A stretch of 64,000 bases of DNA from Tubiluchus corallicola (lineage: Eukaryota > Animalia > Priapulida): assembly GCA_030141605.1 (NCBI GenBank), contig JAQGDQ010000841.1, positions 24,817 through 88,816 on the forward strand, given 5' to 3'. Below, in pieces: positions 1 through 64,000 of the stretch; positions within the stretch are counted from its first letter, which is position 1; each line of letters begins with the position of its first letter. The notes beneath the pieces are model-generated. The model ran no database searches. It had not been told where the DNA came from and saw nothing but the letters and a program-made list of their open reading frames with translations. The position numbers were made by a program, and so were the translations under genes.

Positions 1-456
1 TAGTTTATTGATAACCAAACTAATATTTGCATGTTTATCAGGGATAGCAGAATTGAAACATTACATACTTTTCTACTTTTCAGAAAACAGCAACATTATA
101 CAAAGGTTAAAAAAGTTCACAATAACAAATTTTCATTCAGTTTCAGCAAAAAAAACATGATAACTAAGCTGTGCTTACAGAATTGAAACACTTCATTATA
201 GTAATTGCAGAAATTAGTGTCTTTTCTTATTCATAGGCTTTTCAAATATTGAAACAGATCTCAAATTCAAAATTGCTAATCATAATTGACGTTAAGGACG
301 TAAAGTCTACACTGTTGAATCTTCTAGTTTCAGGTGTTAAATGACAGCCTATCAAAACGTGATTTTCAGTTTAGGTTTCTCCACAATTGCAGAGTCTCTG
401 TCTTCTATCTACGTAGCGCCATCTATCGGTTTCAACTTTCAAATAGTGCGCCCCAT

Positions 457-592
457 ATCATCATAGCATACGCCCGTCACGTCTATTGTAGACATTGGAC
501 AGGCAGAATTCTAAAATAAAAGAGGTAAACGCAGCAGTAATCCAGCAAGAAACTAGACACTGCTACGCCAGTGGCTTGTCAGCACCACTTCC
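457..592 (-). mobile_element. Short RTE-type retroposon (SINE-like or LINE 3' end), copy 1
   Basis: Near-identical to 32018-32207, 38667-38829 and 44100-44260; (TGA)n tail preceded by a GCCC-GTCTA-caa-TAGAC-GGGC stem-loop. Confidence 0.65.
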
Positions 593-675
593 GATATGAT
601 ATCGCGTATAGGCAATGCGTTACATTTCAAGTGTTGAACGGGTGCTATTCCTGTGCTTAACAAGCAATTGTTTAA

Positions 676-1230
676 AGCATCACGGGACCCAATCTTGAAC
701 TGTGGGTCAAAACAATCTGCTCTTTAGAATATTGAAAGCAAATATACTATTTTTGTTAAAATGACTTACGTGAAAGAATTATTACCACACAAGCACAGTT
801 TCACGTTGGTGCCACTTGTTAAACGGGCACTAGCGCCTGCATTTCGGAAACGCATTGCACAAGAAACTCAGGTGCTGTACCTCTCAGTTCAGGTGTTTTA
901 GTTTGTGATGAACTACACACGTTCGACATCTCATGCGTGAGCACAGAGGTAAATTTGAAATTTAAATTTTTATCTTAAAACTTGCCTAGTTTTAGTACAA
1001 CACACTGAATATCTTACAGTAGCACTGTACTTCAATTTTCCCTTTCGCAAACACGCGCAACACGCTTGTGGCATATTTTTGCCGTTGAAAATTATGTTCG
1101 TTTGTGATGTCATCAATAGTTGAACTCGCACGCCTTTAATTAAGTTTTTAATGTATTATTTAATTATAAGAGACGCTTTTGCATTATCGGTTGTGTCAAA
1201 ATGTATACTTTTTAGCGGACTTGAAAGCAG
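676..1230. mobile_element. Kolobok-like MITE family, copy
   Basis: Starts TTAA|AG; shares a ~580-bp body (GGGCACTAGCGCCTGCATTT, TCTTAAAACTTGCC) with copies at 8319, 28318, 42608, 52326 and 62768. Confidence 0.6.
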
Positions 1231-1907
1231 CTATGATAGTATGACTGATAATAGAATTAGGGCCTTCAAGTGTTCCATCCAGTCTTTACGTTAGCTGTAA
1301 TGGCAAGTCGGTGGTTCACATCTGTTTTTTCTACCTGTTGTCTATTTTACAGGCCTGTTCTTGCATTTAGCTCAAGCTCTTTTTATGCCTGTGATATTAT
1401 TGCCAACAGCTGGGCGTGATCAACAACAAATATCCTAACGGGATAATCATCTTGAACCCAGGCGGCAAATTTTGAGCATTGAAATAAAAATAGCAGTTGA
1501 TTCTGGCTTGATTAGTTCGAGAGATTCTACTCTCAATTAATTCAAATTTAACAGTAAATTTGAGCCTTCTACTAAACATTTTACCAAAAAAGTTTGGTTG
1601 GGGCCGTTTTATTTTTTATTTCTTTGTATTATTGTAACTGGTAACTGAAGTTGAAACAGCATTTGTGCTGTATGAGTCATAAGCATACCGATTAATCACG
1701 TGTTCAAGTCATGCGCAAAAACGATTTGATAAGAAGTAAACTTTAGACAGCGTGTAAATAATCTGCCTTGAACATAATTGTAGAGCGCAAATAGTAGTGA
1801 CTTATATTAAACGTGAAAGCACTGGTCGTCAGGTAACCCGCTACAGACGAGATTTTATGTTACCCGACTAGTTGCAAATTCGCGTGCTTAATTTTACAAG
1901 ATTCAAA

Positions 1908-3482
1908 ATGGCAGTATCAGCTGAAGCATGTTTGATGCTAAAATCCTGGATGCAATGGAAAATTGAAGCAAAAGGTTTAAGCATGTGCACAACAGCGGCG
2001 ACTATGACGACATGTGTGATGTGACATTTCGTCTGGGTAAAACTCTTATTAATTCTAATAGGTATATTCTTAGTTTGAACAGTGATGTTTTCAAGAAAAT
2101 GTTCTATGGACCTTTGCGTCATAAGCTTGATGATGTACTAGCAATACCTGATGAACTAAGAGTCTTTTTCTTACTTGTAGAGTAGATTTACACTGATCAT
2201 GCAACACTCAATGGTGAAACCGTACCTGCGGCATTGTATGTTACTAAAAACTACAGAATCCCCGAGGACGTGAAGATCTTGCCAGGTTCTTCCTGAATTC
2301 CAACATAGACTTACCATTGAAAAACCTAGAAGATCACAACTACACAATTCTTGATCCTAAATTAATACCGAATGAAGTAAGACAAGAACACAGCTCTCTA
2401 CAAAGTAAGTCAACTACGATATCAATGCAGTATGCTGATGATGAGGCATGGATTACAAGAAACAAAGAAGAAGCAGATGAAATAAAAAGCTCAATAGAGG
2501 AGAAACTGAACAGAATGGATCTCGTTATAAACAAAAATAAAACTGAAGAGTTTCATATAACACGCCATGGTGATGAATCATGGCAAAGATACAAGTATCT
2601 CAGTAGTCTGCTGGCAACAGAGGACGACATATTAAGACGAAAGATAATGGCATTATCAGCTTACTCAAAACTTACCAAAGGTTTTGAGAATAGGAAGATT
2701 TCTTTGGAAACAAAAATTAGAATATTCTCAGTCGAAACTGTATTTCTGTATAACTCTGAGCTCTGGACATTAAAAGCAAATCATTGCAGAGTGTAGGGAG
2801 TCCTGGCATAGAGAGGTGAGCAGAATCATGTCCCTGGACGTTTGATTCAGTGAAGAAGAAGAACATTAGCCAGGACAATGTGTGCATTGTTTTAACAACA
2901 ACTTCATTTCAAGGGGAAAAGACGTAGAGATGAAATGTTTGCAAGTCATAGATGCAGAAACAGAAGCGGTGATCAAATCAGTTACAGTAAGCTTCAATGC
3001 GTTAAGTTATGAAACATTGACGATTATTGTGAAAAGGTGATGAACTGACCATAGATGAAGGAATGTTATTTGAACAAGTTCCTAGATGGGCTGATGCTGA
3101 GTGTGAATGGAGAAAATTAGAAGGCAACATTGTTAACAAGAGGAAAGTCTTGGGTGTCATTCTGTAACAAATTAGTTCCCCGACAATGAACGAAGAGCCA
3201 TTTGCAGAATTAGCCATAAAAACTAAAATGTTGACCGGCAGAAAAATTTCCGTTGTTGTGTTTCTGCATCATCACGGCAAGGAAGTTGCATCTCAATCAT
3301 TGTTTCATGTAAGAGAAAGAAAGTGCTATAGAGACTCTTTTTCTTTACTGTTTACTGTTCCAGTTAGTAAGCTAACTAATGCAGAAAAGGAGCTTGTCAA
3401 CATCACATACTACATAACAACATTGCTCGTTTCTGAACCAAAGTATGATATGGGGTATAAGCTGTGGACGTGCAAAATGTGA
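1908..3482 (+). pseudogene. BTB-BACK (BTBD1/2/3/6-like) pseudogene, intronless, split by a LINE insertion
   Basis: BTB: MCDVTFRLG..YILSLNSDVFKKMFYGPL..LLVE*IYTD..AALYVTKNY; BACK: NVCIVL..KCLQVIDAETEAVIKS..ELTIDEGMLFEQVPRWADAEC..KRKVLG..PTM; in-frame stops and frameshifts. Confidence 0.8.
2270..2850 (+). mobile_element. RTE-clade LINE reverse-transcriptase fragment
   Basis: ORF 2317-2796 with YADD, LVINKNKTE, YKYLSS, ISLETKIRIF..FLYNSELWTL motifs typical of the RTE RT/thumb region. Confidence 0.8.
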
Positions 3483-4219
3483 CAGTACTGGAACTGAAGG
3501 AAGCTACCGGGGACGCTTGACATTCAGCATCTTGACGCGTTGCTTATCAACTTCTTTTGACCAACTAATGGACATTTACTAAATTTCTCAATTATGATGA
3601 AGATAAATCAATCAGAAACTTAAACACTGTGCACCTCACAGATAAATGTGTGGTCGGGCTGATCTATCAGTGAGGTGCACAGCTTCTTTAGTATCTGATT
3701 GATTTATCTTCATTGTAATTGAGAAATTCAATCCAGTAAATGTCCAGTAGTTGATCGAAAAAAGTTTATAAGCAACGCGTCAAGACACCGAATGTCAAGC
3801 GTCCTCCATAGCTTCCTTCAGTTCCAGTACTGTCACATTTTGCACGTCCACTGCTTATACTCCACATCATACTTTGGTTCAGAAACGAACAACGTTGTTT
3901 TGTGATGCGAAATGTTGACACTTTCCCCTTCTGCATTAGTTATCTTACTGACTGGAACAGTAAACAAAAAACTAAAAAGTCTCTTGAGCACTTTCTTCTA
4001 CAGGAAACACTGATTGAGATGCTACTTGCTTGCCGTGACGATGCAGAAACACAACATCAGAAATTTCTCTGCCGGTCAACATTTTAGTTTTTATGGCTGA
4101 TACTACAACTGATTTATTATCCATTGTCGGAAATCTAATTTGATACAGAATGACAGGTAAGACTTCAATTTTGTTAGCAATGTTGCCTTCTAATTTTCTC
4201 CATTCAGACTCAGCATCAT
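3093..4219. repeat. Inverted repeat, ~550-bp arms (3093-3645 / 3665-4219), ~20-nt loop
   Basis: The reverse complement of 3665-4219 aligns with the BACK-domain part of the pseudogene, with scattered mismatches. Confidence 0.9.
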
Positions 4220-4489
4220 GAACATCAAACCTGCAGGCTTAATTAACGATGGTGAAATTCGTATCAAACTGCATTTTCAACTTCCATAAGCAGATGCAGA
4301 AATTTAATGATCCTGGTGTTGTGCTGTTTATTTGCCTGGGCATTATACATACGTAAACAAACAATGATATAAAAGGAAATACAGACGAAAACATAAAATT
4401 GTCCAACAAAGTCATTAATTTTTATTTATCACAAGAACAACAACAGCAGCAAAATTAATAAATAACCAAACCCTGCAAAAAAATGACAA

Positions 4490-4685
4490 AAAATGACAAA
4501 CCATGCCACATCACCCACACCACACTACATCACACCACACCCACAACAACATCCACGCAGCACTCCACCAACACCAAAAATAACACTACACCATCCACAA
4601 CACACAACTCTACACCACATCACCCACATCGTACCACCCCACCATACTACCCACAAAACATCATTCACACCACACCACCTACACT
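4490..4685. repeat. Low-complexity CA-rich (CACAC/CCACA) tract
   Basis: Degenerate pentameric C/A repeats. Confidence 0.7.
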
Positions 4686-5989
4686 TTTTTTGGTGATCTA
4701 ACGTTCATGTTTTTTATAATTCAATGTTATTTCGTGTAGCATAGATTTTTTTTGTAACTGTAAATATTTTAAATGTACCTGAATATTTTAACTGAATTTC
4801 ACAAATCAGCATTAGGCCATTTGCATGTTTTTAGTTTGGAAAGGTTTAACTAGATTGCAGCATAATTATAATAATTTATAGATTATGACGTAATTCAGTG
4901 GCATTACATCAGTGTCAGTCATTTAGGTTTTGCAGTAACATTGTTGATTTTTTAATTTTGGTTTTGTTATTATTCAATTCTCCAATTGTGGAATTATCAT
5001 TTTTACCTTGTTCAAGGATTCATCTAATGCTGAACATTTAATCCACTTAACTTGTTTTTTGTTGCTGTTTATGTCATTAATTAAGTCTTATCATTGTGAG
5101 CATAGCTAATAAGTTAATTTATTCTCCTACGCTCATAGCACTGCAATGCATTGTTAATTTGTAATTGTGTAACTTGTAGTTTTTTGTATAATTCTGCTAA
5201 ATGAATGAATAAATAAATCCAAATCTAGGGTCTTTATGAATTTTGAGAAAAGTACATAATTCAATTTTATTATTTTTGATTAGCGATCGTCGGCACTGCA
5301 TGCGAAAATTTTATAAACAGAACTGAGTTGGGGTGGCTGATATGATAACGCATGTTCCTCGCCACCCCCTTCCCATTTGATTGGCTATTATAATTATGTT
5401 ACTAAATTTTAATTGATGTTGTAGGTGGAAAAATAATAAATGATTTGATTTGATTTGAAACAAGTTTAGATAACATTGTGTAAAGTTTGGAAAAATAATC
5501 AAGAATTCGCCGGGCATGAGTTACTAAGTAAAATTGTAAATTACTGTATCTTGTCAATAAGAATAAAATACACTTTCGGTTAGTGTGTGGTGCACCTGGA
5601 GGGTAATCAGCAACATTTTACCAATTGATGAAAGCATATTAAGTAATCAATAATTTCCTTTTCTAGCTACACAAGTCTTTCAAACAGGTAAGCGAAATGC
5701 CAACTAACATAACTTTGCATGGAAAGTTTTTTGGGACATAGTTTAACATCTTCTTTTCTTTCACTGATTTGCGCCATGCATATATGGCGTTATATGATGG
5801 TGCGGTCAGAAAAGTATTGCTGGAGATTTAAAACGAAGAAAAAACAAAAAATCCTTTCAACAAGAGTACGATATACGCGTAAAATTGCTATGAAGTAATT
5901 TTGTTTTTTTAAGCTATTTTTCTGAAATCAACTTCAGGTACGTCTTTTCTTGTCTTTTAAGATTTTTGAGATTTATTTATTCATCTATT

Positions 5990-6480
5990 TAGCAATAGCC
6001 TCGCGACTAAAAGCGGCTCGTGGAAAGAGAAGGAATTTTGGTACCGGTATTGTTGGCCTTGGAAAGAGAGGGAATTTCGCGGCATTACGTCACGAACATG
6101 GGCGAAGGCTTCAGGCTGCGCTAATAGTTAATTTTTGGAAACCGGAGTTTGTGAATCATCTTTATCGATTAATGCTTTGTAGTTCTGACTCACGAGTGTT
6201 ATACTAATAGCAACTGGTTGGGACACATGCTGCAAAAGCAAACAAAGCGTTTGGTGTATATTGAACTGATTTTAGCAGCTCCGGCCGCTTCGGTCAAGTG
6301 GTTAGTGTTCCCAATGAATGAAGATTAGCAAAAATGTGCACGCGCGTAAATCTTTTTCCTCGTTGACTTCAGTGTAACTCATTATAATGAACGTTCGCCG
6401 TTTAGTTATGACAGTATAAAACCAGTGCAGTTGTGGATAATGTTTTCTGTACTTTTACTTAATCACGTGTCCTGAATTTG
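5990..6480 (+). promoter_or_regulatory. Possible promoter and non-coding first exon of DCLK
   Basis: Locally CpG-richer segment ending at a strong donor TTG|GTAAGT (6481); the link to DCLK is inferred only. Confidence 0.3.
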
Positions 6481-8318
6481 GTAAGTACCAAATAATAACC
6501 ATAATTAATAAAAAGGTGTACATCGTCTAAATAATAATGTACTGCCAACTTCTTGTAAAGCTTTTAAATTAGGCTTATTGGAGTAGAGTATACTTCGTGC
6601 ATGCATACTACGCTAATCTACACTTAAGCCAAAAATAATAATTAATATAAACACTGGGGCTTTGATATGGTTAATAATAATACTAGGACGAGCATTGTAC
6701 CATGTGTGTACTGTAGTTTATTTTATACTGATCTCAAGTACATTTAAATCAAGACTAAAAACAACTTAGTAACCGTGCTGCGCACATATGACTTGTATGT
6801 ATTACCAACCCATTGCATTGCAGTTACCGGCCCAAGGTGACACCTAACTTGTATCACGATTAAATGGCCTTTATTCTGCCACCTGCTGCCTTCAGTGCCC
6901 AGCTTGCCCATAGATTAGCATGGGCCCGTATGCTCTTGCGGTTCCTGGGTAAGTGCCCAGCTTGCCCATAGATTAAGACAATCCTGAAGCTGACAGTAAA
7001 AATATGTTTGTTTCCATCTAGTTGCCCGGCTAATATTATTTTTATCGCGCACCCGGAATTATGGAAATTGTAATTTTTTTTGTATAAAATCGTATTTTTC
7101 AATCTAAAACTTAATATGCAATCATTTTTTATAACATCGTTCTTCGCGCAGGATGCGGCGACGTTTTTCCACGGCTAACTCTCGTCCAGGGTTGCCATTT
7201 TGTATGATGCTCATCAGATTGGAGGTTAAAAGTATAGAATTTTTCACCAAATCGGTGTATTAAGAGCCGAGTAGTGTTGCCGCTTATACCATAATTATCA
7301 GAACATACACGTTCATGATACAAAAAAGAGACTATATAATATTCAATTATTATAAGATAATTTAGTAATGCGAATCTAAAAAACAAAGTGTGAAAAAATC
7401 TGCATTGGATAAAATTACTGCTAACCGGCGGGAAATAAACAAACTTTGATTTCAACTTCGTATTTTCAAACCTGATTCCGTATTTAGGTGAACAGTGTTT
7501 GAGGCTTTTCCTGCGCAGTATTTCTTATTTGTATTACATTCATTGTAGGCCCTTTCACTAGATATTGTACATGAAACTATTGTAAATGTATTGTAAACTT
7601 ATGACTTACAACTGATTTTAAATATTTCACGATTCAGCTTTAAACATTCGCAAAGCTTTAAAAAAAGTTTCCTCCCTCCCTACTGACATCTTATGAGCTC
7701 ATAAGGTAAAACAGAAACAATTTTTTTGTGACTAGGTTAAGTTTAAAATGTGAATACCCAGGCATATTTTTGCTGCGAATATAAAACGATTTTACTAAGT
7801 TTTGCACAACGCGCTGAAACTTTCTAAAATTTTTCTTTCAAGGGCATTAAAATAAGGTCACCTTTCCTGGAGGCTAGCGTAGTGTTTGTAGCTTAGCATG
7901 ACTAGCCATATACGGATAAGTATTAAAACATGTAGGATTGTAGGTGTAAATTTTAACTAGTTTATTGGTTTGTTGCACGGCCTACTGAACTCAGTAACAT
8001 TTGGGTCGTCTTGTTCTTATTGTAACAGCTAAGCTATCGTTTCCAAGTGCTCGACGAATGTGTAGATATTGCGAGCAATGCCACATATAGTGCAGATACT
8101 GTTTGCGAAATTTGATTTTTATTTTAACAAATTGAAGAGTTTAGTGTAACAATTTCTTGTCAGCATGTGACTTACTTTGGTACGTAATTTGATTTTGCTG
8201 TTATTAACTCTTATTTTCGTCTTCATACTTGTTTTTTTGGCTGCTTACTCATACTATTTAAACTCTTTGAACTATTCATTATCAGCAGTTCAGCATTCTG
8301 CACAGCATTTGACTTTAA

Positions 8319-8925
8319 AGCAAAACTGGACCCAATCTTAAACTGCAAATCAAAACAATCTACTCTTTAAAATATTGAAATGAAATATACCATTTTTTCA
8401 AAAACGACTTGCGTGAAAGAATTGTTACCACGCAAACACAATTTCGCATTTGCATCACTAGTTCTTCGCTGTTACATGCATTTCACCATTTGTTGGTTAG
8501 ATGGGCACTAGCGCCTGCATTTTGGAAACATTTTGTACAAAAAAACAGGTGCTGTACCTCTCAATTCAGAGGTGTTTGTTTGTGATGTCGTGCATGAACA
8601 TAGCAGTAAATTTGAAATTTGAATTTTTATCTTAAAACTTGCCTTGTTTTACTACAACACACCGAATATCTTCCAATAGCACTGTACTTCAATTTTTGCT
8701 TTTGCAAACATGTGCAGCACTCACGGAATTTTTTTGCTATTAAAAATTATGTTAGTTTGTGATGTCATCAATAGTTGGGCTCGTTCGCTGTTAAATAAGA
8801 TTTTTATCTATCATTTAATTATCAGAAGTGTTTCTGCTGTGTTACTTGTGTTAAAATGTATACATTTTATCAGAATTAAAAATGGGGTAGTATATGAAAA
8901 ATCATCCCGTCTTCCTAGATCTTAA
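8319..8925. mobile_element. Kolobok-like MITE family, copy
   Basis: TTAA|AGCAAAACTGGACCC start; ends AAATCATCCCG..TTAA. Confidence 0.65.
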
Positions 8926-9644
8926 GATTATAAGTATAATCTTACATTATTATTATTATTATTATACAATTATAGTTATAATCTCGTTAAATTTTGCATT
9001 TGTTCATTGCAAACATTATAATCTGAAGAAGCTGTGCTGCTCAACCTATTCCAATCATACATGCAAATTTAAGATAAAATTGATGTAAACTTTTTAATGT
9101 GTGTTTGCAAATTAATTTAGTTATTTAGATTATCTAGTTTTTTGCCTCTCTTTTCTCTTTCTATTAGTTATTTACATTTGTTATTTGCATTTCTGTTATT
9201 TCATATTGTTTTGCGGAAAAAATCTGAATGTATTTTCAACATAATTCGGACTCTCTGTGCCAGATGCTTTCTGTGGATCCAATCTAGCAAACTTATTATT
9301 GTTCCTATCAGATTATATTAGCTGTAGCCTAACTCACTGATACGGCACGAAGGGTGGCGTTTGTTTGCTGGTCTGCGTCTCTCAGACAAAGGAATTGACA
9401 CTCGACGTTCGACTGTCCGGATTTCTGACAGATGTGGGCCCTTGACAATTGCTCGGGAACCGATCATTTATAATTCATTGTGACTTGCATTTATAATGTA
9501 AGTCAGACTGTGTTTTTGCTTGGCTTTTATATGCAGCCTGGGGGCAGGTGGTGGGGCTATAAAAGCTTGTTTTATGTAAGAGGTTAATCATGCATCATTT
9601 TGTTGCTAATAAAATGTCAGTTAATGTACAGTAGGAATGATTTG

Positions 9645-9990
9645 AATATTTTTGTTGCTGTTGCTGTTGTTTTTGTTGTTGTTACTCTTCCTGTTGTTAT
9701 TGTTGTTGTTGTTGCTGTTGTTTTTGTTGTTGTTACTCTTCCTCTTGTTGTTATTGTTGCTGTTGTTGTTTTTGTTGCTGTTGTTATTGTTGTTGTTGTT
9801 GCTGTTGCTATCGTTGTTGTCGTTTTTGTTGTTGTTACTCTTCCTGCTGTTGCTCTTGTTATTGTTGCTGCTGAACATTGTTGTTGTTGTTGTTGTTTGT
9901 TGCTGTTGTTGTTGCCGTTGTCGCCACTGCCTTTGTAGTTATTGTTGTTGTTTGTTGATGTTGTTGCATCTCCTCAGTCATTGTTGTTGT
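9645..9990. repeat. (GTT/GCT)n compound microsatellite
   Basis: Direct reading; explains the poly-V/L/N spurious ORFs. Confidence 0.9.
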
Positions 9991-10119
9991 TTTTTATTTA
10001 TTTATGAAGCTAGGACCTATCACTAGACTAGTATCTCATATTGTCATAAACTATCATAATTTTTGATAAACTTTATAATTAAATCTGCAGTAAACAAAAC
10101 AACATAATGCTCATACCTG

Positions 10120-10195
10120 TGTACGTAGCAACCAAAGCTAAACATTGTCCTGGTTGGTTAGTAAATGGATAGGTGATAGGTAGGAAAATCATTCT
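10120..10195 (+). other. Degenerate 5S rRNA-like segment (probably SINE-derived)
   Basis: ACCAAAGCTAAACA..GGTTAGTAAATGGATAGGTGA..GGAA resembles the 5S internal control region; a weaker relative lies near 55640-55705. Confidence 0.35.
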
Positions 10196-10829
10196 ATGCG
10201 GTTTCATCTCCCTTATGGCTTCAGGTATTTATATGACCAAGGGAGAACTTCTGCTGGGCTTCTCTACACGTTCAGATATATGGCTAACATGACTCCATTC
10301 CTGATAATAAGAGCTCTAGATTACCGTCCTGCCACACACTGATACTGGGTTGGCTGTGTGGTTGTAGTACAGATTCATTCTTATTAAATGGAGTGTACTG
10401 CCAAGGAGTCTGAGATGCAGTGTAATGACATATTTGTTTTCGAAACTTTGATGAGAAAATGATTTTAGTAGAAGATCTAGTCTTTATTTGAGAAAGTTCA
10501 CTCATTTGCAATAATCAGTTTTTAAGTGTAAGTGAAAGCTGTGCTAAGCTAGGTAGTTCTTTCAATTCAATTCAAATTTTTATTTTGATAACTAAGACCA
10601 TATAAAATACAAATACAAAAATGAAACAAAATACAATGAAATAAAAAATTACGAGATTAAATATACATATACTGGTTAGTAAATTAAGAGCTAAATCTCC
10701 TTATATCTACTTAAATGTACGCACGATCATAAATTTTTACGATTGCAAGTGTTTTTGTTACCTACATAAACCCAAAACTGTTACATAACCCGGTTAAATT
10801 CACTAACAATAGCTGACCTGGTGCCACGA

Positions 10830-11056
10830 TAGTAGGGGGAGTCCTGCATGACAGAACAGGGCCAAGTTTTCCTCCTTGTAGCACACAGTTCAACAGCACC
10901 ACCTGTACCCATTATAGTAGGGGAGTCCAGCATGACAGAACAGGGCCAAGTTTTCCTCCTTGTAGCACACAGTTCAACAGCACCACTTGTACCCATGACA
11001 GTAGGGGGGCCCAGCATGACAGAACAGGGCCAAGTTTTCCTCCTTGTAGCACACAA
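10830..11056. repeat. 84-bp tandem repeat, ~2.7 copies
   Basis: ATGACAGAACAGGGCC at 10848, 10932 and 11016. Confidence 0.9.
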
Positions 11057-11514
11057 ACCAACATCACCACCTCATGACAGCAGGGGAATACTTATGGTTA
11101 TAATAACAGTTTTCAAGTCTAGATTTTATATATATATATATATATGTTTGTTTTTGCAAGCATGGGCCAATGGATAATTAAGGAAAATCTTTCATCTTGC
11201 TGAAAGGATTGCCCATCATTTTGCATGCATATTTTTCCGTTTTTCTGATCTGAATAATTGTAAAACTTGGACGGAAAGGAGATCCAGGACTTTCCAAGGA
11301 CAAAGTGTCGGTTGTTTCAGTTCAAATCAGTTCTGACATGAGAATGTAGCTACTTATGCGGATTGCAAGAGTTCAGATTGATTCAAAGTGTCGGAGTAGG
11401 GAAATAATTTCTTGTAAATACCAATCGTAATTTGCATTTAGAATCAAATAATGAAATTTAATGCATATCAGGGCAGTTTACATTCAATGCAAACATTATA
11501 TAGTCTGAAAATGT

Positions 11515-11660
11515 ATTATTATTATTGTTGTTGTTGTTTGTTGTTGTTGTTGTTGTTGTTGCTTGTTGTTGTTGTTGTAATTTGTTGTTGTTGTTGTTGT
11601 TATTATCATCATCATCATTATCATTATCGTCATTATCATTATTACTATTATTATTATTGT
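11515..11660. repeat. (TTG)/(ATC)/(TAT) microsatellite
   Basis: Direct reading. Confidence 0.85.
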
Positions 11661-11954
11661 AACTTTTTTATTATATAAATATACAAGTCCCTCTATTTGT
11701 AGGGAGGTCATTTTTCATACGTTTTTACATATTATCTCATTACTATTATGACATTATATTATGACCACATATATGCATTTACAAGTTTATTGGTATTGTT
11801 TCAGTTAATGTTTCAGAACTACTATAACTGTGTTACATAGATATAGACATCTCTGAGAATAGGCACTTATATAAGCTATTAATATTTAAAGAAGTTTTAG
11901 CTTTTTTGCATTATCAATTCCATTGCTTTTAGTTCTTTCACTGTTTCAATATAT

Positions 11955-12331
11955 TGTTGTTGTTGTTGGCATCCTTCTGTCTCGGAAGACAATGGAATGT
12001 GCGCCAAGAGAGTCCGATCCTTGAACGTCTCCAGGGTGCACGCCTGGGGAAGGTGTATGGAGATCCTGAGTTGCCCAGACAACAGGAACCCCCTCTCTTC
12101 CTCCCTGGTGTAGTACAAAGGAAAGCGGAGCGATACGTTTGGCACCAGGTTGGCTGCAGGAGCTGCCGGAGTCAGTGAGCATGCTGCACTGGTCCGCCTT
12201 CAGGGCTCCACTCCTGATTTGGAAGGTTTACTCCTCTACACATGGCCGTTGGGTCACTTGACCTCCTCCGCCCTCTAGCCGTTGGCTGCTTGTACAGCTC
12301 ATTCGCCTAGTGTCGAGATACAGTGTGGGCA
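11955..12331 (-). mobile_element. Non-autonomous non-LTR retroposon (possibly bipartite, RTE-derived)
   Basis: 11-bp TSD TTTCAATATAT at 11944-11954 and 12332-12342; (CAA)n tail on the minus strand; GC-rich body. Confidence 0.75.
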
Positions 12332-12591
12332 TTTCAATATATAATTTATGCATATTAATGTCTCAGCTATGATAAATGCCTTTCGGCTCCATGGATGACA
12401 CCATCTGGCATATGGCCTTCCTAAGTTCTTGGTGCACCAGCCCGCGAAAAGGTGTACTATCTATCCTATTGCAATCAAACGTGTAAATTTAGGATAAAAT
12501 CGATGCTGGCTTCTTGATGTGCGATTGCAAATTAATGGAAACTGTGCATGATAAAAATGTAACAGAACCGTCTACTACTTCCCTGCTTTGG

Positions 12592-13228
12592 CATCATGTT
12601 ACCTTGAAGATTGAGGTACTAGTAGGAGTTTTTCACATTTGTTGATGTGTAAAAGATGTCGGTAAATTGCATATTTTAATTTCATCATGTTACCTTGAAG
12701 ATTGAGGTACCAGTAGGAGTTCTTCACGTTTGTTGATGTGTAAAAGATGTCGGTAAATTGCATATTTTAATTTCATCATGTTACCTTGAAGATTGAGGTA
12801 CCAGTAGGAGTTCTTCACGTTTGTTGATGTGTTAAAGATGTCGGTAAATTGCATATTTTAATTTCATCATGTTACCTTGAAGATTGAGGTACCAGTAGGA
12901 GTTCTTCACATTTGTTGATGTGTAAAAGATGTCGGTAAATTGCATATTTTAATTTCATCATGTTACCTTGAAGATTGAGGTACCAGTAGGAGTTCTTCAC
13001 GTTTGTTGATGTGTTAAAGATGTCGGTAAATTGCATATTTTAATTTCATCATGTTACCTTGAAGATTGAGGTACCAGTAGGAGTTCTTCACATTTGTTGA
13101 TGTGTAAAAGATGTCGGTAAATTGCATATTTTAATTTCATCATGTTACCTTGAAGATTGAGGTACCAGTTGGAGTTCTTCACATTTGTTGATGTGTAGAA
13201 GATGTCGGTAAATTGCATATTTTAATTT
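12592..13228. repeat. 91-bp tandem repeat, 7 copies
   Basis: CATCATGTTACCTTGAAGATTGAGG recurring every 91 bp. Confidence 0.95.
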
Positions 13229-13799
13229 TGTATGATGTATATTAACACGTAAACATAGTTCTGTAGCATTTTTTCTAAATAATGAATTTCCATTTAAATA
13301 CAGTTTTGTAACTCAACCTTGAGTGTTATAACTTATATTTGCCCTTTCAACAGGTCTGTAACGTTTGTAGTTCCATACAAGTCTGGAACAAGTCTTAGAA
13401 TTGGTTTGTGAACTAAACGTTTACATAAGGCCACTCGATGCCACATTTTAATCAAATCTTGTCTGTTTTTTATTGTTGGTTTGTGAATTTTTAAAACGGG
13501 AAGTACGAGCGACTGAAGAAAATGATTAAACGTTCAAAGTACTGAGAATACATAACGATATTTACTTTAAAAACAGATAATCTTATAAAGGTATCTTTAT
13601 AGTAACCATAAAACATATTTGTGGCAGTTTCAATCCTGTTACAAAGTATCATAGGTTTCTCCCTTGAGCTATAAAACAAACTTTCGATAAAAAATTACTA
13701 CTTAATACCATATTTTCATGCTAACCAGTTTTCGTTTTTCAGGTGTGCTGTCTAATGCATCACTGTTAACTGTCTTGGACAACGGTCAAGAGACCCACC

Positions 13800-15917
13800 A
13801 TGAGCACTGAGAACGGGCTTGCAGACAATCATTTCTCCGGGTCGCACCACCGGGTTGCGTCAGCACCGTCGGCACGGAATGGCAGATCTTCTCCTACGTA
13901 CAGTGCACACAGTTACATGATTCGTACCAGTTTGTGGAAACTCAGTGCGGAAAAACGTGCGAAAAAAGTGCGGTTTTATCGCAACGGAGACAGATACTTT
14001 AAAGGAGTGATTTACGCTGTTTCGTGCGAGAAATTCCGAACGTTTGATTCATTGCTGGCAGATCTGAATCGGACACTGTGCGACAAGGTGAATCTACCGC
14101 ACGGCGTGCGACATATATTCTCTTTACAGGGTCACAAAATCCACTCGCTAGACGAGTTAGAGGACGGCGGGTCGTACGTGTGTGCTTCCGACAATCGGTT
14201 CAAACGGGAGAATTATTCCGTTAGTTCTAACCCGACCTGGCATGCGTCGGTGAAGAATCGGTCAAGTCCTAACTTGCTAGAGCTAAGCTGTGCCCGACCG
14301 CAAGAGGAAGAGTTTGCAGCGCGAGATTTCATCAAACCCAAATTAGTCACAGTCATAAGAAACGGTGTAAAACCGCGGAAAGCCGTTCGAATACTTCTCA
14401 ACAAAAAGACTGCCCACTCATTCGAACAAGTATTAAGCGACATTACCAATGCCATCAAACTGGACACCGGACCGGTCAAGAAGATTTTCAGTTTGGATGG
14501 CCGTCAGATTACCACACTTCGAGGCTTTTTCGAAGACGACGATATTTTTATCGCTTACGGACCGGAAAAGTATTGCCATGATGATTTTGACATCTCTGAA
14601 GACGAACTCAGAGTTTCCAGAACTCCTTCTAGAAGTAAATGTCTTGGAGGAAGTGGAAGAGTTACTCCAAAGTCTCCTCACGGTCTGAGGAAGTCAGCAA
14701 AGGATTCCCCGATCACACCAACTAGCAGTAGTAGCCATGTCAGTGGTGAACTGTCCGATGTCGAGAGACGGTCGGTCGGATGTAAGTCACCTGGCTCCGG
14801 ACGAAAGCAGCGACCAAGAAGTCTGGCCAAACCGCTCGAAAATTGCCGACTGACCGCGGTTGCCAATGGAAACGGAAAGTGCAACCTCCCGCCTTTCATC
14901 TTGGAAAAGTTTTCCGTGGGCAAATTGGTGGGCGACGGCAACTTTGCCGTTGTGCGCCAGTGCGTGGAGATGTCGACGCAGAAGGAGTACGCCCTGAAAA
15001 TCATCGACAAGACGAAGGTCCGGGGAAAAGCCCAGATGATCAACAACGAAGTGAAGATCTTGAGGAAAGTTAAACATCCGAACATTGTGCAACTTATCGA
15101 AGAATACAGCACTCCGGTCGAGCTGTACCTAGTCATGGAGCTGGTGAAGGGAGGAGATCTCTTCGACCACATCGCGTCTTCCACTAAATACACGGAACGA
15201 GACGCCAGCGGGATGGTGTTCAACCTGCTGAGCGCCGTCAACTACCTGCATTCCATGAACATTGTTCATCGGGACATTAAACCCGAGAATCTTCTCGTGT
15301 GTGAACACGAGGACGGGAGCAAGTCGCTGAAACTTGGAGATTTTGGTTTATCGATGGAAGTAACGAAGCCCATATTCACCGTATGCGGCACTCCCACCTA
15401 CGTCGCTCCGGAAATATTAAAGGAAACCGGCTACGGCTTGCCGGTGGATATCTGGGCGGTGGGAGTGATCACCTACATTCTTCTGTGTGGCTTCCCGCCT
15501 TTCGTCAGCATCGCCAACAGCCAAGACGAGCTTTTCGACAAGATCATTGGCGGCGCATTTGAGTTCACGTCGCCCTTCTGGGACGAGATTTCCGATTCTG
15601 CCAAGGAGCTGATTGCCGGCATGCTCCAAGTGGACCCGGAGACCCGCTGGACTGCCGAGCAGTGTCTCTTCCATCCGTGGGTGCACGGCGACACGGCACG
15701 AGATGACGACATGCACATCACCGTCGCCAGGAAACTGACGTTGTACTTTGACATGGCCGGCAAGCATAATCATACGCCGACAACGGCAGGATTAGCGGTT
15801 TTAGCTCACACGGCTCTGGACAAGGACATGGATCAGTGGCACGGTCACCACCGATCTCCGGAAGCTGGAGACGCTTTCCAAGTAAACTGTGACAAGCTTT
15901 TGCAAAACGAAATATGA
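13800..15917 (+). CDS. DCLK1: Doublecortin-like serine/threonine kinase (two DCX domains + CAMK-family kinase), single coding exon
   Basis: 705-aa ORF: AKKVRFYRNGDRYFKG (DCX1), KPKLVTVIRNGVKPRKAVRILLNKKTAHSFEQVL (DCX2), GDGNFAVV, YALKII, HRDIKPEN, LGDFG, CGTPTYVAPE; acceptor TTTTTCAG at 13742 in the 5' UTR. Confidence 0.97.
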   Translation: MSTENGLADNHFSGSHHRVASAPSARNGRSSPTYSAHSYMIRTSLWKLSAEKRAKKVRFYRNGDRYFKGVIYAVSCEKFRTFDSLLADLNRTLCDKVNLPHGVRHIFSLQGHKIHSLDELEDGGSYVCASDNRFKRENYSVSSNPTWHASVKNRSSPNLLELSCARPQEEEFAARDFIKPKLVTVIRNGVKPRKAVRILLNKKTAHSFEQVLSDITNAIKLDTGPVKKIFSLDGRQITTLRGFFEDDDIFIAYGPEKYCHDDFDISEDELRVSRTPSRSKCLGGSGRVTPKSPHGLRKSAKDSPITPTSSSSHVSGELSDVERRSVGCKSPGSGRKQRPRSLAKPLENCRLTAVANGNGKCNLPPFILEKFSVGKLVGDGNFAVVRQCVEMSTQKEYALKIIDKTKVRGKAQMINNEVKILRKVKHPNIVQLIEEYSTPVELYLVMELVKGGDLFDHIASSTKYTERDASGMVFNLLSAVNYLHSMNIVHRDIKPENLLVCEHEDGSKSLKLGDFGLSMEVTKPIFTVCGTPTYVAPEILKETGYGLPVDIWAVGVITYILLCGFPPFVSIANSQDELFDKIIGGAFEFTSPFWDEISDSAKELIAGMLQVDPETRWTAEQCLFHPWVHGDTARDDDMHITVARKLTLYFDMAGKHNHTPTTAGLAVLAHTALDKDMDQWHGHHRSPEAGDAFQVNCDKLLQNEI

Positions 15918-16524
15918 GCATAACCGGGTTAATTGTTTAGTTTAGTTAAGTAATATAATTATTTAATTATTTGAGTGATGCAATCGGTATTAGCTAATAC
16001 ATACTCGAGTAGTTTTTCACTGTCGTTCAGCTGACAGATCATTGAGAGTTACGAGTTTCTTAGTTCAAATCTTTCCGGTGCAGAAGTTTCTGCTTTTTTT
16101 CGTTTTTGCAATTTATAATTCTTTCTTGAACACATGAGCAAAAAATCAAAATACTTCTTTTTTAGTATTAATAAATATAATTGTGCAATAGGCGAATAAG
16201 ATAATCTTTTTGTGAGTGGCGTAGTAGTAATAATTTCTGTGTTTTGTCGTTCAGTATGGAGAGACTGACCAGTTAAAGCAATTTTTAATTGGACACAGGA
16301 GGTTTTTGTTGTACGATGTTTTTTATTTAACTCCCACGAACATTTAAAAGGGAAAAAAATTGGGAATTTTACAGCAAATCCCAAAAAACTTTCCATACAA
16401 GGTTATGGTACTTTGCATTATGCTTACCTATTTGAAAAAGTTGTGCGATTGGAAAAGAAAATTCTTCACAATTTAAAATATTCACCGCCCCCCCCCCCCC
16501 GCCCCCGGTAAAACAGCAGTCTAT

Positions 16525-17230
16525 CACCATCCCAGTGTTCACCACTGATTCACCATCCCAGTGTTCACCACTGATTCACCATCCCAGTGTTCACCACCGA
16601 TTCACCATCCCAGTGTTCACCACTGATTCACCATCCCAGTGTTCACCACTGATTCACCATCCCAGTGTTCACCACTGATTCACCATCCCAGTGTTCACCA
16701 CTGATTCACCATCCCAGTGTTCACCACTGATTCACCATCCCAGTGTTCACCACCGATTCACCATCCCAGTGTTCACCACCGATTCACCATCCCAGTGTTC
16801 ACCACCGATTCACCATCCCAGTGTTCACCACCGATTCACCATCCCAGTGTTCACCACCGATTCACCATCCCAGTGTTCACCACTGATTCACCATCCCAGT
16901 GTTCACCACTGATTCACCATCCCAGTGTTCACCACTGATTCACCATCCCAGTGTTCACCACTGATTCACCATCCCAGTGTTCACCACTGATTCACCATCC
17001 CAGTGTTCACCACTGATTCACCATCCCAGTGTTCACCACTGATTCACCATCCCAGTGTTCACCACTGATTCACCATCCCAGTGTTCACCACCGATTCACC
17101 ATCCCAGTGTTCACCACCGATTCACCATCCCAGTGTTCACCACTGATTCACCATCCCAGTGTTCACCACCGATTCACCATCCCAGTGTTCACCACTGATT
17201 CACCATCCCAGTGTTCACCACTGATTCACC
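16525..17230. repeat. 26-bp tandem repeat, ~27 copies
   Basis: Unit CACCATCCCAGTGTTCACCACYGATT. Confidence 0.95.
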
Positions 17231-17520
17231 AAAAACGTATCTTTAAACTTATTGACACGATACGGTAATTTAAAATTTTACTTAACTAGCGAAGATAGTG
17301 CTACGAATGCTCTGATGATGTTTCCGAACTTTACACAATGTTATCTAGACTTGTTTCAAATGACTTACCGATAAAATGACTGCGCCTAACAGACATCGTG
17401 GGAGTTTAAATTTAAAAGTTTTTTACAGTGTTACTCCTAACACTAGCTCTATATGTAATAACACAGCATGTAAGTGCTCGTTGGTTTTGAGACGAATTTT
17501 TTAAGCTTTGTTTATGAAAA
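17200..17520. mobile_element. Unclassified dispersed repeat (also 33665-33975, partly 31030-31130)
   Basis: Shared AAAAACGTAT..GTAATTTAAAATTTTACTTAA..GCTACGAATGCTCTGAT..CTGCGCCTAAC. Confidence 0.6.
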
Positions 17521-17969
17521 GTGTTATCTTGTCCTTTAAACTTTTTTTGACAGATATTGCATTTACGAGTGGCTGTCGTTGTCAAAGATCTCAGCATTAG
17601 GAATAGGTTGTGAGTTTTGTGGTAGATTATGGCCTTATTAAAAGCTCTTAGAACTGCTGTATTGCAAGTTGGAAATGAGTGTCTTGTCTTCCTCTTCTTC
17701 ATGTGCCGTACCACGTGCACATGGTCAGATATTTGGAAAATTTCGGCGGTCCATTTCTAGCTTATTTCATTCTTGCAATTAATACATCCAAGGGGGGGGG
17801 CGAAGAGATATACCCCTACTATCACAGTCATTGCTTAAAATTATCGTGCCCCCGTACCCTCATATGGTATAGTGGTGGTGGGGTCAGACGAGTGCAGCGA
17901 GCCTCTACAGCTAGTGGGTGGGTTTGGAGCGCTGTAACTACACATTACATTGATTATTGATCACAATAA

Positions 17970-18004
<35 letters not shown>

Positions 18005-18334
18005 GATATATAGAAAAATATACTGATATATGGAGATCTTGAATTAAAAATAAGATATAAACGATAACACACTGCTTTTGAATACCGGAGTATTGAATGA
18101 TCCATAAAAAGACAGTGTGACCTGCCATCATCTAACTGATTTAAATGAAAAGAACTCTATGATACAATTAATGGTAGAATGCTGAACGGTTTTTCCTGGG
18201 TAAAGGCTGGAGATGATTGTAGTTCTCCCGAGTTCTCGTGAGCAAAAATCATAAAAGTCACAGCATGAAAATACGGAGATAGAAAGAGACAAGGAGTAGA
18301 AGAAAGAAAAAACTTTTCAGATAAAAGTATACCG

Positions 18335-18748
18335 ATATGACCTAGGACTGCATGGTTTTGCCACTGTTGAACTGATACGACCGAAGACTGCGCGGTGTTG
18401 CCACTGTTGAACTGATACGACCGAAGACTGCGCGGTGTTGCCACTGTTGAACTGATATGACCGAAGACTGCGCGGTGTTGCCACTGTTGAACTGATATGA
18501 CCGAAGACTGCGTGGTGTTGCCACTGTTGAACTGATACGACCGAAGACTGCAACATGACCGAAGACTGCGTGGTGTTGCCACTGTTGAACTGATATGACC
18601 GAAGACTGCGTGGTGTTGCCACTGTTGAACTGATATGACCGAAGACTGCGTGGTGTTGCCACTGTTGAACTGATATGACCGAAGACTGCGTGGTGTTGCC
18701 ACTGTTGAACTGATATGACCGAAGACTGCGTGGTGTTGCCACTGTTGA
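18335..18748. repeat. 40-bp tandem repeat, ~10 copies
   Basis: Unit GACCGAAGACTGCGTGGTGTTGCCACTGTTGAACTGATAT. Confidence 0.95.
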
Positions 18749-19354
18749 AGATGTTGATCCTTCTCTTTGTATCGGCAGCTGCGATTCGTCCCAAACTGTC
18801 ACTATTTGTAGTGACCACTTGACCCCCGGGCCCGGCCTCTTACGCCAGAGTGATAGTAGCTAATGTCAGGCAATTTACCCCACTACTGAGTGAGACAGAG
18901 AACAGAAAAATCCGAGTCCTGACACAACATGGGGAATTAATTGCATGTAGAGGTTCCAATTTCCAAACCCCCTCACCCTATGTTAGAAGACCTTATTCAT
19001 GGGTGGTCAAGTGACCTGCATGCCCCCCCCCCCCCAAGCGGACGCCCATGGATGTACCATATAATGTTACCGCGTTTTTCTCTGTCGAGGTTGGCCTATT
19101 TTAAGAACAGATCTCACCGTTCTCGCGAAATAAAGATTTGCTCAAATCCACTTGTAGTCAAACTACTTAGAGTGGGCACTTTTTTAAATTCTGTAAAGCA
19201 GTTGTGCTCGAAGCTGTAGTGCATCATGGTCATTAGCCCACATTATTGTAATAATGCTTGTACATTGCTTTGAGTGTGAATTGCAGGTGCTCGGCTAGAT
19301 TGAGTGCCTGCAGCAGTTTTCATGGTTAAAAACTCAGCAAGTTAACAGTTTAGT

Positions 19355-21708
19355 GTAGCAACGTGTGCGGTGCGCGCAAGGGTCAGTTTTTGCTCCCCCG
19401 GGGGTGTAGACTGTAACAGTTTTGTAATTTTCTAGGTGTACTCAGTATAACAACGTGTGCGGTGTTGTTTAGTGTGGAACACGCAAGGGTCAGTTTTTGC
19501 TCCCCGGGGGTGTAGACTGTAACAGTTTTGTAATTTTCTAGGTGTACTCAGTATAACAACGTGTGCGGTGTTGTTTAGTGTGGAACACGCAAGGGTCAGT
19601 TTTTGCTCCCCCGGGGGTGTAGACTGTAACAGTTTTGTAATTTTCTAGGTGTACTCAGTATAACAACGTGTGCGGTGTTGTTTAGTGTGGAACACGCAAG
19701 GGTCAGTTTTTGCTCCCCGGGGGTGTAGACTGTAACAGTTTGTAATTTTCTAGGTGTACTCAGTATAACAACGTGTGCGGTGTTGTTTAGTGTGGAACAC
19801 GCAAGGGTCAGTTTTTGCTCCCCGGGGGTGTAGACTGTAACAGTTTTGTAATTTTCTAGGTGTACTCAGTATAACAACGTGTGCGGTGTTGTTTAGTGTG
19901 GAACACGCAAGGGTCAGTTTTTGCTCCCCGGGGGTGTAGACTGTAACAGTTTTGTAATTTTCTAGGTGTACTCAGTATAACAACGTGTGCGGTGTTGTTT
20001 AGTGTGGAACACGCAAGGGTCAGTTTTTGCTCCCCCGGAGATGTAGACTGTTACAGTTTTGTAATTTTCTAGCTGTACTGAGTATAGCAACGTGTGTGCG
20101 GTGTTGTTTAGTGTGGAACACGCAAGGGTCAGTTTTTGCTCCCCCGGAGGTGTAGACTGTTACAGTTTGTAATTTTCTAGCTGTACTCAGTATAGCAACG
20201 TGTACGGTGTTGTTTAGTGTGGAACACGCAAGGGTCAGTTTTTGCTCCCCCGGAGGTGTAGACTGTTACAGTTTTGTAATTTTCTAGCTGTACTCAGTAT
20301 AACAACGTGTGTGCGGTGTTGTTTAGTGTGGAACACGCAAGGGTCAGTTTTTTCTCCCCTGGGGGTGTAGACTGTTACAGTTTTGTAATTTTCTAGCTGT
20401 ACTCAGTATAGCAATGTGTGCGATGTTGTTTAGTGTGGAACACGCAAGGGTCAGTTTTTGCTCCCGGGGGGGGGGGGTGTAGACTGTTACAGTTTTGTAA
20501 TTTTCTAGCTGTACTCAGTATAGCAACGTGTGTACGGTGTTGTTTAGTGTGGAACACGCAAGAGTCAGTTTTTGCTCCCCCGGGGGTGTAGACTGTTACA
20601 GTTTTGTAATTTTCTAGGTGTACTCAGTATAGTAACGTGTGTGATGTTGTTTAGTGTGGAACACGCAAGGGTCAGTTTTTGCTCCCCCGGGGGTGTAGAC
20701 TGTTACAGTTTTGTAATTTTCTAGCTGTACTCAGTATAACAACGTGTGTGCGGTGTTGTTTAGTGTGGAACACGCAAGGGTCAGTTTTTTCTCCCCCGGG
20801 GGTGTAGACTGTTACAGTTTAGTAATTTTCTAGCTGTACTGAGTATAGCAATGTGTGCGATGTTGTTTAGTGAGGAGCACGCAAGGGTCAGTTTTTGCTC
20901 CCCCGGGGGTGTAGACTGTTACAGTTTTGTAATTTTCTAGCTGTACTCAGTATAACAACGTGTGTGCGGTGTTGTTTAGTGTGGAACACGCAAGGGTCAG
21001 TTTTTGCTCCCCCTGGGGGGTGTAGACTGTTACAGTTTTGTAATTTTCTAGCTGTACTCAGTATAGCAATGTGTGCGATGTTGTTTAGTGTGGAACACGC
21101 AAGGGTCAATTTTTGCTCCCCGGGGGTGTAGACTGTTATGGTTTTGTAATTTTCTAGCTGTACTCAGTATAACAACGTGTGTGCGGTGTTGTTTAGTGTG
21201 GAACACGCAAGGGTCAGTTTTTGCTCCCCGGGGGTATAGACTGTTACAGTTTAGTAATTTTCTAGCTGTACTCAGTATAACAACGTGTGTGCGGTGTTGT
21301 TTAGTGTGGAACACGCAAGGGTCAGTTTTTGCTCCCCGGGGGGGGGGGGTGTAGACTGTTACAGTTTTGTAATTTTCTAGCTGTACTCAGTATAGCAATG
21401 TGTGCGATGTTGTTTAGTGTGGAACACGCAAGGGTCAATTTTTGCTCCCCGGGGTTGTAGACTGTTATGGTTTTGTAATTTTCTAGCTGTACTCAGTATA
21501 ACAACGTGTGTGCGGTGTTGTTTAGTGTGGAACACGCAAGGGTCAGTTTTTGCTCCCCGGGGGTGTAGACTGTAACAGTTTTGTAATTTTCTAGCTGTAC
21601 TCAGTATAACAACGTGTGCGGTGTTGTTTAGTGTGGAACACGCAAGGGTCAGTTTTTGCTCCCCGGGGGTGTAGACTGTTATGGTTTTGTAATTTTCTAG
21701 CTGTACTT
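19355..21708. repeat. ~106-110-bp tandem repeat, ~22 copies
   Basis: CACGCAAGGGTCAGTTTTTGCTCCCCGGGGGTGTAGACTG recurring. Confidence 0.95.
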
Positions 21709-22017
21709 TAGTAGCAAGGCTTGTATTGGATGTTAAAAAGAGAAAGAGATTGGATGTTAAAAAGAGAAAGAGATTGGATGTTAAAAAGATTCAGCACATT
21801 CTTGCCAAAATTGTGCTTCCAACAAATTTCATATGGTTCATAACAAAAAACATATTAATAACATAAATTTTGATAACTTATTATTTATTTGTTAATAGTA
21901 AATAAATAATGTAGTCAATTACGATATAAAAATCTGTGACTTTTCTATTTATCTGTGTTTTATCGCAGGAGTAATAAGCGTTTTGACAGTTTGGTGGTGC
22001 ACACGCTCAGTTTCTGC

Positions 22018-22298
22018 AGGTCAAAGGTTAAGTGTGCCACACCAATGCATATTAACTGCAACCACCGTGTGACATATGGGTATAGCAAAGCTGTCTGCTG
22101 CATCAGTTGAGTAACTTCGGTTGTTTATGTGGATTTTACTTAATTATGCATTTATTGGCAGGATCTTGCTTGAGAACAAGAAAAAATGAACTAGGTAAGA
22201 TTCTAGCTGTCAAAACTGTTAGTGTCACAATAGCATGGGCTGTGAGGCGTTGTCAAGTGTACAGAAATGCATTGTCTGGTACACTTGACCTTTGACCT
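22018..22298. mobile_element. MITE-like element with ~22-bp inverted ends (second copy 23830-24138)
   Basis: AGGTCAAAGGTTAAGTGTGCCA ... TGGTACACTTGACCTTTGACCT; internal similarity between the two copies. Confidence 0.5.
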
Positions 22299-22619
22299 TT
22301 CAACGATCATCGTCAATTGTGTATCTGTGAAAAGGCTTATTGGCACGGACAGATCATTCATTCTAATGGACGTGAAATTTCTCATTTTCCTAAAAGCGCT
22401 ATCATCGTAACCCCTTGGTGATTATAATTGACGGTCGATGATGTACGATCAAAACTGCAGCGTTTGGTCTGGCGCCTGAATTAATCATTCATTTACATGC
22501 AAAAACTGCAAGCTTATCCATTAACAAACTTGTTTTCAGCAATGTAACTAATGTACATTGTGTTTTTCAATTTTTAGATCGAACTTAAAACCTGTAGTTG
22601 TTGCTCAGTTTTTCTTGTA

Positions 22620-22916
22620 GCATTGTTTGTACATTGTTACTGCATTGTTACTATATTGTTAGTACATTGTTACTACATTGTTAGTACATTGTTACTGCAT
22701 TGTTACTATATTGTTAGTACATTGTTACTACATTGTTAGTACATTGTTACTACATTATTAGTACATTGTTACTACATTGTTAGTACAATGTTAGTACGTT
22801 GTTACTACATTGTTAGTACATTGTTACTACATTATTAGTACATTGTTACTACATTATTAGTACATTGTCACTATATTGCTACTACATTGTTACTACATTG
22901 TTAGTACATTGTTAGT
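22620..22916. repeat. 11-bp minisatellite (ACATTGTTAST)
   Basis: Direct reading. Confidence 0.9.
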
Positions 22917-23829
22917 AAGTAAAGACTTTATTAGTTAAAACATCAGAATGATTGTGAACATGAGCATCTGCCTATTATGAGGTTCCATTAAAGGAAAAGA
23001 CAAGTCATTCAGTTTGTCGGGTTTCTTTTACTGTTATCAGTTAAAGTTAGGAAAATATAACAATGAAATTTGCAAAAAATTGTCCGTAAAGCATAAATTT
23101 AAAATATACTTTCCTATGGATAGAAATTTTCAGTTCGCCACCATTCAATTGAAAATCATGACGTAACTGGGAGACTTCGTGAGTTTTCGTAAGCGCATCG
23201 TTGCTTTCCGTAAGCACGAGCTGCTTAAACTAATTCAAACTTCTGCAGCTTACCTAACGTTCATGCAAAAATATTACAAAATCAGCTGTCTAATTTTTTG
23301 TAAAAACTTATTATACTTTTGATGAAGACTGCCAATGCGCCACTTTCTTCAAGACGAATGACGTCATTGGAAGAAGAACGGGCATTGAAAATGGAAGCTC
23401 TCAAGCATGAAGTGATCGCGAATTTAAAGTGATTTTGCTAATTACACGAGGCGGTTATTGTAGTTTTATTACTAAATCGTAACATTTCTCACGAACACTG
23501 AAATAAGCCTAACATCCAAGAAGGCTTGACTTTTCCTTTAAAACACGATCAGATCTGATAAGCAAAAATTGTCATTGGCAAAGTATTCTTGTAAACTTAA
23601 CGTGATATTTGTAATAATTACTCTTTGTTTTCCTGCATTGTTGTTCGTTGTTGTGAATGCTTGTTTACTTTTCTGCTTCATTGAGCTTCAGATCTTGTAG
23701 TTTAATTTACCGGAAAATGGAAGTCAAATTTCTCTGAACTTTTCGAAAAAGCTGTAAAATGTAAAACAAGTTTCGATCTTGTTTACAATCATTATATATA
23801 TATATGTTTCGTTGTGTGCACGTTGCTGT

Positions 23830-24138
23830 AGGTCAAAGGGTAAGTGTGCCACAGCATCGCGTCTTAATTACAACTATCATGTGCTGTGTGTACTTAAAAC
23901 AAAGCCGTCTGCCGCACCAGTTCAGGAACGTCAGTTTTTTTCGCGTGGTCTTTACTTAATAATGCATTAGTCTGTGCCTAGAGTGATTTGCTAGCAGGAT
24001 CTTGCTTGGGAACAAGAAAAAATGAACTAGGTAAGGTTCTAGGTAGCTGTTAAAACTGTTACTGTTACAATAGCAAGGGCTGCGAGGCATTGTCAAGTGT
24101 ACACAAATGTGTTGTCTGGTACACTTAACCTTTGACCT
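23830..24138. mobile_element. MITE-like element, second copy
   Basis: AGGTCAAAGGGTAAGTGTGCCA ... TGGTACACTTAACCTTTGACCT. Confidence 0.5.
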
Positions 24139-24249
24139 CTTCACGCTCATCATCAATCGCTGGAACTGTGTAAAGGCTTATTGCAGGTGCATGAATTACC
24201 ATTGTTATATATTATTACACACATACACACACACACAGATATATGTGTG

Positions 24250-24281
<32 letters not shown>

Positions 24282-25379
24282 TGCGTGTGTGAGTATAATG
24301 GTAAAAATGTAATAATACGGTTGAGGTTAATGATAGACCGTGTGTTCCATAATCATTAAATTTTATTCGAAATTACATTTCGTTTGTTTATTTGACAGAT
24401 GTTGTCTTCAAAAAGTCTGTATTTGCATATTGTTGTTAGGTATAATATTAATATGGGAGATTGATGAAAGATATCTGTGCTGTTCAGAAGATATCTGTGC
24501 TGTTCAGAAGATTCGTCAAACATTCGCTTTCTTAGTTACTATTCAAGTCACTTGACCAAATAAGATTAATATTATTATTGTATAAAACTTTCATTGATTT
24601 CCCTTTCAATGTTATTCGTTTGTGAGTCTAGGCTTTATCTGTCTGCGTGAAAGTAGACAAGCTTTCCATTGACGTAGATGTGAGCATTACAAATAAGTAT
24701 TACGGAATTCATCAGACCTATTTCATTTCTTTTATCGCTGGATGAGCATTAAAATTATGGCCTCGAATGTCTAGCAGTTAATGGAGCTTGCACGTGCTGC
24801 CATCTACACTGGCATTGTTTAACTACAAACTGGGCGTCTTTACAACGAGCATTCGCAGCTGTATGAAATGTAGATTAAAGTGCATCTGTATGTATGGTTG
24901 TTTAACAATACCGTGATCTGTATTAATATGAAAATAAGACGAGAAAATAAAATAAGACTTTGTTGTGCTGCAGTTTGACTATCTACATGTTTATGTGTAC
25001 AACGTAAGTCATAGTTACATGACTAATTTTTGCCATTAAAATACATTGATAACCACTGAAATAAAACTTTACAGAAATGATCAGTGTTAGTTAATAAAAA
25101 CTTACACTGCTAAAGACAAATGCGTCAGTGCAATCTAAACTACAGTGCAGTAATGAAAAGTAATGACGAATGAAAATAAAACGTAATTACAACTATTTAC
25201 AAATATTAAAAATTATGATTTAATTAATATGGCCGTAAATATATAGATTCTGAATTAGTGTGTCTGTAGAAACACTGCGATTGCAATTTGTACAGCAAAA
25301 CAACAAATGTCAGCATAGACTGATGTTAGATCAAACTTATTTCTAGTTATTAATTTTTCTGATTCAGTAGTTAGAAGCT

Positions 25380-27890
25380 GCTAAGCTCGTGTGTGCTGCC
25401 ACCTATAGGAGCATCATTTAAAATACGTTAGTCAAAGCTATTACTAGTTATTAATTTTTTCTAATTTAGATATTAGAGCAAAGCTTATGAATTACACTAC
25501 TGTGTACTAGGTTACGCATACTCTGGTTTGAGCTATAAGCTTGTGTGTGCTGCCACCTACAGGAGTGTCATTTAAAATACGTTAGTCAAAGCTATTGCTA
25601 GTTATTAATTTTTTTAATTTAGATGTTAGAGCAAAGCTTATAGATTAGTACGACTATGTACTATAGATTACACATACTCTGGTTTGATCTGAAAGCTTGT
25701 GTGTGCTGCCACCTATAGGAGTATCATTTAAAATATGCTAGTCAAAGTTATTGCTAATTATTAATTTTTCTAATTTAGATATTAGAGCAAAGCTTATGAA
25801 TTACACTACTGTGTACTAGGTTACACATACGCTGGTTTGAGCTAAAAGCTTGTGTGTGCTGCCACCTACAGGAGCGTCATTTAAAATACGTTAGTCAAAG
25901 CTATTGCTAGTTATTAATTTTTTTAATTTAGATGTTAGAGCAAAGCTTATAGATTAGTACGACTATGTACTATAGATTACACATACTCTGGTTTGATCTG
26001 TAAGCTTGTGTGTGGTGCCACCTATAGGAGCATCATTTAAAATATGCTAGTCAAAGCTATTGCTAGTTATTAATTTTTTTAATTTAGATGTTAGAGCAAA
26101 GCTTATAGATTAGTACGACTATGTACTATAGATTACACATACTCTGGTTTGATCTATAAGTTTGTGTGTGCTGCCACCTATAGGAGCATCATTTAAAATA
26201 TGCTAGTCAAAGCTATTGCTAGTTATTAATTTTTCTAATTTAGATGTTAGAGCAAAGCTTATATATTAGTACGACTATGTACTAGATTACACATACTCTG
26301 GTTTGATCTAAAAGCTTGTGTGTGCTGCCACCTATAGGAGCATCATTTAAAATATGCTAGTCAAAGCTATTGCTAGTTATTAATTTTTTAAATTTAGATG
26401 CTAGAGCAAAGCTTATGAATTAACACTACTGTGTACTAGATTACCCGTACTCTGGTTTGATCTATAAGCTTGTGTGTGCTGCCACCTATAGAAGCGTGTT
26501 TTAAAATATGTTAGTCAAAGCTATTGCTAGTTATTAATTTTTCTAATTTAGATATTAGAGCAAAGCTTATGAATTACACTACTGTGTACTAGGTTACACA
26601 TACCCCGGTTTGAGCTAAAAGCTTGTGTGTGCTGCCACCTATAGGAGCATCATTTAAAACATGTTAGTCAAAGCTATTGCTAGTTATTAATTTTTCTAAT
26701 TTAGATGTTAGAGCAAAGCTTATAGATTAGTACGACTATGTACTATAGATTACACATACTCTGGTTTGATCTATAAGCTTGTGTGTGCTGCCACCTATAG
26801 GAGCATCATTTAAAATATGCTAGTCAAAGCTATTGCTAGTTATTAATTTTTCTAATTTAGATGTTAGAGCAAAGCTTATATATTAGTACGACTATGTACT
26901 AGATTACACATACTCTGGTTTGATCTAAAAGCTTGTGTGTGCTGCCACCTATAGGAGCATCATTTAAAATATGCTAGTCAAAGCTATTGCTAGTTATTAA
27001 TTTTTCTAATTTAGATGTTAGAGCAAAGCTTATAGATTAGTACGACTATGTACTATAGATTACACATACTCTGGTTTGATCTATAAGCTTGTGTGTGCTG
27101 CCACCTACAGGAGCATCATTTAAAATATGCTAGTCAAAGCTATTGCTAGTTATTAATTTTTCTAATTTAGATGTTAGAGCAAAGCTTATATATTAGTACG
27201 ACTATGTACTAGATTACACATACTCTGGTTTGATCTAAAAGCTTGTGTGTGCTGCCACCTATAGGAGCATCATCTAAAATATGCTAGTCAAAGCTATTGC
27301 TAGTTATTAATTTTTCTAATTTAGATGTTAGAGCAAAGCTTATGAATTACACTACTGTGTACTAGGTTACACATACTCTGGTTTGATCTAAAAGCTTGTG
27401 TGTGCTGCCACCTACAGGAGCATCATTTAAAATATGCTAGTCAAAGCTATTGCTAGTTATTAATTTTTCTAATTTAGATATTAGAGCAAAGCTTATGAAT
27501 TACCACTACTGTGTACTAGTTTACCCGTACTCTGGTTTGATCTAAAAGCTTGTGTGTGCTGCCACCTATAGGAGCGTTTTTTTAAAATATGTTAGTCAAC
27601 GCTATTGATAGTTATTTATATTTCTAATTTCGATGTTAAAGCAAAGCTTATGGATTAGTACGACTATGTACTAGATTACACATACTCTGGTTTAATCTAA
27701 AGCTTGTGTGTGCTGCCACCTATAGGAGCATCATTTAAAATATGGTAGTCAAAGCTATTACTAGTTATTAATTTTTTTATTTTAGATGCTAGAGCAAAGC
27801 TTATAGATTACTACTACTAAGTACTAGATTACACATACTCAGGCTAGAGGCTGCAAAGCTTGTGTGTGCTGCCATCCATAGGAGCGTAAT
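25380..27890. repeat. ~154-157-bp satellite, ~16 copies
   Basis: AAGCTTGTGTGTGCTGCCACCTATAGGAG recurring. Confidence 0.95.
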
Positions 27891-28317
27891 GAAATTACTT
27901 TTTAATATGCTATTTACTGAGCAGACATTCATGACGCGTCAAATGAATTTTCTTGCTCACAGGTTTTTGAAATGTTTAGCCAAAATCCCTGGAAGGAAAT
28001 GGGATAGAGGATGGAAATGGAAATGGGATAGAGGACTTGACATAAACCCAGAAAACATTTTTATTTTTGAGATAGTTTTGAAGACATATTTTAAAAGTAA
28101 CCATGTTTTCAGCCAAACATTCAAGGTTCGATTCCTGCCTGCATTTATAATTCTGAAGAAACACATTTTTGTGTCACCGATTCATGGAAAATAAAATAAA
28201 ACAACAAAAAGAAATAGTTTCTAAAAAAAATGTTGGGTTTCCGAACAAACGTTGGGCATTTGCAACTGTGGTATCTTAATTGTATCCTGCCTAGTGCTGC
28301 CATCTTTCAACAGTTAA

Positions 28318-28815
28318 AGCAAAACTGGACCCAATGTTAAATTGTAGGTCAAAATAATTTACTCTTTAAAATATTGAAAGGAAACATGCTATTTTTTCAA
28401 AAATGACTTATGTGAAAGAATCATTACCACACAAACACAATTTCACGTTCGCGCCACTAGTTCTACACTGTTACATGCATTTTGCTATTCGTTATTTAGA
28501 CGGGCACCAGCGCCTGCATTTCGGAAACACATTGCAAAAAACAGTTGCTGTACTTGTCAGTTTAGATGTGTTAGTCTGTGAGGAACTGCACACGTTCGAC
28601 ACCTCATGCGTAAATCTGCAAATTTTGAATATTTATCTTAAAACTTGCCTAGTTTTAGTACAACACAATGAATATTTTCCATAGCACTGTACTTCAATTT
28701 TCTCTTTCGCAAACACATGCAACACACTCATGGAATATTTTTGCTGTTGAAAATTATGTTAGTTTGTGATGTCATCACCAGTTGGGCTCGCCTGCTGTTA
28801 ATTAAGTTTTTAATC
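28318..28815. mobile_element. Kolobok-like MITE family, truncated copy
   Basis: TTAA|AGCAAAACTGGACCC start and shared body. Confidence 0.6.
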
Positions 28816-28824
28816 TATTATTGA

Positions 28825-28885
28825 TGGTGGTGGTGGCGGTGGCGGCTGTGGTGGTGGGTGGTAGTAGTAGTAGTAGTTTATTGTC

Positions 28886-28917
<32 letters not shown>

Positions 28918-28960
28918 CGTGTGCGTGTGTGTGTGTGTGTGCGTGTGTGTGTGTGTGTGT

Positions 28961-29002
<42 letters not shown>
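28825..29002. repeat. (GGT)/(AGT)/(AT)/(GT) microsatellites
   Basis: Direct reading. Confidence 0.85.
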
Positions 29003-29007
<5 letters not shown>

Positions 29008-29069
29008 CATATAAATATTCATATCGCAAAACGACTTAACGATACAATAATATGAGCAGTAAACATATC

Positions 29070-29346
29070 CACTTACGCTAACAACAAAGTTGTAGCTAAA
29101 AAAGATATTATGCTTATTTACAATTGTTAGATATTTAAAAACTATATCAGTATCATTTAAAAGTGTATACAAGTTCAAATAAAAACTACATTCGTTACGA
29201 AAATAGTTAGTTCTAGTACAATCAAAAATAAAGTGTTTTTCATCTTCCAAAACGTGCCAATGATTACATAAACACTGGTCCCTAGGGATGCTTCTCTTAC
29301 TTCCTAATTCAAACTTCAAATTGTGTGAACCTGCCCTTAATGTCAC
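29070..29346 (-). mobile_element. LINE 3' end with C-terminal Zn-knuckle remnant
   Basis: LRAGSHNLKFELG..IPRDQCLC..LEDEKHFIFDC. Confidence 0.65.
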
Positions 29347-29559
29347 ACATTAAGTACTGTGGCTTCTCTAAGTTTTTTTTAATCATTAAGTAAGAGATAT
29401 TGTTCTGTTGTTGTTTCTTATTTCACCATGTACGTCAATTACGTAATGTCACTAATATAGTTTATTACGTCACTAGAGCAGCGTGCAATCAAATCCGACC
29501 CAATCGGTCATGCAAACTAACCTGTTCATGTACAAATATGTTAATAATCTTTCGCTTAA

Positions 29560-29790
29560 TATGTATCACCATTTTTTCAGTTATAATAGCAGTATGTAGT
29601 CATATCAAAACTATCATAACAATACCACAAATTCCATATTCCTAAGTGCAGAATAAACGTTGTGAAACAGTCAGTCATGTATAATGGTGCCGTAACGTGG
29701 AATAATTTACCCAGTAAAATAAAACAAGCCGATAATATAAATAAATTTAAGAAACTTTTAAACAAATATTTACTAGAAAATATGTTATAC
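29560..29790 (+). mobile_element. CR1/L2-group LINE 3' end remnant
   Basis: SVMYNGAVTWNNLPSKIKQADNINKFKKLLNKYLL. Confidence 0.65.
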
Positions 29791-31235
29791 TACTAACCGG
29801 ATTTCCGGACTCGTGTTTGCATATAAACTTTATTCATCGCATAATTATGTATTAGAATTTTGCTTACAGAAATAAATTTCCATCGCGTAATCAGGGCGCA
29901 TCAAGACTTTACGGGGCACTAGACTGATAGTTCTGACCCGCCCATCTCTATTGTGAATTTTTGGTTGTTTATATAATGAGCAGATTAAACAATTACTTAT
30001 GGCGTATTAGAAACACTATTAATCTAGTTTCTACGTGGTCATTATTAATTACGTGTACTTGCATGGTGTATAAACTGCTTGTTGTGTAATACCTTCAACC
30101 TATATGTGGTATTTATATAGAAGCTGTCCTTAGTAACTGCTTGTGGTGCGTTATAAAATGTGCCCTTTACATGAATATGAATCTACATATACATATTTTC
30201 TGAGGAGAAGAAGGATTCTTTTCTAAAATGTGACGCCCCTCAAACTTTGGCGCTCTAGACTATAACCTAGTTAACCTATTGGCTAATACGCCCCTGCTGG
30301 CATGATCAAGCAAAAGAATTCTGCTTACATAGGCAAAATTTCCACATTTTAATAGAATGGAGTTTACTTTAACACAACAGGTAATGTCTAAAATTTAAAC
30401 ACAAGCAAGTATTACGTCTGCCGTGGTGGTACACAGTAGGAGTACATGATCCTTTTAGCTGACGGACACGTTGAAAAGCTACAGTTAACTCACAGACAGT
30501 AACTCTGGCAGTAATTGTTATAGGCGTAACTATAGGATTCCATGTCTTGTACAGCTTGTCCAGCAAGCGGGTAAGTGAGCGAAAAAATGACCTTTAAATT
30601 CGTTTAAACAAACTGTAACAATTTTATTAAAGGGAAAGAAAAGTAAAATCTGCCCATAAAAACTTTCCACACAAAGTTATGACAATTTAATTTAAATACT
30701 AATTATTAAAGTTTTCATTTAAATAACTAATAAAACTAACAGGAAGATTTAATAATATCTGTTTTAGTAGTAATTGTTTTGTTTGTATATAGTGTCATTA
30801 TACTTCAAAATTGAAATTGTATGTATGTGTTCTTGTTTTTTTTGTATATTTCAAAATTGAAATTGTATGTATGTGTTCCTGTTTTTCTCGCATTGTATGT
30901 ATTTTTGACACTAATAAATAACTATCTACCTATATCATTTAGCTTTACGCTTACCTGCATGACAGATTAACGTACCTAGAAGAAAGGTAATTCTGTGCAA
31001 TTTAAAATATTCGCGTTGTGGTAAAACGTCACTGTATCACCCATCCCAGTGTGCACCACTGATTCACCAAGAAACACATTAATAATTTTACTGGCAACAA
31101 AATGTAATTTAAACTTTTGCTTAGTTAGTGACTTAAAGGAACCGACGGAAAGGTACAACTAGAAACATTACATTGGTAATTAATGTTCTTTTTCTCACTC
31201 CCTGATGACAACCAAATGAGAACGTCTACGCTTAA

Positions 31236-31691
31236 CCCTTTCATACCCGTTGTATCCCGTGGGATACGTGAACATTTTCTGCCTTTAAAATTAATAAAAT
31301 TTTAAAAATGACAGTTATTTGATCAGTTAATAGTTATTTTGATTTAAGCCAATAACAATAGACTAAAAATGGTGATAAAATGGCAAACTAGAAAATCTAC
31401 ATAGCATAAAAAACTGCGCAAGGTACAGTACTTTACAGACGACTTTGTACAGATCAGCATAGCATGCATACTAAATGTCTTAAATACTTTTAAAAATTAT
31501 CAGCAGTTGCAAAATGAAGCACATTTTATGCTTCCTTTGAATCCCAATGTATCCCTTGGGATACAGGCTATATTTAGCACGCGGGCACAGGTAGAAAATA
31601 ATTATTATGTGTAAATAAGATGAACACACTGAACAAAAGTACCAAGCCAAAAAAATTTTTCTTATTAAAAAATAATTAGGGACTGAAAGGG
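31236..31691. mobile_element. piggyBac-type MITE
   Basis: TTAA|CCCTTTCA ... TGAAAGGG|TTAA; internal TGTATCCC..GGGATAC motifs near both ends. Confidence 0.85.
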
Positions 31692-32017
31692 TTAATGAAT
31701 CTGTTGAAAAAACATGAAGTTAAGAAAAGCTTGTGAAATTAGCACAACACATTGCAATACATCCATAATAAAATTAAGCACATGAAAATTACACACAAAT
31801 TATACTTTAAAATTAACAATACATGTGAAATAAGCTATACTAATGATCAAATGTTAGATTAAAACACGCTACTCATACACGTATATGTTTGAAACACAAT
31901 AGCATACTTTAAAAGGTATAAATAGGTTGTTAAAAAGAAATTAAGGCAAAAATCCTTTCAGTACGGCCATTTTTAATTGCCTTTGCGTCGCTTTGAATCT
32001 ACACGATTATGTAGTAA

Positions 32018-32207
32018 TGAACGGAAGTGGTGCTGACAAGCCACTGGCGTAGCAGTTTCTAGTTTTTTTGCTGGATTACTGCTGCATTTACTGAAGGCAG
32101 ATTTCTTTTATTTTAGAATTCAGCCTGCCCAATGTCTACAATAGACGTGACGGGCGTATGATATGATGATGATGATGATGGTGATGATGATTATGATGAT
32201 GATGATG
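32018..32207 (+). mobile_element. Short RTE-type retroposon, copy 2
   Basis: TSD ATGTAGTAA on both sides (32009-17, 32208-16); (GAT)n tail. Confidence 0.75.
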
Positions 32208-32288
32208 ATGTAGTAACCGCCACTAAGCTGCAACGTTGCTTTGCCGTATTCACTTCTAAGTTTAGTTAGCCAGACGCTTGACAGCCAT

Positions 32289-32889
32289 ATGTGCAGGTGA
32301 AACATTACTTTTTTTCCGTATATTTTTATGGCGGGACATTAAAAAGTAACTTATTCGTTACAGAAACGAGTTCAGAGGTGGGGATCACATATACGTACGT
32401 AGAGGCGTGTCGATCGTCCATCATGGTATCTACATCGGTGGAGACGAAGTTATTTATCTAAGTCCTGGCGACCACGAGAACGAAGATGGCGTTTATCGTA
32501 GTTCGCTGCATGAATTTCTTCAAGGCGGAACACCGAAGAAATACGAGTACAATTGTTCCAGAAACGAAGTTGTCATCAAACCCTCGGGTACTTGCTGCAT
32601 CCACGCGAGAGATCTTCCTCCGGCTGTGGTCAGGAGAGCGCTGGATTTTTACAAGAATGGAAATTACATGGAAAAATGTGGCGGGTGGAGCGACACTGAG
32701 AACAATTCGGAGACGTTTGCTTTGGTCTGCACTTTGGGGGATAATATTGTAAAGAAGTACCCCGGGATGACAAAGAGAAGGCAGTTACCCCGACAGGTTG
32801 GAGGGCGCGTGGCTTCTGAAGTAGCCAATCAGACATTGTTTCTCACAGTAAGACGTGCTGTCAATACTGTACTCAATAAGATTTTTTAA
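32289..32889 (+). CDS. LRAT/NlpC-P60 (NC-domain) protein, FAM84/LRATD-like, catalytic Cys replaced by Ser
   Basis: Main exon 32364-32889: GDHIYVRR..HHGIYIGGDEVI..SLHEFLQG..VVRRA..NNSETFALVCTLG; putative start exon ATGTGCAG|GT at 32289-32296 is phase-compatible. Confidence 0.75.
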
Positions 32890-32926
32890 ATAAACAGATC
32901 AGTATATTTGTGTTTATAGTACTGGC

Positions 32927-35106
32927 TAGAGTTGCCACTCGTGACTTGGTCGGCAGCCTAGAGTTGCCACCACTCGTGACTTGCCAAGGGTTGCCACGTT
33001 TTGTGACTTGGTCTAGGGTTGCCACCACTCGTGACTTACCAAGGGTTGCCACGTTTTGTGACTTGGTCTAGGGTTGCCACCACGTTTTGTGACTTTTGCC
33101 TAGGGTTGCCACGTTTTGTGACTTGGTCTAGGGTTGACACCACTCGTTACTTGCCAAGGGTTGCCACCACTCGTGCTTTGGCTCGAGTCTCCTGAAATTC
33201 AGGCATACATTCGTAGTTCGCTCGGATTTTTGAAAAATTCTTAAATTTCCTGATTTCGACCATTAAAATTTAAATAGAAAGCATCTTGCTTGCTATTGAA
33301 TGATTGCTAAGACGGCGGAATCTTTGTTAAAGGACAAGAAAAGGGGCACCTAAAGTAGATTTCAGAAAAATTGCCTTAAAAAATTATACTACTTTATAGC
33401 AACTTTATGCACATATCGCATTCGCACTGAAAGGAATTTTCGTTTGTTTTCATTTTAAATCTCCCGCGATACTGTTCCGACGGCGCCATTACATGACGTC
33501 ATTACGCCACGTAAATCAGGGGAAGAAAGGGCAATGTTAAATTTTGTACCAAAATACTTTAGGTGCAAATCTATATTACTTAGCATTTCACTTACCTGCT
33601 TGAAAAACTTATGTCACAAGACTAATAATTTAAAATGTTTGTGCCAAATGGTAAAATGTCGCTCACTCACCCTCCAAGGTGCGCCACTCACTAACCAAAA
33701 ACGTATTTTTAACCTTATTGATAAGATACTGTAATTTAAAATTTTACTTAATTACCAACATGCATGCTACGAATGCTCTGATTATTTTTTCAAACTTTAC
33801 AAAATGTTATCTAAACTTGTTTCAAACGACCTACGATTAAAATGGCTGCGCCTAACGGTCATCGCGGGAGTTTAAATTTACACGTTTTATACAGCGTTAC
33901 GGCCGATGCAAGCCATGCATACGAAAAGGTAGTATGTAAGTGGTATAAAATTTGGAGACGAATTTTTAAGCTTAATGTAAGTGGAGGATTTTCTTGTGCT
34001 TTAAGTAAAATAGTAAATTTACATGATTACATATTTCACTTACACGAACACAAATCCCGTCTTCATCATTTAAAGCTGTCAACATTGTTGGCCAATTGTT
34101 GCTGCAGCAGCAAGTGTAGCAACACAACTATTCTTCCTGTTCGAATTGTCTTTAATTCACTTAAACCATCTGTTTCCAGAAATCTCAAAAACGTAAGAAA
34201 TGTAATGGAGCTCGTAAGGAACTCCAGAAATTGATCCATTTTTTAGAGTCTAAAATGAAGAAATTTGTACTGCTTTGCTGTTTAATCTCCTTTTACTTTA
34301 GCTTTTGGAAAAGCTCGTAAGACGTCTAAAAGACAAGAAACGCCTCAGCCCCCGACCCCTTAGCTGGTTCTTAACACCTGATTTTGGTTCGTGACGAGAT
34401 GGCAACCCTAGTGTTGGCTCTTAACACCTGATTTTGGTTCGTGACGAGGTGGCAACCCTAGTGCTGGCTCTTAACACCTGATTTTGGTTCGTGACGAGGT
34501 GGCAACCCTAGTGTGGCTCTTAACACCTGATTTTGGTTCGTGACGAGGTGGCAACCCTAGTGCTGGCTCTTAACACCTGATTTTGGTTCGTACGAGTGGC
34601 AACCCTAGTGTGGCTCTTAACACCTGATTTTGGTTCGTGACGAGATGGCAACCCTAGTGCTGGCTCTTAACACCTGATTTTGGTTCGTGACGAGGTGGCA
34701 ACCCTAGTGCTGGCTCTTAACACCTGATTTTGGTTCGTGACGAGGTGGCAACCCTAGTGCTGGCTCTTAACACCTGATTTTGGTTCGTGACGAGGTGGCA
34801 ACCCTAGTGCTGGCTCTTAACACCTGATTTTGGTTCGTGACGAGCTGGCAACCCTAGTGTTGGCTCTTAACACCTGATTTTGGTTCGTGACGAGGTGGCA
34901 ACCCTAGTGCTGGCTCTTAACACCTGATTTTGGTTCGTGACGAGGTGGCAACCCTAGTGCTGGCTCTTAACACCTGATTTTGGTTCGTGACGAGGTGGCA
35001 ACCCTAGTGCTGGCTCTTAACACCTGATTTTGGTTCGTGACGAGGTGGCAACCCTAGTGCTGGCTCTTAACACCTGATTTTGGTTCGTAACGAGGTGACA
35101 ACCCTA
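32927..35106. mobile_element. Non-autonomous hAT-like element with amplified termini
   Basis: TIR TAGGGTTGCCA / TGGCAACCCTA; 8-bp TSD GTACTGGC (32919-26) / GTGCTGGC (35107-14). Confidence 0.75.
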
Positions 35107-35114
35107 GTGCTGGC
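34368..35114. repeat. 50-bp tandem repeat, ~15 copies (right TIR + TSD of the hAT element)
   Basis: Unit TCTTAACACCTGATTTTGGTTCGTGACGAGGTGGCAACCCTAGTGCTGGC. Confidence 0.95.
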
Positions 35115-35228
35115 TTTCTTTTAAACATTGTGTTTTGACTGTAAACTTTTAAATTATAATATTATAATCAGATCAGCCGCGCTTTTAATATCCAAAAAAA
35201 TAGATTGCTAGCCTGAATATCCAACGTA

Positions 35229-35641
35229 CAGTACAATCCACTTATAACGAGGGATGTTATAACGACCCTCTGGTTACTACGAGTAAATTTCCTAAAATCC
35301 CGTCAAATCTTGGGCTTTTACATTATATCTAAACCTTGCTTACACCGAGCTCCGATATTACGAGTTTTTGTTTATTACGAGGGAATTTTCCCGCCCCTTT
35401 GATAAGATATAAGATCCCTGCATATAACAACCATGAATTCTAAAACAATGGGCAATTACCATTAATTTTACTCGTTTGTGATATCAACCTTATAGGCTTC
35501 GTTTCTGTAATGTGCACACATTCAAACAAATGACATCTGTTATAACAAGCAAATTTTCACAGTCCGAAAAAATGAGGACAAACTGAGCTCATAATTACAA
35601 ACATTGGGCCACACTCAGTTTATAACAGAGAGGTCGTACTG
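35229..35641. mobile_element. Tc1/mariner (pogo/Tigger-like) MITE
   Basis: TA|CAGTACAATCCACTTATAACG ... TTATAACAGAGAGGTCGTACTG; internal TTATAACGAG subrepeats. Confidence 0.6.
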
Positions 35642-35689
35642 AGCTCATAATTATGAAGTCCCTATGAGCTCATGAAAATGACGTCATGG

Positions 35690-36712
35690 CCTGAGTCTCT
35701 GTGAGCTCATGACTTGAGCTCAGCATGATGTCATGCTATGAGGTCTCTGTGAGCTCATGACTTGAGCTCAGTATGATGTCATGCTATGAGGTCTCTGTGA
35801 GCTCATGACTTGAGCTCAGTATGATGTCATGCTATGAGGTCTCTGTGAGCTCATGACTTGAGCTCAGTATGATGTCATGCTATGAGGTCTCTGTGAGCTC
35901 ATGACTTGAGCTCAGCATGATGTCATGCCATGAGGTCTCTGTGAGCTCATGACTTGAGCTCAGCATGTGTCATGCCATGAGGTCTCTGTGAGCTCATGAC
36001 TTGAAGCTCAGCATGATGTCATGCCATGAGGTCTCTGTGAGCTCATGACTTGAGCTCAGTATGATGTCATGCTATGAGGTCTCTGTGAGCTCATGACTTG
36101 AGCTCAGTATGATGTCATGCTATGAGGTCTCTGTGAGCTCATGACTTGAGCTCAGTATAATGTCATGCCACGAGGTCTCTGTGAGCTCATGACTTGAGCT
36201 CAGTATGATGTCATGCTATGAGGTCTCTGTGAGCTCATGACTTGAGCTCAGTATGATGTCATGTTATGAGGTCTCTGTGAGCTCATGACTTGAGCTCAGC
36301 GTGATGTCATGCCATGAGGTCTCTGTGAGCTCATGACTTGAGCTCAGCATGATGTCATGCTATGAGGTCTCTGTGAGCTCATGACTTGAGCTCAGTATGA
36401 TGTCATGCTATGAGGTCTCTGTGAGCTCATGACTTGAGCTCAGTATGATGTCATGCTATGAGGTCTCTGTGAGCTCATGACTTGAGCTCAGTATGATGTC
36501 ATGCCACGAGGTCTCTGTGAGCTCATGACTTGAGCTCAGCATGTGTCATGCCATGAGGTCTCTGTGAGCTCATGACTTGAGCTCAGCATGATGTCATGCC
36601 ATGAGGTCTCTGTGAGCTCATGACTTGAAGCTCAGCATGATGTCATGCCATGAGGACTCTGTGAGCTCATGACTTGAGCTCAGCATGATGTCATGCCATG
36701 AGGTCTCTGTGA
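35690..36712. repeat. 48-bp tandem repeat, ~21 copies
   Basis: Unit GAGGTCTCTGTGAGCTCATGACTTGAGCTCAGTATGATGTCATGCTAT. Confidence 0.95.
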
Positions 36713-38666
36713 CCATCTAGGTCTTAGAATATTGCATTAAAACGTGGCGCCTTTTGAGTATGATACAGCAGGTCATAGGATATTGCACTAAAACTTAGCG
36801 CCAATTGTTTGCGTTACTTTATTCGCGAATCTAGCAATCACACTCGGCATTAATTTCAGATAACTGTGCGAGTCAGATAAATTTTCTTTTAGCACTAGTG
36901 ACGATATGTATTTCAAAACAATCTTTTTGCCCCAATGAAAAGAAAAATACTTATTTAATTAATAACTTTCTCGTTCCTTGTTTGATGACTATATATATAT
37001 ATATATATTAATTCTTTATTTGTCATAAAAATGGTTCACTCATTATAATAAAATTGAGTAAGCCTCAGCGTAATGTTAAAATAACCACACTGTTCAAGAC
37101 AAATGCGTCCAGTGCATACTAGAAAAACTAAAGTGCAAAACTAAGGCCTAATTATATACAATAAATGGACATATTTACAAACACCATATTAAAATATTTT
37201 TACAAAACAATTTTACGAAAGTACATTAAATTTTACACGACATATTTTACACTATATATACATTTGACATGACACAATTAACAGAAACATGCTTTACACT
37301 ACATAAATTTCACTCATTACATTTACACTATTTATACATTTGACATGACACAATTAACAGAAACTAGCCACATACATAGTCAGGGCTACTTATAGTCACA
37401 GTGCTAGCCACCAGTAGGGCAGGATTACCCTATAGGCTAGTAAAGGCTGTAGCCTACGGCCCCTTGCAACGTGTTAAGTGGATACTAACTTACTGAGTAA
37501 CTAGTTATGCATGTTTTTAGCTTGCACAATGGAGAATACATTTTGTACACATCAGTTTACATGGTAATTATGAAATGCTACTAACGCTCACTGTAACTCA
37601 CACTATTAGTAATTATGATGTTAATTTTTTCATGAATTATATCCTTATTTTGTTGTATTAACAAAAACTAATTATCAATGTATTTGTAATGCATAAGTAG
37701 ACCTATTTGAATGTCACGAAATAAATCTATAGAATTGAATTGAAAAAAGACTCGGATAAGCTTTTAAAAAACTTAATATTTCCACATTATAATCATTTCA
37801 ACATACTTAGTCTGTAAGATGAATTGTTAAATTATCTATATAATGTTATATCGTACGTCTTTTGGCTAGCTGGCTACTGAATTGTATTTCGATGTTGTTT
37901 CTAAATTCTGATAAATTTCTTTGTTTTATAACCTTTGATAATGAACAGTTTTGTTAGAAACAGGTCAGCAATAGATTCCACTTTGATGTAATTACATTTA
38001 TTTGCCAAATATGGATAATGAAATTTTATAATTGCTACATGCTTGTCATTTTACTATTGTAACCCATCACCCATCATTGGCACCTGCATCGTATTATAAT
38101 AATGTATTATAACCCGCCTCCTTCCACCCTTCCTGTGTGATCTAACCTTTCTCCCATTTCTATTTTTGTTCACTCATCCATTTTTTTTATCAGGTTCACA
38201 CGACAGTGGGCTTATACAAGCCTTTAGCCCACTAAGCCTTCTCTAGCCCACTGCAGTACAATTATTATTTTATGATAACGATAGTGTATGAAACATAACA
38301 ATTTAATATAGTAGATGTAATAATTTTGATGTCACTTTGTGGTTTATATTGTACTGAATGTGATAATAATAATAAATGAAAAAAAAATAAAATAAAATAA
38401 TTTATCAATCCAGTTAAAATCAAGAAATAATTTATGTTATTTCTTCCAGCACGCTGTATCCGAGCACAATGATTTCAGCATTCGAATACGTAGCAAACAA
38501 TGAACGAAACAATGAGATCAAATTATGTGTACTAGCTCATTAAATATGCAAGATACGAAATGGGCCATTCGCTTCTTTGATTTTACGAGAAAATTTGATA
38601 AACATTCAGCTAGGAGTCTGTTATGAGCAGGTATTAATATGACACTTGCAGATAGATTAATACAAT

Positions 38667-38829
38667 CATCATCATCATCATCATACGCCCGTCACGTCTA
38701 TTGTAGACATTGGGCAGGCAGAATTCTAAAATAAAAGAAATCTGCCTTCATACAGGTAAACGCAGCAGTAATCCAGCAAAAAAACTAGACACTGCTATGC
38801 CAGTGGCTTGTCAGCACCACTACCGAGGC
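38667..38829 (-). mobile_element. Short RTE-type retroposon, copy 3
   Basis: 11-bp TSD ATTAATACAAT (38656-66, 38830-40); (ATC)n on the plus strand. Confidence 0.8.
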
Positions 38830-38914
38830 ATTAATACAATGCCGTAATGTAACTTTGTTTGAGTTTTACGTGTTTCAGCTTTGATTAACAGTTTACTATA
38901 GATGAAAGTTTTAT

Positions 38915-41425
38915 GAATAGATACTCTAAGTACTGTGGGATGTGAAAGCCACGCACCTGTCCTTCAACAAGTGCATAAGTTGGAAAGTAGGTTGAATAGG
39001 TACTGTAAGTACTGCGGGATGGGAAAGCCATACACCTGTCCTTCAACAAGTGCATAAGTTGGAAACTAGGTTGAATAGGTACTGTAAGTACTGCGGGATG
39101 GGAAAGCCACGCATCTGTCCTTCAACAAGTGCATAAGTTGGAAACTAGGTTGAATAGGTACTGTAAGTACTGGGGCATGGGAAAGCCACACATCTGTCCT
39201 TCAGCAAGTGCATAAGTTGGAAACTAGGTTGAATAGGTACTGTAAGTACTGCGGGATGGGAAAGCCATGCATCTGTCCATCAACAAGTGCATAAGTTGGA
39301 AACTAGGTTGAATAGGTACTGCAAGTACTGCGGGATGGGAAAGCCACACATCTGTCCTTCAACAAGTGCATAAGTTGGAAACTAGGTTGAATAGGTACTG
39401 TAAGTACTGCGGGATGGGAAAGCCACGCATCTGTCCTTCAACAAGTGCATAAGTTGGAAAGTAGGTTGAATAGGTACTGTAAGTACTGCGGGATGGGAAA
39501 GCCACACACCTGTCCTTCAACAAGTGCATAAGTTGGAAACTAGGTTGAATAGGTACTGTAAGTACTGTGGGATGGGAAAGCCACACATCTGTCCATCAAC
39601 AAGTGCATAAGTTGGAAACTAGGTTGAATAGGTACTGTAAGTACTGCGGGATGGGAAAGCCACGCATCTGTCCTTCAACAAGTGCATAAGTTGGAAACTA
39701 GGTTGAATAGGTACTGTAAGTACTGCGGGATGGGAAAGCCACGCATCTGTCCTTCAACAAGTGCTTAAGTTGGAAACTAGGTTGAATAGGTACTGTAAGT
39801 ACTGCGGGATGGGAAAGCCACGCACCTGTCCTTCAACATGTGCATAAGTTGGAAACTAGGTTGAATAGGTACTGTAAGTACTGTGGGATGGGAAAGCCAT
39901 ACACCTGTCCTTCAACAAGTGCATAAGTTGGAAACTAGGTTGAATAGGTACTGTAAGTACTGCGGGATGGGAAAGCCACGCATCTGTCCTTAAACAAGTT
40001 CTTAAGTTGGAAACTAGGTTGAATAGGTACTGTAAGTACTGCGGGATGGGAAAGCCACGCACCTGTCCTTCAACATGTGCATAAGTTGGAAACTAGGTTG
40101 AATAGGTACTGTAAGTACTGTGGGATGGGAAAGCAATACACCTGTCCTTCAACAAGTGCATAAGTTGGAAACTAGGTTGAATAGGTACTGTAAGTACTGC
40201 GGGATGGGAAAGCCACGCACCTGTCCTTCAACATGTGCATAAGTTGGAAACTAGGTTGAATAGGTACTGTAAGTACTGTGGGATGGGAAAGCCACGCACC
40301 TGTCCTTCAGGAGGTGCATAAGTTGGAAACTAGGTTGAATAGGTACTTTAAGTACTGTGGGATGGGAAAGCCACGCATCTGTCCTTCAACAAGTGCATAA
40401 GTTGGAAACTAGGTTGAATAGGTACTTTAAGAACTGCGGGACGGGAAAGTCAAACACCTGTCCTTCAGGAGGTGCTTAAGTTGGAAACTAGGTTGAATAG
40501 GTACTGTAAGTACTGCGGGATGGGAAAGCCACGCATCTGTCCTTCAACATGTGCATAAGTTGGAAACTAGGTTGAATAGGTACTGTAAGTACTGTGGGAT
40601 GGGAAAGCCATACACCTGTCCTTCAACAAGTGCATAAGTTGGAAACTAGGTTGAATAGGTACTGTAAGTACTGCGGGATGGGAAAGCCACGCATCTGTCC
40701 TTAAACAAGTTCTTAAGTTGGAAACTAGGTTGAATAGGTACTGTAAGTACTGCGGGATGGGAAAGCCACGCACCTGTCCTTCAACATGTGCATAAGTTGG
40801 AAACTAGGTTGAATAGGTACTGTAAGTACTGTGGGATGGGAAAGCAATACACCTGTCCTTCAACAAGTGCATAAGTTGGAAACTAGGTTGAATAGGTACT
40901 GTAAGTACTGCGGGATGGGAAAGCCACGCACCTGTCCTTCAACATGTGCATAAGTTGGAAACTAGGTTGAATAGGTACTGTAAGTACTGTGGGATGGGAA
41001 AGCCACGCACCTGTCCTTCAGGAGGTGCATAAGTTGGAAACTAGGTTGAATAGGTACTTTAAGTACTGTGGGACGGGAAAGCCAAACACCTGTCCTTCAG
41101 GAGGTGCATAAGTTGGAAACTAGGATGAATAGGTACTTTAAGAACTGCGGGACGGGAAAGTCAAACACCTGTCCTTCAGGAGGTGCATAAGTTGGAAACT
41201 AGGATGAATAGGTACTTTAAGTACTGCGGGACGGGAAAGCCACGCATCTGTCCTTGGAAAGAAGTTGGAAACTAGGATGAATAGGTACTTTAAGTACTGC
41301 GGGATGGGAAAGCCACGCATCTGTCCTTGGAAAGGAGTTGGAAACTAGGTTGAATAGGTACTTTAAGTACTGCGGGACGGGAAAGCCACGCATCTGTCCT
41401 TGGAAAGAAGTTGGAAACTAGGTTG
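38915..41425. repeat. 79-bp tandem repeat, ~31 copies, with a 711-bp higher-order duplication
   Basis: AAGTACTGYGGGATGGGAAAGCC every 79 bp; identical ORFs at 39856 and 40567 (9 x 79 apart). Confidence 0.95.
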
Positions 41426-42357
41426 TCGTCCTAGTTTTATTTCGACGGCTTCAGTCGGCATGTTTCTCGCTATGAAGTAAAGACGTTTTCTCTGTACGTT
41501 TTACTCGTGGACTATGTAATTTGCTACAACTTAGCACTTTTAGAAATGTGATTACACCTAAAGACCAGCAACGTTTTCGAGCAGTCCAGATATGTTATGA
41601 TGCATTTTGTGCACTATCGGAGTTTACAGCCAAATGGATACTTGGGGCAATTTTGTTTAATCCGTTATGGGGTTACTACTGTTCATGTGGAAGGTTGGAC
41701 TAAATATCACCGCATACATTTACCTGACGCCAGCCTTTGAGGAAGCTAAACCATTCTCGATGTTACCGCACCTACCTCATCTACTGGACAGTGCAGACTT
41801 CCACTGACGTCACCAATGACTTTTGTTGTATGCCAGGAGTTAATAGACAGTAAACCATCTCAGTGTGGACAGATTTTTCGGTGCAGGGTAATTAGGGAAG
41901 GGTAATTAGCGAGTACCTAGTGTATTAGGTCTTGGTTTGTTTATCTTTAGTTTGATTTTGTCTCGTATTTATTTTTTCCATGTCTGGTAAACAACATTAT
42001 GTCTAAGAAGTTATGCAACAATTTGTAGGTTTCTTATTTAAAGTATAAGATGATTTAGATTTGCTTTAGCGAAAAACAGCTATGCTGTAGTGATTATGTA
42101 TAGTCTTGTTGTCTGACAGACTGTCTTTGAAAGTATTTTTAATTTTAGACCAAAAGAAACTGCAGCCTTCTGACTGATTTTGGAAATATCCTTTTGATCA
42201 TCACAAATTTGTTCATTAAATTTTGATCGTTTCTATACACAAAAATAGGTGTTTTTGGAGTGAACGTTTAAAAAAGTATTTAAATAGTAAAAGTATCATG
42301 AATAGTTCACACTTTGTTTGCTAAACACAAAAACAGTAACTCAAGGCCGACACTTAA

Positions 42358-42490
42358 TATCCCACTCGTGATTCGAACCCACATCTCCTGTCTCAAGGTA
42401 CGCCCCGTAGAGGTACCAAGAGTCAACTCGTTCAGTTTCTAGACTACTACCATCTCTGTACTACTACCCCACCGCTCGGCTAGGAGTACT
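42358..42490 (-). other. tRNA-derived SINE head or pseudo-tRNA
   Basis: Minus strand: A-box TAGCCGAGCGGT and B-box GGTTCGAATC; spacing too long for a plain tRNA. Confidence 0.35.
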
Positions 42491-42607
42491 AGTTTGGGAA
42501 TTGTTGGAATAAATCTGGTTTAAAATAAGTACAGAAAACGAACGAGTAAAAGCCCGGCATCACAGAGTGAGAAAACAGCTTCCCTCTCCCAGGTCCTTTG
42601 TTAGACT

Positions 42608-43215
42608 GTCGGTCAAAACAATCTGTTCTTTAAAATATTGAAAGGAAACATCCCGTTTTTTAATGAATGACTTACGTGAAAGAATTATAACCACACACAC
42701 AATTTCACGCTCATACCAATTGTTCTTCTACATGCTTCTAGTTCGTGCCACTACATGCATTTCGCCATTTTCTAGTTAGACGGGCACTAGCGCCTACGTT
42801 TTGAAAACGCATTGCGCAAAAGACAGGTGCTGTACTTCTCAGTTCAGATGTGTTAGTTTGTTACGAACTACACACGTTCGACGGCTCATGCGTCAGCACA
42901 CGATAAATTTGAAATTTGAATTTTTATCTTAAAACTTGCCTAGTTTTAGTACAACACACGGAATATCTTACAGTAGCACTAATCTTCAATTTTCGCTTTC
43001 GCAAACACGCGCAACACGCTTATGGAAAATTTTTGCTATTGAAAATTATGTTAGCTTGTGATGTTGTCAATACTTGGGCTCGCCCGCCATTATTTAAGAT
43101 TTTAATCTATTATTTAATTATCAGAAACGCTTTTGCAGTATTAATTGTGTTAAGATGTATACTTTCTAGCGGACTTGAAAATGGGGAAGTATATGAAAAA
43201 TCATCCGTCTTAGTT
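42608..43215. mobile_element. Kolobok-like MITE family, copy lacking its left end
   Basis: Shared body; ends AAAATCATCCGTCTTAGT|TTAA. Confidence 0.6.
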
Positions 43216-43736
43216 TAACAGGATTTTTCTCTTGACTACTTAACCTCAACTCAGGTCGTTGACTCTACGCGGTCTACATCAGTCTTAAAGCAACAGGGAA
43301 CAATAATTGTGTCTTTGTTGTGAAGACAGATGACAGATGGTCACCTTAACTGAGCGAGTGTAATTAAGAGAAAACGCCTCAAGACTAGAGGATTACATAC
43401 TGTACACGAAAGTGCAGTATAACTTCGTTTATTACACCACCAGACAGGTTGTACTTGCAGTTTACTTTGCCGTGAGCAGAATAACACGTTTTATGGCAGT
43501 TCTCTTTTGCGCTGCGTCAGTAACCAATTTTTTGGTGAGTGGTCAGTCGTGGTCTATTGAACACGTGACTAGAGAGCGAAAAGTGAAGTGAACAGGTCAG
43601 TAACTCCTGCAAATTCTTTTGAAAATTAGTTTTGAAAAAACATGACAATTTGTTGGTGATTGTTGTTAGCAAATAGAGTAATAAGTACTTTTAAAATTAA
43701 AGAATGCGGTATTATAAGATTTCAGCTTGACCACAA

Positions 43737-43812
43737 GGTGTTGTATGGTCTAGTGGTCAAGGCATGCGACTTGCAATTCAAAGGTCTCTAGTTCAAATTC
43801 AAGCTATAGCCA
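43737..43812 (+). other. tRNA-like SINE head or pseudo-tRNA
   Basis: TGGTCTAGTGG A-box and GTTCAAAT B-box at tRNA spacing; stems imperfect. Confidence 0.4.
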
Positions 43813-44007
43813 AATGTTGCTTCAATGCTTTTTTGAATAATTTTGCTGTCTTTCTGTTTACTTTTCCAATTTTAAGTGTTTAGTAAACGATAAGTGATTG
43901 ATTTGTTATTACGACGCTTTAAACTTTGCAGCACTGTAGCAGTGATTGCTGTTACCAATAAACTTCCAGGATTGTTTCCAGACGAATTGGACAAGCAGAA
44001 CAACTTC

Positions 44008-47000
44008 ATGGTATTGACTGGTATTGTTATATTGCTTGTTTTGTCAACGCATAGTCGAAATGCAGGTAGGTAATGTTGAAAAAAATCGCAATTGAAAATC
44101 ACCATCATCATTATGCCTAATACGTAAAACGCATGTTGTAGACATTGGGCAGGTAGAACTCGAAAATGAAAGAATTTTGTCCTCAAGGCAGCTAAACACA
44201 GCAGTTATCCAGGACGAAATTAGACGCTGCTATGCGAATTGCTTGTCAGCACCAATTCCTCTCTTAATTGAAAGATAAGAAAAACGTTCGATCCGAACGA
44301 GTTTTTTTAGCTCGAATTAGTCATTTAAGTCATAAGTCATTTATTTCACATTACACATTTACAATAGTTTCATGTTCAATATCTAGTGAAAGGGCCTACA
44401 ATGAACGTAATACAAATAAAAAATACTGCACAGGAAAAGCCTCAAACACTGTTCACTTATATACGAAGGTAAATGTGTTGCGGGCAATCAAAAAGCAGGG
44501 CTTGTTAGATTGTCCCACACAGTGAAAGAAAAAAAGTAATGGAAATAATCTGAAAATTTAAAGTGAATCGTGATAAAAAAAGTTGTAAATTCGAATAACT
44601 CAGCACTTCATCTTTGTTCGTTCTTTATCATTAAAGCGTTTGAAACATCATGCAAGCAGCACAATTTCTGTAAACAATTTTTAAGCAAATTATTAGCGTT
44701 TTTACTGCAGAACAAAATCAATATGTGCATCATGATTTTTGTGATTTTTATTAGTGATTGGAAATTCCATTGAAATTCTTTAAAACAGACTTCTAGATTG
44801 GAAAAATTAATCCTAAAATTTAGTTTGGTTCGAATTTGAGGAAGAAATTCGATTCGATTCGAATTCACTTTCTGCTTGAGAAAGTCCCCCCATCAAACAA
44901 CACTCAACAAGCTGAACGTTTTTGGTCACTAGAAGGACTGTCCTAACAGCATTATAGGCCCGGGCCAGAGTAGTACCACTGGGGCCTCTTACCTGCACAA
45001 CACAATTTTTGGTCACTAGAAGGACTGTCTTAATAGCATTATAAGCCCAGGCCAGAGCAGTACCACTGGGGCCCTCTTACCTACACAACTCACAATTTTT
45101 GGTCACTAGAAGGACTGTTTTAACAGAATTATAGGCCCCGGCCGAAGCAGTACCACTGGGGCCCTCTTACCTACACAATACAATTTTTGGTCACTAAAGG
45201 ACTGTCTTAACAGCATTATAAGCCCGGGCCAGAGCAGTACTACTGGTGCCCTCTTACCTACACAACACAATTTTTGGTCACTAGAAGGACTGTCTTAACA
45301 GCATTATAGGCCCCGGCTGAAGCAGTACCACTGGGGCCCTCTTACCTACACAACACAATTTTTGGTCACTAGGACTGTCTTAACAGTATTATAGGCCCCG
45401 GCCAAAGCAGTGCCACTGGGCCCTCTTACCTGCACAACTCACCATTTTTGGTCACTAGAAGGACTGTCTTAACAGCATTACAGGCCCCGGCCGAAGCAGT
45501 ACCACTTGGACCCTCTTACCTACACAACACAATTTTTGGTCACTAGAAGGACTGTCTTAACAGCATTATAGGCCCGGGCCAGAGTAGTACCACTGGGACC
45601 CTCTTACCTACACAACACAATTTTTGGTCACTAGAAGGACTGTCTTAATGGCATTATAAGCCCAGGCCAGAGCAGTACCACTGGGGCCCTCTTACCTACA
45701 CAACACAATTTTTGGTCACTAGAAGGACTGTCTTAACAGCATTATAGGCCCCGGCCGAAGCAGTACCACTGGGGCCTTCTTACCTACACAACACAATTTT
45801 TGGTCACTAGAAGGACTGTCTTAACAGCATTACAGGCCCCGGCCGAAGCAGTACCACTGGGGCCCTCTTACCTACACAACACAATTTTTGGTCACTAGAA
45901 GGACTGTCTTAACAGCATTATAAGCCCGGGTCAGAGCAGTACCACTGGTGCCCTCTTACCTACACAACACAATTTTTGGTCACTAGAAGGACTGCCTTAC
46001 CAGCATTGTAGGCCCCGGCCGAAGCAGTACCACTGGGGCCCTCTTACCTACACAACACAATTTTTGGTCACTAGGACTGTCTTAACAGCATTGTAGGCCC
46101 TGGCCGAAGCAGTACCAATGGGGCCCTCTTACCTAAACAACACAATTTTTGGTCACTAGAAGGACTGTCTTAACAGCATTATAGGCCCCGGCCAAAGCAG
46201 TAGCACTGGGGCCCGATTACCTGCACAACACAATTTTTGGTCACTAGAAGGACTGTCTTAACAGCATCATAAGCCCCGGCCGAAGCAGTACCACTGGGGC
46301 CCTCTTACCTGCACAACTCGCAACTACTCACAGGAATAAAAATATAAATGGTTGACAGAATTAAACATAACACAGGTTATTTGCAGGCTAATAGATAACG
46401 GGTTATTCTAGGCTGTTGCAAAGTAGCATTGGATAACAGGTGTTCGGAAATGGCTGCCCTTAGTGTACAGTACAAGTCAAAAAGCCAACAAAACCATTGA
46501 GAAAGAGCAGTTAAGTTTGAATCAAGAAGCGTTATCCTGTGTGTTTCACAGTTACTCACAGTTCTGAGGACCATAAATGGACACGAGATGATTCATGCAG
46601 GTTCTCAGTGGGAGTGGTGTCATGACACATTTGTTCCAGAACTTAAGTTGATTTTTTTTCTTCCCACAACGAGGAGTGGAAAGATATTAGAACCGCACAT
46701 AAAATAAGGAATTTCATAACAACAGGATTTATATCTACATGTATTTGCGAAAGTTTTAATAATAGCCGAGCTATCATTTCTTGTCATCCTGCAAACTGTC
46801 TTAAAATGAAACAAGTCATTTTCTTAATCTCTAATTTTTTTCTTTTCAGAGGCTTCAGAGGTATTTTGGTCTTCCATACCATCGTCATTTCCTTGTCGAA
46901 CTCTGTCTACAGCAACGTGTAACGACTCGTTAACAAATGAGTGTCCGAGGGTCATTCCAGCTCTCACACCTAGCCTCTTCTCTCATGTTTTACCTGTGGT

Positions 47001-50000
47001 CAACTTTGGATTAGATGGTCAAATAGGTGAGTGTCCGAGGGTCATTCCAGCTCTCACACCTAGCCTCTTCTCTCGTGTTTTACCTGCGGTCAACTTTGGA
47101 TTAGATGGTCAAATAGATAAGTGTCCTAGGGTCATTCCAGCTCTCACACCTAGGTCTCTTCTCTCATGTTTTACCAGTGGTCAACTTTGGATTAGATGGA
47201 CAAATAGGTGAGTATCCCAAGGTCATTCCAGCTCTCACACCTAGGTCTCTTCTCTCATGTTTTACCTGTGGTCAACTTTGGATTAGATGGACAAATAGGT
47301 GAGTATCCCAAGGTCATTCCAGCTCTCACACCTAGACTCCTCATGTTTTACCTGTGGTCAACTTTGGATTAGATGGTCAAATAGGTGAGTGTCCTAGGGT
47401 CATTCCAGCTCTCACACCTAGTCTCTTCTCTCATGTTTCACCTGTGATAAACTTTGGATTAGATGGTCAAATAGGTGAGTGTCCTAGGGTCATTCCAGCT
47501 CTCACACCTAGTCTCTTCTCTCATGTTTCACCTGTGGTCAACTTTGGATTAGACGGTCAAATAGGTGAGTGGAGTAATACCTTTGATATTACGGTTTTTT
47601 CATTGTGAAGTTATATAAATTTTACACTTGTAGAAATTTTGTCATGGCCTTAGGTTCCTTTCCAAACTCTGTTAGGACCATAAGACTTTGCTGCAGTTTG
47701 CACACGTTCACGAAACTGCTCACGGCGATTGCACTATATTTGATAATTTTTGTAGGTTTCTACTCCTCACATGATGGATTTTCATGCAAAATTATCTATG
47801 AAATGCATTTGCCTACCTCAGACAAATTGAAAATCAATTTTGACGCTTTCAGTAACTGCAGTGTTTGCACTGTAACAATGTATAGTATCACTTGCGTGAA
47901 ATCGGTTAATGCAGAAAATTTCAACTATCCAGATACAACAGTCTGATTCACTTTGACCTCATGTCTACTATATTTTTAAGGAGAAATTCCTGTTAAAAGA
48001 TGAAACCAACCTAAATTCCTCCTTTCCTGATCGGTTTGTTTTTCCTGGAATAACAGCAGAACACTGCACAGACGATCATTAAATTAGTGTGTACGATCAC
48101 GCAAGTGTGTACCAGACTAGCGGCTACTCATAGATCAAGTTGGAGTGCCTGAAAAGGGCGTGTTCCTCGTAATTTTATCCAATTAAATCGCTTATGAATG
48201 TTTAAACAAATAGCTTGATTGGATAGCCGAGATTCTCCTGCATAGAACAGTACCTAATTTGTAATCAGTTAGTTATGTCTGTGCTCATATAGTAGCAGAA
48301 AAGTCACAGGTTTTGTGATATTTTGAATGGTTTGGTCATGAAGTAGCTAAGTGAAAAACACTATGGCAGTTATCGTAGGTAATAAAATACATAATTGAGA
48401 CCACAGATAAAAATGACAGGTAGTCTTAAAATTCACGTGTGCTAAGCCTTGCTTTGTTTAAGTAAAATAAAATATCTTCATTTATCCTAATCAAATACAG
48501 CAATACGCAAATTCATCATTTGATGTTACCTTCGAATTTAGCCTATCTTTTGTGTTCATTTTGTAGTTGAATATCTGCCAAACTACGTGAAGAAACATCT
48601 AAAATGGAGGTTGAATATGCCTTGGAGGATTATAAAGAGGATGTTTGAACGATCAAACTATCATAGGGCAAGATCTGGTACGAATGCTCAATAATTTTTC
48701 AATTTGCGGTTTTTAATATTTGGCACAACTTAGGCAGGCTTTCAGTATAGCCAGCACAAGGATGTACATTTATGTACAGTTAATTCTACCGTAGAATTTA
48801 TGTAGAATAGCTACATTAATTCTACCGTAGAATTTATGTAGAATAGTTACATTAATTCTACCATAGGATTTATGTAGAATAGCTACATTAATTCTACCGT
48901 AGAATTTATGTAGAATAGCTACATTAATTCTACCATAGGATTTATGTAGAATAGCTACGTTAATTTTACTGTAAAATTTATGTAGAATAGCTACGTTAAT
49001 TCTAATGTAGAATTTATGTATAATAGCTAAGTTAAGTCCAATTTATGCAGAGCAGCAACGTTAATTCAACGTAGAATATATTTATATATACATATGTGTG
49101 TGTAGTGTGTTTATATACGTGTGTCTATATACTACAATGACTACACGTCTAAATATATGAATTAAAAGCCATTATATAGCTATGTTAAAGATTCTGAGTT
49201 TAATGAGTTAAAATGTGAGAACAAATATAACAATAAACAAACTAACGGGCTCACAAACAGGCAGACGGACAAAAAAACGAACGAATACATTTAACACCAC
49301 TATCACGACTCTCATTATGTTTGTGGCTTGCAGTAAAAGCTTGCTCAAAAACACGTAAGCAGGTTCACTAACATAAATATTCATTCAGTCTTAACAACCA
49401 GAATACATGTTATCTGTTAGTAGCTTTATTGTGTACCGACAGGTAAAGAGTGGACAGCTTGTTGGTGTAAAAGAATTTCCATTGAACAGATGGAAGGGTT
49501 AAAAGCATATCAAAAAGTAAGTGATACAACGTTTAAAACGGTTTAAGCGTAAGTTATTAGTTCATAGCCTATTACTACTACCACTTGCTACCTTCATTAC
49601 TGAACTCTTCACTGTAGTAAAGTCACCAGTAAGAATATGCTACCTTCATTATTCTACTCTTCACTGTAGTAAAGTCAGCAGTAAGAATATGCTACCTTCA
49701 TTATTCTACTCTTCACTGTAGTAAAGTCAGCAGTAAGTATATGCTACCTTCATTATTCTACTCTTCACTGTAGTAAAGTCAGCAGTAAGAATATGCTACC
49801 TTCATTATTGTACTCTTCACTGTAGTAAACTCAGCAGTAAGAATATGCTACCTTCATTATTGTACTCTTCACTGTAGTAAAGTCACCAGCAAGAACATGC
49901 TACCTTCATTATTGTACTCGTCACTATAGTAAAGTCATCAGTAAGAATATGTTACCTTCAGTATTGTACTCTTCACTGTAGTAAAGGCACCAGTAAGAAC

Positions 50001-53000
50001 ATGCTACCTTCATTATTGTACTCTTCACTGTAGTAAAGTCACCAGTAAGAATGTCATGCTAACTTCATTATTGTACTCTCCACTGCAGTAAAGTCACCAG
50101 TAAGAACATGCTACCTTCATTACTGTACTCTTCATTGTAGTAAAGTCACCAGTAAGAATATGCTACCTTCAGTATTGTACTCTTCACTGTAGTAAAGGCA
50201 TCAGTAAGAACATGCTACCTTCATTATTGTACTCTTCACTGTAGTAAAGTCACCAGTAAGAACATGCTACCTTCATTATTGTACTCTCCACTGCAGTAAA
50301 GTCACCAGTAAGAATATGCTACCTTCATTATTGTACTCTTCACTGTAGTAAAGTCACCAGCAAGAACATGCTACCTTCATTATTGTGCTCTTCACTATGG
50401 TAAAGTCATCAGTAAGAATATGTTACCTTCAGTATTGTACTCTTCACTGTAGTAAAGGCACCAGTAAGAACATGCTAAATTCAGTATTGTACTCTTCACT
50501 GTAGTAAAGTCACTAGTAAGAATATGCTACCTTCATTATTGTACTCTTCACTGTAGTAAAGTCACCAGTAAGAATATGCTACCTTCAGTATTGTACTCTT
50601 CACTGTAGTAAAGTCACCAGTAAGAACATGCTAACTTCATTATTGTACTCTTCACTGTAGTAAAGTCACCAGTAGGAACATGCTACCTTCATTATTGCAC
50701 TCTTCACTGTAGTAAAGTCACTAGTAAGAATATGCTACCTTCATTATTGCACTCTTCACTGTAGTAAAGTCACCAGTAAGAATATGCTACCTTCAGTATT
50801 GTACTCTTCACAGTAGTAAAGGCATCAGTAAGAATATGCTACCTTCATTATTGTACTCTTCACTGTAGTAAAGTCACCAGTAAGAACATGCTAACTTCAT
50901 TATTGTACTCTTCACTGTAGCAAAGTTACCAATAAGAATATGCTACCTTCATTATTGTACTCGTCACTGTAGTAAAGTCACCAGTAAGAACATGCTACCT
51001 TCATTATTGTACTCGTCACTGTAGTAAAGTCACCAGTAAGAATATGTTACCTTCATTATTGCACTCTTCACTGTAGTAAAGTCACCACTAAAGATATGGT
51101 GATTTTCATTGTTTTACACTTCATTGCAGTACAGTCACTTCCCAGGTTCTGGTACAGAGAATGCGCACAAAGACAGTTTTTGGAGGAGCATACTGCACAT
51201 GCGTAAAAAATTTGGCTCAAAAGAATTTGGTTTCGTGCCAATCAGCTTTCTTCTGCCTGACCAGATGACAGAGTTTCTGAGTTACTATGACAACCATCCT
51301 CAAGGAAAGTGGATACGTAAACCAGTAAGTTCTAGTACACAATGTCTGCGCATTAATTGCTTTTGACTAATATAATACTTTAATTTTAATTTGATTGAAT
51401 ATGAAGCTGTTTCTGAATAAATTCTAAAATAATAATTGGTGCTTTACAGCATCTTGCTTTCAATGCTTAACAAAATGATATTATTGAAAAAAGTTTTGTG
51501 TTTTTTTTTGTCTTGTACTTTTATACTCCACTCGTAGTTTAGCAAGTTTGGTGGGAGAGATGTGGCAGTTTTGAACAACCGCAGTCAGCTACCAAACGAT
51601 CCTGACAAGCCTTTCATTATTCAGAGGTTTGTGTAGTCTATATTGTTCGTCTCTAATCTCTAATGCATTAAAAGATTGGTTGCAAAAGTAAAAGAGCTAT
51701 ACTATTGATATGGTCTACGAATGTTTAGATTGATGCAAACTAGGAGCTCTGCCTACTATAGATAAATTTCCATTTTTTTATTACCTAATTGTTAACTAAA
51801 TCTAACTAATTATTTATTAATGAGTGAGTGACCATTAAGACCTATAATGTACAAAACTAAAAAGATTTTCATTTTTATTTTTTTGCTGCAACTTGTCGAA
51901 AAGTTTGTGTTTTCATTTCAGTGCCATTTTCTGGTACTGAGCTTGCAGGGAAGTCTTTTGTACAAGACGGCGCTGTTCTTTCTTATCCACATCCAAAACG
52001 AGTTTAAGATCTCAACAAAACATGAACACATCCATATTACTAACTGAAATAAATAATTTTTGTGCTTCTAGGTATATCAGTAAGCCACTGCTTATTGAAG
52101 GTTATAAGTTTCACGTTAGATTACACGTTTACGTCTCATCAATACAACCAATGAGGATTTACATTCATGAAAATGGACTTGTACGATTCGCCAGCAACAA
52201 GTAAGAACGTTTTTCTTCAATTCAAAACTCACTTGTGAATAAAACATCACGAGCACTTTTTTCTACAGTTTCAATGTGATTTTGTAACAATGTCCACTCT
52301 TTTACGAACGAAAGCTTTCTTTTAAAGGAATACAGGATGATTTTTTATGCACTACACCATTTTCAAATCCGATAAACACTATACATTTTTACTGCAAAAG
52401 CGTTTCTGATAACTAAATAACAGATTAAAAACATATTTAATGGAGGGCAAGTCTAACTAATGATGACATCACGAACTAACATAATTTTAAGCGGCAAAAA
52501 TATTCCATGAGCGTGTTCCTCGTGTATGCAAAAGGGAAAATTGAATACAGTGCTAAGATATTCAGTGTGTTATGTTAAAATTAGGTAAGTTTTAAGATAA
52601 AAATTCAAATTACAAATTTGCTGCTGTGCTCATACATGAGCGTTGAAACTAACACGTCTGAACTGAGAAGTACAGCACCTGTTTTTTGTGCAATGCATTT
52701 CTGAAATGCAGGCGCTAGTGCCCATCTAACTAGCGAATGCCAAAATGCAAATAACAGGGAAGAACTAGTGGCGTGAACCGGAAATTGTGTTTCTGTGGTA
52801 ACGATTCGTTTACGTAAGTCATTTTTGAAAAAATAGTACGTTTCCTTTCAGTATTTTAAAGAGTACATTTGTTTTGATCAGTTTAAGATTGGATCCGGTT
52901 TTGCTTTAATAGTAAATGACATAATTGCTTTTACTGTTAGAAGCAAAGTCTATTAAATAGAAAAGAGATTCTTGGCACAAAAATAGCATATTTTACGCCT

Positions 53001-56000
53001 AATATTTAAAGAATGTCACTTTTTTAAGAACTTAATCAAAGCAGATTGTAGCATCACATTCAAACGGAAGAAAAAACCTTGACACCGATCACTGCTATTA
53101 GCTTGTTTACCATTCTTCCCTACTATTATCACGTACCTCTTTAAAGAGAAGTGTTAAGACAATTTTCGTCTGATGTAACAATGACTTTTCATACTGAAAT
53201 GTGCACTTGCCAAGTGTTTTTAAATGCGAAAAAGACTTTTGGATGTGAATTAAGTTTTGGTACCGCAGTTGCATGGATTTTGTTGGCACGGTACGCACCA
53301 GTTCTGCAAGTTCATGTGGTAGAGAAATTGCCACATCATACATGGATCATATTGATGCATTGGAAGTCAAAAACTTGTTGAGTCTTGTGATTGTTTTTAT
53401 TTCATGGATCATATTGATGCATTGGAAATCAAAAACGTGTTGAGTCTTGTGATTGTTTTTATTTCGTGGGTCATATTGATGCATTGGAAATCAAAAACGT
53501 GTTGAGTCTTGTGATTGTTTTTATTTCATGGGTCATATTGATGCATTGGAAATCAAAAACGTGTTGAGTCTTGTGATTGTTTTTATTTCATGGATCATAT
53601 TGATGCATTGGAAATCAAAAACGTGTTGAGTCTTGTGATTGTTTTTATTTCATGGATGATATGGATGCATTGGAAATCAAAAACGTGTTGAGTCTTGTGA
53701 TTGTTTTTATTTCATGGATCATATTGATGCATTGGAAATCAAAAACGTGTTGAGTCTTGTGATTGTTTTTATTTCGTGGGTCATATTGATGCATTGGAAA
53801 TCAAAAACGTGTTGAGTCTTGTGATTGTTTTTATTTCATGGATCATATTGATGCAATGAAAATAAAAAACGTGTTGAGTCTTGTGATTGTTTTTATTTCA
53901 TGGATCATATTGATGCATTGGAAATCAAAAACGTGTTGAGTCTTGTGATTGTTTTATTTCATGGATCATATTGATGCATTGGAAATCAAAAACGTGTTGA
54001 GTCTTGTAATCGTTTTTATTTCAGATACTCCAACAAGGATTCTGATGCATCCAACAGCTTCATGCATCTCACTAACTGGGATTTGAATAAAAAAAATAGA
54101 CATTCAAGGCAGAATATTACCTTCAGTCCAACGTATAATTACATGTGGTAAGTGGTAGGTCTCTTTCACTCTGATGGTAACAGATCATGCAGTGAGACCA
54201 CAGCTGCCAAGGCCGTCTTAGACCTTCTCCTCATGTGTTAGTACAGTCAACCTCGGGTATAAGGTACTCGCTTATAAGGGACCACCAACACTAATGGTCC
54301 CGATTTTTCGTAACATTTTTCCTATGTAAAAATCTTTTTATATAAGGTACTCGGATATAAGGGACTTACGGTTATAAGGGACAATATCTTAAGGTCCCGC
54401 GTAATAGAAACCCAGGTAAATTACCTCGCATATAGAGGTCCCTATGATCAAAGCGAAATTGATTTTTAACCTCAATTTTTGCAAACACATCTCGCATCAC
54501 TGAAGGAGCTTCCTACATACCGTTTGCACTGAATGTGTAGCAATAATCCATAAAAATATGGGTGAAAGTGCAAAGAAAGTACAGGTCTAGATACACCCTC
54601 TGTCTGTCTCAGCTTCGGCTATAAGCGATTTTTTCCGGTCCTGAGGTGTCCCTTATATCCGAGTGTTGGGAGCTAGTAGATTTTTATGGTGGGGGTGCAA
54701 CTCTTTACCTCCCAACTCATCCACAAATCTGACTACCCTGTTGCGTCATCTTTTATTCACAATAAAAGGGTTGTGCAACATACGTGGGCGGTTGTTGTCA
54801 TACAATTTTCCAGAGGGCAAGAAGGCATATGAACCAAAATTCAACGACACAGGTATAATTAATATATCTTTAGTGAAGTTGCAATGTCGAAGGGCTCACT
54901 TGAAAAACCAGCGGGTCTAAGGCTTGATGTTACGTTTTACGGGGGTCTACTTAGGCGTTATGGTTTTCCATGTTGACCATGACATACATAGATTCCAAAC
55001 ATTCCAGCAACAAAATCTTATATGAAATGGAGGAAAAGATTATGATTATGTTTACTATTTTTATTCACTTTTTACTCTGTTTAGATAAATTAGAACAGGT
55101 TATAATATCAATAACAGTTTCGCGTAAAGGCAGTTAATAATAACAAAAATGACAAAGTGAAAAGAATACAAAATGTCTACTTATCAGTTAACCCTTCCCC
55201 TGAGAGGACAAGGACATGGGAGAGGAGTCCGCGGACGTAGCTCACTCCAGTCAGTCACAGCAACACATCAACGACTTCAAGTCTATGGCCATAACAATCA
55301 ACGGTGATGGCGCCGGCTGCAGCACCAATCAAACATGAACTAAGGAATGGCTCACAAGTCTCTGTGGTTGACTCAGGATACGTCCACAATCCACAACGTC
55401 TGGACACTGGTGGCTAGTCACGCCTCTCCGTGTAGTTTAGAATAAGACACATCGTAGAAAGTTCCAACATCTCATCAGTGTGAATAAAGCTCCATCCACA
55501 ACATCAAAACTGAAGTAGTTTGGTATCACCACTGATAGTCTCTTTATGTTAGATCAGTCAAATAGTAGATGTGCACAAGTTTAGTGCTTCAGACTCGTTA
55601 CACTGTACTCTCCTGGCTATCTGTGTCATGCACTTTCCAAGATCATGTTATGCATGGATAGTTTATAGTATATTATCAAAGGAGGGGTGATAGGTAGGAA
55701 GCCCTTCCCACAGACTATACTACAGCAATATCTAGTTTAGCTATGTGTAAGAACCTTACACCGAGGTTGACCGTATGCATGTTTCATTTATCTAATAATA
55801 CTCTGTTTTGGTAGACTAGTTACATTATTTATTATTTTCAGGACATTAAGAACTTTTTGGAAATACTTGGACCATAAAGGATCGGAAAATAGGAATGAAC
55901 TATGGCAAAAGATGCAAGATATGATTATAAAGCAGTTGATAAGGTAGGAAAAGATGAGAAAATTATGCAAAAGAAAGTTCGAGATGAGATTGCAATTTAA

Positions 56001-56168
56001 TTTTAAATTACGTTTTCTGCATTTTGTTTACAGCGTGGAATGGGTGATGAATCACATGATGAACGCGCATGTCAAAAACCGTTATTCTTGTCATGAGATC
56101 TACGGTTACGACTTCATGTTTGACGAGAATCTCACCCCTTGGATGCTAGAAAATAATGCTGAACCCAG
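44008..56168 (+). CDS. TTLL4: TTLL4-like tubulin-tyrosine-ligase-family (ATP-grasp) protein with putative N-terminal signal peptide; 3'-truncated here
   Basis: Exons 44008-44065, 46850-47026, 48567-48677, 49443-49516, 51130-51324, 51538-51626, 52072-52200, 54025-54147, 55842-55943, 56034-56168, all GT-AG and phase-compatible. Motifs: PALTPSLFSHVLPVVNFG, SHFPGS..KDSFWR..KFGSKEFGFVP, KWIRKP, IIQRYISKPLLIEGYKFHVR, GLVRFAS, FMHLTN, RYSCHEIYGYDFMFDENLTPWMLENN. The first exon is the least certain. Confidence 0.85.
44100..44260 (-). mobile_element. Short RTE-type retroposon, diverged copy 4
   Basis: TTGTAGACATTGGGCAGG..GCTTGTCAGCACCA shared with the other copies. Confidence 0.6.
44920..46320. repeat. 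~88-bp tandem repeat, ~16 copies (TTLL intron)
   Basis: TTTTTGGTCACTAGAAGGACTGTCTTAACAGC recurring. Confidence 0.95.
46939..47570. repeat. 90-bp tandem repeat, 7 copies, spanning exon 3' end and donor
   Basis: GAGTGTCCGAGGGTCATTCCAGC...CAAATAG|GT; the first copy is coding. Confidence 0.95.
48780..49075. repeat. 36-bp tandem repeat, ~8 copies
   Basis: TTAATTCTACCGTAGAATTTATGTAGAATAGCTACA. Confidence 0.85.
49587..51090. repeat. 52-bp tandem repeat, ~29 copies, filling a TTLL intron
   Basis: GCTACCTTCATTATTGTACTCTTCACTGTAGTAAAGTCACCAGTAAGAATAT. Confidence 0.95.
52326..52905. mobile_element. Kolobok-like MITE, full length (inverted relative to the other copies)
   Basis: TTAA|AGGAATACAGGAT ... 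ATCCGGTTTTGCT|TTAA. Confidence 0.75.
53341..54022. repeat. 62-bp tandem repeat, 11 copies, ending at a splice acceptor
   Basis: CATGGATCATATTGATGCATTGGAAATCAAAAACGTGTTGAGTCTTGTGATTGTTTTTATTT. Confidence 0.95.
54244..54668. mobile_element. pogo/Tigger-like MITE (mirrored at about 61008-61429)
   Basis: TA|CAGTCAACCTCGGGTATAAGG ... CCTTATATCCGAGTGTTG; internal TATAAGGGAC subrepeats. Confidence 0.6.
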
Positions 56169-56189
56169 GTAAGAATAAGACAATTGGTA

Positions 56190-56685
56190 AGATGTGTGGT
56201 GAACGCACACCATGGCTGGGCAGTGAATGCCAAGTGACCGCAGTGAGATGTGTGGTGAAAGCACACCATGGCTGGGCAGTGAATGCCAAGTGACCACAGT
56301 GAGATGTGTGGCGAAACCAGGCCATGGCTGGTCAATGAATGCCAGGTGACCACAGTGAGATGCGTGGCGAAAGCACGCCATGGCTGGGCAGTGAATGCCA
56401 AGTGACCACAGTGAGATGTGTGGTGAAAGCACGCCATGGCTGGGCAGTGAATGCCATGTGGCCACAGTGAGATTGTAGTGAAACCACGCCATGGCCAGGC
56501 AGTGAATGCCAGGTGACCACAGTGAGATGTGTGGCAAAAGCACGCCATGGCTGGGCAGTGAATGCCAGGTGACCACAGTGAGATGTGTGGTGAAAGCACG
56601 CCATAGCTGGGCAGTGAATGCCAGGTGACCACAGAGAGATGTGTGGTGAAACCATGCCATGGCTGGGCAGTGAATGCCAGGTGAC
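56190..56685. repeat. 56-bp tandem repeat, ~9 copies (mirrored at 58991-59486)
   Basis: GATGTGTGGTGAAAGCACGCCATGGCTGGGCAGTGAATGCCAGGTGACCACAGTGA. Confidence 0.95.
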
Positions 56686-58990
56686 AGTAGGGTAGATGTT
56701 ACACCTCTGGCCGATTTCCCCCCCTCCTTTGGCTGCCCCTAAAAAAGTGCGAAAATCCGGAAACACCCCTAAAAAAGTGAAGTGGCTCTATTGTCGTGCT
56801 AGTTAAGTGACCAATTTAAGGATTAGGAGTGACGGTTGGTCGACGGGCCACGCCCCCCTCGGCTGCCGGGGGTGGGAACAAAAATCACCCCCTAAAAAAG
56901 TGAAGTGGGTCTATTGTTGCGCTAGTTAAGTGCTCGATTTAAGGATTAGGAGTGACGGTTGGAACTCCCGCACGCTTTGGGGGGGTGCACCCGGCGAGAA
57001 CACCCCCCCTCCGCGGTAAATGCAGTCGTCCGTTCGACACGAGCTCGCTGCGCACTTTGCTCCACCCTAATTGTGGCTAATCCGGTAATCGACTCTCGCC
57101 GCCTAGCTAGCTAGATAATGGGGTAATTGACTTGCGCGCGTGCGTGGCTACGCTAAAAGATTTCTCTACCCACGTGCAGCAGTGCACAGTCTCGTCATCG
57201 TCGTTAAATGGTTAGGATGTTCTTTTATGCGAGTCTAAATTGCCATGCAATTTTTAAAAATTTTACCCCACCCTCATCCGGGCTAGAATGTTCTTTTATG
57301 CGCGTCTAAGTTGCGATACAATTTTATCCTACCTTTATCCGAGATGGATGGATGGATGGATGGATGTCGTCGCCAAAAAGCCTCCTTCGCTCCATCCAAT
57401 GCGGTCGCATCGTGCAACATACAGTCTACTCACACGCGCACACACCGCCGAGCACGATTGTTAGCACGGGCCGACCATTAGCACGAACGTTACCACGTGT
57501 AACATACAGTCTACTCACGCGTCACCGAGCATGATTAATTTCTGGGTTTCTTTATTTTTTTGTCAACTGTAACCAACGATGATGATGATGATGATGATGA
57601 TGACGACGATGATGACGCGGTATTACCTAAAGCAGAGTCTGATCTTTGGTCGTCATCCACTTTTTTATCCGACAGAACAATAATAACTAATGTTAGTTAA
57701 AATTATCTTTTCATTTTGTAAAATCTTTCTATCTGTACTAACTCGCATGTTTAAACCCGCAACGAATGCACTCATCTGATCAGACGCCAAGGCAGGCACG
57801 TGTCTATTTTGAAAAAATCTTTCTATCTGTACTAACTCGCATGTTTAAACCCGCAACGAATGCACTCATCTGATCAGACGCCAAGGCAGGCACGTGTCTA
57901 TTGCTTAATCCGGTAATTGACTCGACTACCTAGCTAATGAGGGCTTAATCCGTTAATTGACTTGCTAGACATGACACCCGCGGCTATTTAAGTGCGTGTA
58001 CCTGTTTTTTAAAAGCCCGTTGGAATGTACAGCAAGCAGACAGTAGGACAGCTGCCGTCTAGGCAATTGAATGCCTGCAGCCTTCTAGTCTGCACGAATT
58101 TCAACGAGTCAGTATTTTTTAGGTGAGGATATATATATATAATCCCAAAAACTCACACAAGTTGGTTACAGTTGACAAAAAAATAAAGAAACCCAGAAAT
58201 TAATCATGCTCGGTGACGCGTGAGTAGACTGTATGTTACACGTGGTAACGTTCGTGCTAATGGTCGGCCCGTGCTAACAATCGTGCTCGGCGGTGTGTGC
58301 GCGTGTGAGTAGACTGTATGTTGCACGATGCGACCGCATTGGATGGAGCGAAGGAGGCTTTTTGGCGACGACATCCATCCATCCATCCATCCATCTCGGA
58401 TAAAGGTAGGATAAAATTGTATCGCAACTTAGACGCGCATAAAAGAACATTCTAGCCCGGATGAGGGTGGGGTAAAATTTTTAAAAATTGCATGGCAATT
58501 TAGACTCGCATAAAAGAACATCCTAACCATTTAACGACGACGACGAGACTGTGCACTGCTGCACGTGGCTAGAGAAATCTTTTAGCCCATTATCTAGCTA
58601 GCGGCCAGCTAGGCGGCGAGAGTCGATTACCGGATTAGCCACAATTAGGGTGGAGCAAGCAAAGTGCGCAGCGAGCGCGTGTCGAACGGACGACTGCATT
58701 TACCGCGGAGGGGGGGGGGTGTTCTCGCCGGGCGCACCCCCCCAAAGCGTGCGGGAGTTCCAACCGTCACTCCTAATCCTTAAATCGAGCACTTAACTAG
58801 CGCAACAATAGACCCACTTCACTTTTTTAGGGGGTGATTTTTGTTCCCACCCCCGGCAGCCGAGGGGGGCGTGGCCCGTCGACCAACCGTCACTCCTAAT
58901 CCTTAAATTGGTCACTTAACTAGCACGACAATAGAGCCACTTCACTTTTTTAGGGGTGTTTCCGGATTTTCGCACTTTTTTAGGGGCAGC
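56686..58990. mobile_element. Non-coding long-TIR element (~850-890-bp TIRs, 583-bp core), Maverick/Polinton-like or foldback
   Basis: GC-rich insert beginning AGTAGGGTAG; arms 56732-57577 / 58161-58990; internal direct repeats; no ORF. Confidence 0.55.
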
Positions 58991-59507
58991 GTCACCTGGC
59001 ATTCACTGCCCAGCCATGGCATGGTTTCACCACACATCTCTCTGTGGTCACCTGGCATTCACTGCCCAGCTATGGCGTGCTTTCACCACACATCTCACTG
59101 TGGTCACCTGGCATTCACTGCCCAGCCATGGCGTGCTTTTGCCACACATCTCACTGTGGTCACCTGGCATTCACTGCCTGGCCATGGCGTGGTTTCACTA
59201 CAATCTCACTGTGGCCACATGGCATTCACTGCCCAGCCATGGCGTGCTTTCACCACACATCTCACTGTGGTCACTTGGCATTCACTGCCCAGCCATGGCG
59301 TGCTTTCGCCACGCATCTCACTGTGGTCACCTGGCATTCATTGACCAGCCATGGCCTGGTTTCGCCACACATCTCACTGTGGTCACTTGGCATTCACTGC
59401 CCAGCCATGGTGTGCTTTCACCACACATCTCACTGCGGTCACTTGGCATTCACTGCCCAGCCATGGTGTGCGTTCACCACACATCTTACCAATTGTCTTA
59501 TTCTTAC

Positions 59508-62500
59508 CTGGGTTCAGCATTATTTTCTAGCATCCAAGGGGTGAGATTCTCGTCAAACATGAAGTCGTAACCGTAGATCTCATGACAAGAATAACGGTTT
59601 TTGACATGCGCGTTCATCATGTGATTCATCACCCATTCCACGCTGTAAACAAAATGCAGAAAACGTAATTTAAAATTAAATTGCAATCTCATCTCGAACT
59701 TTCTTTTGCATAATTTTCTCATCTTTTCCTACCTTATCAACTGCTTTATAATCATATCTTGCATCTTTTGCCATAGTTCATTCCTATTTTCCGATCCTTT
59801 ATGGTCCAAGTATTTCCAAAAAGTTCTTAATGTCCTGAAAATAATAAATAATGTAACTAGTCTACCAAAACAGAGTATTATTAGATAAATGAAACATGCA
59901 TACGGTCAACCTCGGTGTAAGGTTCTTACACATAGCTAAACTAGATATTGCTGTAGTATAGTCTGTGGGAAGGGCTTCCTACCTATCACCCCTCCTTTGA
60001 TAATATACTATAAACTATCCATGCATAACATGATCTTGGAAAGTGCATGACACAGATAGCCAGGAGAGTACAGTGTAACGAGTCTGAAGCACTAAACTTG
60101 TGCACATCTACTATTTGACTGATCTAACATAAAGAGACTATCAGTGGTGATACCAAACTACTTCAGTTTTGATGTTGTGGATGGAGCTTTATTCACACTG
60201 ATGAGATGTTGGAACTTTCTACGATGTGTCTTATTCTAAACTACACGGAGAGGCGTGACTAGCCACCAGTGTCCAGACGTTGTGGATTGTGGACATATCC
60301 TGAGTCAACCACAGAGACTTGTGAGCCATTCCTTAGTTCATGTTTGATTGGTGCTGCAGCCGGCGCCATCACCGTTGATTGTTATGGCCATAGACTTGAA
60401 GTCGTTGATGTGTTGCTGTGACTGACTGGAGTGAGCTACGTCCGCGGACTCCTCTCCCATGTCCTTGTCCTCTCAGGGGAAGGGTTAACTGATAAGTAGA
60501 CATTTTGTATTCTTTTCACTTTGTCATTTTTGTTATTATTAACTGCCTTTACGCGAAACTGTTATTGATATTATAACCTGTTCTAATTTATCTAAACAGA
60601 GTAAAAAGTGAATAAAAATAGTAAACATAATCATAATCTTTTCCTCCATTTCATATAAGATTTTGTTGCTGGAATGTTTGGAATCTATGTATGTCATGGT
60701 CAACATGGAAAACCATAACGCCTAAGTAGACCCCCGTAAAACGTAACATCAAGCCTTAGACCCGCTGGTTTTTCAAGTGAGCCCTTCGACATTGCAACTT
60801 CACTAAAGACATATTAATTATACCTGTGTCGTTGAATTTTGGTTCATATGCCTTCTTGCCCTCTGGAAAATTGTATGACAACAACCGCCCACGTATGTTG
60901 CACAACCCTTTTATTGTGAATAAAAGATGACGCAACAGGGTAGTCAGATTTGTGGATGAGTTGGGAGGTAAAGAGTTGCACCCCCACCATAAAAATCTAC
61001 TAGCTCCCAACACTCGGATATAAGGGACACCTCAGGACCGGAAAAAATCGCTTATAGCCGAAGCTGAGACAGACAGAGGGTGTATCTAGACCTGTACTTT
61101 CTTTGCACTTTCACCCATATTTTTATGGATTATTGCTACACATTCAGTGCAAACGGTATGTAGGAAGCTCCTTCAGTGATGCGAGATGTGTTTGCAAAAA
61201 TTGAGGTTAAAAATCAATTTCGCTTTGATCATAGGGACCTCTATATGCGAGGTAATTTACCTGGGTTTCTATTACGCGGGACCTTAAGATATCGTCTTTT
61301 ATAACCGAAAGTCCCTCATATCCGAGCACCTTATATACGAAGATTTTTACATAGGAAAAACTTTACAAAAAATCGCGACCGGTATTGGTGGTCCCTTATA
61401 AGCGAGTACCTTATACCCGAGGTTGACTGTACTAACACATGAGGAGAAGGTCTAAGACGGCCTTGGCAGCTGTGGTCTCACTGCATGATCTGTTACCATC
61501 AGAGTGAAAGAGACCTACCACTTACCACATGTAATTATACGTTGGACTGAAGGTAATATTCTGCCTTGAATGTCTATTTTTTTTATTCAAATCCCAGTTA
61601 GTGAGATGCATGAAGCTGTTGGATGCATCAGAATCCTTGTTGGAGTATCTGAAATAAAAACGATTACAAGACTCAACACGTTTTTGATTTCCAATGCATC
61701 AATATGATCCATGAAATAAAACAATCACAAGACTCAACACGTTTTTGATTTCCAATGCATCAATATGATCCATGAAATAAAAACAATCACAAGACTCAAC
61801 ACGTTTTTTATTTTCATTGCATCAATATGATCCATGAAATAAAAACAATCACAAGACTCAACACGTTTTTGATTTCCAATGCATCAATATGACCCACGAA
61901 ATAAAAACAATCACAAGACTCAACACGTTTTTGATTTCCAATGCATCAATATGATCCATGAAATAAAAACAATCACAAGACTCAACACGTTTTTGATTTC
62001 CAATGCATCCATATCATCCATGAAATAAAAACAATCACAAGACTCAACACGTTTTTGATTTCCAATGCATCAATATGATCCATGAAATAAAAACAATCAC
62101 AAGACTCAACACGTTTTTGATTTCCAATGCATCAATATGACCCATGAAATAAAAACAATCACAAGACTCAACACGTTTTTGATTTCCAATGCATCAATAT
62201 GACCCACGAAATAAAAACAATCACAAGACTCAACACGTTTTTGATTTCCAATGCATCAATATGATCCATGAAATAAAAACAATCACAAGACTCAACACGT
62301 TTTTGACTTCCAATGCATCAATATGATCCATGTATGATGTGGCAATTTCTCTACCACATGAACTTGCAGAACTGGTGCGTACCGTGCCAACAAAATCCAT
62401 GCAACTGCGGTACCAAAACTTAATTCACATCCAAAAGTCTTTTTCGCATTTAAAAACACTTGGCAAGTGCACATTTCAGTATGAAAAGTCATTGTTACAT

Positions 62501-63601
62501 CAGACGAAAATTGTCTTAACACTTCTCTTTAAAGAGGTACGTGATAATAGTAGGGAAGAATGGTAAACAAGCTAATAGCAGTGATCGGTGTCAAGGTTTT
62601 TTCTTCCGTTTGAATGTGATGCTACAATCTGCTTTGATTAAGTTCTTAAAAAAGTGACATTCTTTAAATATTAGGCGTAAAATATGCTATTTTTGTGCCA
62701 AGAATCTCTTTTCTATTTAATAGACTTTGCTTCTAACAGTAAAAGCAATTATGTCATTTACTATTAAAGCAAAACCGGATCCAATCTTAAACTGATCAAA
62801 ACAAATGTACTCTTTAAAATACTGAAAGGAAACGTACTATTTTTTCAAAAATGACTTACGTAAACGAATCGTTACCACAGAAACACAATTTCCGGTTCAC
62901 GCCACTAGTTCTTCCCTGTTATTTGCATTTTGGCATTCGCTAGTTAGATGGGCACTAGCGCCTGCATTTCAGAAATGCATTGCACAAAAAACAGGTGCTG
63001 TACTTCTCAGTTCAGACGTGTTAGTTTCAACGCTCATGTATGAGCACAGCAGCAAATTTGTAATTTGAATTTTTATCTTAAAACTTACCTAATTTTAACA
63101 TAACACACTGAATATCTTAGCACTGTATTCAATTTTCCCTTTTGCATACACGAGGAACACGCTCATGGAATATTTTTGCCGCTTAAAATTATGTTAGTTC
63201 GTGATGTCATCATTAGTTAGACTTGCCCTCCATTAAATATGTTTTTAATCTGTTATTTAGTTATCAGAAACGCTTTTGCAGTAAAAATGTATAGTGTTTA
63301 TCGGATTTGAAAATGGTGTAGTGCATAAAAAATCATCCTGTATTCCTTTAAAAGAAAGCTTTCGTTCGTAAAAGAGTGGACATTGTTACAAAATCACATT
63401 GAAACTGTAGAAAAAAGTGCTCGTGATGTTTTATTCACAAGTGAGTTTTGAATTGAAGAAAAACGTTCTTACTTGTTGCTGGCGAATCGTACAAGTCCAT
63501 TTTCATGAATGTAAATCCTCATTGGTTGTATTGATGAGACGTAAACGTGTAATCTAACGTGAAACTTATAACCTTCAATAAGCAGTGGCTTACTGATATA
63601 C
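59508..63601 (-). pseudogene. TTLL4: Inverted duplicate of TTLL4-like exons (3'-truncated copy)
   Basis: Mirror exons 63473-63601, 61526-61648, 59733-59834 and 59508-59642 match the plus-strand exons. Confidence 0.85.
62768..63347. mobile_element. Kolobok-like MITE, mirror copy in the palindrome
   Basis: TTAA|AGCAAAACCGGAT ... ATCCTGTATTCCT|TTAA. Confidence 0.75.
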
Positions 63602-64000
63602 CTAGAAGCACAAAAATTATTTATTTCAGTTAGTAATATGGATGTGTTCATGTTTTGTTGAGATCTTAAACTCGTTTTGGATGTGGATAAGAAAGAACAG
63701 CGCCGTCTTGTACAAAAGACTTCCCTGCAAGCTCAGTACCAGAAAATGGCACTGAAATGAAAACACAAACTTTTCGACAAGTTGCAGCAAAAAAATAAAA
63801 ATGAAAATCTTTTTAGTTTTGTACATTATAGGTCTTAATGGTCACTCACTCATTAATAAATAATTAGTTAGATTTAGTTAACAATTAGGTAATAAAAAAA
63901 TGGAAATTTATCTATAGTAGGCAGAGCTCCTAGTTTGCATCAATCTAAACATTCGTAGACCATATCAATAGTATAGCTCTTTTACTTTTGCAACCAATCT

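Follow-up and report, generated by a model that had tools for sequence, protein, structure and literature searches.

To our knowledge, the only amino acids that TTLL enzymes donate are glutamate, glycine, and tyrosine. In animals, a secreted TTL-like ATP-grasp ligase was predicted in 2010: CPED1 (C7orf58), which is distantly related to TTL and carries fused cadherin-like and PC-esterase domains, has the predicted role of attaching amino acids to surface polymers (PMC2824669). According to the available part of 10.1101/2020.06.07.139295, lysines 283 and 377 (TTLL6 numbering) are invariant in glutamylases, whereas these positions are hydrophobic or polar in glycylases, and the K283 position is Glu in TTL. 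The same part of that source states that K283 clamps the side chain of the donor glutamate, that K283A abolishes TTLL6 activity, and that initiases have Arg at position 180, where elongases have Gln. Caenorhabditis elegans TTLL-15 lacks a clear ortholog in vertebrates, no microtubule-binding domain has been identified in it, and its closest mouse match is TTLL5; a signal peptide goes unmentioned in the available part of the paper (PMC5051658).

The gene described here, located in a 64,000-nucleotide stretch of DNA (the window), resembles CPED1 in being an animal gene with a signal peptide (here predicted), a TTL-related ligase domain, and fast evolution. Unlike CPED1, it is a direct, intron-bearing TTLL4 descendant; the activity of both proteins is a prediction. 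Its closeness to TTLL4 argues against membership in the CPED1/C7orf58 group, and no Pfam match to cadherin-like or PC-esterase domains was detected in its ten exons, the C terminus lying outside the window. In TTLL3, TTLL8, and TTLL10 glycylases and in TTL, too, the K283 position is not Lys, which is the pattern of enzymes with a non-glutamate donor, but their position 180 is still Arg or Gln and they are cytosolic, whereas our gene model has Gly and is far nearer TTLL4. By description only, it is also similar to TTLL-15, a divergent invertebrate TTLL. The initial annotation had proposed a possibly undescribed modification system; it mentions neither the 2010 prediction of a secreted animal TTL-like ligase (PMC2824669) nor the loss of the gene's 3' end at a fold-back. 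In the literature we searched, mostly papers available without subscription, a TTLL4 paralog with a signal peptide was not reported, nor was action in the secretory pathway demonstrated for any TTLL enzyme.

Gene structure, descent, and the 3' end

The TTLL gene model lies on the + strand and consists of 10 exons, all with GT-AG borders, which together make 1,193 nt and 397 stop-free codons. The approximately 397-residue length given in the initial annotation is therefore correct as a count of open codons but not as the length of the whole protein, since the model stops inside the TTL domain. Exons 5, 7, and 10 exceed the cut-off for the Pfam TTL family (PF03133), which exon 8 matches at a lower, sub-threshold score; the remaining 6 of the 10 pieces give no match. 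Exon 3 (48567 to 48677, + strand) and exon 4 (49443 to 49516, + strand) encode N-domain sequence, and exon 9 (55842 to 55943, + strand) encodes C-domain sequence.

The model is 30 to 40% identical to 159 full-core homologs drawn from 268 proteins, and its best named matches are TTLL4 of frog, eel, snail, and hagfish. Compared with TTLL4 of Spea bombifrons (XP_053327163.1) and Babylonia areolata (XP_076436228.1), it has 38 to 40% identity over ~345 residues and shares the family motifs and all ATP/Mg residues. The boundaries of exon 5 are probably also shared with TTLL4, although the evidence is indirect (26 of 45 short genomic ORF matches end there). In a tree of 53 rows (the model, 39 representatives, and 13 rows taken from the 120 of insects), built without animal TTLL5, TTLL6, or TTLL15, the model falls on the TTLL4 side (support 98/91) and is not part of the insect clade; its branch is the longest, at 1.97 changes per column, and its grouping with TTLL4 of molluscs and vertebrates is weak (85/67). 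These comparisons demonstrate that the gene descended from TTLL4. A search with exon 5 against 1.84 billion representatives gave 158 matches (best 52%, E of 1e-7), with protist TTLL4/5-like proteins at the top and no close subfamily, and exon 5 matched only generic TTL clusters in the ESM Atlas. Of the candidates from single-exon word-index searches, 0/9 were hits in one search and 1/4 in another, and a metagenome scan gave one 17-residue match, attributable to chance. None of the word-index searches, the exon 5 search, or the metagenome scan found a relative that carries the leader described below.

When decay was simulated with substitutions only, the reading frame stayed intact in 15% of copies at 2% neutral divergence and in 0.5% (2/400) at 5%. 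The branch of the model is 1.97 changes per column long, yet only 2/400 simulated copies are intact at 5%, which indicates that selection acted through nearly all of this divergence. Because so few simulated neutral copies stay open, the gene must be either live or dead only very recently. It is a real gene, an intron-containing and fast-evolving TTLL4 paralog.

The window is animal DNA with a GC content of 33 to 50% per 2-kb bin and abundant minisatellites. The only other clear gene in it is DCLK (13800 to 15917, + strand), which is intronless and whose 705-aa product has a kinase and two DCX domains; GC at third positions is 0.59 in DCLK versus 0.42 in the TTLL gene, and the intronless DCLK is possibly a retrocopy. 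A fragment of a decayed retroelement reverse transcriptase (Pfam RVT_1, under cut-off) is present at 2425 to 2796 (+ strand), and a dispersed repeat of ~600 bp occurs in at least 6 copies with 76 to 87% identity (815 to 1226, 8306 to 8916, 28314 to 28822, 42613 to 43211, 52326 to 52918, and 62755 to 63347). Intron 1 contains an 88-bp tandem array of 16 copies (44919 to 46317, no strand assigned). A 90-bp array (46938 to 47571, + strand) is built from 7 units, each the final 90 nt of exon 2 together with its donor; 3 of its 6 intronic copies have frame-changing indels, and the normal protein is retained via the first donor only. Further intronic tandem arrays abut or overlap exon borders at 49586 to 51138, 53341 to 54023, and 56190 to 56685, which suggests that tandem arrays in this genome arise at splice sites.

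The model ends at Pfam position 259 of 292, at the phase-2 donor of exon 10 (after 56168; 11.4 bits). All 159 homologs extend beyond this point, by 31 to 705 residues (median, 174), and the model ends ~13 residues before K377, whose helix is outside the window. Downstream lies an inverted duplication of ~6 kb. The stretch from 51673 to 56685 recurs, inverted, at 58991 to 64000 (- strand; 99.6% identity over 5,013 nt) and reaches the window edge, carrying identical inverted copies of exons 7 to 10 (63473 to 63601, 61526 to 61648, 59733 to 59834, and 59508 to 59642, all - strand). The centre of the fold-back (56686 to 58990) has inner arms that run to 57577 and from 58161 around a loop of 583 nt (57578 to 58160), and its inner 850 bp contain direct subrepeats, like a foldback transposon. 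The arms differ at 20 positions, 17 clustered at 54289 to 54383 and 3 isolated substitutions, none in exons, and by five indels, all in the inner 900 nt. This structure fits either an amplification or haplotype mis-join artefact or a real foldback-element rearrangement, and it may flag misassembly touching any call in 51673 to 64000.

If the rearrangement is real, an inverted duplication at the foldback-like element in intron 10 could have removed the 3' exons and left two convergent truncated copies of a recently broken gene. Consistent with this, no exon 11 was found in the window with a homolog-tail profile (best E of 14, from a profile that had no positive control), translation through the exon 10 donor reaches a stop at once, and the arms differ from each other, by the isolated substitutions (3), the single cluster, and the five indels near the centre, more than identical read copies would. 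However, such palindromes commonly result from amplified or mis-joined long reads, as stated in the available part of PMC6218980, the arm differences sit in repeats and could distinguish two haplotypes, and the reading frame has no decay. We consider a broken gene improbable and favor the reading in which the 3' exons would exist but be hidden by the fold-back.

The candidate leader exon and predicted targeting

The first coding exon proposed in the initial annotation, with its ATG at 44008, a phase-1 donor (CAG/gtaggt) after 44065, and a phase-1 acceptor at 46850, is present in the sequence as described, as is a Cys-containing linker between the leader and the TTLL4 core. The coding part of this candidate exon 1 (44008 to 44065, + strand) encodes a hydrophobic leader, residues 1 to 19: MVLTGIVILLVLSTHSRNA. 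The putative 44065>46850 junction, deduced from genomic sequence, would join it to exon 2 (46850 to 47026, + strand), which encodes a Ser/Thr-rich linker (11 of 34 residues; C35, C43, and C51) followed by the start of the TTLL4 core with its P.L.PSLF motif. Upstream, an in-frame stop precedes the donor at 43595/43596, as previously proposed, and there is no ATG in 43545 to 43595 or in 43970 to 44007. The segment from 43545 to 43595 (+ strand; donor CAG/gtcagt, 9.5 bits, no ATG) is, speculatively, a possible non-coding first exon, next to a TCAGT at ~43543 that may be an initiator-like motif. Contigs of two runs aligned to 43200 to 44900 leave 43656 to 44111 without coverage, which has no bearing on expression.

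Even with hydrophobicity disregarded, 44008 to 44065 appears to be the best candidate for a first coding exon. Scored with a generic matrix, its donor (11.2 bits) is the second strongest of the gene's ten and ranks 2/31 among upstream donors and first within 13 kb; the sole better one is 13.5 kb further off and has no in-phase ATG. Acceptors were scored with a matrix made from the gene's own nine acceptors. Two acceptor candidates, 43970 and 43982, precede the leader exon, and with leave-one-out thresholds six upstream exon candidates pass, one being the leader exon with acceptor 43982. The five others pass these relaxed splice thresholds, and donors at 43534 and 43541 could lengthen the N terminus; an extension via either would convert the hydrophobic segment to a signal anchor and would not eliminate it.

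The hydrophobicity of the leader is itself uncommon. Of 526 open 19-codon peptides that begin with ATG and lie outside tandem arrays, 4 reach a Kyte-Doolittle 8-mer value of at least 3.5 and 16 a value of at least 3.0. Among 91 ATG-led mini-exons with a phase-1 donor on both strands (repeats unmasked), 2 reach at least 3.0 and the leader exon is the only one to reach at least 3.5. None of the 159 homologs, some of them partial, has a hydropathy of at least 3.0 in its first 37 residues. The leader has a short h-region of 10 residues with no positive charge before it and a net acidic stretch behind it, and small residues occupy -3 and -1 of two possible cut sites. It is likely a signal peptide or a short signal anchor.

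An alternative is that the gene product stays in the cytosol, as a TTLL4 paralog specific to its lineage (serving sperm or cilia, for instance) that begins with another first exon; the hydrophobic exon would then have been picked by chance or belong to a minor isoform. Bees, wasps, and sawflies commonly have short TTLL4 paralogs that lack a leader, and in some of these K283 is changed to Leu; ~1% of ATG-led peptides are equally hydrophobic; the leader ATG has T at -3; and the core is still basic, with a net charge of +17 (homolog median, +25). Against this, the leader exon has the strongest right-phase donor near exon 2 irrespective of hydrophobicity, and no better coding candidate is found within 46.8 kb, nor any TTLL4-like N-terminal exon in 1 to 46849 by tblastn with 268 homologs. 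We regard a cytosolic paralog as unlikely. In our judgement the leader exon is probably used in the transcript, and if it is used, a lumenal orientation is very likely.

Several other arguments had been advanced for retargeting to the secretory pathway. Three N-glycosylation sequons were claimed; there are actually four (N44, N219, N308, and N385), versus a homolog median of 5, and at least 4 are found in 115/159 homologs. The short N terminus (61 residues before the core) is also unexceptional, since a quarter of 144 full-start homologs, a set rich in bee and wasp proteins, have 68 or fewer. Cysteines were considered and rejected as a further indication (6 in the model, homolog median 5); at the positions of C35, C43, C51, and C124, at most 1/159 homologs has Cys. 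All three features are ordinary for cytosolic TTLL4 homologs, and the sequons are uninformative. What stands of the retargeting proposal is that the leader exon, by itself, makes it plausible, and we hold secretory targeting to be somewhat more probable than not on that evidence.

Active-site residues and the predicted donor

Active-site positions were mapped via a TTLL4 homolog onto mouse TTLL6, with residue roles taken from the available part of 10.1101/2020.06.07.139295. All nine nucleotide and metal residues are kept (K125, K174, G181, R219, R241, T263, N264, D346, and E359 in TTLL6 numbering), as is N361, while all seven substrate-contact positions are altered (179, 180, 265, 266, 283, 362, and 363). 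Under this grouping, which is our own and in which three of the seven substrate positions make contact through backbone atoms, 9/9 versus 0/7 kept corresponds to a Fisher p of 9e-5; catalytic retention alone has a p of 0.06 at the background of 63/86.

Exon 5 (51130 to 51324, + strand) retains K154 (K125) and K204 (K174), and the invariant Asn of its NHFPG motif is Ser. In exon 6 (51538 to 51626, + strand), which encodes the phosphate loop, G211 is kept, the initiase Arg at TTLL6 position 180 is G210, and an invariant Gly is D213. Exon 7 (52072 to 52200, + strand) retains R251 (R219) and R273 (R241) and has H249 in place of an invariant Asp and H253 in place of an invariant Tyr. Exon 8 (54025 to 54147, + strand) retains T294 and N295 but has an altered donor pocket (W296, D297, N316, Y317, and M318), in which M318 corresponds to K283, its neighbours Gly-His have become Asn-Tyr, and TTLL6 Ser266 is D297. 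Exon 10 (56034 to 56168, + strand) retains D379 (D346), E392 (E359), and N394, and Ile/Ser are replaced by A395/E396.

The K283 position is Lys in 154/159 homologs and Met in none, and position 180 is Arg in 145, Gln in 7, Cys in 5, and Gly in 1 of the 159. K283 is also lost in three wasp/sawfly paralogs that have no leader. P0073, P0081, P0087, and P0020 are sawfly and related paralogs of TTLL4 in which this position is Leu and the leader is absent; P0020 has two TTL domains. The model differs from TTLL4 in its hydrophobic first exon, in the change of the initiase Arg to Gly and of the donor Lys to Met, and in 23 of 86 conserved columns, and its C-terminal part is outside the window.

The initial annotation named the protein a glutamylase. 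This name is not supported, since the residue that clamps the side chain of the donor glutamate, K283, is Met (10.1101/2020.06.07.139295, available part). With K283 replaced by Met and the initiase Arg by Gly, the enzyme is unlikely to be a glutamylase, and the donor is probably an amino acid other than glutamate. The version first proposed, in which the enzyme is secreted and continues to attach glutamate to extracellular proteins, would be consistent with the leader exon, the glutamylase ancestry, and the retention of R273, and K377, outside the window, might be intact; but in addition to the two substitutions, the Asp in place of Ser266 would repel a glutamate side chain, and we consider this version very improbable.

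The extent of the divergence also bears on whether the protein is active. Of the 86 conserved columns, 23 are altered in the model, compared with at most 17 (median, 1) in homologs, and S142, D213, H249, and H253 replace residues that are invariant in 159/159 homologs. H249 stands in for an Asp that binds ribose in TTL, and the protein may therefore have lost its activity. The protein might then be a secretory TTLL4-derived pseudoenzyme, dead or weak, that serves as a nucleotide- or peptide-binding scaffold, as would also agree with the inactivity of TTLL6 K283A (10.1101/2020.06.07.139295, available part) and with the description of teleost and mollusc CPED1 orthologs as inactivated (PMC2824669). 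The 9/9 retention of nucleotide and metal positions, with the alterations clustered at substrate positions, argues against this, and we judge a pseudoenzyme doubtful.

The reading that we prefer, to which we assign a probability of roughly 40%, is that the gene encodes a lumenal or Golgi-anchored TTLL4 offshoot that ligates a non-glutamate amino acid. A TTLL4 offshoot would have gained a signal-peptide or short signal-anchor exon, 44008 to 44065, spliced onto exon 2. The leader would direct the nascent chain to the ER and place the catalytic domain in the ER/Golgi lumen, and the protein would be released or kept anchored through its Ser/Thr-rich stem, the linker being comparable to the stem of a Golgi enzyme. 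ATP is supplied to the ER/Golgi lumen, as known from SLC35B1 and the Fam20 kinases. ATP and two Mg ions would activate the acceptor carboxyl as an acyl-phosphate by ATP-grasp chemistry, and attack by the amine of the donor would join the amino acid to a protein carboxyl. R273 would still hold the donor's alpha-carboxylate, while M318 and D297 would favor a neutral or basic donor over Glu.

Based on its sequence, the gene is an unusual TTLL4 offshoot for which secretory targeting is likely and glutamylase function is unlikely. More speculatively, TTLL4 may have been re-routed to the secretory pathway repeatedly in animals and its pocket rebuilt, giving an undescribed lumenal "tubulin-code-like" modification that would attach an amino acid, neutral or basic, to the C termini or to side chains of glutamates in extracellular matrix, glue, or coat proteins. 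A TTLL4 descendant that combines an intact catalytic core with a rebuilt pocket would offer a directly testable case in which both the compartment and the donor amino acid are new. It would also put to the test the 2010 prediction of animal surface-protein modification by ATP-grasp ligation and would show the ease with which the K283/position-180 code can be rewired.

What the first reader, a model, noticed from the sequence alone, without database searches (positions are those of the whole stretch)
51130..56168. Remodelled TTLL active site suggests a changed substrate
Seen, compared from memory with TTLL4 motifs: KP-FSKFGGRDV replaces KP-PASARGIGI, so the residue that separates initiases (Arg) from elongases (Gln; TTLL6 Q180 position) is Gly. 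KFDLR becomes KFHVR (nucleotide-contacting Asp to His). FPGSFQIGRKD becomes FPGSGTENAHKD, HLTNYS becomes HLTNWD, and EVNISP becomes ENNAEP. The ATP-grasp Lys of the KP motif, GLVRF, HLTN, the GxD Asp and the catalytic E-x-N are retained, and no exon has a stop or frameshift. Inference: the protein was under selection as an enzyme with a new donor or acceptor specificity, not simply decaying.
Basis: partly seen in the sequence, partly recalled or inferred. Interest (0 to 1): 0.7.

Follow-up and report, generated by a model that had tools for sequence, protein, structure and literature searches.

The report
TTLL4 offshoot with rebuilt substrate pockets
This animal gene descends from the enzyme that adds glutamate to tubulin and keeps its ATP-handling residues, but it has lost residues that grip glutamate, so its family likely joins some other molecule, possibly inside the secretory pathway; this assembled copy lacks its last exons.

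Summary
The protein nests within animal TTLL4. It keeps 10 of 10 nucleotide, Mg and phosphate residues named in the TTLL6 structure paper, but changes 4 of 4 conserved substrate contacts. Paralog-like contigs in four runs keep the HLTN motif and the new Asp266, with exon-4 dN/dS 0.21-0.36. A complete sister protein (P0006, support 97/93) has also replaced both donor lysines. A bee TTLL4-like clade shows parallel changes. A candidate first exon encodes a signal-peptide-like stretch, without transcript support. Against: no 3' exons are found after the E-x-N motif, where the locus folds into a 99.6% identical inverted copy; an invariant Asp (217) is His; no RNA or assay exists. Best reading: a fast-evolving TTLL4-derived ligase family with a non-glutamate donor. 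This copy may be truncated or mis-assembled.

The parts
43932..44065 (+). Candidate first or upstream exon. ATG at 44008, then a 19-codon hydrophobic, signal-peptide-like or signal-anchor-like stretch and a phase-1 donor (CAG|GTAGGT) in frame with the next exon. Unconfirmed.
   Evidence: Only such candidate in 30000-46849. Shuffles give one in 1-4 of 200 (41402-46849) or 3-27 of 200 (33200-46849), depending on threshold. Open frame when joined. No RNA.
46850..47026 (+). Upstream coding exon with the TTLL4 N-terminal 'PSLF' motif and three Cys
   Evidence: Profile of TTLL4 N-termini hits it (iE 6e-6); AG/GT ends and open frame
46938..47571 (+). 90-bp tandem array (7.1 copies) made from the 3' part of that exon plus its donor; the third copy is frameshifted
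48567..48677 (+). Upstream coding exon (TTLL4 'LKW' region)
49443..49516 (+). Upstream coding exon ending in the conserved QK
   Evidence: paralog-like contig with 5 listed differences
51130..51324 (+). Exon with K125 (51169) and K174 (51319) kept, R124 to His, and a one-residue insertion before K125
   Evidence: insertion shared only with P0006 (1 of 167 sequences matched by the pattern)
51538..51626 (+). Exon with the beta5-beta6 loop: position 180 Gly (51550), G181 kept, G183 to Asp
52072..52200 (+). Exon with D217 to His (52112); R219 and R241 kept
54025..54147 (+). Exon with T263/N264 kept, Y265 to Trp, S266 to Asp (54080) and donor Lys283 to Met (54143)
55842..55943 (+). Helical exon ending in 'KQLI' (Thr to Gln, shared with P0006 only)
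56034..56168 (+). Last exon found: D346, E359 and N361 kept; 362 Ala, 363 Glu; phase-2 donor with no detectable next exon
57578..58160 (.). Spacer at the centre of a large inverted duplication; lies in high-copy repeat DNA
58161..64000 (-). Inverted copy of 51673-57577 (99.6% over 5013 bp) with exact copies of four exons (63601-63473, 61648-61526, 59834-59733, 59642-59508); runs off the window end

Best explanation
The locus is a spliced, open-frame gene descended from animal TTLL4 and one of several close copies; it keeps the ATP-grasp catalytic residues but has replaced the residues that hold the donor and acceptor glutamates, so the family is likely an ATP-dependent amide ligase that joins a non-glutamate donor to a non-standard acceptor. 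Shown: exon structure, residue pattern, TTLL4 ancestry, close paralog-like copies with dN/dS below 1 on one exon, and a complete sister protein with a predicted intact TTLL fold. Inferred mechanism: ATP and two Mg ions (K125, K174, N264, D346, E359) phosphorylate an acceptor carboxylate, held by R219/R241, and an amine attacks the acyl-phosphate, as in all TTL/TTLLs. Met283 removes a lysine whose loss abolishes TTLL6 glutamylation, so Glu is unlikely as donor. A small or neutral amino acid (glycylase-like) is my first guess. A basic amino acid or an amine is second, because of the new acidic residues Asp266 and Glu363. Gly180 and Ala362/Glu363 remove the contacts that position a tubulin-tail glutamate, so the acceptor is probably not the usual internal tubulin Glu. 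Weaker and untested: an N-terminal signal peptide or anchor may send it into the secretory pathway. As assembled, this copy stops after the E-x-N motif and would be inactive unless its 3' exons lie elsewhere.
For: Residue roles come from bioRxiv 10.1101/2020.06.07.139295, sections 8-12 read: K283 and K377 bind the donor gamma-carboxylate, K283A is at background, glycylases have hydrophobic or polar residues there, and Q180, H362 and S363 contact the acceptor. Of 79 columns at least 85% conserved, 19 are changed; 0 of 10 catalytic and 4 of 4 substrate-contact ones. Xenopus TTLL3 (5vlq) shows Met before the conserved Trp and Ala at the 362 place. Paralog-like contigs keep H-L-T-N and Asp266 with silent changes only, while 265 varies W/I/L/R; dN/dS is 0.32, 0.36, 0.21 and 0.24. 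P0006 is sister (UFBoot 97, SH-aLRT 93) inside animal TTLL4 and shares 9 rare residues with the window protein, against a mean of 1.3 and a next best of 6. It has Arg at 283 and Phe at 377 with a 6-residue deletion; its model has pLDDT 82 and matches TTLL6 at Z 32.7, rmsd 2.6 over 348 residues. Fourteen bee-clade TTLL4-like proteins carry Ala180, Met/Ile283 and Phe/Leu/Tyr363 with catalytic residues kept, one R241K aside.
Against: No activity or transcript data exist. The 3' exons, including the K377 helix and the conserved C-terminal block, were not detected; read-through stops one codon after the motif. Asp217 is invariant in 169 of 169 homologs, P0006 included, and is His here; Gly183 is Asp, so nucleotide binding may be impaired. 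That 10 of 10 catalytic residues are kept is only borderline on its own (p 0.052). dN/dS rests on 29-40 codons of one exon, on non-independent and possibly chimeric contigs capped at 80% likeness, with differences near contig ends unlisted. Met283 lies in that unlisted zone, so its sharing among paralogs is not shown directly; 21 of 22 and 18 of 19 differences of the two best contigs are placed elsewhere. One own-copy contig (X2) has a 1-base loss at 54089. P0006 is only 38% identical, is a long branch, and does not share Gly180, His217, Asp266, Met283 or Glu363.
Confidence: 0.55

Rival explanations
1. The family is a conserved pseudoenzyme or binding scaffold, in the manner of TTLL12: the fold and part of the nucleotide site are kept but nothing is ligated.
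For: Invariant Asp217 is His, Gly183 is Asp and Tyr221 is His. Position 265 varies freely among paralogs. TTLL12 is described as catalytically inactive in the abstract start seen in a search listing (PMC3520985).
Against: All ten residues shown to hold ATP, Mg or the transferred phosphate in TTLL6 are kept, and nine of the ten in the sister P0006 (G181 is Ala). Changes cluster at substrate contacts.
Confidence: 0.2
2. This copy is a dead or dying duplicate, cut off by the inverted duplication, and much of the active-site change reflects relaxed selection.
For: No 3' exons detected. Fold-back at 57578-58160. Very long branch, 1.19 changes per column. Private Trp265. 1-base loss in one contig. 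Part of one exon is tandemly amplified.
Against: Nine homologous exons, 377 codons, with intact splice sites and no stop. dN/dS 0.21-0.36. X1 contigs match 51105-52210 and 55733-56239 with 0 differences, and X2 shows a gap where X1 shows none, so X2 gaps may be run-length errors. The fold-back centre is high-copy repeat and could be a mis-assembly.
Confidence: 0.15
3. It is still a glutamylase with altered regioselectivity or substrate range.
For: TTLL4 is the nearest family (39% identity). K377 cannot be seen, and the bee clade with Met283 keeps it. P0006 has Arg at 283, which could still bind a carboxylate.
Against: K283A alone drops TTLL6 to background, and the lysine is described as invariant in glutamylases. 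Asp266 and Glu363 add negative charge beside both glutamate sites (inferred from sequence mapping).
Confidence: 0.1

Closest known systems
TTLL4 (tubulin monoglutamylase, branch initiase)
   Same: Nearest family by sequence (37-40% identity) and tree position; shares the TTLL4 N-terminal motifs and all core catalytic residues.
   Different: Arg180 to Gly, Lys283 to Met, Tyr-Ser 265/266 to Trp-Asp, Ile-Ser 362/363 to Ala-Glu, Asp217 to His, a one-residue insertion before K125, several close copies, a possible signal peptide (0 of 233 held homologs that start with Met and are at least 400 aa reach its hydrophobicity; best 2.33 against 3.13), and no 3' exons in this assembly.
TTLL3 (monoglycylase; PDB 5vlq)
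   Same: Met at the donor Lys283 place and Ala at the 362 place; best PDB sequence match of the last exon (E 1e-4).
   Different: TTLL3 and TTLL8 have an invariant Arg180; here it is Gly. Asp266 and Glu363 are Ser in 5vlq. The rest of the protein is TTLL4-like.
TTLL6 (elongase; PDB 6vzt and related)
   Same: Source of the residue numbering; fold match of the sister protein's model (Foldseek E 4e-24; Z 32.7).
   Different: Gln180, His362, Ser363 and Lys283 are all replaced.
Bee TTLL4-like clade (P0200, P0204, P0207-P0213, P0215, P0217, P0219, P0220, P0223; 13 of these 14 are named TTLL4 by their sources)
   Same: Changes at the same places: 124 Asp/Asn, 180 Ala, 265 Thr, 283 Met (13) or Ile (1), 363 Phe/Leu/Tyr.
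   Different: Keeps Asp217, Ser266 and K377; no hydrophobic N-terminus; groups with hymenopteran TTLL4 in the best tree, although one origin with the window clade is not rejected (p-AU 0.235).

Membership tests
TTL/TTLL ATP-grasp family (PF03133) | TTL domain match | tested here: met
   4 of the 6 core exons match PF03133, three above the curated cut-off
TTL/TTLL ATP-grasp family (PF03133) | Catalytic Lys, Arg, Asn, Asp and Glu (K125, K174, R219, R241, N264, D346, E359) | tested here: met
TTL/TTLL ATP-grasp family (PF03133) | Complete C-domain, including the helix after the E-x-N motif | tested here: not met
   Not detected in the window by profile or tblastn; present in sister P0006. It may lie outside the window or be lost by mis-assembly.
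TTLL4 lineage | Phylogenetic placement among animal TTLL4 | tested here: met
   Nested in the animal TTLL4 side of a 100/99 branch in the careful 38-row tree; the quick 81-row tree put it between the groups
TTLL glutamylases | Donor lysine K283 | tested here: not met
   Met at 54143-54145
TTLL glutamylases | Donor lysine K377 | tested here: inconclusive
   Its exon is not in the window; Phe in P0006
TTLL initiases (TTLL4/5, TTLL3/8) or elongases (TTLL6, TTLL10) | Arg or Gln at position 180 | tested here: not met
   Gly at 51550-51552
TTLL glycylases | Hydrophobic or polar residue in place of K283 | tested here: met
   Met, as in 5vlq
TTLL glycylases | Descent from TTLL3/8/10 | tested here: inconclusive
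   No glycylase was in the trees; best sequence matches are TTLL4
Any TTLL | Ligase activity and substrate | not testable with these tools
   needs an assay
Secretory-pathway protein | Spliced N-terminal signal peptide or anchor | tested here: inconclusive
   Candidate exon fits phase and is rare in shuffles; no transcript and no signal-peptide predictor available

The most novel reading that the evidence does not exclude
An animal lineage has turned TTLL4 duplicates into a family of secretory-pathway ATP-grasp ligases that attach a non-glutamate amino acid or amine to lumenal or secreted proteins, with position 265 varying between copies to tune the donor. This would be a protein modification outside the tubulin code, and the same pocket positions have been rebuilt more than once in animals.
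Probability: 0.22. Interest if true: 0.87.

Novelty: new variant of a known kind. Interest (0 to 1): 0.62.

Why it matters
The characterised TTL/TTLL enzymes add Tyr, Glu or Gly. A TTLL4 offshoot with intact catalytic residues and rebuilt donor and acceptor sites would be a natural source of a further TTLL chemistry. It also tests the structural rules drawn from TTLL6 (K283/K377 for the donor, residue 180 for initiation against elongation). The bee clade, now annotated as monoglutamylase, has lost K283 and R180 too, is complete in public records and can be assayed at once. If the signal peptide is real, the enzyme would act in a compartment where tubulin is absent.

Tried and rejected
No whole genome is held, so paralogs could be seen only as contigs laid on the window. 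Word-index searches with single exons found no close ortholog (0 of 9 candidates; 1 of 4, a bee TTLL4). The full HMMER scan with exon 51130-51324 gave 158 hits, none better than E 1e-7 or about 52% identity. A search with P0006 among proteins of 255-814 aa found nothing closer than 42% (120 of 435 hits listed). The metagenome scan gave one 17-residue match (L001), rejected as chance. No RNA holder was listed, and the RNA-guess run X6 showed only repeat pieces; neither bears on expression. Contig depths of the duplicated segments (165-195 in X1) are like those of upstream segments (153-169) and of paralog contigs (128-210), which hints that the second arm may not be a true extra copy, but the tool says depth is no copy number. 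N-glycosylation sequons (4 in 377 aa) are no more frequent than in cytosolic TTLL4s and were not used as support. Independent origin of the bee clade could not be shown (p-AU 0.235). The ESM Atlas gave only TTL/TTLL4-type clusters for P0006 and no answer for the exon. The spliced window protein was not folded; only P0006 was. Ten full-text searches turned up no description of such a TTLL4 offshoot or of a TTLL with a signal peptide; for most hits I saw only the listing, and subscription journals are not covered. The TTLL3 and TTLL7 structure papers were not held, and the supplementary alignment of the TTLL6 preprint, which bears on residue conservation across families, was not seen.
Full report
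Gene model. The six exons in the finding have canonical AG/GT ends and join into 257 codons with no stop. Three more exons lie upstream, at 46850-47026, 48567-48677 and 49443-49516. They were found by tblastn, by a profile of TTLL4 N-termini and by reading the translation, and they extend the open frame to 377 codons. Four core exons match Pfam TTL. The best named matches are animal TTLL4 at 37-40% identity. No closer relative turned up in three word-index searches or one full HMMER scan. The AT-rich, intron- and minisatellite-rich window and a DCLK gene at 13770-15914 point to an animal; I did not place it further.

Active site. I mapped positions on mouse TTLL6 through its alignment to a hagfish TTLL4-like protein and read residue roles in bioRxiv 10.1101/2020.06.07.139295, sections 8-12. 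Kept: K125, K174, G181, R219, R241, T263, N264, D346, E359 and N361. Changed: 179 Phe, 180 Gly, 265 Trp, 266 Asp, 283 Met, 362 Ala and 363 Glu, plus R124 His, G183 Asp and D217 His. Among 87 long homologs (of 151 held then), 79 columns are at least 85% conserved and the window protein changes 19. None of the 10 catalytic columns is changed and all 4 conserved substrate-contact columns are (Fisher p 0.001; chance of 4 of 4 is 0.003, of 0 of 10 is 0.052). K283 binds the donor glutamate's side chain, its loss abolishes TTLL6 activity, and glycylases have hydrophobic or polar residues there. The Xenopus TTLL3 chain shows Met at that place and Ala at 362. In TTL the 363-equivalent Ala335 also contacts the acceptor glutamate (PMC3563685, passages). 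Against a working enzyme: D217 is Asp in 169 of 169 homologs. Its role in nucleotide binding is recalled, not read.

Selection. Contigs of coded runs laid on the window show the copy itself (X1: 0 differences over 51105-52210 and 55733-56239) and several close copies at four exons. On exon 54025-54147, 9 of the 10 contigs laid, from X1, X2, X3 and X5, differ from the window at 10-20% of bases; the tenth is the own copy. H-L-T-N and Asp266 show only silent changes. Position 265 reads Trp here and Ile, Leu or Arg in the others. Nei-Gojobori dN/dS for the four contigs with enough listed cover is 0.32, 0.36, 0.21 and 0.24 (p 0.03, 0.06, 0.014, 0.005). Limits: 29-40 codons, non-independent pairs, an 80% likeness floor, and unlisted differences near contig ends. 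Met283 falls in that zone. For the two best contigs 21 of 22 and 18 of 19 differences are placed elsewhere, so sharing is likely but not shown. X2's own-copy contig lacks one A in an 8-A run at 54089. X2 also has a gap where X1 has none, so a run-length error is plausible, but a frameshift allele is not excluded.

Relatives. P0006, an unnamed 465-aa protein with a full C-terminal part (its N-terminus looks short), is only 38% identical. It shares the one-residue insertion before K125 (1 of 167 pattern matches) and 9 rare residues, two of them seen in no other row. A careful tree of 38 rows joins the two at 97/93 inside animal TTLL4, away from the outgroup and from another long branch. A quick tree of 81 rows joined them at 96 but placed them between the groups. 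P0006 has Arg at 283 and Phe at 377 with a six-residue deletion, keeps Arg180 and Asp217, and folds as a TTLL (pLDDT 82; TTLL6 Z 32.7, rmsd 2.6, 348 aligned). Separately, 14 bee-clade proteins, 13 of them named TTLL4 by their sources, have Ala180, Met or Ile283 and Phe, Leu or Tyr363 while keeping K377. The best tree puts them with hymenopteran TTLL4, but one origin with the window clade is not rejected (p-AU 0.235). So loss of K283 in TTLL4-like proteins is not unique to this locus, which supports function and lowers uniqueness.

Missing 3' end. After the E-x-N motif the donor is phase 2, and no exon for the next helix or the conserved C-terminal block was detected with two profiles or with P0006. 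Read-through stops after one codon. Instead, 51673-57577 is repeated inverted at 64000-58161, 99.6% identical over 5013 bp, with exact copies of four exons; differences cluster in repeat segments. The centre is high-copy repeat DNA. A real palindrome would truncate both copies; a fold-back mis-assembly would leave the true 3' end elsewhere. I could not decide between them.

Possible signal peptide. An earlier AI note on another genome (e1-7392149) reported TTLL4-like genes with signal-peptide-like starts, so I looked upstream. One candidate appeared in 30000-46849: ATG at 44008, a hydrophobic core (12-residue mean 3.13), a CAG|GTAGGT donor in the phase the next exon needs, an acceptor at 43931, and an Ala-x-Ala just after the junction. 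Dinucleotide shuffles give such a hit in 1-4 of 200 trials for the 5.4 kb upstream and 3-27 of 200 for 13.6 kb, depending on threshold. The thresholds were set after seeing the hit, and comparable chance hits occur elsewhere in the window. The frame is also open back to the acceptor, so the stretch could be an internal signal anchor. None of 233 held homologs of at least 400 aa that start with Met has a comparable start. I put the exon at roughly even odds.

Mechanism and verdict. Most likely the family still forms an acyl-phosphate on an acceptor carboxylate and couples it to an amine, but with a donor other than glutamate and an acceptor other than the usual tubulin-tail glutamate (0.55). 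Rivals are a pseudoenzyme (0.2), a decaying truncated copy (0.15) and an altered glutamylase (0.1). It works like a TTLL and descends from TTLL4. It fails the residue tests for glutamylases and for initiases and elongases, and is not shown to be a glycylase. Ten literature searches (mostly listings seen) found no account of it. Passages of PMC12340829, PMC13052805, PMC8987236 and PMC6628110 added nothing on it. New variant of a known kind; interest 0.62.

Noticed in passing
window 51673-64000: Large inverted duplication (99.6% identical arms, 583-bp spacer at 57578-58160) that runs off the window end; real palindrome or assembly fold-back.
   Followed up: partly
window 46938-47571: The 3' 90 bp of a coding exon plus its splice donor are amplified into a 7-copy tandem array. 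Other minisatellites end exactly at exon acceptors (49586-51138, 53341-54023) or begin just after a donor (56190-56685).
   Followed up: partly
proteins P0200, P0204, P0207-P0213, P0215, P0217, P0219, P0220, P0223: Bee-wide TTLL4-like clade, annotated as glutamylase, that lacks Arg180 and donor Lys283; a ready candidate for changed specificity.
   Followed up: partly
window 13770-15914 (+): Uninterrupted 715-codon frame with doublecortin and protein kinase domains (DCLK-like).
   Followed up: no
window 32350-32886 (+): 179-codon frame with an LRAT (NlpC/P60-like) domain.
   Followed up: no
window 1967-2793 (+): BTB-domain fragment followed directly by a reverse-transcriptase fragment.
   Followed up: no
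window 3092-4218: Self-inverted region, 84% identical over about 1.1 kb.
   Followed up: no

Follow-up and report, generated by a model that had tools for sequence, protein, structure and literature searches.

A palindrome centred on a mobile element end in a TTLL4-like gene of Tubiluchus corallicola is probably a fold-back inverted duplication

The analysed window (64,000 nucleotides of contig JAQGDQ010000841.1) carries part of a putative tubulin glutamylase gene and a partial mirrored copy of it. The mapped part of the left copy (48567-56168, plus strand) consists of eight exons (48567-48677, 49443-49516, 51130-51324, 51538-51626, 52072-52200, 54025-54147, 55842-55943 and 56034-56168) with AG/GT ends, giving a model of 318 codons without a stop. 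A first eight-exon model using an acceptor at 51146 contained six stops, and the acceptor at 51130 leaves none. The right copy repeats the last four exons letter for letter on the minus strand (63601-63473, 61648-61526, 59834-59733 and 59642-59508). The Pfam TTL match covers positions 11-259 of the 292-position model. One TTLL exon gave no match in a word-based protein search, and a HMMER search was used instead; the nearest TTLL proteins that it found are 34-41% identical over 267-331 amino acids, the best matches being unnamed. Six homologues were looked up, two of them in clusters named TTLL4, one with an unrelated name on another member of its cluster and three nameless, and on these similarities the gene is probably TTLL4-like. 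A DCLK protein was also compared; its identity is 54-58% whether the counterpart comes from a hemichordate, chelicerate, lancelet, annelid or vertebrate.

As the original prediction had it, both copies end after the exon encoding the E-x-N motif, and reading through the following intron leads to a TAA at 56170-56172 on the plus strand, whose mirror image on the minus strand is at 59506-59504. Among 52 long homologues, 30 have E-x-N-x-S-P, and a tail follows the motif in 27 of these 30. The window does not contain this last exon of the TTL domain; tblastn with 30 homologue tails yielded scattered short matches only (best E 0.019). At best, the gene on this chromosome segment would encode a protein whose TTL domain is some 30 residues short. 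An intact TTLL copy may be present further on or on the homologue.

The two copies belong to a palindrome of 12,328 bp that reaches the end of the window. Self-BLAST of the window returned one inverted match of 58161-64000 with 57577-51673 (5919 columns, 98.07% identity), confirming the earlier claim that everything from 58161 to the window end is the reverse complement of 57577 back to 51673. Position 51673 is the mirror position of the window end at 64000 and not a biological edge. The left outer arm (51673-56685, plus strand), whose outer limit is set by the window end, contains host introns and exons, a 62-nt and a 56-nt minisatellite and two dispersed repeats. The right outer arm (58991-64000, minus strand) carries the final four TTLL exons and runs off the window. 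In a base-level alignment the outer arms pair 51673-56685 with 64000-58991 over 5013 nt. The inner arms (56732-57577 and, on the minus strand, 58990-58161) consist of mobile element sequence in opposite orientations. They enclose an unduplicated spacer of 583 nt (57578-58160), likewise element sequence, with (GAT)n at its left edge and (AT)n near its right edge, which represents the predicted fold-back loop.

The center of the palindrome belongs to a multi-copy mobile element, of which it is one end (ca. 1475 nt; 56686-58160, plus strand). The insertion lies in the TTLL intron, where the 56-nt minisatellite stops. The element is GC- and CpG-rich and starts with AGTAGG. For comparison with other copies we used contigs from four runs (two samples); X5 and X6, with next to no shared words, were left out. 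On 1561 nt, 1128, 850, 74 and 903 contig records aligned in the four runs, and their summed depth, which served only for a rough placing of the element start and not as copy number, rises near 56686. A start at 56700-56702 (TA plus CAC) was not adopted, since some 20 covered bases are required in the 56653-56705 bin to account for the depth step. Family contigs in all four runs depart from the window at 58150-58157 and then run into different sequence. The family thus continues past this point, which makes the join new and internal to the element and the 830-890-nt inner arms one duplicated element end rather than two TIRs. At 57283 and 57524, moreover, the two inner arms share letters that differ from those of every aligned contig in all four runs, so a single insertion, duplicated, lies behind both arms. 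The family's onward sequence, that is the rest of the element, is absent from the window, as are a second element end, a target-site duplication and a transposase gene; the host sequence on the two sides is the same, in inverted orientation, and not colinear with a direct target-site duplication. None of the three element ORFs tested had a Pfam match, Rfam gave no match on 51000-59100, and a pattern scan of viral contigs for the element end gave none either. Seven metagenome matches to an element-end 18-mer were dropped, four being aligned over only 18-21 nt, one being an unrelated weak 33-nt match and two having no alignment. A literature search that was not organism-directed found no published report on the locus or the element family.

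The fold-back join is located at 58161-58164 (plus strand) and reads GTTG, the 4 nt common to the family's onward sequence and to the reverse complement of 57574-57577. When 200,000 inverted joins were drawn at random inside the element, inverted microhomology of at least 4 nt at the spacer edge arose in 1.7%. Just before GTTG the window carries 2 nt more than the family contigs. Contig records on 58118-58205 number 92 (four runs, two samples); among the 29 listed none bridges 58157-58161, and position 58160 is uncovered. Contigs drop rare variants and the runs may come from other animals, one X1 contig being unlike either arm at 56646, so this absence shows nothing either way.

The arms differ in 27 events, most of which are clustered. 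Isolated substitutions in the outer arms number three (53375, 54866 and 55381), corresponding to a background divergence outside patch 1 of 0.06% (3/4918 nt; 95% range 0.013-0.18%). Patch 1 (54289-54383) contains 14 substitutions and one 3-nt indel and falls within a repeat at about 54241-54670 that was judged MITE-like by visual inspection of the inverted motifs at its termini. Patch 2 (56989-57197) separates the inner arms by 4 substitutions and indels of 3, 4, 7 and 30 nt. In addition, the right arm lacks 46 nt at the outer end of the element that the left arm has (56686-56731); there the counterpart of 56732 directly adjoins the flank base that precedes the element on the left. The outer arms had been described as differing by a few point changes and one patch; this stands for 53375, 55381 and patch 1, with the change placed at 54865 moved to 54866, and the list gains the 46-nt stretch and the second patch. 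Both patches fall inside multi-copy repeats, and 24 of the 27 events belong to the two patches or the element end, within dispersed repeats (chance at the background rate <1e-8). Two right-arm forms of patch 2 are found in family contigs too, and the 4-nt right-arm insertion is a minority form of the family, seen in contigs of three of the four runs. This minority form agrees better with conversion from a different copy than with polishing to the majority vote. The inner arms are identical over 380 nt and 257 nt on either side of patch 2, with the first difference 380 nt from the join, and unit numbers are equal between arms in both minisatellites. Linked indels and the 46-nt loss are not read errors. 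Together, the onset of differences 380 nt past the join, the linked indel set and a 46-nt loss abutting the insertion site indicate that the arms were not copied from a single molecule.

We consider the palindrome probably to be a real fold-back inverted duplication that followed a break inside the mobile element. The original prediction had named a recent fold-back rearrangement or an artefact, and this pair of options holds up, with the fold-back gaining the 4-nt microhomology and the route through long TIRs finding little support. A chromosome would have broken inside the multi-copy element lying in the intron of the TTLL4-like gene. After resection, the broken end could have primed intrastrand synthesis by pairing with the 4-base match 583 bases back, and element end and gene would have been copied backwards from the primed end. 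A later second join, outside the window, would have stabilized the chromosome, and the changes that followed would comprise three point changes, conversion of two patches by other copies of the repeats, and the loss of 46 nt at one element end. The kind of event is already known and expected. In the available text of a study on human inverted duplications with terminal deletion (Hermetz et al., 2014; PMC3907307), a spacer combined with 2-8 nt of inverted microhomology is the signature of fold-back. The locus resembles these cases in its forward copy, unduplicated spacer and inverted copy, in its 4 nt of microhomology and apparently in a loss of sequence distal to the join, where neither the family's onward sequence nor the TTL tail exon appears before the window ends at 64000. 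In contrast, the spacers at the 21 human junctions given there measure 766-70,466 nt, all above the 583 nt found here, the shortest by a little, and those events are mostly new whereas the arms here have already diverged (PMC3907307). Both the short spacer and the position of the outer end and second join beyond the window weigh against a real fold-back, as does the background divergence, which fits two alleles equally well. A further point against it is that long near-perfect palindromes with a short spacer are expected to be unstable. As a real fold-back, the palindrome is most likely a functionless scar. It would be a clean germ-line case, from an animal that has received little study, of fold-back repair within a mobile element, its arms preserving the trimming of one element end and two conversion patches confined to repeats, with the gene's 3' end removed on this segment, and would be of use to curators and to work on palindrome stability.

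A possible but rather doubtful alternative is that an amplification or sequencing fold-back chimera created the 58160/58161 join and that the assembler extended it with the second haplotype. The true locus would then be one TTLL gene with the whole element in its intron, and the arm differences would be allelic. Equal minisatellite unit numbers and the low background divergence are compatible with two alleles, and a chimera accounts for the missing 3' end of the gene without any biology. Pacasus (10.1101/173872) reportedly concerns palindromic long reads. According to the accessible part of Lasken and Stockwell (2007; PMC1855051), 85% of 475 MDA chimeras were inverted with a deletion, primed on 2-21 nt and mostly intramolecular. 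The junction is of this commonest MDA type, a further point against a real fold-back, and shares with these chimeras the inversion with intervening deletion, a distance below 10 kb and a few complementary priming bases. Palindromic reads made up 8.8-30.9% in amplified single-worm libraries, as given in the available excerpt of PMC10450198. However, an intramolecular origin predicts identical arms along a chimeric read, and here identity ends 380 nt past the join. Assembly of a second haplotype could mask a single template, but a switch of haplotype so early needs an overlap wholly inside a multi-copy repeat. The window also resembles an accurate long-read assembly, with 2.5-kb minisatellites resolved by unit and an unbroken ORF of 704 codons. 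If an artefact, the locus is a mis-assembly producing two false truncated TTLL models.

A silencing function is far less probable than either origin. The suggestion that the palindrome yields dsRNA and endo-siRNAs against the TTLL gene family is weak given the 34-41% identity of the nearest TTLL proteins, the absence of a close TTLL paralogue from the window and AATAAA motifs by the join. These lie at 58182 (plus strand) and 57556 (minus strand), each 21 nt beyond the join, so that transcripts could end before a long stem forms. For a predicted hairpin RNA, the element family is a more plausible target than TTLL paralogues. We regard as very unlikely a natural invertebrate 'killer' locus, in which a real inherited fold-back is transcribed by read-through of the fused ends from the TTLL4-like promoter, the hairpin (830-nt element stem, >5 kb gene stem) gives endo-siRNAs that silence the multi-copy family, possibly derived from a Maverick, and knock down in trans the TTLL allele that is intact, and repeat-to-repeat conversion near the center stabilizes the palindrome. 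The locus would be of wider interest only if that reading were true. Like Mu killer and Ac killer of maize, as far as the available texts describe them (PMC3440606, 10.1101/2020.01.07.897926, PMC13635294), it has two inverted copies of one DNA-element end, fused internally, that lie downstream of a host gene and within its intron, and read-through would yield a hairpin; the likeness here is one of anatomy only. Unlike Mu killer, which sits between two different genes, amy4 and acm1, the fused ends here have the same host DNA, inverted, on both flanks, and the duplicated part is without detected transposase sequence. Even for Mu killer the read-through model is disputed in the accessible part of PMC3440606.

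Very unlikely as well is a real event that was made by the element or was otherwise complex, either by way of alternative transposition and re-replication or through two template switches giving an inverted triplication, with a full TTLL copy and the element remainder beyond the right arm. The 46-nt loss begins exactly at the boundary of element and flank, as might follow an abortive end cut, and in maize transposition between sister chromatids yields fused inverted Ac ends and inverted host duplications (10.1101/2020.01.07.897926, available portion). In that account, however, the host duplication is centered on an excision footprint, with the fused ends located at a new target, whereas here the fused ends are themselves that center; the window's lack of a second element end, target-site duplication and transposase gene also speaks against such an event. 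The least likely reading, the earlier suggestion that the inner arms are long TIRs of one 2.3-kb element (Foldback/MITE-type) across which haplotypes were joined in assembly or a TIR-TIR exchange made the palindrome, agrees with the greater divergence of the inner arms (9 events in 892 nt vs 3 in 4918 nt of the outer arms outside patch 1), as for old TIRs, but has little footing, since the family runs past 58157, the inner arms share copy-specific letters and long identical stretches beside patch 2, and some contigs (three of the four runs, among the rows listed) part from the window at 56779, which suggests that the shared end measures just some 94 nt.

The affinity of the element may lie with Maverick/Polinton elements, which we offer as a lead from its terminal letters. 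It differs from them in its inexact motif, in the lack of a Pfam match to polymerase, integrase or capsid genes among the three element ORFs tested, and in the absence from the window of a far end and of a 6-bp target-site duplication. Their end motif is given as 5'-(AGT)2 or (AG)3 in the accessible text of PMC8097293, and the AGTAGG start, placed from the depth step, agrees with 5 of the 6 letters of (AGT)2, GC-rich subterminal repeats being a further shared feature.

The window ends in a palindrome whose right arm, from 58161 to the window end, mirrors 57577-51673. The original prediction had described this inverted match, and a self-BLAST of the window recovered it at 98.07% identity over 5919 columns, the outer limit of the arm being set only by the window end. 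Base-level alignment of both arms distinguishes outer arms of host DNA (5013 nt), inner arms of mobile-element DNA (846 nt and 830 nt) and a 583 nt spacer (57578-58160) between the latter. The outer arms carry the three predicted point changes, at 53375, 54866 (rather than 54865) and 55381, and the predicted divergent patch, here 15 events at 54289-54383 (patch 1) inside a repeat that is MITE-like by eye. The prediction missed a second patch at 56989-57197 (patch 2), which holds all 8 events of the inner arms, and a 46 nt left-only stretch (56686-56731) whose loss in the right arm starts exactly at the flank/element boundary. Excluding patch 1, outer-arm divergence is 3/4918 sites (0.06%), and both patches lie far above this background rate (P < 1e-8). 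Both minisatellites have equal unit numbers in the two arms. A repeat about 600 nt long is dispersed over five sites, at 663-1226, 8306-8916, 28314-28822, 42605-43221 and 52319-52918 (mirror 62755-63354), its copies being 73-81% alike and the palindrome copy the same in both arms.

Eight exons of the TTLL gene, at 48567-56168, have AG/GT ends and give 318 codons without a stop. Its product is 34-41% identical to the best homologues, two of the six top homologues looked up being named TTLL4, and Pfam TTL matches cover the model as far as position 259 of 292. In 27 of 30 homologues carrying E-x-N-x-S-P, a tail of some 30 conserved residues comes after this motif; no exon for it was found on either strand of the window. 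The right arm holds exact copies of the last four exons, and read-through past the E-x-N exon meets a TAA at 56170-56172 and at its mirror position; in the window both gene copies end after this exon. With KFHVR against KFDLR (52073-52201) and ENNAEP against EVN-SP (56034-56168) of TTLL6, the protein is a divergent paralogue that may differ in activity. Minisatellite arrays are unusually numerous at 12592-51138 (units of 26-154 nt, lengths to 2.5 kb), several within TTLL introns.

The palindrome centre is part of a multi-copy mobile element. Aligning contigs from four public DNA runs, which represent two samples, to 56600-58160 gave 1128, 850, 74 and 903 records per run with dozens of variant sites. 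Summed contig depth rises stepwise near 56686 and remains high across the spacer, which makes inner arm and spacer a single unbroken piece of the element. In all four runs these family contigs depart into other sequence at 58150-58157, the right edge of the spacer, so the turn into the inverted arm does not belong to the family's structure, nor are the inner arms its TIRs. Some family contigs share only 56686-56779 with the window and diverge at 56779, suggesting that the element's true shared end is about 94 nt long; it is a candidate terminal repeat of an unclassified multi-copy element. This end starts AGTAGG, near the (AGT)2 end motif of Mavericks as given in PMC8097293 yet not an exact match to it; pattern scans found no relatives. 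At 57283 and 57524 both inner arms carry letters unlike every aligned contig, so both derive from one insertion. Patch 2 looks like sequence acquired from another element copy, because a 4-nt insertion that the right arm carries at 57056 recurs as a minority form among family contigs of three runs, and the right arm's 30-nt-shorter form is matched by the loose end of one contig from a single run.

The palindrome is a further case of a known fold-back type, or an artefact. We consider it probably a fold-back inverted duplication after a break inside the element. At 58161-58164 the sequence into which the family continues shares GTTG with the reverse complement of 57574-57577, and among random inverted joins within the element 1.7% show inverted microhomology of at least 4 nt; a spacer with short inverted microhomology is the fold-back repair signature described in PMC3907307. 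After a break near 58164 the end would have been resected, and its 3' GTTG would have annealed to CAAC lying 583 nt back, so that the element end and the TTLL gene were copied backwards until a second join formed beyond the window. Later the arms would have acquired point changes and two conversions, and one element end would have been trimmed. An amplification chimera is possible but less likely: the junction equals the commonest chimera type reported for multiple displacement amplification (PMC1855051; also PMC10450198) and 0.06% divergence could be allelic, whereas such chimeras copy one molecule and the arms here begin to differ 380 nt beyond the join. An event driven by the element or of triplication type is very unlikely. 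Long TIRs, as originally proposed, are the least probable origin given where the family contigs leave the window.

A hairpin transcript is possible by read-through. No AATAAA or ATTAAA lies on the plus strand between 56170 and the join (58160/58161); the first is at 58182 and the next at 59675, mirrored on the minus strand at 57556 and 56001, and the transcript might be cut 21-45 nt beyond the join. The promoter of the right TTLL copy would be outside the window. Since siRNAs require near-identical targets, they could hit an intact TTLL allele or the element family, but not members of the gene family (the predicted target) as distant as the paralogues identified. We regard as very unlikely the full scenario of a real, inherited fold-back in which read-through from a TTLL4-like promoter would yield a hairpin and endo-siRNAs against these targets. 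In anatomy the locus resembles Mu killer and Ac killer as described in PMC3440606, 10.1101/2020.01.07.897926 and PMC13635294; however, Mu killer is flanked by different genes on its two sides, Ac alleles arise through alternative transposition, and both are backed by RNA evidence.

The window also contains an older palindrome at 3085-4226 (arms of about 560 nt, 478/558 aligned letters identical, loop of about 14 nt), either a fold-back or a long-TIR element that has since decayed. At about 2000-2770, inspection by eye suggests a disrupted BTB/POZ-like fragment with a LINE-like remnant behind it. An intronless doublecortin-like kinase (DCLK) ORF of 704 codons at 13800-15914 (+) has a GC content of 51% and a CpG o/e of 1.15, against 0.68 for 1-51672, and shares 54-58% identity with the animal DCLKs listed; the host is an animal with no close relatives among the matches. 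Because DCLK genes usually carry many introns, the ORF could be a retrocopy or a gene that lost its introns. A stop-to-stop frame of 179 codons at 32350-32889 (+) encodes an LRAT domain (PF04970, E 1.9e-9).
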